Shown here piece by piece: positions 1 through 32,000 of a stretch of 32,000 bases of DNA (its first letter is position 1; every line of letters starts with the position of its first letter). Where the stretch lies: assembly GCF_000981785.2 (NCBI RefSeq), contig NZ_CP011304.1, forward strand, positions 2,820,001-2,852,000, given 5' to 3'. The stretch comes from Microcystis aeruginosa NIES-2549. GTDB taxonomy: Bacteria; Cyanobacteriota; Cyanobacteriia; Cyanobacteriales; Microcystaceae. Both the position numbers and the translations under genes were made by a program. The notes below the pieces were generated by a model, which was not told where the DNA came from, did no database searches, and was given only the letters and a program-made list of their open reading frames with translations.

Positions 1-505
1 GGGGTCGATGATTGCCTCAATATCTTTAATTCGCTTCACATAGCCGATAATCTCGACATTATAGACAGATTTAAGGATTTTTTTAGCGATCGCTCCTGCA
101 GCCACCCGGCCGATGGTTTCCCGGGCCGAAGATCTGCCTCCTCCTTTCCAGTTGCGAATGCCGTATTTTGCTTCGTAGGTGGCATCCGCATGGGAAGGTC
201 GGAATTTCTCGGCCATTTCGTTGTAATCTTGCGAACGAGCATCCTGATTCCGCACTAAAATAGCGATCGGTGTACCGAGGGTTTTGCCGTCAAAAACGCC
301 CGAAATTATCTCACAAATGTCATTTTCCCGACGCGGGGTCACGATTCTGCTTTGTCCCGGTTTGCGACGGTCTAAATCGATTTGAATCTCCTCTTCGGAA
401 ATTTCTAAGCGCGGAGGACAACCATCGATAACCACTCCTACCCCACCCCCGTGAGATTCTCCAAAAGTGGAAACCCGAAATAGTCGTCCGAAAGTGTTAC
501 CCATA
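1..505 (-). CDS. aroC: Chorismate synthase, N-terminal ~168 codons. The gene continues beyond the left edge of the window.
   Basis: Not in the ORF track because there is no stop in the window. My reverse-strand translation from ATG (complement of 503-505) reads [31 protein letters not shown]...[53 protein letters not shown]. This matches the conserved chorismate synthase signatures (FGESHG, RPGHAD-like, [10 protein letters not shown]). Confidence 0.9.
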
Positions 506-550
506 ATCTCAATATCTACTAAGCCTCAAGCTTTTATTGTACCTGAGCGG

Positions 551-613
551 TTATCAGTTTGTTAGCCATCAGCCGTCAGCCGTCAGCTATTAGACGCTGA
601 TTCTGCTATCAGG
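551..613. repeat. Degenerate heptamer (STRR-like) tandem repeat tract
   Basis: ttatcag tttgtta gccatca gccgtca gccgtca gctatta ... reads in 7-nt register in the aroC / DHH intergenic region. Confidence 0.5.
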
Positions 614-763
614 ATACATAGCTTTTTACTTCCTCTCAGATTAACTGATGCCAGTTCGCCCTGCTAGGCACAACAATCAGTAACCTCTGTCCGTTACATT
701 TTATACAAAACGACGCGCGACATATTTTCTGTTCTAGATTTTTGGAAAAATCAAAGCCGATAA

Positions 764-1987
764 CTAGGTGCGAATTACCTTTTCATCAGGGTTAACTAGA
801 TGGGAAAGTTTCTGTTTAATTTGGGTGTCATACAGTTCCCACTTAAGTTTTGCGTATTCGGCATTATTATTAAAACCACCGAGAAAACCGATAGGAATTT
901 CAAAACCTCCGGCCATATAACGACCACCACCAAAAAAGCGACCTTGGTTATCCTGTCCGAAAGCTTCCTTGAGAAATTCATCGGGATCTAGGGTAATTTT
1001 ACTGGTACGCATAGAACCGATGACTAACTCGATATCCTCATCTTCATCGTGAACGATACCATAAACTAAAGCCGTGTGAACATTTTCTTCTGTCACCAAA
1101 AAATCGGCAGCCTGGGGAATCGCATCCCGGTCATCATAACGCAAATAACCCACCCCAGCGATCGAATAATTATTTTTAATAATACGGTTTTTCAGGGCCC
1201 GTTCAATCACATCCATCACCCGTCGGGATCTGGCCGATTGCAGGACCGCGTTTAATAATTGAGCATCGTAGAAACGACTGAGATAACCAGCAGCGATAAA
1301 TTCACACTCTTGCGCTTGCATTAAATTATTCGTATCCGATCGCAATCCGTGCATCAAAGCTGTGGCACACTTAACATGGACGGTATCGCTACTATTAAAA
1401 CTTATTAACCCTTTTTGGATATATTGGGTTAACATCGTCGCTGTTGCCCGGATTTGGGGACGAATATCGACAAATTCCGCCTCTAGATCCCCTTGGCGAG
1501 TATGATGATCAATCACGACAATAATGGGAATTTTTGCCTGTTTAACCAGAGTGGTTAACTGACTATTGGTTCCCTGACCATCGACAAAAACACAACCCTG
1601 ATAAACCGAAAGATCTCTATCCTTGAGGGTATGGACTCCCCAACGTTTAGCCGGTAAACCCGTTAGTTTTACCAAGGCGACATTTTCCTGATGGGAGAGA
1701 GTACCCGCGTAGACTATATCACAGTGAATATCGTACTGTTCGGCGATAATTTGATAGGCCCAGGCACTAGAAAGAGCATCGGGATCCGGGAAATCCTGCA
1801 TCACCACAATTTGATTTTCGCCACGATGATTTTCCAAAGTACGTCGCAGGCGATCGATCAGGGAAATAAGTAGGGTATCATTACTAACCGTGACTGGAGG
1901 AAGGGGACATACTGCCGACGCTTCCCCTACCACTACATCGGTTTCGAGGGACTTGGCAGGAACTAGACTCAGCAATTCAGCCATCAT
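764..1987 (-). CDS. DHH/DHHA1 family phosphoesterase (NrnA-like)
   Basis: 407 aa ORF. Contains a DHH motif (VVIDHHT) and a DHHA1-type GGG motif (FFGGGRYMAGGFEIP). Confidence 0.8.
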   Translation of the reverse strand: MMAELLSLVPAKSLETDVVVGEASAVCPLPPVTVSNDTLLISLIDRLRRTLENHRGENQIVVMQDFPDPDALSSAWAYQIIAEQYDIHCDIVYAGTLSHQENVALVKLTGLPAKRWGVHTLKDRDLSVYQGCVFVDGQGTNSQLTTLVKQAKIPIIVVIDHHTRQGDLEAEFVDIRPQIRATATMLTQYIQKGLISFNSSDTVHVKCATALMHGLRSDTNNLMQAQECEFIAAGYLSRFYDAQLLNAVLQSARSRRVMDVIERALKNRIIKNNYSIAGVGYLRYDDRDAIPQAADFLVTEENVHTALVYGIVHDEDEDIELVIGSMRTSKITLDPDEFLKEAFGQDNQGRFFGGGRYMAGGFEIPIGFLGGFNNNAEYAKLKWELYDTQIKQKLSHLVNPDEKVIRT

Positions 1988-2369
1988 TTTTAGAAAAGTT
2001 CGCTTAAAGGTAGATTCAGTCAGGATTTTTTGAGTTAATTAATTCTAGACGATATTCTGGCTCGATCGGTTCATCTCAATTATTAAGCTTTTCTTGCCCC
2101 TAGCTCCTTACTCTGGGGCCATAACTCTAGTCTATCGAAAGACCGCTGCCGTTTGTTCTGGGAGAGGGGTTAGGGGTGAGAGCAATTAACCATCGCTGCC
2201 ATTACTTGAGAAAAATGATATAACTGGACTTCCCCACTTCCCCACTTCCCACTCTCCCATACTTTTTAAACAGGATTTAGGATCATCACCGTCCCTAAAT
2301 ATTTGCTCCGATTTTTTGTAGTAAAGTTATACTATTAAGGAAGCAAAGACGAAATTCTAGGGTTAAGCA

Positions 2370-3065
2370 ATGGTTAGACAACTCGACGACAGCCCGAAAA
2401 CCACAATCGTCTATCCCGATAGCGATGGTAAACCGATGGCCGACAATACAAGACAATTTCGCTGGATTACGACGATTAAAGCGAATCTAGACTGGTTATT
2501 TGCCAATAATGCCGATGTTTTTGTCGCCGGTGATTTACTCTGGTATCCCGTGGAGGGAGATAATAAGACTCGACAAGCACCCGATGTCATGGTAGCTTTT
2601 GGCAGACCAAAAGGCGAAAGAGGTTCCTATCAACAGTGGAAAGAGAACAATATCCCCCCGCAAGTGGTTTTTGAAATTCTCTCTCCGGGTAATACCCAAA
2701 CGGAAATGACCAGAAAACTACTGTTTTATGACCGTTATGGTGTGGAAGAATACTACATTTATAATCCCGATAAAAATGATTTGGGTGGCTGTATTCGTCG
2801 GGAAAATCGGCTCGAAAGTCTGGAAAATCTCGATAATTGGGTCAGTCCTCGCTTGGGCATTCGTTTTCAATTGGCCCAACCAGAGTTACTCTTGTATTAT
2901 CCCGATGGTCAACCTTTCACCAGTTACAACCAAGAACGACAACGGGCCGAAACGGAACGACAACGGGCCGAAACGGAACGACAACGGGCCGAAACGGAAC
3001 GACAACGGGCCGAAAGGTTAGCGGCAAAACTGCGGGAGTTAAATATTAATCCCGAAGAAACTTAA
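2370..3065 (+). CDS. Uma2 (DUF820) family PD-(D/E)xK-like endonuclease with a repetitive coiled-coil tail
   Basis: 231 aa. Typical Uma2 core (PDVMV...EILSPGN...K...Y...GV.EYYI) followed by ERQRAET x4 and LAAKLRELNINPEE. Confidence 0.8.
   Translation: MVRQLDDSPKTTIVYPDSDGKPMADNTRQFRWITTIKANLDWLFANNADVFVAGDLLWYPVEGDNKTRQAPDVMVAFGRPKGERGSYQQWKENNIPPQVVFEILSPGNTQTEMTRKLLFYDRYGVEEYYIYNPDKNDLGGCIRRENRLESLENLDNWVSPRLGIRFQLAQPELLLYYPDGQPFTSYNQERQRAETERQRAETERQRAETERQRAERLAAKLRELNINPEET
2934..3017 (+). repeat. Four tandem copies of a 21-bp unit, in frame inside the Uma2 CDS
   Basis: gaacgacaacgggccgaaacg repeated three times perfectly (2934-2996). The fourth copy has one mismatch. The repeat encodes ERQRAET heptads. 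Confidence 0.95.
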
Positions 3066-3263
3066 AAAAATTATCGATTGATGGAGTCGATCGAGATAGT
3101 CTCGATACAATGAAAGTAGATAAATATCAAGTCCACTAGCTAGAGTCGGAACGGTAAGCCCAGAAAAAATGCGCTAGGGCAGGGCTGACTAAATCGACGA
3201 AGCAATCGCTAAATAGGGGTAATTTCCGTCCATTTCTCCCCAATCCTGAACAGGAGAGGCAGA

Positions 3264-3291
3264 ACCGAAAATTTTCTATAAAATTTTCGGT
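3264..3291. other. Perfect 12-bp-stem palindrome 64 nt upstream of the gltA start
   Basis: accgaaaatttt-ctat-aaaattttcggt. Confidence 0.6.
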
Positions 3292-3354
3292 AAGGGTGGA
3301 AAGATCAAGTAAGTTAGCGTTAGGGCTTAATCTTCGCCACGGAAAGGTAGAACT

Positions 3355-4494
3355 ATGACAGTTTGTGAATATCGGCCAGGTTTAGAAGGAATTCCCGCCG
3401 CCCAATCGAGTATCAGCTTTGTGGATGGGCAAAAGGGAATCTTAGAGTATCGGGGCATTCGGATTGAGGAACTCGCCGAAAAAAGTACCTTCCTCGAAAC
3501 CGCCTATCTCCTTATCTGGGGTGTTCTGCCCACGGGGGCGGAACTGGAAGAATTTGCCGATGAAATCCGTTATCATCGACGCATCAAGTACCGTATCGAA
3601 GACATGATGAAATGCTTCCCCGAAAAAGGTCATCCCATGGATGCGCTACAAACTTCGGCGGCGGCTTTGGGGTTATACTATGCCCGTCGGGCTTTGGATA
3701 ATCCCGAATATATCCGTCAGGCAGTAGTGCGGCTATTAGCGAAAATCCCCACCATGGTGGCGGCGTTTCAATTGATTCGCAAAGGTAATCACCCCATTCA
3801 GCCCAATGATAGCCTTGATTATGCGGCCAATTTCCTCTATATGTTGACGGAAAGACGACCAACGGATTTAGCGGCGAAGGTTTTCGATGTCTGTTTGACT
3901 CTCCACGCCGAACATACCATGAATGCCTCGACTTTTTCGGCCATGGTGACGGCCTCCACTTTAACCGACCCCTACGGTGTCATCGCTTCAGCCGTGGGAA
4001 CTCTCGCCGGCCCCCTCCACGGTGGGGCCAACGAGGAAGTATTGTTAATGTTAGAGGAAATCGGTTCGGTGGCTAATGTTCGTCCCTATGTGGAAAAATG
4101 TATCGCCAATAAACAAAAAGTTATGGGTTTTGGACACCGGGTATATAAAGTTAAGGATCCCCGGGCGACGATTTTACAAAATCTTGCCGAACAATTATTC
4201 GCGGAATTAGGTTCCGATGAATACTACGATATCGCGCTAGAATTAGAAAAGGCAATGGTGGATATCTATGGTGAAAAAGGTATCTATCCTAATGTGGATT
4301 TCTATTCGGGATTGGTCTATCGGAAATTAGGTATCCCCAATGATTTGTTTACCCCGATTTTTGCCATCTCCCGGGTGGCCGGTTGGTTGGCCCACTGGAA
4401 AGAACAATTAAATACTAACCGCATTTTCCGTCCTACCCAAATCTACACTGGAGAACACGAAGTCCCCTATACACCGATCGAAGAACGTTCTTAG
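3355..4494 (+). CDS. gltA: Citrate synthase
   Basis: 379 aa. Citrate synthase signatures HAEH, GPLHGGANE and GFGHRVYK..DPR. Confidence 0.92.
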   Translation: MTVCEYRPGLEGIPAAQSSISFVDGQKGILEYRGIRIEELAEKSTFLETAYLLIWGVLPTGAELEEFADEIRYHRRIKYRIEDMMKCFPEKGHPMDALQTSAAALGLYYARRALDNPEYIRQAVVRLLAKIPTMVAAFQLIRKGNHPIQPNDSLDYAANFLYMLTERRPTDLAAKVFDVCLTLHAEHTMNASTFSAMVTASTLTDPYGVIASAVGTLAGPLHGGANEEVLLMLEEIGSVANVRPYVEKCIANKQKVMGFGHRVYKVKDPRATILQNLAEQLFAELGSDEYYDIALELEKAMVDIYGEKGIYPNVDFYSGLVYRKLGIPNDLFTPIFAISRVAGWLAHWKEQLNTNRIFRPTQIYTGEHEVPYTPIEERS

Positions 4495-4527
4495 ATTTGA
4501 TCTCCTATTCTTGATGGAAACACGGTT

Positions 4528-4565
4528 TCTCGCCTTTGTCAATCTCACCTAGGCGAGATTTTTTG
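4528..4565 (+). terminator. Probable rho-independent terminator of gltA
   Basis: Stem tctcgcc / ggcgaga followed by tttttt, about 35 nt after the gltA stop. Confidence 0.55.
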
Positions 4566-4692
4566 TCTCATTTCCTGTTATATTGATGGGGCAAGGAAAC
4601 AGTCCAGCGGCTTTCAGCTTGGTCAGTTTCGGTGTATATAGCCAGGCAAGGTCTTTACTTCTAGATAGTCGGACAGAAAAATATTAAAGATT

Positions 4693-6435
4693 ATGGTGAA
4701 ATTTTGGCAGGGATTAACGGTATTTTTAATTTCTTGTTTATTGCTGATTTCTCTAACTGCTTGTGATAATCAAGTTAGACGCAATCAAGTGGTCATATCG
4801 GTATTAAGTGACCCAAAAACCTTTAATGCTGTTTTATCGGCCGAATCCCCGAATATTTTTGGTTTAACCTACGAAGGACTATTAACAGAAAATCCCATTA
4901 CTGGCAAAAAAGAACCGGTCTTGGCAGAATCTTGGACAATTTCCGATGATAATTTGAACATTATTTTTACTATCAGAGAGGGTTTAAAATGGTCAGATGG
5001 TCAACCCTTAACCGTTGATGATGTGGTTTTTACCTATAAATATTTATATCTAAATCCTGATATTCCTAATAACTACCGCGATAGTTTAAGAATAGGATTA
5101 AAAAAAGAATTTCCAGTTATCACTAAACTAGATAATCGCAGAATCGAATTTAAACTACCCGAAGCTTTTGCCCCTTTTTTAGATGCTGTCAGTTCACCAA
5201 TTTTACCTAAACACGCTTTAGAAAAAACTATTCAGAAAAAAAGCCCGGATGGTAGGTTAGAATTTCTCTCCACTTGGGGGTTAGATACTCCTCCCGATAA
5301 AATTGTTTTTAATGGTGCTTATAAACTAAAAGAATATATCACGGGACAAAGGATTATTTTTGAGAATAACCCTTACTATTGGAAAAAAGATGCCCAGGGA
5401 CAACAATTACCCCATATAACTTCAGTAATTTGGGCAATTGTTGAATCTCAGGATACAACTTTACTACAATTTCGTTCGGGAAGTTTAGATTCTATTGGGG
5501 TAACTCCCGAATTTTTCTCCCTCTTAAAAACCGAAGAAGAAAGAGGAAATTTCACTATTTTTAACGGTGGACCTGCCTACGGAACCCAATTTATCGGTTT
5601 TAATCTCAATCAAGGCAAACGCGACGGGAAACCCCTAGTAGAGCCAATTAAATCCAGGTGGTTTAATAACTTAAATTTCCGTCAAGCTATTGCCTACGGC
5701 ATTAATCGTCAAAGAATGATTGATGATATCTATCGAGGATTGGGAGAAGCACAAAACTCTTTTCTTTCTATCCAATCGCCTTTTTACGATAAAACCCTGA
5801 AAGGTTACGATTATAATCCCGAAAAAGCCAAAGAATTATTATTAGAGGCGGGATTTAAGTATAATAGTGATAATCTCTTAGTCGATGCTGATAATAATCC
5901 CGTTAGATTTAACCTGATTACTAATGCGGGTAACAAAATCCGGGAAGCAATTGGCGCACAAATTAAAAATGATTTAGCCGCAATAGGAATTCAAGTGGAT
6001 TTTCAAGCGATCGCTTTTAGCAATTTAGTTGATAAACTAAGTAATAGTCTAGATTGGGAAGCACATATTTTAGGTTTTACCGGCGATAATGAACCCCACG
6101 CCCCCAATATTTGGTATGTAGATGGAAATCTCCACGCTTTTAACCAACAACCTCAACCCGGCAGCCCTCCGATTCAAGGCTGGCAAGCGGCGGATTGGGA
6201 GAAAAAAATCGCCGATTTATACGTCAAAGGTTCCCAAGAATTAGACTTTGAGAAGCGCAAAGTTATCTATAATGAGATTCAACAACTTCAACAGGAATAC
6301 GTCCCCTTTATTTATCTAGTTAATCCCCTCGCTTTGGGGGCCGTGCGTAACTGCTTTGAAGGAATACAATTCTCCGCCTTGGGTGGAGCATTCTGGAATC
6401 TCGAAGAATTAAAGAAAACCTGTGGAGGTGTTTAA
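4693..6435 (+). CDS. ABC transporter substrate-binding lipoprotein, family 5 (peptide/nickel/opine type)
   Basis: 580 aa. Signal peptide with lipobox LTAC. Family-5 SBP-like length and sequence character. No permease or ATPase genes adjacent. Confidence 0.8.
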   Translation: MVKFWQGLTVFLISCLLLISLTACDNQVRRNQVVISVLSDPKTFNAVLSAESPNIFGLTYEGLLTENPITGKKEPVLAESWTISDDNLNIIFTIREGLKWSDGQPLTVDDVVFTYKYLYLNPDIPNNYRDSLRIGLKKEFPVITKLDNRRIEFKLPEAFAPFLDAVSSPILPKHALEKTIQKKSPDGRLEFLSTWGLDTPPDKIVFNGAYKLKEYITGQRIIFENNPYYWKKDAQGQQLPHITSVIWAIVESQDTTLLQFRSGSLDSIGVTPEFFSLLKTEEERGNFTIFNGGPAYGTQFIGFNLNQGKRDGKPLVEPIKSRWFNNLNFRQAIAYGINRQRMIDDIYRGLGEAQNSFLSIQSPFYDKTLKGYDYNPEKAKELLLEAGFKYNSDNLLVDADNNPVRFNLITNAGNKIREAIGAQIKNDLAAIGIQVDFQAIAFSNLVDKLSNSLDWEAHILGFTGDNEPHAPNIWYVDGNLHAFNQQPQPGSPPIQGWQAADWEKKIADLYVKGSQELDFEKRKVIYNEIQQLQQEYVPFIYLVNPLALGAVRNCFEGIQFSALGGAFWNLEELKKTCGGV

Positions 6436-7703
6436 TGACTCATTTTGGCATTCTTTGTCCCACCGCTTCTGGACATATTAATCCTCTCCTACCTTTAGGA
6501 AAAGAATTACAAAAACGCGGTCATAAAGTTACCTGTTTTCTAACTATTGATGGTGAAGAAATGGTGCAAGCAGCCGGGTTAGATTTTCAGGCAATTGCAC
6601 CCGACAAATATCCGAAAGGCACATCAGCCAAAAATTTAGCCGAAATTGGTCAATTACGGGGAACAGCCGCCGTCCGTCGCACGGTACAATCAGTGACTAA
6701 TTCTACCGCTGCCCTCTTTGAAACTATCCCTCAAGAGATGCGTCGCTTGGGAATTGATGCCCTAATTGTCGATCAAGTCTCCCCCTCAGGGGGTACAATC
6801 GCAGAAAAATTAGCTATTCCCTTTGTCAGTTTTGCTGGGGCATTGGTTTTAAATCGTGACCCGCTTATTCCGCCCTTTATGACTACTTGGGACTATAATC
6901 CCTCATTTATCGGGGTTATTCGCAATAAAATTGGCTATAAACTCCTTGACTCTCTGACTCGTCCTCTGAATGAGTTAATCAACCGGCAGCGTCAAGAATG
7001 GGGATTAATTCCCTATCAAAACATCAATCAACGCTATTCCCCCCTTGCCCAAATTAGCCAACAACCTGCCGAATTCGAGTTTCCTCGGCAAAATTTACCC
7101 GCTCACTTTCACTTTACCGGTCCCTTTCACGATTCCTCCACCAGAAAAACGATTCCTTTTCCCTACGAAAAATTAACCGGACAACCCTTGATTTATGCTT
7201 CCCTTGGTACAATTCAAACTCGCCTACAATCGACTTTTAATGCGATCGCCGAAGCCTGTGCCGATTTGCCGGTACAATTAGTTTTATCCTTGGGCAACAC
7301 CGACTCTAACATTCAAATAACGACAAAAAACGCCCTAGTTGTTCCCTACGCTCCCCAATTAGAGCTTTTAACTAGAGCCTCTCTTACTATCACCCCCGCA
7401 GGCTTAAATACTACCCTAGAATCCTTTGCCCAAGCTGTACCGATGGTGGCCATTCCCATCGCTAACGACCAACCGGGGGTATCTGCTCGGATAAAATGGT
7501 CGGGGACAGGGGAAGTGATTCCGATTTCCCGTCTAGAAGTTCCCCGTTTACACAAGGCGATTGAAAAGGTGTTATCCGTCCCCAGTTACCGAGAAAATGC
7601 CCTGAGAATGCAAAAAGCACTACAGAAGACTGGAGGAGTGAAAATGGCCGCCGATATCGTCGAAAAAGCCATTTCTACCGGCCAACCAGTCCTATCGGTA
7701 TAA
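6435..7703 (+). CDS. GT1-family UDP-glycosyltransferase (MGT/UGT/CrtX-like)
   Basis: 422 aa. N-terminal GHINP motif and a C-terminal nucleotide-sugar motif ...GLNTTLES...VPMVAIPIANDQPG. The start codon shares its A with the TAA stop of the upstream SBP gene (gtttaATGact). Confidence 0.8.
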   Translation: MTHFGILCPTASGHINPLLPLGKELQKRGHKVTCFLTIDGEEMVQAAGLDFQAIAPDKYPKGTSAKNLAEIGQLRGTAAVRRTVQSVTNSTAALFETIPQEMRRLGIDALIVDQVSPSGGTIAEKLAIPFVSFAGALVLNRDPLIPPFMTTWDYNPSFIGVIRNKIGYKLLDSLTRPLNELINRQRQEWGLIPYQNINQRYSPLAQISQQPAEFEFPRQNLPAHFHFTGPFHDSSTRKTIPFPYEKLTGQPLIYASLGTIQTRLQSTFNAIAEACADLPVQLVLSLGNTDSNIQITTKNALVVPYAPQLELLTRASLTITPAGLNTTLESFAQAVPMVAIPIANDQPGVSARIKWSGTGEVIPISRLEVPRLHKAIEKVLSVPSYRENALRMQKALQKTGGVKMAADIVEKAISTGQPVLSV

Positions 7704-7770
7704 TGGCTAGGGTCTGCTAAAAAAGTTTTTCCTGCGGACAGGGTGTCGGGTGTCGGGTTTTAAAAACGTT

Positions 7771-7835
7771 ATCGAAAACAATTGACAAAAATCGCCCTTT
7801 ACAACCCGTCCATCGCCTAACACAAACCGAAGAAC
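7771..7835 (+). repeat. Left half of an IS-interrupted ~120 bp repeat (copy A, part 1)
   Basis: atcgaaaacaattgacaaaaatcgcc...cccgtccatcgcctaacacaaaccgaagaac aligns to the reverse complement of 11238-11331 (copy B). Confidence 0.6.
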
Positions 7836-8060
7836 TATAAAGATTAGATTGAACATTTCTGGGATTTCTGTCTAACAGCAATGGTCAGCGGTGATGAATG
7901 AACTAGAACATCGCCGCTTCATCGTGTTAGCTGGCTTGTGCTTAGAGTGTAAGTTTGCGGAGAAATCATGCGTATAGTAACTGATTATTAATAGTTACTA
8001 ATTCTGTACGCAAATATTGCATCTAGAATTAGCTTTGTACGCTTTGACCCGTACTGGGTT
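7819..8060 (-). ncRNA. Candidate TnpB omega-RNA (reRNA): scaffold overlapping the tnpB 3' end plus a predicted guide in the flank
   Basis: In characterised TnpB systems the omega RNA spans the 3' end of tnpB through the right end. Here 162 nt of non-coding DNA follow the stop codon. It contains an 8-bp hairpin at the stop (7975-8000, tagtaact/agttacta) and a nested stem-loop at 7872-7930 (ctaaca..agcggtgatg..catcgccgct..tgttag). The guide would be the complement of about 7819-7835. No expression data are available. Confidence 0.4.
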
Positions 8061-9248
8061 AACTACGAACCTCTCTATCGGATTCCCGCTAAAGGCGGCC
8101 TCTCCGACTACCTTTCTTCCAATATTTAAGGAACCATTAATATCTGCTCCATAGAAATAACCCGACGAGCTTCTGAATAGTCCTCTTTTAATTCTCTTGC
8201 CTAAATAGCTTTTTTGCTTTTGAATAGACTCTAAGTCCAAGAAACTACATTTAGAGGTATAGCTTTCATTAGTTGTTTTGACCTCTATTCCTACTAAATT
8301 TGCTTTATAGGTAAGTTGTTCGATCAACCTTGAATGAGGAATATTTACGAATGACTGGTTATTTCTATCTCCAATATTAATGTTTTGTTTCCAGCCTTGA
8401 TTATGACCAATAACTAAAAGGTTAATTTGATGAGCTAGTAATTTATCAATAATATATTTACTAGCGGTGTGGAGGTAATAATCCACCTGGCAATTACGCT
8501 TTAAAGTTAAACCTTGTATTCTTTTACTGGTCTTCTGTAGACTGGGTAATTCCGATTTGAGTTTAGCTAGTGTCTTGTTGTACTTTTGATTGCAGGATTT
8601 TAAGGCTTTTCCACATACTAAAGTTGGCTGAAATTCGGGAATATTAGAGGTAACAGCAGCTAGGTTATTTAAGCCTAAATCGATAAAAGCATATCTTTCT
8701 CCCTCTTGACTTGATGAGGATGGTTGTTCATAGACAATCTCTAAACAATAAGCACCCAATTTAGGAATAATCCTGACCTCTAAGACTTCCTTTAAATTAG
8801 TTTTAAATTCTAAATTAGTCCCTGATAGCTTGATTAAACCTTGCTTCAACGCTTTTTTAGAAATGGCTTGATAGTTATAAGTTAAAACGTTTCTACCTTT
8901 TTCTTTGTCTTTGTATCTTGGCAACTTAGGCTCTCCTGTAAATTTATCTGGCGATTTTTTGTATTGTTCTTTCGCTTTTTGGTAGGATTTAAAGGTTTTT
9001 TCTACTTGCTTTAATACTAACTGACTTACTTTGGCGGGTAAGGCTTGATAATCTGGACTCATTTTTAAGGCATGATGTAACTCAGTCATTGTTAAAAATG
9101 GTTGATGTGAAAAGAAAACTTGACGGTTTAAATAAACAGCACAATTATACAGATTCTTCGATAAAAATCCTAATTTATCAATGACTGAATAATTTTTGTG
9201 ATTAAATTTAATTAGATGTTTTTGAACTAATTTCATCATTCTCCTCAA
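7998..9248 (-). CDS. tnpB: TnpB (OrfB) RNA-guided nuclease family protein
   Basis: 416 aa. RuvC-I motif FIDLGLNN, central ...VIGHNQGWKQNINIG.RNNQSF..IP...L...L.YKA...GI.V....ESYTSKCS, and RuvC-III motif GADINGSLNI. The real start may be M4 or M5 (MKLVQKH). Confidence 0.9.
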   Translation of the reverse strand: MRRMMKLVQKHLIKFNHKNYSVIDKLGFLSKNLYNCAVYLNRQVFFSHQPFLTMTELHHALKMSPDYQALPAKVSQLVLKQVEKTFKSYQKAKEQYKKSPDKFTGEPKLPRYKDKEKGRNVLTYNYQAISKKALKQGLIKLSGTNLEFKTNLKEVLEVRIIPKLGAYCLEIVYEQPSSSSQEGERYAFIDLGLNNLAAVTSNIPEFQPTLVCGKALKSCNQKYNKTLAKLKSELPSLQKTSKRIQGLTLKRNCQVDYYLHTASKYIIDKLLAHQINLLVIGHNQGWKQNINIGDRNNQSFVNIPHSRLIEQLTYKANLVGIEVKTTNESYTSKCSFLDLESIQKQKSYLGKRIKRGLFRSSSGYFYGADINGSLNIGRKVVGEAAFSGNPIERFVVNPVRVKAYKANSRCNICVQN

Positions 9249-9834
9249 GGCATTTAATTAAACATTCTGTCTTTCTATTTCGTTGTCTTAATGAGTATAA
9301 TCGAGCGCAAAATGAGGTAATTATGCTCACGAAGTCTTGCATTAAATCGTCTTTTCTTTCTTCTGCTAGATTAACGACCTCTATATCTCTATTTGTTTGA
9401 GTTAAAAGAACTTTCAGATAATTAAACCCTACTCTGCTTAAACGATCTTTATGTTCTACGACAATCAAATTATCATCAGTTTGTTCTAGAAGTTTTAATA
9501 ATAGCTTTCGATGATCATTGACTCCACTTCCTACTTCTTTAACTACTCGAACAATTTGATAGCCTTTCGCAATACAATAAGCTTCCAATCTTTTTGCCTG
9601 AGTCTCTAAGTCAGATTGATTTTCTGAACTAGAAACTCGCGCATAAATAGCTACTTTATTTTCACCGCAAAAACGGTCATCTTCAAAAATAATAATTGTT
9701 CCTGTAGGAAGACGTTCTCCTTGTAACTGCCCTCGATTCCACATTCTCCAAGCAGTGTCATAACTGATCCCTTTTTTCTTAGCATAATCTGATAGTTTTA
9801 TATGAACTGCAATGTAAACTTGTACTAACCACAT
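9208..9834 (-). CDS. tnpA: IS607-type serine recombinase TnpA (MerR-like HTH plus resolvase catalytic domain)
   Basis: 208 aa. N-terminal HTH (LSDYAKKKGISYDTAWRMW). Catalytic region VAIYARVSSSENQSDLETQ...LIVVEHKDRLSR. Overlaps tnpB by 41 nt. Confidence 0.88.
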   Translation of the reverse strand: MWLVQVYIAVHIKLSDYAKKKGISYDTAWRMWNRGQLQGERLPTGTIIIFEDDRFCGENKVAIYARVSSSENQSDLETQAKRLEAYCIAKGYQIVRVVKEVGSGVNDHRKLLLKLLEQTDDNLIVVEHKDRLSRVGFNYLKVLLTQTNRDIEVVNLAEERKDDLMQDFVSIITSFCARLYSLRQRNRKTECLIKCLEENDEISSKTSN

Positions 9835-9898
9835 TAGCAGTTGTTTGCAGTTATTTGCATATATTTTTTATAAAACTTTACAATACTCAGACAAAGTG

Positions 9899-9956
9899 CA
9901 GAAAGTCAAAATCCGTAACTTTCTTGAATCCATGCTGACAACTACTCAATTTGCGC
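9899..9956 (+). repeat. Right half of the IS-interrupted repeat (copy A, part 2). Weaker similarity than part 1.
   Basis: cagaaagtc (9899-9907) and actcaatttgcgc (9944-9956) occur in the same order as cagaaaagt and actcaattgagcg in the reverse complement of copy B. The spacer lengths differ. Confidence 0.4.
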
Positions 9957-9970
9957 CCCTGCTAAAGCAA

Positions 9971-10012
9971 TGATTACTGATAACTGTTTACTGATCACTG
10001 TTTACTGGACGG
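9971..10012. repeat. Heptamer STRR-like tract
   Basis: tgattac tgataac tgtttac tgatcac tgtttac tggacgg. Confidence 0.6.
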
Positions 10013-10045
10013 CTACGCCGTGCCTTTGGCAACACTGAAAAAAGA

Positions 10046-11092
10046 TTACCAGGAAGCGCGTTTACCATTGGGCATAACTGTTAACCAATTGGTTTTTGCT
10101 AGGGCGATTTGTTGCGGATTTACTTGAGCATCAGAGAGATTAGCTCCGCAAAGATTAGCGTTTTTGAGATGAGCGTAGCGAAGATTGGCTCCGATGAGAT
10201 TCGCCCCGCGTAAATCGGACTCTTCCAGGTTTGCATAACCGAGATAGGCATTATTTAAATTGGTATTTTTGAGAATAGCTTGACTGAGATTAGCCCGGCC
10301 CAGATCCGCATTGGATAGATCCGCTCCTTGTAAATTAGTGCCTGTTAATTTGCATTGAAAGAAATTTACCCCCAAAAGTTTTGCTTTAGACAGATTGAGA
10401 TTCGATAATTCCTCCTGGGCAAAATTGCGCCGGCCGTTATTGTAAGCATCGAGAATCGCTTTTTCATCTAAGCGGCGTTTTCTCTTCAGTAAGGTTATAT
10501 CTGCGCTGCTGTGGTCTTTGTTTCTATTGCGGAGATATTGTTTAGCTATAATCGCCCCTGAAAATAAGTCATCACTTGATGCAGTCTCAAGACGAGCTAA
10601 TTGAGATAGATAGTTTGCTCCATCAGATGGATTCGGGATTTCTTGTTGAAAAACTTCTCGCGCCCTGGCTATCAATGAAGCAGGGGCCTGCTCACTTTGT
10701 ATCTGAACTAAATCTTCAACTTGTTGCCGAAGTTTATCGCTGTCTTTGAGTCTAGTTGCAAGGTCTTGTTTCATCTTCTGAAGTTCATCCAGTTGCTTGG
10801 TAAACTTCTCACGAATTTCCTTAACTAACCCAAGATAACTTCCAACACCAAAAAGCGCAAACCCTCCAGAGACAGTAGCAAAAACTATGGTTGACAACTG
10901 AACCATAGTTGTCATGCCCTGAACTTGCTTCTGAATAGTATCTTCGACTACACTAATCCTTTTTTCTAAACGTTCAATGTCAGACAGAGATTGTGGAACT
11001 GTTGATTGGGCAATTATCGGTTCGGGATTTAAAACTGAAAGTAGTGCAAGCATGAAATATGCAGATAGCACATATGACCGACGAGATTTCAT
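10046..11092 (-). CDS. Pentapeptide-repeat protein with a signal peptide, one TM segment and a coiled-coil region
   Basis: 348 aa. N-terminus MKSRRSYVLSAYFMLALLSVL..AQS. Hydrophobic segment LSTIVFATVSGGFALFGVGSYLGLV. The C-terminal ~120 aa are A(D/N)LxG-type pentapeptide repeats (GADLSNADLGRANLSQAILKNTNLNNAYLGYANL...). Strong SD sequence (aaggagg) 8 nt upstream. Confidence 0.85.
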   Translation of the reverse strand: MKSRRSYVLSAYFMLALLSVLNPEPIIAQSTVPQSLSDIERLEKRISVVEDTIQKQVQGMTTMVQLSTIVFATVSGGFALFGVGSYLGLVKEIREKFTKQLDELQKMKQDLATRLKDSDKLRQQVEDLVQIQSEQAPASLIARAREVFQQEIPNPSDGANYLSQLARLETASSDDLFSGAIIAKQYLRNRNKDHSSADITLLKRKRRLDEKAILDAYNNGRRNFAQEELSNLNLSKAKLLGVNFFQCKLTGTNLQGADLSNADLGRANLSQAILKNTNLNNAYLGYANLEESDLRGANLIGANLRYAHLKNANLCGANLSDAQVNPQQIALAKTNWLTVMPNGKRASW

Positions 11093-11208
11093 AACCGCAT
11101 TCCTCCTTAGAACAACACTATCTTGTAGTTGACACTCCTTGATCTAAAGATGCAAGTATCTTAAGAAGTAAATTTTTAAAGGGTTGGCCAAAAACCCACT
11201 AGACAATC

Positions 11209-11331
11209 GCTCAATTGAGTCTGTGCTTACTTTTCTGGTTCTTCAGTTTGTCTTATGCAACGGACAGGATTATAATAGATTAAACCCTTATAGAGAAAGA
11301 TATTTGGCTATTTTTGTCAATTGTTTTTGAT
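11209..11331 (-). repeat. Intact paralog (copy B) of the repeat interrupted by the IS607. It forms the promoter/5' leader region of the pentapeptide gene.
   Basis: The reverse complement reads atcaaaaacaattgacaaaaatagcc...tattataatcctgtccgttgcataagacaaactgaagaac|cagaaaagtaagcacagactcaattgagcg. It contains TTGACA and TATAAT-like hexamers. Confidence 0.6.
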
Positions 11332-11455
11332 CTAGAGGGAACTAATCAATTAAATCTCTTGCCAGATAAGGATTTAGTCGATTTATGCCCCCCCATCGAA
11401 CCATACCAAGTAACGAAGAGCCCAATGTTTTTAGATTTATTCAGCCAACCCTAAG

Positions 11456-12451
11456 TTAAATTTTGAGTTGGTCGATTAAATCGCGCATAATTTTGGCCGA
11501 ATTATGTAACTGTTCCATTTCTCTGGGACTGAGAGCAAGATTCAGAGTTTTTATCACTCCTTTCTCGTTAACCACCGAGGGAATACTTAAACACACATCT
11601 TTGAGACCGTATTGACCATCAAGGAGAGTGCTAATAGTCAGAATTCTTTCTTGGGAACGTAAAATCGCTTTAACGATATCTGTGGTAGCTAAACCGATCG
11701 CATAGCTAGTATAACCCTTGCGTTTGATAATTTCATAGGCGGCGTTTTTAACCTGAAGAAAAATTTCTGTTAAGCTTTCTTGGTCGGCTGCGCTTAAATC
11801 CTGCCAATCTCCTTCTAGTAACCTTGCTCCTCCGATATTGGCCGAACTCCAGACAGCAAGCTCACTATCCCCGTGTTCACCGATAATATAAGCGTGGACG
11901 TTACGCGCATCTACATGGAGTTGGGTGGATAAAAGAGAGCGTAAACGGGCAGAATCTAGCACCGTACCCGAACCAATCACCCTAGAAGGCGGAAAATGGG
12001 TGATTTTCAGGGTAACATAGGTCATGATATCGACGGGATTACTCACCACCAAAATCAAAGCACTGGGGCAGTAAACAGCCACATCCGCAAGAATACGGCG
12101 AAAAATCGCCACATTTCGTTCAAGGAGATGTAATCTGGTTTCTCCCTCTTTTTGGGCAGCCCCGGCAGTAATAATCACCACATCGGCATTTTGTCCCACA
12201 TCGGCCACGGTTCCCATTTTCAAGTCTGTGGGTTCAATAAAAGGCATTCCGTGCCTTAAATCCATCACTTCCCCTTCGACTTTATCCGTGGCGATATCTT
12301 GCAGAATTAATTCATCAAAACAGTCTTGAATTAACATCGAGTAAGCGCAGGCCATCCCCACCTGACCAACACCGATAATCACCCCCTTGCGAGGACGCAG
12401 AGGTGCGGGTTTTTCAGCGTAGGGATTGGGGGTAAATATTTTATCTAGCAT
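11456..12451 (-). CDS. ldh: L-lactate dehydrogenase (LDH/MDH superfamily, LDH-type)
   Basis: 331 aa. Rossmann motif GVGQVGMA, substrate-loop AGAAQKEGETRL (Gln rather than Arg, so LDH-like), and catalytic IGEHGDS. Confidence 0.8.
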   Translation of the reverse strand: MLDKIFTPNPYAEKPAPLRPRKGVIIGVGQVGMACAYSMLIQDCFDELILQDIATDKVEGEVMDLRHGMPFIEPTDLKMGTVADVGQNADVVIITAGAAQKEGETRLHLLERNVAIFRRILADVAVYCPSALILVVSNPVDIMTYVTLKITHFPPSRVIGSGTVLDSARLRSLLSTQLHVDARNVHAYIIGEHGDSELAVWSSANIGGARLLEGDWQDLSAADQESLTEIFLQVKNAAYEIIKRKGYTSYAIGLATTDIVKAILRSQERILTISTLLDGQYGLKDVCLSIPSVVNEKGVIKTLNLALSPREMEQLHNSAKIMRDLIDQLKI

Positions 12452-12686
12452 AGATTTTTGCAGTTATTGCCTCGGTAAGCCCATTTTAAAGGGAAATGGT
12501 TAATATCAGGTAAAAAGAGACTATAAACAGATTTTGAGGCCGTTATCGGCAATTTTTTTCTGGTCAGTGGTCGGACAAATTTCTTGTCTTTATTCCCTGA
12601 CCCCTAGTTTAAGAGAATTGAGGGCTGCTGACAGCTTCAGGCTATATCCTAAAATTAGGAATAAGGTTACAGTAGGAGGCGAACCG

Positions 12687-13028
12687 ATGATCTATCACAT
12701 CACTACAGAAAGAGGTTGGCAAATAGCTCGTGAAATGGGGGAATATCGGGCGTATTCCCTAAAAAATGAGGGATTTATCCATTGCTCCACCTTAGAACAA
12801 ATTCCGAAAGTTGTGGCCGCTTTTTATCAAAATCAGCCAGATTTGCTGGTTTTAGCCATTTCTCCCGAACAATTGCAGTCCCCGGTCAAATGGGAGCAGC
12901 CCCAACATCCTAACCCAGAAAATGCCACTTTAGAGCTAGAAAAAGAGACCTTTCCCCATATTTACGGTGCTATCAACCTAGAATCGGTGGTTTTTGTCAA
13001 ACCCTTACAGGAGTTCATCAATTCCTAG
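12687..13028 (+). CDS. DUF952 family protein
   Basis: The ORF track starts at 12534. The conserved DUF952 sequence begins at MIYHITTERGW.. (ATG 12687), preceded by aggagg at 12674-12679. Motifs EGFIHCST and FPHIYG are present. Confidence 0.75.
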   Translation: MIYHITTERGWQIAREMGEYRAYSLKNEGFIHCSTLEQIPKVVAAFYQNQPDLLVLAISPEQLQSPVKWEQPQHPNPENATLELEKETFPHIYGAINLESVVFVKPLQEFINS

Positions 13029-14339
13029 AACTAAATCATCTAACTCTTGGTAATCGGGGAGAGTAGTATCGATGCTCAACCCGCGCCGAATCACGAGGCG
13101 ATCCCACTGTGGTCGCGATAATAGCTCGCTAAAGTAGCGAGCCTTGAAAATTAACAAATTTGCCTCTAGACCCGTCTTAATGCGCCCTAAATGGGGCAAT
13201 CCGAGCAGATTTGCTGGGGTGAGGGTGACACTATTTACCCAGTCAGCGTAGGGTGTATCGAGATGAGCAATCCGCACCGCTTGGGTAAAGACTTCTAAAC
13301 CATCGTGATCCCCAAAACCATAAAAGGGATCGCGACAGTTATCACTGGCAAAAGCCACCGGAATTCCCGCTTTTTTCATCTCTTTTATCTTAGTTGTCCC
13401 GCGCCAAAAAGGGGTTTTTTCCTCTTGACGATCCTGTAGGTAGAGATTGCACATCGGCAAGCTAACGATAGCAATGCCCGCATTTTTGACTAAATTTAGG
13501 GTTTCTTTGATTATTTCAGGCGATTGTACCGCTAAACTGCAACAGTGACCACAGATGATTTGTCCAGAAAATTGCTCTTTGATAGCAGTACGCGCGATCG
13601 CTGCTAAACAGGTAGAATCGGAATCGCCGTTTTCATCCAGATGAAAATCGAGATTTAAACCCCTTTCTTGGGCTAATTTGAAGGTAATATCAATTTGTGC
13701 CTGTAAATCGGGATTTGTGTAGGCTACTCCCCCTAATATGCCCCCAAATTCGGCAATTTTATCGGCTAAGGCCGCTCCCTCGGAGGTTTGATAGTAGTCA
13801 AGGGAAACTAGAGAAACCGCTTGCAGGGTGATTTTACCGGCCCATTGTCGTTGCAATTCTGCCAAAGCGGTTAAGCTAATCTGTGCCTGTTGACCAAAAG
13901 AGTCGATATGAGTGCGAATAGCGGCGGTTCCGTGGGCATAACTGCATTTAACGCCGAATTCCATGCGACGATACACATCCTCTAAGCGCCACTCCCGTCG
14001 GGAATCCTCTAGGGCCATTTTTAAGGCGCCGTCAAAAGTGCCATCATGGTTAGGACAACGATGCCAACTATGACCTTTATCGAGATGGGTGTGCATATCG
14101 ATAAAGCAAGGAAAAACAATCTTTTTTTTGAGGTCAATAACGGGAATATTATCTTCGGGGGGGATGGTTGAGGTGATGCGATTAATGTTACCGTCATTAA
14201 TTTCCAGATTAACTAAGGTTAATCCCTCGGAGGTTTGGGGAGAAAACCCCTCATTTTCTAGCAGGGAAACGGGAATATGAGCATTTTTGAGCCAGTAGCG
14301 CTCGCTTGAGGGAATCATAAGACCTCTGGTAAAAATCAA
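13005..14339 (-). CDS. Amidohydrolase-superfamily protein, cytosine deaminase-like
   Basis: 444 aa. Metal-binding HTHLD motif, a later DFHLDE motif, and a C-terminal SDN..DPF motif typical of CodA-like enzymes. M8 is an alternative start. Confidence 0.72.
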   Translation of the reverse strand: MIFTRGLMIPSSERYWLKNAHIPVSLLENEGFSPQTSEGLTLVNLEINDGNINRITSTIPPEDNIPVIDLKKKIVFPCFIDMHTHLDKGHSWHRCPNHDGTFDGALKMALEDSRREWRLEDVYRRMEFGVKCSYAHGTAAIRTHIDSFGQQAQISLTALAELQRQWAGKITLQAVSLVSLDYYQTSEGAALADKIAEFGGILGGVAYTNPDLQAQIDITFKLAQERGLNLDFHLDENGDSDSTCLAAIARTAIKEQFSGQIICGHCCSLAVQSPEIIKETLNLVKNAGIAIVSLPMCNLYLQDRQEEKTPFWRGTTKIKEMKKAGIPVAFASDNCRDPFYGFGDHDGLEVFTQAVRIAHLDTPYADWVNSVTLTPANLLGLPHLGRIKTGLEANLLIFKARYFSELLSRPQWDRLVIRRGLSIDTTLPDYQELDDLVLGIDELL

Positions 14340-14351
14340 AAATTGTTGTTA

Positions 14352-14665
14352 GGGTTAGGAGTCGGTCGTCGGTGCATCTCACATTTGCAGGAATACCGAC
14401 AATCAGCAATTATCAGTAACTCTTAGATGATTACAAATGTATCAGCAGCTGCGTGTAAGCATCCCACCGAAAAACTAATGCGCGGGGGGTTTGGGGGCGG
14501 CGCCACGCCCCCAACGGGGGGTTTGGGGGGTAGAACCCCCCAAAAGCTTGGATTGAGTGATAAAATTCGGAAGTAATGCCCGATCTTAGCCGAGAGTTTC
14601 CCCGTAAAAATCCCAATTGGTAGATTTACAAAAATGAGATGCAGCCTCGGTCGTCGGTCGTCAGG
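14352..14665. repeat. Composite MITE-like intergenic element
   Basis: The cores tgcatctca (14373-14381) and tgagatgca (14635-14643) are inverted copies of each other, and each lies next to gtcggtc heptamers. They bracket a G/C-rich double hairpin (gggggcg-gcgcca-cgccccc and gggggg-tagaa-cccccc, 14485-14547). The motif gggttaggagtcggtc recurs at 27008. Confidence 0.5.
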
Positions 14666-14755
14666 AGAATTAAGAATGAATAATAATCAATTATGCGGTA
14701 TTAAGTAAGGAGTGTTAAATGGCATTAACAGTGCTATCTTTTCCCTGATCACTGA

Positions 14756-15643
14756 TTACTGATAAACTGGCAGACGCGGCTTTAATTCCCAGCCATAAAC
14801 TGCTAAAAACTTCTTTAATTTATCGGGGTGTAAATGGAGGTAATCGGGATTAACTTCATCGATAATGCCAATACCGCCTAAATCCCGCGCTCCTGCCGCT
14901 AAACAATCCAAGAGAAAAAGAGGATCGGGTACTAGATTCGGGGGAATTTGAATGACAATATCCGGTGGCAAAATTTCCCTAGCTTGCCTAACCAGATCGG
15001 GTAATTTTTGCAGATTAAAAGGATTATTTTGCCACTGTTCTCTTTGGCCCGGATTGTAGGGTTGTAGGATCACTTCTTGAATATGTCCCCAACGTTGATG
15101 AAGAGCGGCAATAGTTTCTAAGGTTACTAAGCGATCGCATTCTGTTTCACCAATTCCTAATAATAACCCCGTGGTAAAAGGAATTCCTAATTCTCCCGCC
15201 CATTGTAACTGCTCTAAGCGCAGGGATGGCACTTTACTAGGAGCCTGACGATGGACAGTATTTAATAAAGTCACCGTCATTTGTTCTAACATTATGCCCA
15301 TAGATAGATTGACATTTTTTAGTTTTTCCATCTCAGCAAAAGTTAAAATCCCCGCATTGGTATGGGGATAAAAACCCATATTTAAAGCCAATTCTCCCAA
15401 ATTATAAATATGCCGAAACCATAACTCTCGATTGGCTGCTAAAGGATGAACTTCGCCGCTAAGAATTAAAATTTCCGTAATTTCCGAACCCTGCAAAGCA
15501 GTTAAAATCTCTTTTGCCTTGTCTAAACTTAACCAGCCATCAGTGCCTAAATCCCTGCGAAAATTACAATAACTGCAACGATTGAAACACTCGTAGGTAG
15601 GTACAAGGGTATGAGAGGGACTATAGGTGACAATTCTTGACAT
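14756..15643 (-). CDS. cofG: Radical-SAM FO synthase subunit 1 (7,8-didemethyl-8-hydroxy-5-deazariboflavin synthase CofG)
   Basis: 295 aa. CxxxCxxC cluster (ECFNRCSYCNF) near the N-terminus with CofG-like context (TYSPS..LVPTYEC). Confidence 0.75.
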   Translation of the reverse strand: MSRIVTYSPSHTLVPTYECFNRCSYCNFRRDLGTDGWLSLDKAKEILTALQGSEITEILILSGEVHPLAANRELWFRHIYNLGELALNMGFYPHTNAGILTFAEMEKLKNVNLSMGIMLEQMTVTLLNTVHRQAPSKVPSLRLEQLQWAGELGIPFTTGLLLGIGETECDRLVTLETIAALHQRWGHIQEVILQPYNPGQREQWQNNPFNLQKLPDLVRQAREILPPDIVIQIPPNLVPDPLFLLDCLAAGARDLGGIGIIDEVNPDYLHLHPDKLKKFLAVYGWELKPRLPVYQ

Positions 15644-15755
15644 TTTTTTCAGAATTGGAGTTCATTACGAGCATTCAAGGGCGATAAAATTTGCTATCGT
15701 GGGGAGAATTGCTGTTTTATTCACTTAAAAACACCCTCCCTTTTCGCTTCCTCCT

Positions 15756-17420
15756 ATGATTTTCGATCCTGCCAGTCTTCCCTCCCATCGTCAAACGATT
15801 CGTCCGATTAGCGCCACAGCCCTGCACGGAATTGTATTTCAAGATAACAAATTAATCGCTATCGACGCAAAAAACGGCTATTTATACCAAATTGTCCTCG
15901 ATAATGGTCATACAAGCGTACTTAATTCCCATCGCTGGCAAGAATTCGTCGGGACGACGGGATTGGCAATCGATGATCAAAATAACCTCTGGTTTACTAC
16001 CCGCGAAAATCTCTACTGCTGCACTCTCGAAGATTTTACTCCGAAATTTTTTACCCGTCTTCCCTACACCGCTAACGGAGTCGCCGTAACCGGTAACACA
16101 ATTTATGTCACTTGTCAACGTTCTGGACAAATCTTTATATTTGATCGCCAATCGGGACAGGAAATTACTCGTTTGTACGCACCTGGTATCGGCATCGAAA
16201 ATATCACTATTCGCGGGGAAGAACTTTGGTTAACGGATACCCTAGAACAAACGGTTTACTGTCTTGATCGCGGCACGGGAGAACAGCTTTTTAGCATGAT
16301 AACTCCTTTTGAATCGCCGACGGGATTAGCATTTTATCGCGATGCTAACAGTGGCAAGGATATCCTATATGTAGCCTATGCTTTCCAAGAACCCTTTATC
16401 CGCGATAATCCCAATTCCGAACAGGTTTACGAACTTAGTTATCGTCCGCGTACTTTTGTCCATCCTCTATATTTTCACCACGATCCCGCTAAAAAATACA
16501 CCCTTTCTAACGGTTATCTGATTGAATTATCCTACGTCGAGGAATTGGAACCTCTCTATAATGTCGAACTAAAAGATGTGGAATGGCGCATCGCTTTACC
16601 CTTAGAAACACCACGGCAAAAAATTCGCAGCGTCGAAGCGGTGGGATTGCCTTTTATTGAAGAAATTCAAGACGGGCAGCGGGTGGCAGTATTTAAGTTC
16701 GAGCAAATAACCGCCAAACAACGTCATATTTTTGGGTGGAAAGTAGTCTTAGAAGTATGGGGAATTAAATACCAAATTACCCCCAAAGATTGCGAAGATT
16801 TACCCCCCTTACCCGCCGATTTTCCCGATCGCTATTTGATCGATAATGATGATCTGGCTATGAATACAGAAATTATCCTCAATGCTGCCGAAGAAGCGAT
16901 CGGTCGGGAAACCAATCTACTCAGAAAAGTTTATAGTATTCGCAACTACGTCTATGATCAGCTTTCCTACGGCATCAAACCCAACATCGACACCCCCGAT
17001 ATTGCCCTGCGGCGCGGAGTGGGTTCCTGTGGGGAATATGTGGGTTTATTATTGGCTTTGTGTCGTCTCAATGGTATTGCCTGTCGTACGGTAGGACGCT
17101 ATAAATGCCCACCCCATCCCCTTGAACGTAATTTACCCCTCGAACCGGATTACAATCACGTCTGGATGGAATTTTATCTTCCCTCTATCGGTTGGGTTCC
17201 CATGGAGTCCAATCCCGATGATATTTTTGAAGGCGGTCCCTATCCCAATCGTTTCTTTATGGGTTTAGCTTGGTATCACACGGAAATTGCCAAAGATATC
17301 CCCTTTGAACGAATGTTCAGTGAAGGACAACCGGTGTTAAAAACCCAAGTCCCCATCGGCGATTTAGCGATTAATCACGTTCAATTCGTCATTCTTGAGG
17401 AATTAGCCCCAAAAGACTAG
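15756..17420 (+). CDS. Transglutaminase-like cysteine protease domain protein with a probable N-terminal beta-propeller-like region
   Basis: 554 aa. C-terminal Cys-His-Asp core (GVGSCGEYVGLLLALCR...NHVWMEFYL...GWVPMESNPDD). Confidence 0.8.
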   Translation: MIFDPASLPSHRQTIRPISATALHGIVFQDNKLIAIDAKNGYLYQIVLDNGHTSVLNSHRWQEFVGTTGLAIDDQNNLWFTTRENLYCCTLEDFTPKFFTRLPYTANGVAVTGNTIYVTCQRSGQIFIFDRQSGQEITRLYAPGIGIENITIRGEELWLTDTLEQTVYCLDRGTGEQLFSMITPFESPTGLAFYRDANSGKDILYVAYAFQEPFIRDNPNSEQVYELSYRPRTFVHPLYFHHDPAKKYTLSNGYLIELSYVEELEPLYNVELKDVEWRIALPLETPRQKIRSVEAVGLPFIEEIQDGQRVAVFKFEQITAKQRHIFGWKVVLEVWGIKYQITPKDCEDLPPLPADFPDRYLIDNDDLAMNTEIILNAAEEAIGRETNLLRKVYSIRNYVYDQLSYGIKPNIDTPDIALRRGVGSCGEYVGLLLALCRLNGIACRTVGRYKCPPHPLERNLPLEPDYNHVWMEFYLPSIGWVPMESNPDDIFEGGPYPNRFFMGLAWYHTEIAKDIPFERMFSEGQPVLKTQVPIGDLAINHVQFVILEELAPKD

Positions 17421-17683
17421 AATTCTGAGCCATCATCTAGGATGCCCATTTCTCTATCTCTTTCTTCTTTGAGTTCTTTGACCATTTGCAAACCAGCACC
17501 CACACAGAAGCCTAGGGCTGCCCCGGCACCGGCAAAATAACGTCCATAGATGATTTGATAGTTATAGGGATTTTTATAGTTGACTTGGCTGGGATTGCGT
17601 TCAATGCGGCTGATGCCATAACCGATACCTGCCCCGACTAAAGCCGTTACTAGGCCTGAAAATAGAACTAGACGAAAGTTCAT
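17417..17683 (-). CDS. Small membrane protein with two Gly/Ala-rich helices
   Basis: 88 aa with two hydrophobic Gly-zipper-like segments and an acidic tail. Overlaps the convergent transglutaminase stop by 4 nt. No family recognised. Confidence 0.45.
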   Translation of the reverse strand: MNFRLVLFSGLVTALVGAGIGYGISRIERNPSQVNYKNPYNYQIIYGRYFAGAGAALGFCVGAGLQMVKELKEERDREMGILDDGSEF

Positions 17684-17789
17684 GATCTTATCTCCCGATG
17701 GACTCTGACTTTAGATTATCGCTGAAAATTAGTTCCTGGCAAGCGATCGCAATAATTCGTTAAGTAGTCGTGCCAAAATATAGCGGTTT

Positions 17790-18329
17790 TCAGATGAATG
17801 AGGTAAGTAATGGTGACTGGGAAGTGTCAACAAAAGGGGAATTACAATAGCAACCATGTGTGAACCAGCCATGAATATCTTTAAGGGTAATTGCGCTTAA
17901 AGCACCACAAACGGCTTGCCTGAGTTCTGAATAGTTGCGAGGTTCCAATGTTTTCAAAATTTGCTTAATTTTAGACCAACAATTTTCAAGAGGAGAAAAA
18001 TCAGGAGAATAAGGTGGAAGAAAAATTAAATGAGCACCAGCGGTTTCAATCAATGGACGAATATATTCCTCTTGGTGAATTTTAGCATTATCCATAATTA
18101 CGTAAGCACCATCCCAAAGGAGTGGGACTAAAACGCTGGCAATAAATGCCTCAAATTGAATCCCCTTGGTGGAACCTACAATCTGAACTAAAGCTAATAA
18201 TCCTTTCAATGCTATAGCGGCAATGTAAAAACCAGCGATCAGCAAAATTTGGTTTTGCAAGTGAAAAGAAATAGTGTACAATGACGAGAGACTAAAACTC
18301 AAAATTATCTCAATTAAGGAATAATTCAA
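17790..18329 (-). pseudogene. IS630-family transposase, C-terminal (DDE) fragment only
   Basis: ...VIMDNAKIHQEEYIRPLIETAGAHLIFLPPYSPDFSPLENCWSKIK... is the IS630/Tc1-like catalytic C-terminus. The HTH/N-terminal half is absent. The first ~30 codons of the ORF look non-homologous. Confidence 0.75.
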
Positions 18330-18867
18330 TGTTATCAGAAAATGAAAAAATAATTAAATAGTTATGTCAAGAGTTAGGGCAATGTCTTTATGAACAATCC
18401 CAAGTTGAGAAATTTAATAACTCGGCAGAGATAGAGGAGACTGTTAGAGATTTAATGATTCAGTATGTCAACCCAGAAATAGGTATTTTTTTGTCAAAAC
18501 AAGCACAGGAGAAACAGCAGGTCGGACAAGAAAAGTAAAAAGTATTTTGGGTGAATTACCAATTACATAAAAACAAGCGAAAAAATTAGAAATAAAGCCT
18601 CGGACTCACATGATTCCAATGTTAGAGAAGAACTGTTTGCTATTAAGTGGCAATGAATCATTAGAGAAATCGGCGCAGAAAATCAAATCATTGACAGGAA
18701 TTGCTGTTCCTCACAGTACCCAACAACGCCTCGTACATCGCTATCATTTTGAAGAATTATCGTTGGCAAAAGATGTCGGGTTATCGGCAGAAAAAATTGT
18801 CCTATTAGTGCAAGATAATGCTGGGGGCATAGAAGTCAAAAACTTGAAGTTACCGATGGAATCATGA
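18330..18867 (+). pseudogene. ISKra4-like transposase N-terminal region, broken by several stops
   Basis: Frame-hopping translation gives MLSENEKIIK*, ..EIEETVRDLMIQYVNPEIGIFLSKQAQEKQQVGQEK* and MIPMLEKNCLLLSGNESLEKSAQKIKSLTGIAVPHSTQQRLVHR. This resembles ISKra4-type transposase N-termini as I remember them. Confidence 0.55.
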
Positions 18868-19068
18868 TCTATTTTCTACTTTGCTTATTCGCCAGAATTA
18901 CAGCCAGCCAAGAGATTGTGGTCTCTAGTAGATGAACCTCTGGTTAATGAGCATTTTGAAAAGATCGAAGAAAGGTCAGAAATTCTGATAACTCGTTGTC
19001 AGTATCTCGAAACAATGACTAATGGAATTAAAAACTTGACTAACTATCATTGGCTAACTTATGATTGA
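18868..19068 (+). pseudogene. Second IS630-family transposase fragment (extreme C-terminus)
   Basis: My translation reads SIFYFAYSPELQPAKRLWSLVDEPLVNEHFEKIEERSEILITRCQYLETMTNGIKNLTNYHWLTYD*. It has no start codon. It lies on the opposite strand to, and has a different sequence from, the fragment at 17790. Confidence 0.65.
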
Positions 19069-19122
19069 TTGTTATCAGCGTTTCAAAACAGGATTTGGTA
19101 GAAAGTGTATCAGGAAGCTTGA

Positions 19123-19254
19123 GAAGAAGGTGAATTAGCGGCAAAATTAGCCTCTATTCCTCGTTTATTGGCATTAGGATTAAACTTTGAACAGATAGCA
19201 CAAGCTTTAGAATTAGAGATCGAACAGGTTAGACAAGCGACTCAAGGGGAATAG
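19123..19254 (+). pseudogene. C-terminal tail fragment resembling Rpn/DUF4351-type (PD-(D/E)xK transposase-like) proteins
   Basis: EEGELAAKLASIPRLLALGLNFEQIAQALELEIEQVRQATQGE* with no upstream coding body. The family call is from memory of the ..RLL..GL..EQIA.AL.L..E.V tail. Confidence 0.4.
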
Positions 19255-19460
19255 GAAAAGTTCCAAGCGATCGCATTTTAATAATGGTTTCCCAATCTCG
19301 ATCGCTATCAATCAACAGTAAATTATTCTCCAAACTTTGATAAATTAATATAATTTCTGGGGTCTATCTATTTAGCGATCGAGGTAGCTACATTAGGACT
19401 ATTGGGGCGCAAAGAACTTGCACCCTCTGGATATCACGGTAATTCCCCTGACCGTGGCCC

Positions 19461-20804
19461 CTAGCGGAACATTGCCCGCAGGGAACTGGAGACTTGATTG
19501 GCTGCCCGTGCGGCCACCAATCCCGAAAGGGCAGCAACCACCACTGTGGCAAGGCAGGTTAGCTGGGCTGCTCCCGGTCCACCCACCCCCAGCACCATCG
19601 CCATGGCGGTCAGAGGTAGGCGATAGCCGCCAGCAATACCGGCCGCTGCCCCCGCCGCACCCGCCAGATCCCCCGAAATCTCAAAGGTGGTTGCGAACAC
19701 CCGGCCAGTGAGGTCGCCGATCGCCAGAAAAGGGACAAACACGCCGCCACAGCCACCGGCCAAAACCGCAGCGGTGGTAGCCGCGGCCCGGAGCAGAGCT
19801 ACCGCCAACAGGTGGTAAGGAGTTGTTTCAGTGTTTTCGGCCCAGAGGATAGCGCCCACCCCCGGTCCAAAAGCCGCTGCTGGAGTCGCCACCTGTCCGA
19901 TCACGATCGCCAAGAATAGCATCACCAGGCCACCGATGAGGAGACGAGTGGCGGGCCTGTCCCGCAAGCCTCTGGCCCAGTAGATCGCCTCACCGGTGAG
20001 GGCTGTAATCGTGCCAGCGATCACTCCGATCAACAAAGTGGCAGCCACCGCATCCCAGAAGTCAGTCGGGGCAATCTGCGGCACCACCAGCCGGATCAGT
20101 TGCAGCTTAAAGGCAGCGTTGACCCCCCATCCCACCAGTCCCCCGGCTAACATCGCCGCCACTCGCTCCGGGGTGATCGGAACCTGACGTCGCTGACTCA
20201 ACTCAAACATAAAAAAGCTGCCCACCAGAGGGATTCCCATCAGAGCCGAAACACTTGCCGCACCGCCGCCGATGGCCAGGGGCCGCACCAGTTGACCCAG
20301 GGCTGGATTGGTGCTGCCTAACCAGGTTCCCGTCGCCACGCCAATATGAGCCGCCGGTGATTCTGTTCCCATGGGCGCCCCCAGTCCAACAGTGGAGAGG
20401 ATGGCCATGGCCCGCAACGGTGCTAGATTCCAGGGGAAGCGCTCTTCGGCACCGGATGCGTTAACCACGTCACCGGTCAGATCGGCGCGAGCAATGTCAT
20501 GGGGGAAGGAGTACCAGGCCATGAGAGAACCCCAGCGGCCAGAGGCAGTCGCCCCGCGGGGAGCTAAGGTCTGCACAGGTTGGCCCCTACCCAGTCCAAA
20601 CAGGACTAGCACTGCTAAAGTAACGCCCACCAGAGGCAGCAGCAGTAGCCAGACGTTGCCTAGGTTAGAGGCAATTCTGAGGGTTTGCTTAATTGCCTCA
20701 GTCAGCAGTACCGCGGCCAGAGAACCGATCAAACCGCCGAGCAGACCAGCAACGGCCCATGGGCCTACCCTGGTTAAGAGAAGTTGTAGTTTGTTATTTA
20801 GCAT
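19461..20804 (-). CDS. ClC-family (voltage-gated chloride channel / EriC-like) membrane protein, no CBS domains
   Basis: 447 aa polytopic protein. GTESP aligns to the GREGP gating-Glu motif and GGVFVPFLAIG aligns to GxFxP. GC content is strikingly high relative to the flanks. Confidence 0.82.
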   Translation of the reverse strand: MLNNKLQLLLTRVGPWAVAGLLGGLIGSLAAVLLTEAIKQTLRIASNLGNVWLLLLPLVGVTLAVLVLFGLGRGQPVQTLAPRGATASGRWGSLMAWYSFPHDIARADLTGDVVNASGAEERFPWNLAPLRAMAILSTVGLGAPMGTESPAAHIGVATGTWLGSTNPALGQLVRPLAIGGGAASVSALMGIPLVGSFFMFELSQRRQVPITPERVAAMLAGGLVGWGVNAAFKLQLIRLVVPQIAPTDFWDAVAATLLIGVIAGTITALTGEAIYWARGLRDRPATRLLIGGLVMLFLAIVIGQVATPAAAFGPGVGAILWAENTETTPYHLLAVALLRAAATTAAVLAGGCGGVFVPFLAIGDLTGRVFATTFEISGDLAGAAGAAAGIAGGYRLPLTAMAMVLGVGGPGAAQLTCLATVVVAALSGLVAARAANQVSSSLRAMFR

Positions 20805-20952
20805 CGCGCAAGGAAAGTTAAGCTTTTATTGTTCTGATAGCAAGTCCATTTGAGTAGTCAAGCAAAACACCCTGAAAGTCTTTACTATATTATCTGTAAC
20901 TACCTTCTGCCTATTGCCTATCCCAACCAAGAAATTAATTTTACACGACTAC

Positions 20953-22398
20953 TTAATAGTGACGTGGAGTATAAACCCATTGCTTGCTTTTACCCTGCTC
21001 AATAAGGCGAGTTTTACTCGACCCGATCAAAATTATGGTTCGCATATCCCCATCGTTAATAGTCATATCCTCTAGGAATTTTACCGTCACCGTTTCCCCT
21101 TTTCGTCCTAAATTACGCGCTAATACCACGGGAGTTTGCGGCGATCGCCATTGTAATAAAATCTCTTTTGCCTTCTCTAATTGCCAAGTGCGCTCTTGAG
21201 ACACAGGATTATAAAATGCGATCGCTAAATCTGCTCGGGCCGCTAACTCAATGCGCTGAGAAATCACCTGCCAAGATTTGAGAATATCCGATAGGGAAAT
21301 CGCACAAAAATCATGGCCTAAAGGTGCGCCAACCCTGGCGGCCGCCGCCTGCATGGCCGAAATCCCCGGACAGACCTGAATGGCCACCTGCTGCCATGCC
21401 GGTTTTGCTTTTTTTTCTAATACCTCAAACACGGCCGCAGCCATGGCATAAATTCCCGGATCTCCAGAGGAAACTAAGACAACCGATCGCCCCTTAGCCG
21501 CTAAATCTAGGGCCATTTCTGCTCGATCGAGTTCCACCCGATTATCCGATTCATGGCGGACAATTTCTGGTTTTCTCAGGGATTCTACCAAATCCAAATA
21601 AGTTTTATAACCCACCCAATCCGTGGCTTTTTCCAACACTTCTCGAACTTCTGGCGACATCCAATTTAGCGCACCCGGTCCGGTTCCGACTATGGCTAAT
21701 TTACCTTGACTTTCCTGGGCCAAATCCCCCGGTAGTAAACCAGATTTTTCCTTAATTTGCTGGCTTTGCTCCCAGAGATAAACTAAACAGTCACTGCTAG
21801 GTTTTGCCAAGTTTAAGTTATTTTTATCGATAATCTCAATGCTCAGTTTTGCTGCTGATGAAATTGGTAAATTACTATTTTTTAACCAGTCCGCTTCACC
21901 GATTAATTTTACTTTTTCACCCGCCAATAAATCGGACAGAAACTTCTTAGCATCATCGGGATTAACTAACTGATAACCGGGTGGTGGCGATAATAAGGTC
22001 GTTTTAAATCTAATATCACCAGTGGTGGTAATTGCGGGGGAAATTTGCAAAACCGAGGCAATTTGACGAGCGAGATCATTAACCCCTTGTAAACCCCCCA
22101 ACAAAGGCACTACGGCGCTGCCATCTTCGGCGATTGCTAATACAGGTGGTTCTTGCCATTTATTAATTAATAAAGGTGCTAAAGTACGAATTAAAATACC
22201 CGCCGCACAAATGCCAATAATTGGCGTTCCTGTCTGGAAAAATTCTCGCACCGTTTCGCCAAAATTAGTATAGGTAAAATCAGCCGAATGGGTACGATCT
22301 ATTAACCCATAAACCACTGCTTCCGGTAAGGCCATTTGCACTTGACGAGCAACGGTGATACTGGTTTCTCCTAAAATCAGAATAGCTGGAGGTTTCAT
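20953..22398 (-). CDS. cobJ: Fused CbiG-like / precorrin-3B C17-methyltransferase (CobJ/CbiH) cobalamin biosynthesis protein
   Basis: 481 aa. The C-terminal half has tetrapyrrole methylase motifs (LAIVGTGPG...SSGDPGIYAMA). The N-terminal ~230 aa are CbiG-like. Confidence 0.82.
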   Translation of the reverse strand: MKPPAILILGETSITVARQVQMALPEAVVYGLIDRTHSADFTYTNFGETVREFFQTGTPIIGICAAGILIRTLAPLLINKWQEPPVLAIAEDGSAVVPLLGGLQGVNDLARQIASVLQISPAITTTGDIRFKTTLLSPPPGYQLVNPDDAKKFLSDLLAGEKVKLIGEADWLKNSNLPISSAAKLSIEIIDKNNLNLAKPSSDCLVYLWEQSQQIKEKSGLLPGDLAQESQGKLAIVGTGPGALNWMSPEVREVLEKATDWVGYKTYLDLVESLRKPEIVRHESDNRVELDRAEMALDLAAKGRSVVLVSSGDPGIYAMAAAVFEVLEKKAKPAWQQVAIQVCPGISAMQAAAARVGAPLGHDFCAISLSDILKSWQVISQRIELAARADLAIAFYNPVSQERTWQLEKAKEILLQWRSPQTPVVLARNLGRKGETVTVKFLEDMTINDGDMRTIILIGSSKTRLIEQGKSKQWVYTPRHY

Positions 22399-23147
22399 TT
22401 GGCTTCCCCCGACTGCGTTGCGGTTAACTTTTGGATAAATTCTTGATGTTCTTCCGAGTTAATTCCAGCTTTTAAGATGTCCAACACCCGTGACATATTG
22501 CCGTTGAGCATGGCAGATTCGACAAGCTCACTGCAAGCTGAAACATCTAACCACAAACCCGGAAATACTAGAGAACAAATCACCCCTTCTTGGTTGGGTA
22601 ACAAAGAAATATAATCACCATCTTGTAAACTAAACCAATCAATTTTTTGATCAAATACCTGCCAAATAAGGTATTCTTGAATGCCACCGCGTCGATAAGC
22701 ACGTTTTTTATCCCCTAAATCTATGGCGGCACTACTAGCGGCAATTTCTACCACTAATTCCGGCGCTCCTTCTAGGTATCCCTCTACAGTTAGGGTTGAT
22801 TTTCCACCGCTTTCTTGACTAATTAATAACACCCCATCCGGCTGTAGTTCGTTGTCGATATCCAAGCGAACGGTTGGCTCAATACCCATTTGTACTTGGG
22901 GTGTAGCAGCTTGATAAACTCCCAACCAAGTGATTAAACGTCCGTGGGGTTCAGCATGAAATTTAAACCTTAATGGGGATGCCATATACACAACTCCTTC
23001 GATCAGTTCGGCTTTTTTTAATCCTGGCATAGCTTGATAACGGCGCTCGAATTCGGGACGAATTAAGCGATCCCCATTTTCTAACGGGGGTAAATGTTGA
23101 GTGGTTACAGTCTGAGAATTTAAGGATTTAACCGGGGAAGAAGTCAT
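22395..23147 (-). CDS. Uma2 (DUF820) family endonuclease
   Basis: The ORF track extends to 23282, but the Uma2 homology and a plausible start (MTSSPVKS, ATG complement of 23145-23147) give about 250 aa. Core motif PDGVLLI...EIAASS...K...Y...GIQEYLIW. The stop overlaps the cobJ start (ATGA). Confidence 0.78.
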   Translation of the reverse strand: MTSSPVKSLNSQTVTTQHLPPLENGDRLIRPEFERRYQAMPGLKKAELIEGVVYMASPLRFKFHAEPHGRLITWLGVYQAATPQVQMGIEPTVRLDIDNELQPDGVLLISQESGGKSTLTVEGYLEGAPELVVEIAASSAAIDLGDKKRAYRRGGIQEYLIWQVFDQKIDWFSLQDGDYISLLPNQEGVICSLVFPGLWLDVSACSELVESAMLNGNMSRVLDILKAGINSEEHQEFIQKLTATQSGEAK

Positions 23148-23488
23148 GGTGGCAGTCTTTGGGAACAAAACAGCATTGATTTTATTATAGATTGTTTCAT
23201 CGGACTTCTTAAGGGATTTAATTTTTAACTGAAATTTCGCCGGAAGTCCTGAGCTTTTAGCGATGGTATGAATGGCGACCAACAGATAGACAATTACCCA
23301 AAACTATACCATTTATCTTAGTGATGAGGTACAAAATTTTCCTTTTAGTAAGTCGGTAGTCGATACCAAATTAGGTTACACTTCATCTAGTTATGAGAAA
23401 TGCTGTCATAACTGATATAGCGCACCTAAATGAAATGTAAACGTCCTCTTCTAGAGCCTACCCATTCACGAATAACCGATAACTGATA

Positions 23489-24196
23489 ATGTTGGTTCCC
23501 CTTACCCGTCAATCGATCGAGCAAATTGTCCCAATTATCGCCACAGGTCCCCAGTACGCTCACTATTGGGGTAAATGGTCTGATTTTCTGCGCCGTTTAT
23601 TCATTTCTATCATCGCTCTCACCGCAGCCTGGTTAATCGGTAATTTATTCGGCCCCGGTGGTTTAACAATTAAACTGATTTTCGACATTATCGCCGGTTT
23701 ATATTGGCTCTGGGGTCCGGTTTACTGGGCCAGTGTTCGCAATAATACCTATCGTCGTCTTCCCTACGGGGGATTTTGGCGCGGTCGCGTTTTCGATGCT
23801 TTTGTGACTGAGGAATTAATCGGGGAAGAAGAAAGGGTCAATAAACGCGGGGAATTAGAGATTATCGAAAATCGCCAACGCTGTATTAATCTAGAAATCG
23901 GTGATCAAACTGGCTTTTCGGCGATCGTTCGCGCTCCCCTCAAACGCATCCATAAATCGATCCGTCCCGGGATGGCGGCCGAAGCTTTGTTAATGTCTCG
24001 AGACCCCGATTTAGGGGATATCAATCAGCTTTCTGATGTCCATCTTCCCCAACTCGACCAGTGGATAGGGGAATATCCTGTGCTGCGACGGGATATTTTT
24101 CAGCAAGTTAGTCGCGAATTGGGAGGGGGAAAAGAACCCCGGCCAAAACCTTCTCGTTATTCTAATAATGTCATCCGAAGACGCAAAACCCGTTAA
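23489..24196 (+). CDS. Conserved hypothetical membrane protein
   Basis: 235 aa with two or three hydrophobic segments and a basic C-terminal tail. The start codon sits inside a ctgataATG heptamer tract. Family not recognised with certainty. Confidence 0.6.
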   Translation: MLVPLTRQSIEQIVPIIATGPQYAHYWGKWSDFLRRLFISIIALTAAWLIGNLFGPGGLTIKLIFDIIAGLYWLWGPVYWASVRNNTYRRLPYGGFWRGRVFDAFVTEELIGEEERVNKRGELEIIENRQRCINLEIGDQTGFSAIVRAPLKRIHKSIRPGMAAEALLMSRDPDLGDINQLSDVHLPQLDQWIGEYPVLRRDIFQQVSRELGGGKEPRPKPSRYSNNVIRRRKTR

Positions 24197-24362
24197 TTGT
24201 TCGGCAATCTTTGAAAAGATACCAGTTTCTCAGTCATCAATGAATCATAATTTACAGATTTTGGCTAATTTAATCCTTGTTTTTGCCGTTTTTGAACCAT
24301 CAAAAATTAATTATGCAAGAGGTTTAATATAATGTTAATTGAGCTTAGAAGGAGATAAATCG

Positions 24363-24794
24363 ATGACGGCATCCTATGAGCAAGACTTTGGACTTTGGGC
24401 CGAACAAATGGCCGATTTATTAGCCTCCGGTCGGTTTTCCGAGTTAGATATTGAGAATTTAGTCGAAGAGGTGCGGGATTTGTCGAAACGGGAGCGCGAT
24501 CGCTTACTCGCTAGTCTCAGATTAATTTTGCATCATTTATTAAGGTGGGACTATCAACCTCAACGGCGATCCAGGGGTTGGTTGGGAACTATTCAGCGAG
24601 AAAGAGCTAATATTAGGCTTTATTTGGACGATAGCCCCAGTTTCAAGCGATATTTAACCGATGAAAGCCTATTTAAACTCTATGCTGTTGCTTGTTGCGA
24701 TGCCTTTAGAGAGACGGGATTAGAGTTTCCCCCCATTTGTCCCTACGGTATTGAGGATATTTTAAATCGTTCTCTTCATTTGTCGGAACGATAG
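24363..24794 (+). CDS. DUF29 family protein
   Basis: MTASYEQDFGLWAEQMADLL..GRFSELDIENLVEEV.DLSKRERDRL.S.L..ILHHLL.W.YQP is the characteristic DUF29 N-terminus. The ATG at 24363 follows aaggag (24349-24354). The TTG at 24339 in the ORF track is less likely. Confidence 0.85.
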   Translation: MTASYEQDFGLWAEQMADLLASGRFSELDIENLVEEVRDLSKRERDRLLASLRLILHHLLRWDYQPQRRSRGWLGTIQRERANIRLYLDDSPSFKRYLTDESLFKLYAVACCDAFRETGLEFPPICPYGIEDILNRSLHLSER

Positions 24795-24860
24795 ACGAAT
24801 CTCCTCACCTAACGACTGTATCTTAGAATACATTGTGCCTACCAAAACCAGCCGAAACCC

Positions 24861-25348
24861 CTAGTGATTTTCTTCTTCTCTATTTTCAATATTTATTGCT
24901 GACATTTCTGAAGGCAAAGGAGTTGCTAAACGAATATTGACATCAATCATCAATTGATTTTTTTCAATCTTTATATTCGCTCTTTTCACAACAATGAAAG
25001 CAGAAATAGAATCACTGGCATCGTATTCAAGAGAAAAATCTTTTTTATAACCAGCATCCTCTAACCATTCAGCAATATTACGCCAATTCTCTACCTTGCC
25101 ATTATTATTACCAACCAGTTCTTTAACGTATTGATAGAGCGTAGTGCATAAATCTACCTCAACTCCTTTACGACTCTTCTTGAGTTTTTCAGCAATTTCT
25201 GTGGGACTATAACCGCAGAGTAATCCTTGTAAATGTTTTTTTCAGTAGGAGTCAGTCGCTTTCCCTTAACAGAAGCAAGATCAAGATAAAGAGTTTCTAA
25301 GTCCCATTGACTCATAGCTCGGGAAAAAGGGTCATTATTGGTATCCAT
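24861..25348 (-). pseudogene. HTH (LuxR/sigma-70 region-4-like) protein gene whose reading frame changes at an A7 run. It is either frameshifted or recoded.
   Basis: Frame 0 gives 64 aa ending at 25154. After a -1 shift at GA A AAA AAC (complement of 25235-25243) the frame stays open to 24861. It then reads ..LTPTEKKHLQGLLCGYSPTEIAEKLKKSRKGVEVDLCTTLYQYVKELVG...VENWRNIAEWLEDAGYKK.., about 162 aa in total. Confidence 0.6.
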
Positions 25349-25478
25349 AAATTTTTGCCTAAAAATTTCCTAGTCAGATTCTAGCATAATTCCTAGTGTT
25401 GACTAATTGAATGATGTAGAACTATAACTTATTGTAAATGATTAGTAAACAACCACTTTTTAATTGAGGTAATTAAAT

Positions 25479-26021
25479 ATGCCTAGTTATACTCCTCCTA
25501 CCAGTTATACTGGTACTAAAAATAGCGATAGAATCTACGGATCTGCTCAAAATGATTATATTTTTGGGGCTGGTGGGGATGATAAATTATATGGCGGTCT
25601 TGGAAATGATACTCTTGCGGGAGGTGAAGGAAATGACTATCTTGATGGAGGCGATGGTGACGATATTTTGCAAGGATCGGACACTCTTAATTATTACTAC
25701 GGCATCCCCGGTCTAACTGTCCCAGAATATGATACTTTAGTTGGAGGTGCGGGTCGTGATACATTTGTAATTGGGAATAATCGAGGTAATCTTAATATGG
25801 GACCAGGTTATGCAGTAATAGCTGATTTTACCTCTTTTGTTGATCGCATTCAAGTTAAACAAAGTGGAGTATCTGCAGTAACTGGTATTACTCTTAAAAA
25901 ACAAAATATGGTTGGAGGAGGTGCTTCAGATACACTTATTTATAATGGTACAGATTTGATAGCAGTTGTTCAAGATAATAGTAGTTTGGAATTAAATAGT
26001 AGTTATTTTAACTTTGTTTAA
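25479..26021 (+). CDS. Hemolysin-type (RTX-like) calcium-binding repeat protein
   Basis: 180 aa. Consecutive GGxGxD nonapeptides ([35 protein letters not shown], later GGAGRDTF). No N-terminal signal peptide. Confidence 0.75.
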
Positions 26022-26038
26022 TGCAACTATCAGATTTT

Positions 26039-26155
26039 GTAGGGTGCGTTAGGTGGCCACCAATTCTGATCAAAAACCAAAATCAATAATCCGCGCTCCA
26101 CGCAGCAAATTTATTATTAAATTGGTGCATTATGCTTTCGCACTTCACACCCTAA
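26039..26155 (+). repeat. MITE-like element, copy 1 (complete, with terminal inverted repeats)
   Basis: tgtagggtg...caccctaa termini. Internal long-range pairing caccaatt/aattggtg. About 80% identical by eye to 26832-26927. Confidence 0.7.
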
Positions 26156-26259
26156 GAGTGGTAAGAAGTTGAAGGGTGATCGTTCTTGTCGGTGGGGTGG
26201 AGTGCGATCTCTGTCATCGAATAAGATATAATTGGGAAAGTCCAAATAATTAAAGCATT

Positions 26260-26484
26260 ATGAGTTACCAAAACATTATTACCATTGAACCAGGAAAACG
26301 CAGCGGAAAACCCTGCATTCGAGGAATGCGTATAACTGTGTACGATATTCTAGAATATTTAGCAGCAGGAATGACAGAAGCAGAAATTCTTGAGGATTTT
26401 TCAGAATTAACCTCCGAGGATATCAAAGCTTGTTTGGCTTTTGCTGCTGATCGAGAGAAAAAATTATTTATCACCTCTTTATGA
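26260..26484 (+). CDS. DUF433 family antitoxin-like protein
   Basis: 74 aa. GKRSGKPCIRGMRITVYDILEYLAAGMT.EEIL.DF..L..EDI.ACL.FA is the DUF433 signature. Confidence 0.85.
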   Translation: MSYQNIITIEPGKRSGKPCIRGMRITVYDILEYLAAGMTEAEILEDFSELTSEDIKACLAFAADREKKLFITSL

Positions 26485-26813
26485 AACTGTTATTAGATGA
26501 AAATTTGTCAGATCGTATTATTGATAAAATAATTGATTTATATTCTAATTCTCAGCACGTCAAGACTTTAGGACTGATCAATACTGATGATGCACTTATC
26601 TGGGAATTTGCCAAATTCAACGATTTTGTAATTGTCTCTAAAGATGCCGATTTTCATCAGCGCAGTCTATTATATGGTCATCCACCCAAATTTATCTATC
26701 TTCGTATTGGTAATAGTCCCACTGCAAAGATTATCGAAATTTTAAGGGATAATTTTTTAATCGTTATTAAATTTTACAATAGTGAAACAGAAAGTATGCT
26801 GATATTAAGTTGA
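26481..26813 (+). CDS. DUF5615 (PIN-like / Mut7-C-like) toxin-like protein
   Basis: 110 aa. MKLLLDENL start motif and ..IVSKDADF.. motif. 4-nt ATGA overlap with the DUF433 gene, a typical type II TA arrangement. Confidence 0.8.
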   Translation: MKLLLDENLSDRIIDKIIDLYSNSQHVKTLGLINTDDALIWEFAKFNDFVIVSKDADFHQRSLLYGHPPKFIYLRIGNSPTAKIIEILRDNFLIVIKFYNSETESMLILS

Positions 26814-26831
26814 GTGTGAGCGCTTAATCTG

Positions 26832-26927
26832 GTAGGGTTTGTGTTTGCGGCCACCAATTCTGTTAAAAAATCAAAATCAATAATCTGCACCCCACGCACC
26901 AACTTTGTCATTAAATTGGTGCGTTAC
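26832..26927 (+). repeat. MITE-like element, copy 2 (right end truncated or diverged)
   Basis: gtagggtttgtgtttgcggccaccaattctgttaaaaaatcaaaatcaataatctgcaccccacgcaccaactttgtcattaaattggtgcgttac. Same orientation as copy 1. Confidence 0.7.
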
Positions 26928-27018
26928 TACGATTAATTTTCTCACTGGATTGACCGAAGGAAACCCAACACACAATTAGATAGGGTTTGCCGAAAAAGCT
27001 TTTCGTGGGGTTAGGAGT

Positions 27019-27069
27019 CGGTCCGGATGAAAAAATTTTCACCCCCACAGATGAAAGAGGTTTCTTTCC
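27019..27069. repeat. Left arm of a ~50 bp inverted repeat pair
   Basis: cggtccggatgaaaaaattttcacccccacagatgaaagaggtttctttcc. Its reverse complement matches 28601-28651 with about 4 mismatches. Confidence 0.85.
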
Positions 27070-27642
27070 CCAATCCCCTATCCCTTTTAAACAGGATTTA
27101 GTAATTTAGTATTAGCCTGTATCAGCATTTCTGATTCTATAGTTAAGTTTGACTAATAACAGTTTATTTTTAGTTTTTTGTCAAGCCCCTATTATAATTT
27201 TTAATCTTTGACCCTTAGTCCCATTGAACATTGATCTTAAAAATCTGGTTTTTTGTAGCGAAGACAACAGTTTTATTAACTGTTATCTGCTGCTATAGAG
27301 GGAAATCGGGGAGGGCTGATAATCCTTGAAACCCTTATCAATACTAGCATTATTCCCCCTCGAAATTTCACTAATTCCCCAAGTTTTCCTAACCTTGCCC
27401 CCCCTAGGACACAAAAAATTAAAAACTTACCATCCTAACTTGGTTTTTGGCGCAAGTCAACCCTTTATTTAAATTTTTGATTCTTTTTGCCGATAACGAT
27501 ATAAATTCTCGTAATGACCAACCAATTTTCCGTGATACGGTTGAACAGAAAGCAACCAAGTTAGCTCTGCAAGCAAAAAGGAATGTTAGCAAATTCCTTC
27601 AGCTTTGCATTGGGAACTTGCTAACGCACAATAAGAAAGTCT

Positions 27643-28392
27643 ATGAACAAACAACAATTGAACAAACTACAAGCTATAACTGCCCTCACTTTAGTGGGGA
27701 CTACAGCCTCAATAATTTGTTCCCAGACAGTAGGACACAGTAACAGCCTGACGGATATTAGCCTAGCTCGTCAAACTGTTATCGAGTCCACTTCTCAAAC
27801 CGTTCTGCCCGCTTTTTCTAATAGTCGAACATCTGATTCAGATATTAAAATATCACGTTCGGCTCAAGATAATGGTAACGAAATTCTAAAAACTTTGGAG
27901 TCCCTAGTGGACAAAGAAAATACCGTCCCTGCAAGCGTTACACCCCAGACCCAAGAGGCCATTCCTTCGACGGTACAACCCCAATCACAACCCAATCAAG
28001 TCAAGCCAGCCCCAGCCAATGGCCAATCTACTAATCCTGCCTCAGTCACACCAGCAGAGAAGCCGAAAACAACCCAAGCGGTAAAAACCAGCAGTCGCCC
28101 GCGTAAACAGGGAATGGCCTCTTGGTATGGTCCTGGTTTCCACGGTCGTCGCACCGCTAGTGGTGAGACTTTTAACTCTAGTGGTTTAACTGCCGCTCAT
28201 CGCTATCTGCCTTTCGGCACTAGGGTTAGGGTAACTAATCTGCGTAACGGGCGCTCGGTGGTGGTGCGAATTAACGATCGCGGTCCGTTTAGCGGTGGTC
28301 GCGTCATCGACCTTTCCAGAGGTGCGGCAGCGATTATCGGTGTCTTCCAATCGGGAGTTGCCCCAGTTGTCTTGGAAGTTTTAGGCAGATAA
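27643..28392 (+). CDS. rlpA: RlpA-family septal ring lytic transglycosylase-like protein (DPBB domain)
   Basis: 249 aa. Signal peptide, Pro/Gln/Thr-rich linker, and C-terminal [20 protein letters not shown]......[26 protein letters not shown]. Confidence 0.85.
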
Positions 28393-28447
28393 TCAGTTAT
28401 CAGTTATCAGTTATCAGTAAACAGTAAGCAGTAATCAGTAAACAGTG
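28392..28447. repeat. Heptamer tandem array, 8 units
   Basis: atcagtt x3, atcagta, aacagta, agcagta, atcagta, aacagtg. Starts at the last base of the rlpA stop codon (28392). Confidence 0.9.
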
Positions 28448-28537
28448 AAAAGACAGCACTGTTAATTTGTGTCTGGGAAAATTTAGTACAAATGCTCAGA
28501 CTTCCTCCTTATCTCTGACTTGAAAGAGGGTGTAGGG

Positions 28538-28592
28538 TGTGGGCTTCGGCCGTGAGCTCAGCGTTCGACTGAGCTCACGCCGAGGTCCGAAC
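28538..28592. repeat. 55-bp palindromic unit lying between two copies of gggtgtaggg
   Basis: Perfect 11-bp stem cgtgagctcag / ctgagctcacg with loop cgttcga, extended by cttcggc / gccgagg. Flanking decamers lie at 28528-28537 and 28593-28602. Confidence 0.55.
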
Positions 28593-28600
28593 GGGTGTAG

Positions 28601-28651
28601 GGAAGGAAACCTCTTTCCTCTGTGGGGGTGAAAATTTTTTCATCGGGACTG
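28601..28651. repeat. Right arm of the ~50 bp inverted repeat pair
   Basis: ggaaggaaacctctttcctctgtgggggtgaaaattttttcatcgggactg. Confidence 0.85.
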
Positions 28652-28666
28652 ACCAAAAACTCACAT

Positions 28667-28799
28667 CTGATCAGTGGTAACTGGTAACTGGTAACTGATC
28701 AGTGATCACTGATAACTGATAACTGGTAACTAATCAGTGATCACTGATAACTGATCACTGGTAACTGATCACTGATAACTGATCACTGATCACTGCTAT
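28667..28799. repeat. Heptamer tandem array, 19 units (CTGATCA / CTGGTAA / CTGATAA / GTGATCA variants)
   Basis: Continuous 7-nt register over 133 bp. Ends 30 nt before the ATG of the ABC ATPase gene. Confidence 0.92.
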
Positions 28800-28828
28800 A
28801 GTGATCCTATTGGGATTTGACAGGGTTT

Positions 28829-29530
28829 ATGTTAGAAATTAACGATTTATCGGTTAATTATGGCGGAATAAAGGCATTACAGCAGGTTAGTTTAAGGGTA
28901 GAAACCGGGGAAATTGTCACCCTCATTGGAGCGAACGGAGCAGGAAAAACGACGACTCTAAAGACGATATCTCGGCTTTTAACGGCAAAGACTGGGCGAA
29001 TAATCTATCAGGGTCAAGATATTACCCATTTACCGCCCCATGAAATCGTTAAACGGGGAATTGCCCATAGTCCGGAAGGGAGAAGAATCTTAGCGCGTCA
29101 AACAGTCTTGACAAATTTGCAGTTAGGGGCCTATACGAGAAGCGATCGCCTAGGAGTAAAAAGCGATATCGAAGAGCAGTGGCGACTGTTTCCCCGACTA
29201 TCGGAGCGCCGAGAGCAGTTAGCGGGAACCCTAAGCGGTGGGGAACAGCAGATGCTGGCGATCGCAAGAGCTTTAATGAGTCGTCCCAAGTTATTGTTAC
29301 TAGACGAACCCAGTTTAGGACTAGCGCCGCAGATAGTGCGAGAAATCTTCAGTATTATCCGTAAATTAAATGAATCGGGAGTAACTATCCTGTTAGTGGA
29401 ACAAAACGCCAATTTAGCCCTAGAAACTGCCAATCGCGGCTATGTTTTGGCAGCGGGACGCTTGACCATCGCAGGAGAAGCCGGGGATTTACTCAAGGAT
29501 GAGCGAGTCAAACAAGCTTATTTGGGTTAA
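28829..29530 (+). CDS. Branched-chain/neutral amino acid ABC transporter ATP-binding protein (LivF/NatE-like)
   Basis: Walker A GANGAGKTT, signature LSGGEQQML, Walker B LLLLDEPS, and LivF-type C-terminus (VKQAYLG). ATG at 28829 is preferred over the TTG at 28817 in the ORF track. No partner transporter genes are adjacent. Confidence 0.85.
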   Translation: MLEINDLSVNYGGIKALQQVSLRVETGEIVTLIGANGAGKTTTLKTISRLLTAKTGRIIYQGQDITHLPPHEIVKRGIAHSPEGRRILARQTVLTNLQLGAYTRSDRLGVKSDIEEQWRLFPRLSERREQLAGTLSGGEQQMLAIARALMSRPKLLLLDEPSLGLAPQIVREIFSIIRKLNESGVTILLVEQNANLALETANRGYVLAAGRLTIAGEAGDLLKDERVKQAYLG

Positions 29531-29654
29531 TCGATGATGATGCGCCAACTATAGACAAAATTCTATAGTAAAGGTAGGAGAAAAAATATTCACAAAATTT
29601 TACAAAGTCGCATAAAATGAACACATAACGAAATAGGTATTTTTTCTTACTGCC

Positions 29655-31316
29655 ATGCTAACGGCTAACTTCCCCTGGCTCACTGCCATCATTTTGCTCC
29701 CCTTGCTTGCCTCTTTCCTAATCCCTGTAATCCCCGACAAAGAAGGAAAAACTGTTCGCTGGTTCGCGCTTGGAGTCGGACTAGCAGACTTTATATTAAT
29801 GTGCTACGTCTTTTTACAAAAATATGATTTAAGCAACCCCAACTTACAATTAGTAGAAAAAATCGATTGGGTTCCCCAAATTGGTTTAAGTTGGGCGGTG
29901 TCGGTAGATGGTATCTCGGCACCGTTAGTTTTATTAGCAGGATTGGTGACAACCCTTTCTATCTTGGCAGCGTGGCAAGTGGACCGCAAACCCCGTTTAT
30001 TCTACTTCCTGATGCTGTTGCTCTACGCCGCTCAGATTGGTGTTTTCGTCGCCCAAGACTTATTATTATTCTTCTTAATGTGGGAAATCGAGTTAATTCC
30101 CGTTTATCTACTCGTTTCCATCTGGGGTGGTCAAAAACGTCGTTATGCCGCCACTAAATTCCTACTCTACACCGCCGCCGCTTCTATCTTCATCCTCGTT
30201 GCCGGTCTAGCCATGGCCCTTTACGGTGGTGGTGCGATGACCTTTGATATGGCGGAATTAGGATTTAAAGATTATCCCCTCGCTTTAGAATTAGTCCTTT
30301 ACGCCGGTTTATTAATCGCTTTCGGGGTCAAACTCGCCATCTTCCCCCTCCATACTTGGCTCCCCGATGCTCACGGTGAAGCTTCTGCACCTGTATCGAT
30401 GATTCTCGCTGGTGTTCTCCTCAAAATGGGTGGTTATGGTTTAATCCGTCTTAATATGGGGCTTCTACCCGATGCACACATCTACTTTGCCCCGATTCTA
30501 GCGATTCTCGGTGTCGTTAATATTATCTACGGTGCTTTCGCTTCCTTCGGTCAACAAAACATGAAACGCCGTCTCGCTTATTCCTCGGTTTCACACATGG
30601 GATTCGTCCTTTTAGGGATTGCTTCCTTTACCGATGTGGGTATTAGCGGCGCTATGTTACAAATGCTCTCCCACGGTTTAATTGCCGCCGTCTTATTCTT
30701 CCTTGCCGGTGTCACCTACGACCGCACCCATACCTTAGCTTTAAACGAGATGGGTGGGATTGCTCAAGCGATGCCGAAAGTCTTCGCTCTCTTTACTGCC
30801 GGCGCCATGGCTTCCCTAGCGTTACCCGGAATGAGCGGTTTTGCCAGTGAAATTACTGTATTCATCGGTGTCACTAGCAGTGAAGTTTATAGCCAAACCT
30901 TCCGGGTTGTGACTGTCTTCCTCGCTTCCGTTGGTTTAATCCTCACCCCGATTTATCTACTCTCCATGCTTCGTCAAGTTTTCTACGGAGATGGTTCTTC
31001 CTGCGATATTACTAACATTACCCCCAACAAAAGCAACGAACAAGCAGTTTGTTTCGGTACTAGCTGTGTCCTTCCTGACGAATCAGAATATATTGACGCT
31101 AAACCCAGAGAAATCTTTATCGCTGTCTCTTTCCTCGCTTTGATTGTCGCTATCGGTTTTTATCCCCAACTGGCTACCCGTATCTACGATGTCAAAACGG
31201 TGGCAGTTAACTCGGAAGTGCGTCAAGCTTACACAGAAATCGCCGCTACTCGTCAAAATATCTACGCTGAAACTCAACCCGACGTAAGCGCCAAAGTTGC
31301 CAGTATATTCCAATAA
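29655..31316 (+). CDS. ndhD: NAD(P)H-quinone oxidoreductase subunit 4 (NDH-1 subunit D)
   Basis: 553 aa polytopic protein with NuoM/NdhD motifs ([42 protein letters not shown]). Confidence 0.9.
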
Positions 31317-31342
31317 ATTGGCAAGTCTAAAGTGAATAGGTT

Positions 31343-31376
31343 ATCAGGAGTGGAAATTCTGCTCCTGATTTTTTTG
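31343..31376 (+). terminator. Probable rho-independent terminator of ndhD
   Basis: Stem atcaggag / ctcctgat with an 11-nt loop, followed by ttttttt. Confidence 0.65.
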
Positions 31377-31470
31377 GCGAGGAAAAAGATGCGAGCATTT
31401 ATACTAAAATCTAAGATAGCTGGTTTAATATCGTCTCTGGGATCAAAACAAAAGCTTAAAATAGAGAAAT

Positions 31471-32000
31471 ATGTGGACTTTTATTGATTTATTTGCCGGT
31501 ATAGGAGGATTTAGAATCGCCCTAGAAAATCTCGGTTGTCAATGCGTTTTTTCTTCGGAAATCGATCCTCACTCCCAAAAGGTTTACTTAGCTAACTATG
31601 GTCATTTACCCGATAATCAAGACATCAGAAAATTAGAGGTAAAAACTGTCCCCGATCATGATATACTCTGTGGCGGGTTTCCCTGTCAAGCCTTTAGTAT
31701 CGCCGGCAGAAAACACGGTTTTGAAGATGCACGCGGAACCTTATTTTTTGAAGTTGCCCGGATCCTACACGAAAAGAAACCGAAAGCTTTTATCTTAGAA
31801 AATGTCCAGGGTTTAGTCCATCATGATCGAGGTAAAACTTTAAAAACTATTTTAGATATACTAGAAAAGGATTTGCATTATTTTGTCCCTAGTCCCCAGA
31901 TTTTAAATGCCAGATATTTTGGGGTTCCTCAAAACCGTCCCCGAATTTTTATCGTCGGTTTTCGAGAGGATTTAAATATTTACCATTTTTCCTATCCCCA
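31471..32000 (+). CDS. DNA (cytosine-5)-methyltransferase, N-terminal ~176 codons. Runs off the right edge of the window.
   Basis: Not in the ORF track because there is no stop in the window. My translation reads MWTFIDLFAGIGGFRIALENLG... (motif I FxGxGG), GGFPCQAFSIAGR (motif IV PC), ILENVQGL (motif VI ENV) and GVPQNRPRIFIVG (motif VIII QxRxR). Confidence 0.9.
   Translation, partial: MWTFIDLFAGIGGFRIALENLGCQCVFSSEIDPHSQKVYLANYGHLPDNQDIRKLEVKTVPDHDILCGGFPCQAFSIAGRKHGFEDARGTLFFEVARILHEKKPKAFILENVQGLVHHDRGKTLKTILDILEKDLHYFVPSPQILNARYFGVPQNRPRIFIVGFREDLNIYHFSYP

Follow-up and report, generated by a model that had tools for sequence, protein, structure and literature searches.

The channel-type CLC proteins CLC-0, CLC-1 and CLC-K are eukaryotic, possess CBS domains, and conserve a central Tyr and Ser, with Val found at the internal Glu position (Glu_in). 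CLC-ec1, i.e., ClcA (PDB 1OTS; 1KPL for the Salmonella protein), is a 2 Cl-/1 H+ exchanger. Among cyanobacteria, slr0617 of Synechocystis sp. PCC 6803 is annotated as an ‘unknown protein’ or ‘chloride channel protein’. The gene is transcribed, with an RPKM of ~85–90, as seen in a LexA RNA-seq table that lists it as an ‘unknown protein’ (PMC4759255), and this table entry is all that the searchable literature returned upon looking for functional data on slr0617. A review of photosynthetic-membrane transporters contains no characterisation of cyanobacterial CLCs. With regard to base composition, a catalogue of GC-deviant Microcystis genes uses a 20% criterion, by which ~11% of genes are flagged (Humbert et al. 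2013, PMC3741299).

The gene considered here is found within a stretch of 32,000 nucleotides from Microcystis aeruginosa NIES-2549 (NZ_CP011304.1, positions 2,820,001 to 2,852,000), which in its entirety is described as the window. The gene, its ends and its neighbours are as follows.

19461..20804, minus strand: CDS of a slr0617-type CLC-family membrane protein, 447 aa (ORF list, Pfam PF00654)
20772..20804, minus strand: first 11 codons, MLNNKLQLLLT, 30% GC, an AT-rich N-terminus seen family-wide
20805..20890, minus strand: 86-nt AT-rich leader that accompanies the gene in ‘type-1’ Microcystis alleles (blastn block)
19404..19460, minus strand: 57-nt 3' UTR containing two hairpins; the conserved block stops here on its 3' side
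19435–19456: 3' UTR hairpin, CACGGT..ACCGTG
19405–19425: 3' UTR hairpin, GGGTGCAA-GTTCT-TTGCGCCC
19320..19407, no strand: 88-nt short repeat directly adjoining the CLC block on its 3' side, 96.6% identical to positions 54–141 of L012
17790..18329, minus strand: fragment of a DDE_3 (IS630-type) transposase, downstream of the CLC gene (Pfam PF13358, E = 1.6e-22, partial match)
20953..22398, minus strand: CbiG_N plus tetrapyrrole methylase fusion (cobalamin synthesis), the upstream host gene (Pfam)

Positions 19395–20772 are 62.3% GC versus 42.0% for the remaining window, an excess of more than 5 SD, with same-size windows elsewhere averaging 42.0% (SD 3.7%) and reaching 48.3% at most. GC climbs at ~19400 and drops at ~20770 in a sliding profile. 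A preliminary description of this DNA, made from its letters, had pointed to a gene-sized, GC-rich island with sharp edges. An island of that description is indeed present, consisting of this one 447-aa CLC-family gene, and the sliding GC and GC3 calculations which had been proposed as checks both fall well outside of the host range. That is, the CDS is 61.8% GC (67/54/64% at codon positions 1/2/3) and its GC3 is 0.64, versus 0.38 ± 0.08 (maximum 0.50) among the window's host ORFs.

It may be asked whether this excess is a foreign signal at all, or simply follows from the amino acids that make up a hydrophobic membrane protein rich in Ala and Gly. Ala (17%), Leu (15%), Gly (13%) and Val (9%) are abundant, and amino-acid content by itself lifts expected GC from 42% to 53.5%, thereby accounting for ~58% of the excess. 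Given host codon usage, however, simulated GC has an SD of just 0.84 around that 53.5% and a maximum of 56.2% across 2000 runs, leaving the observed 61.8% ~10 SD above simulation, with an observed GC3 of 0.64 versus the 0.44 expected. The gene for MscS, also a membrane protein, 660 nt off in Microcystis L007, moreover has a GC3 of 0.32. As 61.8% is observed where 53.5 ± 0.8% is expected, amino-acid content is not the whole cause of the excess, and an explanation in terms of amino acids alone, refuted by the host-codon-usage simulation, is hardly credible. Codon-level composition, that is, is foreign to the host beyond the amino-acid effect.

The protein, as judged from its sequence, is placed in a distinct cross-phylum CLC subfamily. 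It matches Voltage_CLC (PF00654) over residues 117–425 with 99.5 bits, versus a cut-off of 24.8, and falls far below the NCBIfam equivalog cut-offs for both ClcA (31.9 versus 350 bits) and ClcB (38.3 versus 482). An AF2 model of moderate confidence (pLDDT 62.8, pTM 0.62, with residues 70–125 unreliable) predicts a CLC fold, i.e., ~16–18 helices with an inverted repeat, and all of its top Foldseek matches to the PDB are to CLC-ec1 or StCLC (TM 0.63–0.72, probability 1.00). The gating-Glu and GxFxP motifs pointed out previously are both present. The external gating Glu is E148 in GTESP, which aligns to ClcA E148 and is invariant across 118 cyanobacterial and 11 outgroup sequences, and GxFxP is an invariant G354-V-F-V-P358. 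The internal Glu position (ClcA E203) is occupied by L202, with Leu seen in 117 of 118 cyanobacterial and all 11 outgroup sequences. A central Tyr had been described as missing from the PLTAMAMVLGVGGPG region. It is indeed missing, with no conserved Tyr or other aromatic found in the C-terminal tail, G-L-x-x-A-R-x-A-N-Q-L-S-S-S-L-R, though it is this tail, and not that region, which contains the position equivalent to Y445, an equivalence which is extrapolated as the tail is outside of the confident hhalign region. Candidates for S107 (GSGIP) are A-S-G-A-E-E at residues 116–121, its serine being Ser in 78 and Ala in 37 of the 118 cyanobacterial sequences, or the invariant R-A-D-L-T-G-D at 106–112, where AF2 pLDDT is <50 and profile alignments start only at 125. 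The protein thus is, as suggested initially, a divergent and atypical CLC, one without internal Glu and without central Tyr.

Relatives of the gene have a composition which is not simply that of their hosts. The gene is ~59–63% GC in Microcystis, Crocosphaera, Pseudanabaena, Leptolyngbyaceae and Chroococcidiopsidaceae, and 66% in Phormidesmis, with flanks of 37–50% GC. In Synechococcus J7 it is 59% GC, which is under its 63% flanks. For most non-picocyanobacterial hosts, that is, the gene is ~59–63% GC even though flanks span 37–63%. Synechocystis slr0617 is 56.3% GC.

These relatives also are more similar than their hosts, or indeed their neighbouring genes, would suggest. The Microcystis and Pseudanabaena genes differ by a dS of 0.39 (86.7% nucleotide identity), cross-order dS for the gene is 0.39–0.6 versus a saturated adjacent MscS, and all cross-order CLC pairs have a pS of 0.30–0.56, with full saturation at 0.76 ± 0.02, these being NG86 distances, which are rough close to saturation. 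For the same cross-genus pairs, MscS is 89–98% saturated versus 52–73% for CLC. Crocosphaera and Leptolyngbya JSC-1 have 80% amino-acid identity for CLC versus 39% for MscS, and in an NJ protein tree Rippkaea and Crocosphaera are grouped with Leptolyngbya JSC-1 and L. ohadii (bootstrap 99), contradicting the species tree. Microcystis L007 and L008, furthermore, have a 5' leader and 3' UTR in common with Pseudanabaena. Since cross-order dS is far below saturation, MscS is saturated, and tree groupings go against the species tree, horizontal exchange of the gene follows; collectively, these sequence comparisons indicate an exchange that probably has been repeated, with origin in a high-GC lineage.

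Horizontal acquisition, as originally proposed, thereby holds up as applied to the gene family. The suggested protein phylogeny is incongruent with the species tree, but assignment of a donor clade was dropped as backbone support in the NJ tree is too low. Orthologues of the same composition, at the same locus, and with a congruent phylogeny had been named as an outcome that would speak against acquisition: composition is indeed the same, but locus and phylogeny are not. Family members are 70–87% identical across cyanobacterial orders and 50–65% identical to sequences from Actinomycetota and Acidobacteriota, which along with proteobacteria supply the nearest outgroups. As to a vehicle of transfer, no phage or viral contigs carrying the gene were found, and the sole plasmid copy is on a 1.2-Mb, non-mobilizable Kovacikia megaplasmid. 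Ends of the CLC block differ by strain (at 19404, 19420 or 19447 on the 3' side and 20799–20894 on the 5' side), and comparison of those ends between strains revealed no terminal repeat in common. The idea of a mobile cassette was rejected on these grounds, that is, ragged block ends and no vehicle, in a genus for which low synteny is normal.

A foreign composition is not, however, the same thing as a recent arrival. The preliminary description viewed the island as a recent acquisition, or allelic replacement, with its 5' crossover inside of the gene at about codon 11. The sharp fall in GC at ~20772 is what would be expected given such an event, within either the strain or the genus, and there is transposase debris and the 88-nt repeat beside the 3' edge. 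The first 11 codons are AT-rich, as had been stated, at 30% GC. But so too is the start of 20 homologues from other genera (27–48% GC; Pseudanabaena, Crocosphaera, Leptolyngbya and others), and the N-terminal peptide, MxNxKLxPLLT, is conserved in the protein alignment. The block shared among Microcystis strains, furthermore, extends to ~20890, which is 86 nt past the start codon, so there was no crossover at codon 11. The blastn block stops at 20882–20894 in L001–L006, L009, L012 and L054 even though upstream contexts differ. Within this leader are candidate promoter elements, TTGACT-16 nt-TATCAG plus a TATAGT box, and a promoter scan gives a candidate promoter-like match at 20913–20884.

There nevertheless are two 5' allele types. 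The leader of Microcystis L007 and L008 differs from type-1, being homologous instead to that of Pseudanabaena L010, and the first ~180 nt of the L007/L008 genes are 0.86–0.89 identical to the window versus 0.94–0.98 further in. This divergence hints at intragenic recombination between alleles, but homology between the two types begins at the ATG rather than at codon 11.

Also contrary to recent acquisition is how widely and for how long the gene appears to have been resident. Presence or absence across Microcystis, which had been listed as a check, is answered by presence in 11 other genomes (GTDB species representatives), and the gene thus is not strain-specific. Its protein is 94–96% identical to those orthologues, its dS within Microcystis is 0.11–0.21 versus 0.07–0.15 for flanking host genes, and its dN/dS is ~0.17. 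In addition, the CLC/MscS pair of L007 has co-diverged with the slr0617/MscS pair of Synechocystis (dS 1.19 versus 1.32). Third-position changes, once polarised, number 78 from GC to AT versus 49 from AT to GC, implying an equilibrium GC3 of 0.43–0.47, which is like the host expectation of 0.44. Contexts of the gene vary among Microcystis strains, where low synteny is the norm (PMC3741299). As 11 other genomes carry the gene, with a dS at least equal to that of flanking genes and a dN/dS of ~0.17, ‘recent’ is not supported. The gene is a long-time resident of Microcystis, under purifying selection, rather than a new arrival, and recent acquisition, along with its crossover, is largely refuted and most improbable.

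The surroundings also require comment. The match of the 88-nt repeat in L012, a different Microcystis genome, is at an unrelated position, and the repeat likely is a rearrangement breakpoint. The upstream CbiG_N/tetrapyrrole methylase gene has a host-like composition (GC3 0.39), and its synteny with the CLC gene is limited to L001 and L054. The 3' UTR is retained in L001, L003, L005 and L054, with partial retention in Pseudanabaena L010. The 3' boundary hairpin, GGGTGCAA-GTTCT-TTGCGCCC, exists just as it was first described. A function for it as attC-like site or intrinsic terminator was rejected, with a predicted fold for the 3' UTR of -28.2 kcal/mol which is similar to that of shuffled sequence (z = -1.6, not significant), and with no call from a terminator scan. 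An Rfam E-value scan of 19200–21100 revealed no riboswitch or other RNA element, e.g., no fluoride riboswitch, giving only a chance snoRNA match inside of the CDS.

Two further features had been listed for the island, a missing HIP1 site and long antisense ORFs.

20017..20024, no strand: one-mismatch HIP1, GTGATCGC on the coding strand
20371..20853, plus strand: antisense ORF, 160 aa, judged spurious
19418..19711, plus strand: antisense ORF, 97 aa, judged spurious

Exact GCGATCGC (HIP1) is absent from the island, as claimed, versus 12 occurrences elsewhere in the window. With 0.54 sites expected over 1.38 kb, this absence is not significant, and 10 of the 11 other Microcystis alleles carry exact GCGATCGC at 20017..20024 (one HIP1 per CDS); as a sign of foreignness, the absence is uninformative and was set aside. 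The Pseudanabaena outgroup carries the T at this site, with the HIP1 site having been gained inside of the CDS in Microcystis alleles. The antisense ORFs exist and, consistent with their earlier description as spurious, were rejected as genes. Neither has a Pfam match. In 40% of synonymous resamplings the 160-aa ORF remains uninterrupted, and it has 1–3 stops in distant homologues; the 97-aa ORF is broken by stops in most Microcystis alleles.

Our preferred reading, to which we would assign a probability of about two in three, is that this is a CLC gene of foreign origin, long resident and repeatedly exchanged, with a GC content that has not yet decayed to that of its host. The island, that is, would be one intact and functional slr0617-type CLC membrane-protein gene. 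Over half of its high GC would stem from encoding a polytopic membrane protein rich in Ala, Gly, Leu, Val, Pro and Arg, with the remainder consisting of synonymous codons from a high-GC source lineage that have not been worn down to the host level. The family probably entered cyanobacteria from high-GC bacteria, or shares a pool with them, and would since have been passed repeatedly among distant cyanobacterial lineages, at times together with the adjoining MscS gene. Arrival in Microcystis would precede the radiation of the sampled species, after which the composition of these copies would be drifting toward the host level, with contexts shuffled by Microcystis genome rearrangements. Such rearrangement is well known for this genus.

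Slow decay is not without its difficulties. The CLC/MscS pairs of L007 and Synechocystis are at a dS of ~1.2–1.3, yet CLC has stayed GC-rich next to an MscS gene that is AT-rich. For this to result from neutral decay, GC3 in the ancestor would have had to be ~0.95, which is possible but strains the decay model, and the excess of GC-to-AT polymorphism is equally expected given a mutation–selection balance favouring GC. One therefore can ask whether, in an old cyanobacterial slr0617-type CLC gene, often accompanied by MscS, high GC is instead actively kept up, whether by selection (acting on mRNA stability, on translation or on the kinetics of membrane insertion) or through GC-biased gene conversion (gBGC) tied to frequent recombination. 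A GC3 floor of ~0.56–0.65 in hosts of 37–55% GC, with dS among copies of up to 1.0–1.5, is consistent with upkeep, as are the opposite compositions kept by the co-diverged CLC/MscS pairs, Microcystis copies (GC3 0.62–0.65) that are not below Pseudanabaena (0.59), and the above-noted polymorphism excess, which selection or a gBGC balance predicts too. However, within Microcystis the gene's dS is at least that of its neighbours, arguing that synonymous sites are not constrained; Cyanobium-clade copies rose to a host-like GC3 of 0.75–0.9; and the Synechococcus J7 gene is below host GC just as the Synechocystis gene (GC3 0.535) is host-like. CLC and MscS histories, moreover, are discordant, with supported clades incongruent, so that transfers would be needed anyway. 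Gene-specific upkeep of GC strikes us as unlikely. Quite unlikely as well is a broader version, in which GC is actively kept, be it by selection or by gBGC from frequent recombination between lineages, and CLC with the large MscS channel would make up a widely exchanged two-gene ‘ion release’ module. As the CLC partner has a non-canonical permeation pathway (no Glu_in, no central Tyr, and an invariant GxEERFPW loop), its substrate or coupling may be unlike that of all characterised CLCs.

As to what the protein does, it may be a dimer that provides a pathway for anions, with the conserved external Glu as the gate. Without internal Glu and central Tyr, that pathway probably is a channel-like anion conductance, one which is uncoupled or weakly coupled. 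MscS is a neighbour at 24 of 79 CLC loci, and in Synechocystis and Rippkaea as well, which would be consistent with a role beside MscS in ion or osmotic homeostasis. Both the transport function and the MscS link we infer from sequence and gene neighbourhood.

From the perspective of compositional islands, then, this is an ordinary case, i.e., that of a foreign-origin gene which has not fully decayed to host GC, and GC-deviation screens already flag such genes. It does supply certain cautions: More than half of a GC signal can come from amino-acid content, a sharp GC step where a gene begins can reflect an intrinsically AT-rich N-terminus rather than a recombination junction, and island-like composition is not equivalent to recent arrival. 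Of greater value is the protein family, which is uncharacterised, very conserved, lacking in two of the residues that define ClcA Cl-/H+ coupling, and repeatedly found beside a gene for a large MscS mechanosensitive channel. As slr0617 and its MscS neighbour are found in the genetically tractable Synechocystis 6803, an anion or osmotic role is directly testable there.

In comparison with GC-deviant Microcystis genes (PMC3741299), the CLC gene deviates from genome GC by far more than the 20% criterion, and it too is found in a low-synteny, repeat-rich genome. Unlike those genes, which are putatively HGT-derived, it is neither strain-specific nor recent, being instead species-wide in the sample and under purifying selection. 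In comparison with slr0617, the protein is 81% identical over its full length, with all subfamily motifs the same, and slr0617 has a convergent MscS neighbour as seen in Microcystis L007 and L008; slr0617, though, is host-like in GC3 (0.535), that is, there is no island in Synechocystis.

In comparison with CLC-ec1/ClcA, the predicted fold is the same (TM 0.63–0.72 full length; hhalign probability 93.5%) with only ~19–26% identity. The two have in common the gating Glu (GTESP versus GREGP) and GxFxP (GVFVP versus GIFAP), the RxPLT motif and E202 (here E201) are retained, and both are without CBS domains. They differ in that E203 is replaced by a near-invariant Leu (117/118), no conserved Tyr is found at the Y445 position, and in place of a clear GSGIPE (Ser107) loop there is an invariant D-V-V-x-x-x-G-x-E-E-R-F-P-W motif. 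With CLC-0, CLC-1 and CLC-K, to which it is likened by general CLC fold alone, the protein shares a non-protonatable residue at Glu_in, here Leu, along with a retained external Glu (Glu_ex), a combination which by analogy suggests uncoupled anion conduction.

The GC-rich, gene-sized island of a preliminary description (window 19395-20772) is borne out, and it consists of a single ORF, an slr0617-type CLC-family gene (19461..20804, minus strand, 447 aa). With a 200-nt sliding window, GC rises from ~0.37 to 0.62-0.68 at ~19400 and comes back down at ~20770. The island is 62.3% GC versus 42.0% for the remainder of the window, with equal-size windows outside of it averaging 42.0% (SD 3.7%, maximum 48.3%). 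GC at the gene's codon positions 1, 2 and 3 is 67, 54 and 64%, i.e., a GC3 of 0.64 versus 0.38 ± 0.08 (maximum 0.50) for 20 host ORFs of the window. Two antisense ORFs, AT-rich first 11 codons and a 3' hairpin are found as well, just as originally described.

The protein itself is rich in Ala (17%), Leu (15%), Gly (13%) and Val (9%). Upon re-encoding with host codon usage (2000 simulations), it would be expected to have a gene of 53.5% GC (SD 0.84, maximum 56.2%) and a GC3 of 0.44, versus the 61.8% and 0.64 observed. Amino-acid content thus accounts for ~58% of the GC excess over the genome, and the rest, ~10 SD, is codon choice that is unusual for the host.

The CLC gene is ~59-63% GC (GC3 0.56-0.65) in most of those cyanobacterial hosts that have flanks of 37-50% GC. 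Outliers are Phormidesmis (66%) and Synechocystis slr0617 (56.3%), and in Synechococcus J7 the gene's GC is under that of its 63% flanks. Host-like GC, of 68-74%, is reached only in the Cyanobium clade. Of 79 loci, 24 have a large MscS-family channel gene adjoining the CLC gene, as do Synechocystis and Rippkaea; it lies either upstream on the same strand or instead downstream and convergent, and the window itself contains no MscS gene.

MscS genes adjoining the CLC gene (560-690 aa; PF00924 + PF21082)
L007/L008 (Microcystis), 12001-13752, minus strand: MscS gene
L021 (Crocosphaera XPORK-15E), 8231-9922, plus strand: MscS gene
L075, 11428-13170, minus strand: MscS gene
L080 (Synechocystis PCC 6803), 9463-11157, minus strand: MscS gene
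L083 (Rippkaea PCC 8801), 6163-7854, plus strand: MscS gene
~18 Cyanobium-clade loci: MscS gene

This recurrent neighbor serves as an internal control for CLC synonymous divergence. CLC dS is just 0.39 for the window versus Pseudanabaena, which is among the most distant cyanobacterial lineages, and pS is 0.30-0.56 in every cross-order pair, full saturation being 0.76 ± 0.02 (synonymous-shuffle control). Compared across genera in the same pairs, MscS is at 89-98% of saturation versus 52-73% for the ~60%-GC CLC copies, and amino-acid identity between Crocosphaera and Leptolyngbya JSC-1 is 80% for CLC versus 39% for MscS. As the synonymous rate is normal within Microcystis, the low cross-order dS reflects shared recent ancestry rather than constraint. 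The protein tree (NJ) likewise has groupings at odds with the species tree, that is, Rippkaea plus Crocosphaera with Leptolyngbya JSC-1 plus L. ohadii at 99% bootstrap. Together these comparisons argue strongly for horizontal exchange at the level of the family. Among candidate transfer vehicles, the search returned no phage or viral copies and a single megaplasmid copy. The label 'cassette' was considered for the CLC block but is withheld because low synteny is ordinary in Microcystis (PMC3741299).

Foreign, here, does not mean recently acquired, as had been proposed. Within Microcystis, CLC dS is 0.11-0.21 versus 0.07-0.15 for neighboring host genes, i.e., equal or slightly higher, dN/dS is ~0.17, and orthologues are present in 11 other genomes, some in unrelated contexts. 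HIP1 is indeed absent from the island, but that absence is not a signal of foreignness, with only 0.54 sites expected, making it statistically empty. An exact site furthermore was gained at CDS nucleotide 781 in 10 of the 11 other Microcystis alleles; the window, the Microcystis locus L002 and Pseudanabaena, as outgroup, have GTGATCGC there. The lack of HIP1 thus is a one-base, strain-level difference.

Nor does the abrupt GC step at 20772 mark a crossover within the coding sequence, at ~codon 11, as had been suggested. Homologues from Pseudanabaena, Crocosphaera, Leptolyngbyaceae, Chroococcidiopsidaceae and others also have an AT-rich start, with 27-48% GC over the first 11 codons, and the N-terminal peptide MxNxKLxPLLT is kept. 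The DNA block that is common to Microcystis strains with unrelated contexts runs from ~19404-19448 to ~20882-20894, and an 86-nt AT-rich leader past the start codon therefore travels inside of it. L007 and L008 represent a second allele type whose leader differs and is homologous to that of Pseudanabaena; the two types are homologous from the ATG onward. The step thus is intrinsic to the gene. The first ~180 nt show slight signs of recombination between alleles within the gene, which have no relation to the GC step.

How has GC-richness lasted? With within-Microcystis polymorphisms polarised using Pseudanabaena as outgroup, third-position changes are 78 GC-to-AT versus 49 AT-to-GC, implying an equilibrium GC3 of 0.47 (singletons alone, 0.43), versus a host-codon expectation of 0.44. 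The gene, that is, is off equilibrium and moving toward host composition. The convergent CLC/MscS pair of L007 and Synechocystis nevertheless has co-diverged (dS 1.19 for CLC, 1.32 for MscS), with MscS GC3 0.32-0.33 in both and CLC GC3 0.62 and 0.535, respectively. For neutral decay to account for this at the substitution bias estimated, an ancestral CLC GC3 of ~0.95 would be needed, a value in the range of copies from Cyanobium and actinobacteria (0.88-0.93) yet one that stretches the decay model. Less probably, a weak GC-favoring force, selection or biased gene conversion, may act on the CLC gene; this is the main rival to decay.

The MscS of Synechocystis PCC 6803 is 38% GC, with GC3 of 0.33 versus 0.51-0.57 for its neighbors, and is 77% identical to that of Microcystis; this AT-rich anomaly and identity suggest that the pair came to Synechocystis from a low-GC lineage. 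Between Rippkaea (L083 6136-9365) and Crocosphaera (L021 8204-11365), DNA alignment is limited to MscS (89.7%) and CLC (91.6%), the pair's flanks do not align, and both genes are GC-elevated versus their 39-41% GC hosts, so the pair sometimes moves, or persists, as one unit. The recurrence of MscS also suggests a possible role of the CLC protein in ion or osmotic homeostasis. In Synechocystis, slr0617 is transcribed, at a level ~4-5-fold lower in a lexA mutant (PMC4759255).

The window's CLC gene is flanked by DNA 94-95% identical to Microcystis contigs, which shows the host to be Microcystis. A DUF29 gene lying directly between CLC and MscS in NIES-4325 and M. wesenbergii (L007/L008 11492-11961) is found in the window at 24339-24794 (plus strand), 3.5 kb away and on the opposite side of CLC, illustrating local rearrangement. 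An 88-nt element (19320-19407) adjoining the block's 3' edge has a 96.6% identical counterpart in Microcystis BLCC-F210, at an unrelated position (L012 54-141), and probably is a short dispersed repeat at a rearrangement breakpoint. Further downstream of CLC, a truncated IS630-type DDE_3 transposase ORF (17790-18329, minus strand), the AT-rich 18200-18500 beside it (28-30% GC) and an ORF without a Pfam match (18610-18867) look like insertion-sequence debris. Sequences at 26028-26157 and 26825-26927, with ~100-125 nt matching several sites in Microcystis loci L001, L009 and L054 at 74-88% identity, resemble a family of dispersed, MITE-like repeats. Compositionally, a GC bump (54-56%, 21200-21500) lies within a host CbiG/CobJ-like gene, with two HIP1 sites (21141, 21218) at or just before the bump's edge, and an RTX calcium-binding repeat protein gene (25479-26021, plus strand) is the window's opposite outlier (GC3 0.17). 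Elsewhere, the CLC frame of Egbenema sp. FJBBOT/2019 (L058 10001-11331) stops early, as a 1047-nt ORF, though the tblastn match runs on, so that either a frameshift in a pseudogene or an error in sequencing may be involved.

The preliminary description thus is supported in part, i.e., as to foreign origin and an atypical CLC, but not as to recent arrival or in-gene crossover. The gene is compositionally foreign and horizontally exchanged, its subfamily is uncharacterised, and its value rests mainly on that conserved, non-canonical subfamily, the MscS pairing and an unusually lasting GC-richness. The protein matches Pfam Voltage_CLC (99.5 bits) and scores far under the NCBIfam ClcA and ClcB equivalog cut-offs. 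By sequence comparison it is no orphan: identity is 94-96% to the 11 Microcystis orthologues, 87% to a Pseudanabaena MAG, 83% to Synechococcus J7-Johnson, 81% to slr0617, 70-76% to Stanieria, Rippkaea, Crocosphaera, Leptolyngbya, Cyanobium and others, and 50-65% to proteins of Actinomycetota, Acidobacteriota and some proteobacteria. As five motifs (DVVxxxGxEERFPW, GLGAPMGTE(S/A)PAAH, FxxELxxRR, GGCGGVFVPFL and GGYRLPxTA) do not vary across either cyanobacterial or outgroup members, slr0617-type proteins constitute a distinct, cross-phylum CLC subfamily.

By family profile the sole PDB sequence relative is 1KPL (E = 1e-7). The AlphaFold model, although moderate in confidence (pLDDT 62.8), superposes on CLC-ec1 with a TM of 0.63-0.72. 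Residues were mapped by aligning the family profile with E. coli ClcA in hhalign (probability 93.5%), in which the counterpart of the Ser107 loop could not be placed. The gating Glu, E148 in ClcA, is retained as E148 (GTESP), ClcA E202 corresponds to E201, and GIFAP corresponds to GVFVP. The internal Glu, E203 in ClcA, is instead an invariant Leu (L202), and in the family alignment no conserved Tyr is found in the C-terminal tail, where ClcA Y445 would be expected. In CLC-ec1, mutation of the internal Glu or of the central Tyr weakens or abolishes H+ coupling. With Leu at the proton-transfer position and without the central Tyr, slr0617-type CLCs would be expected to provide an anion pathway that is either channel-like or weakly coupled.
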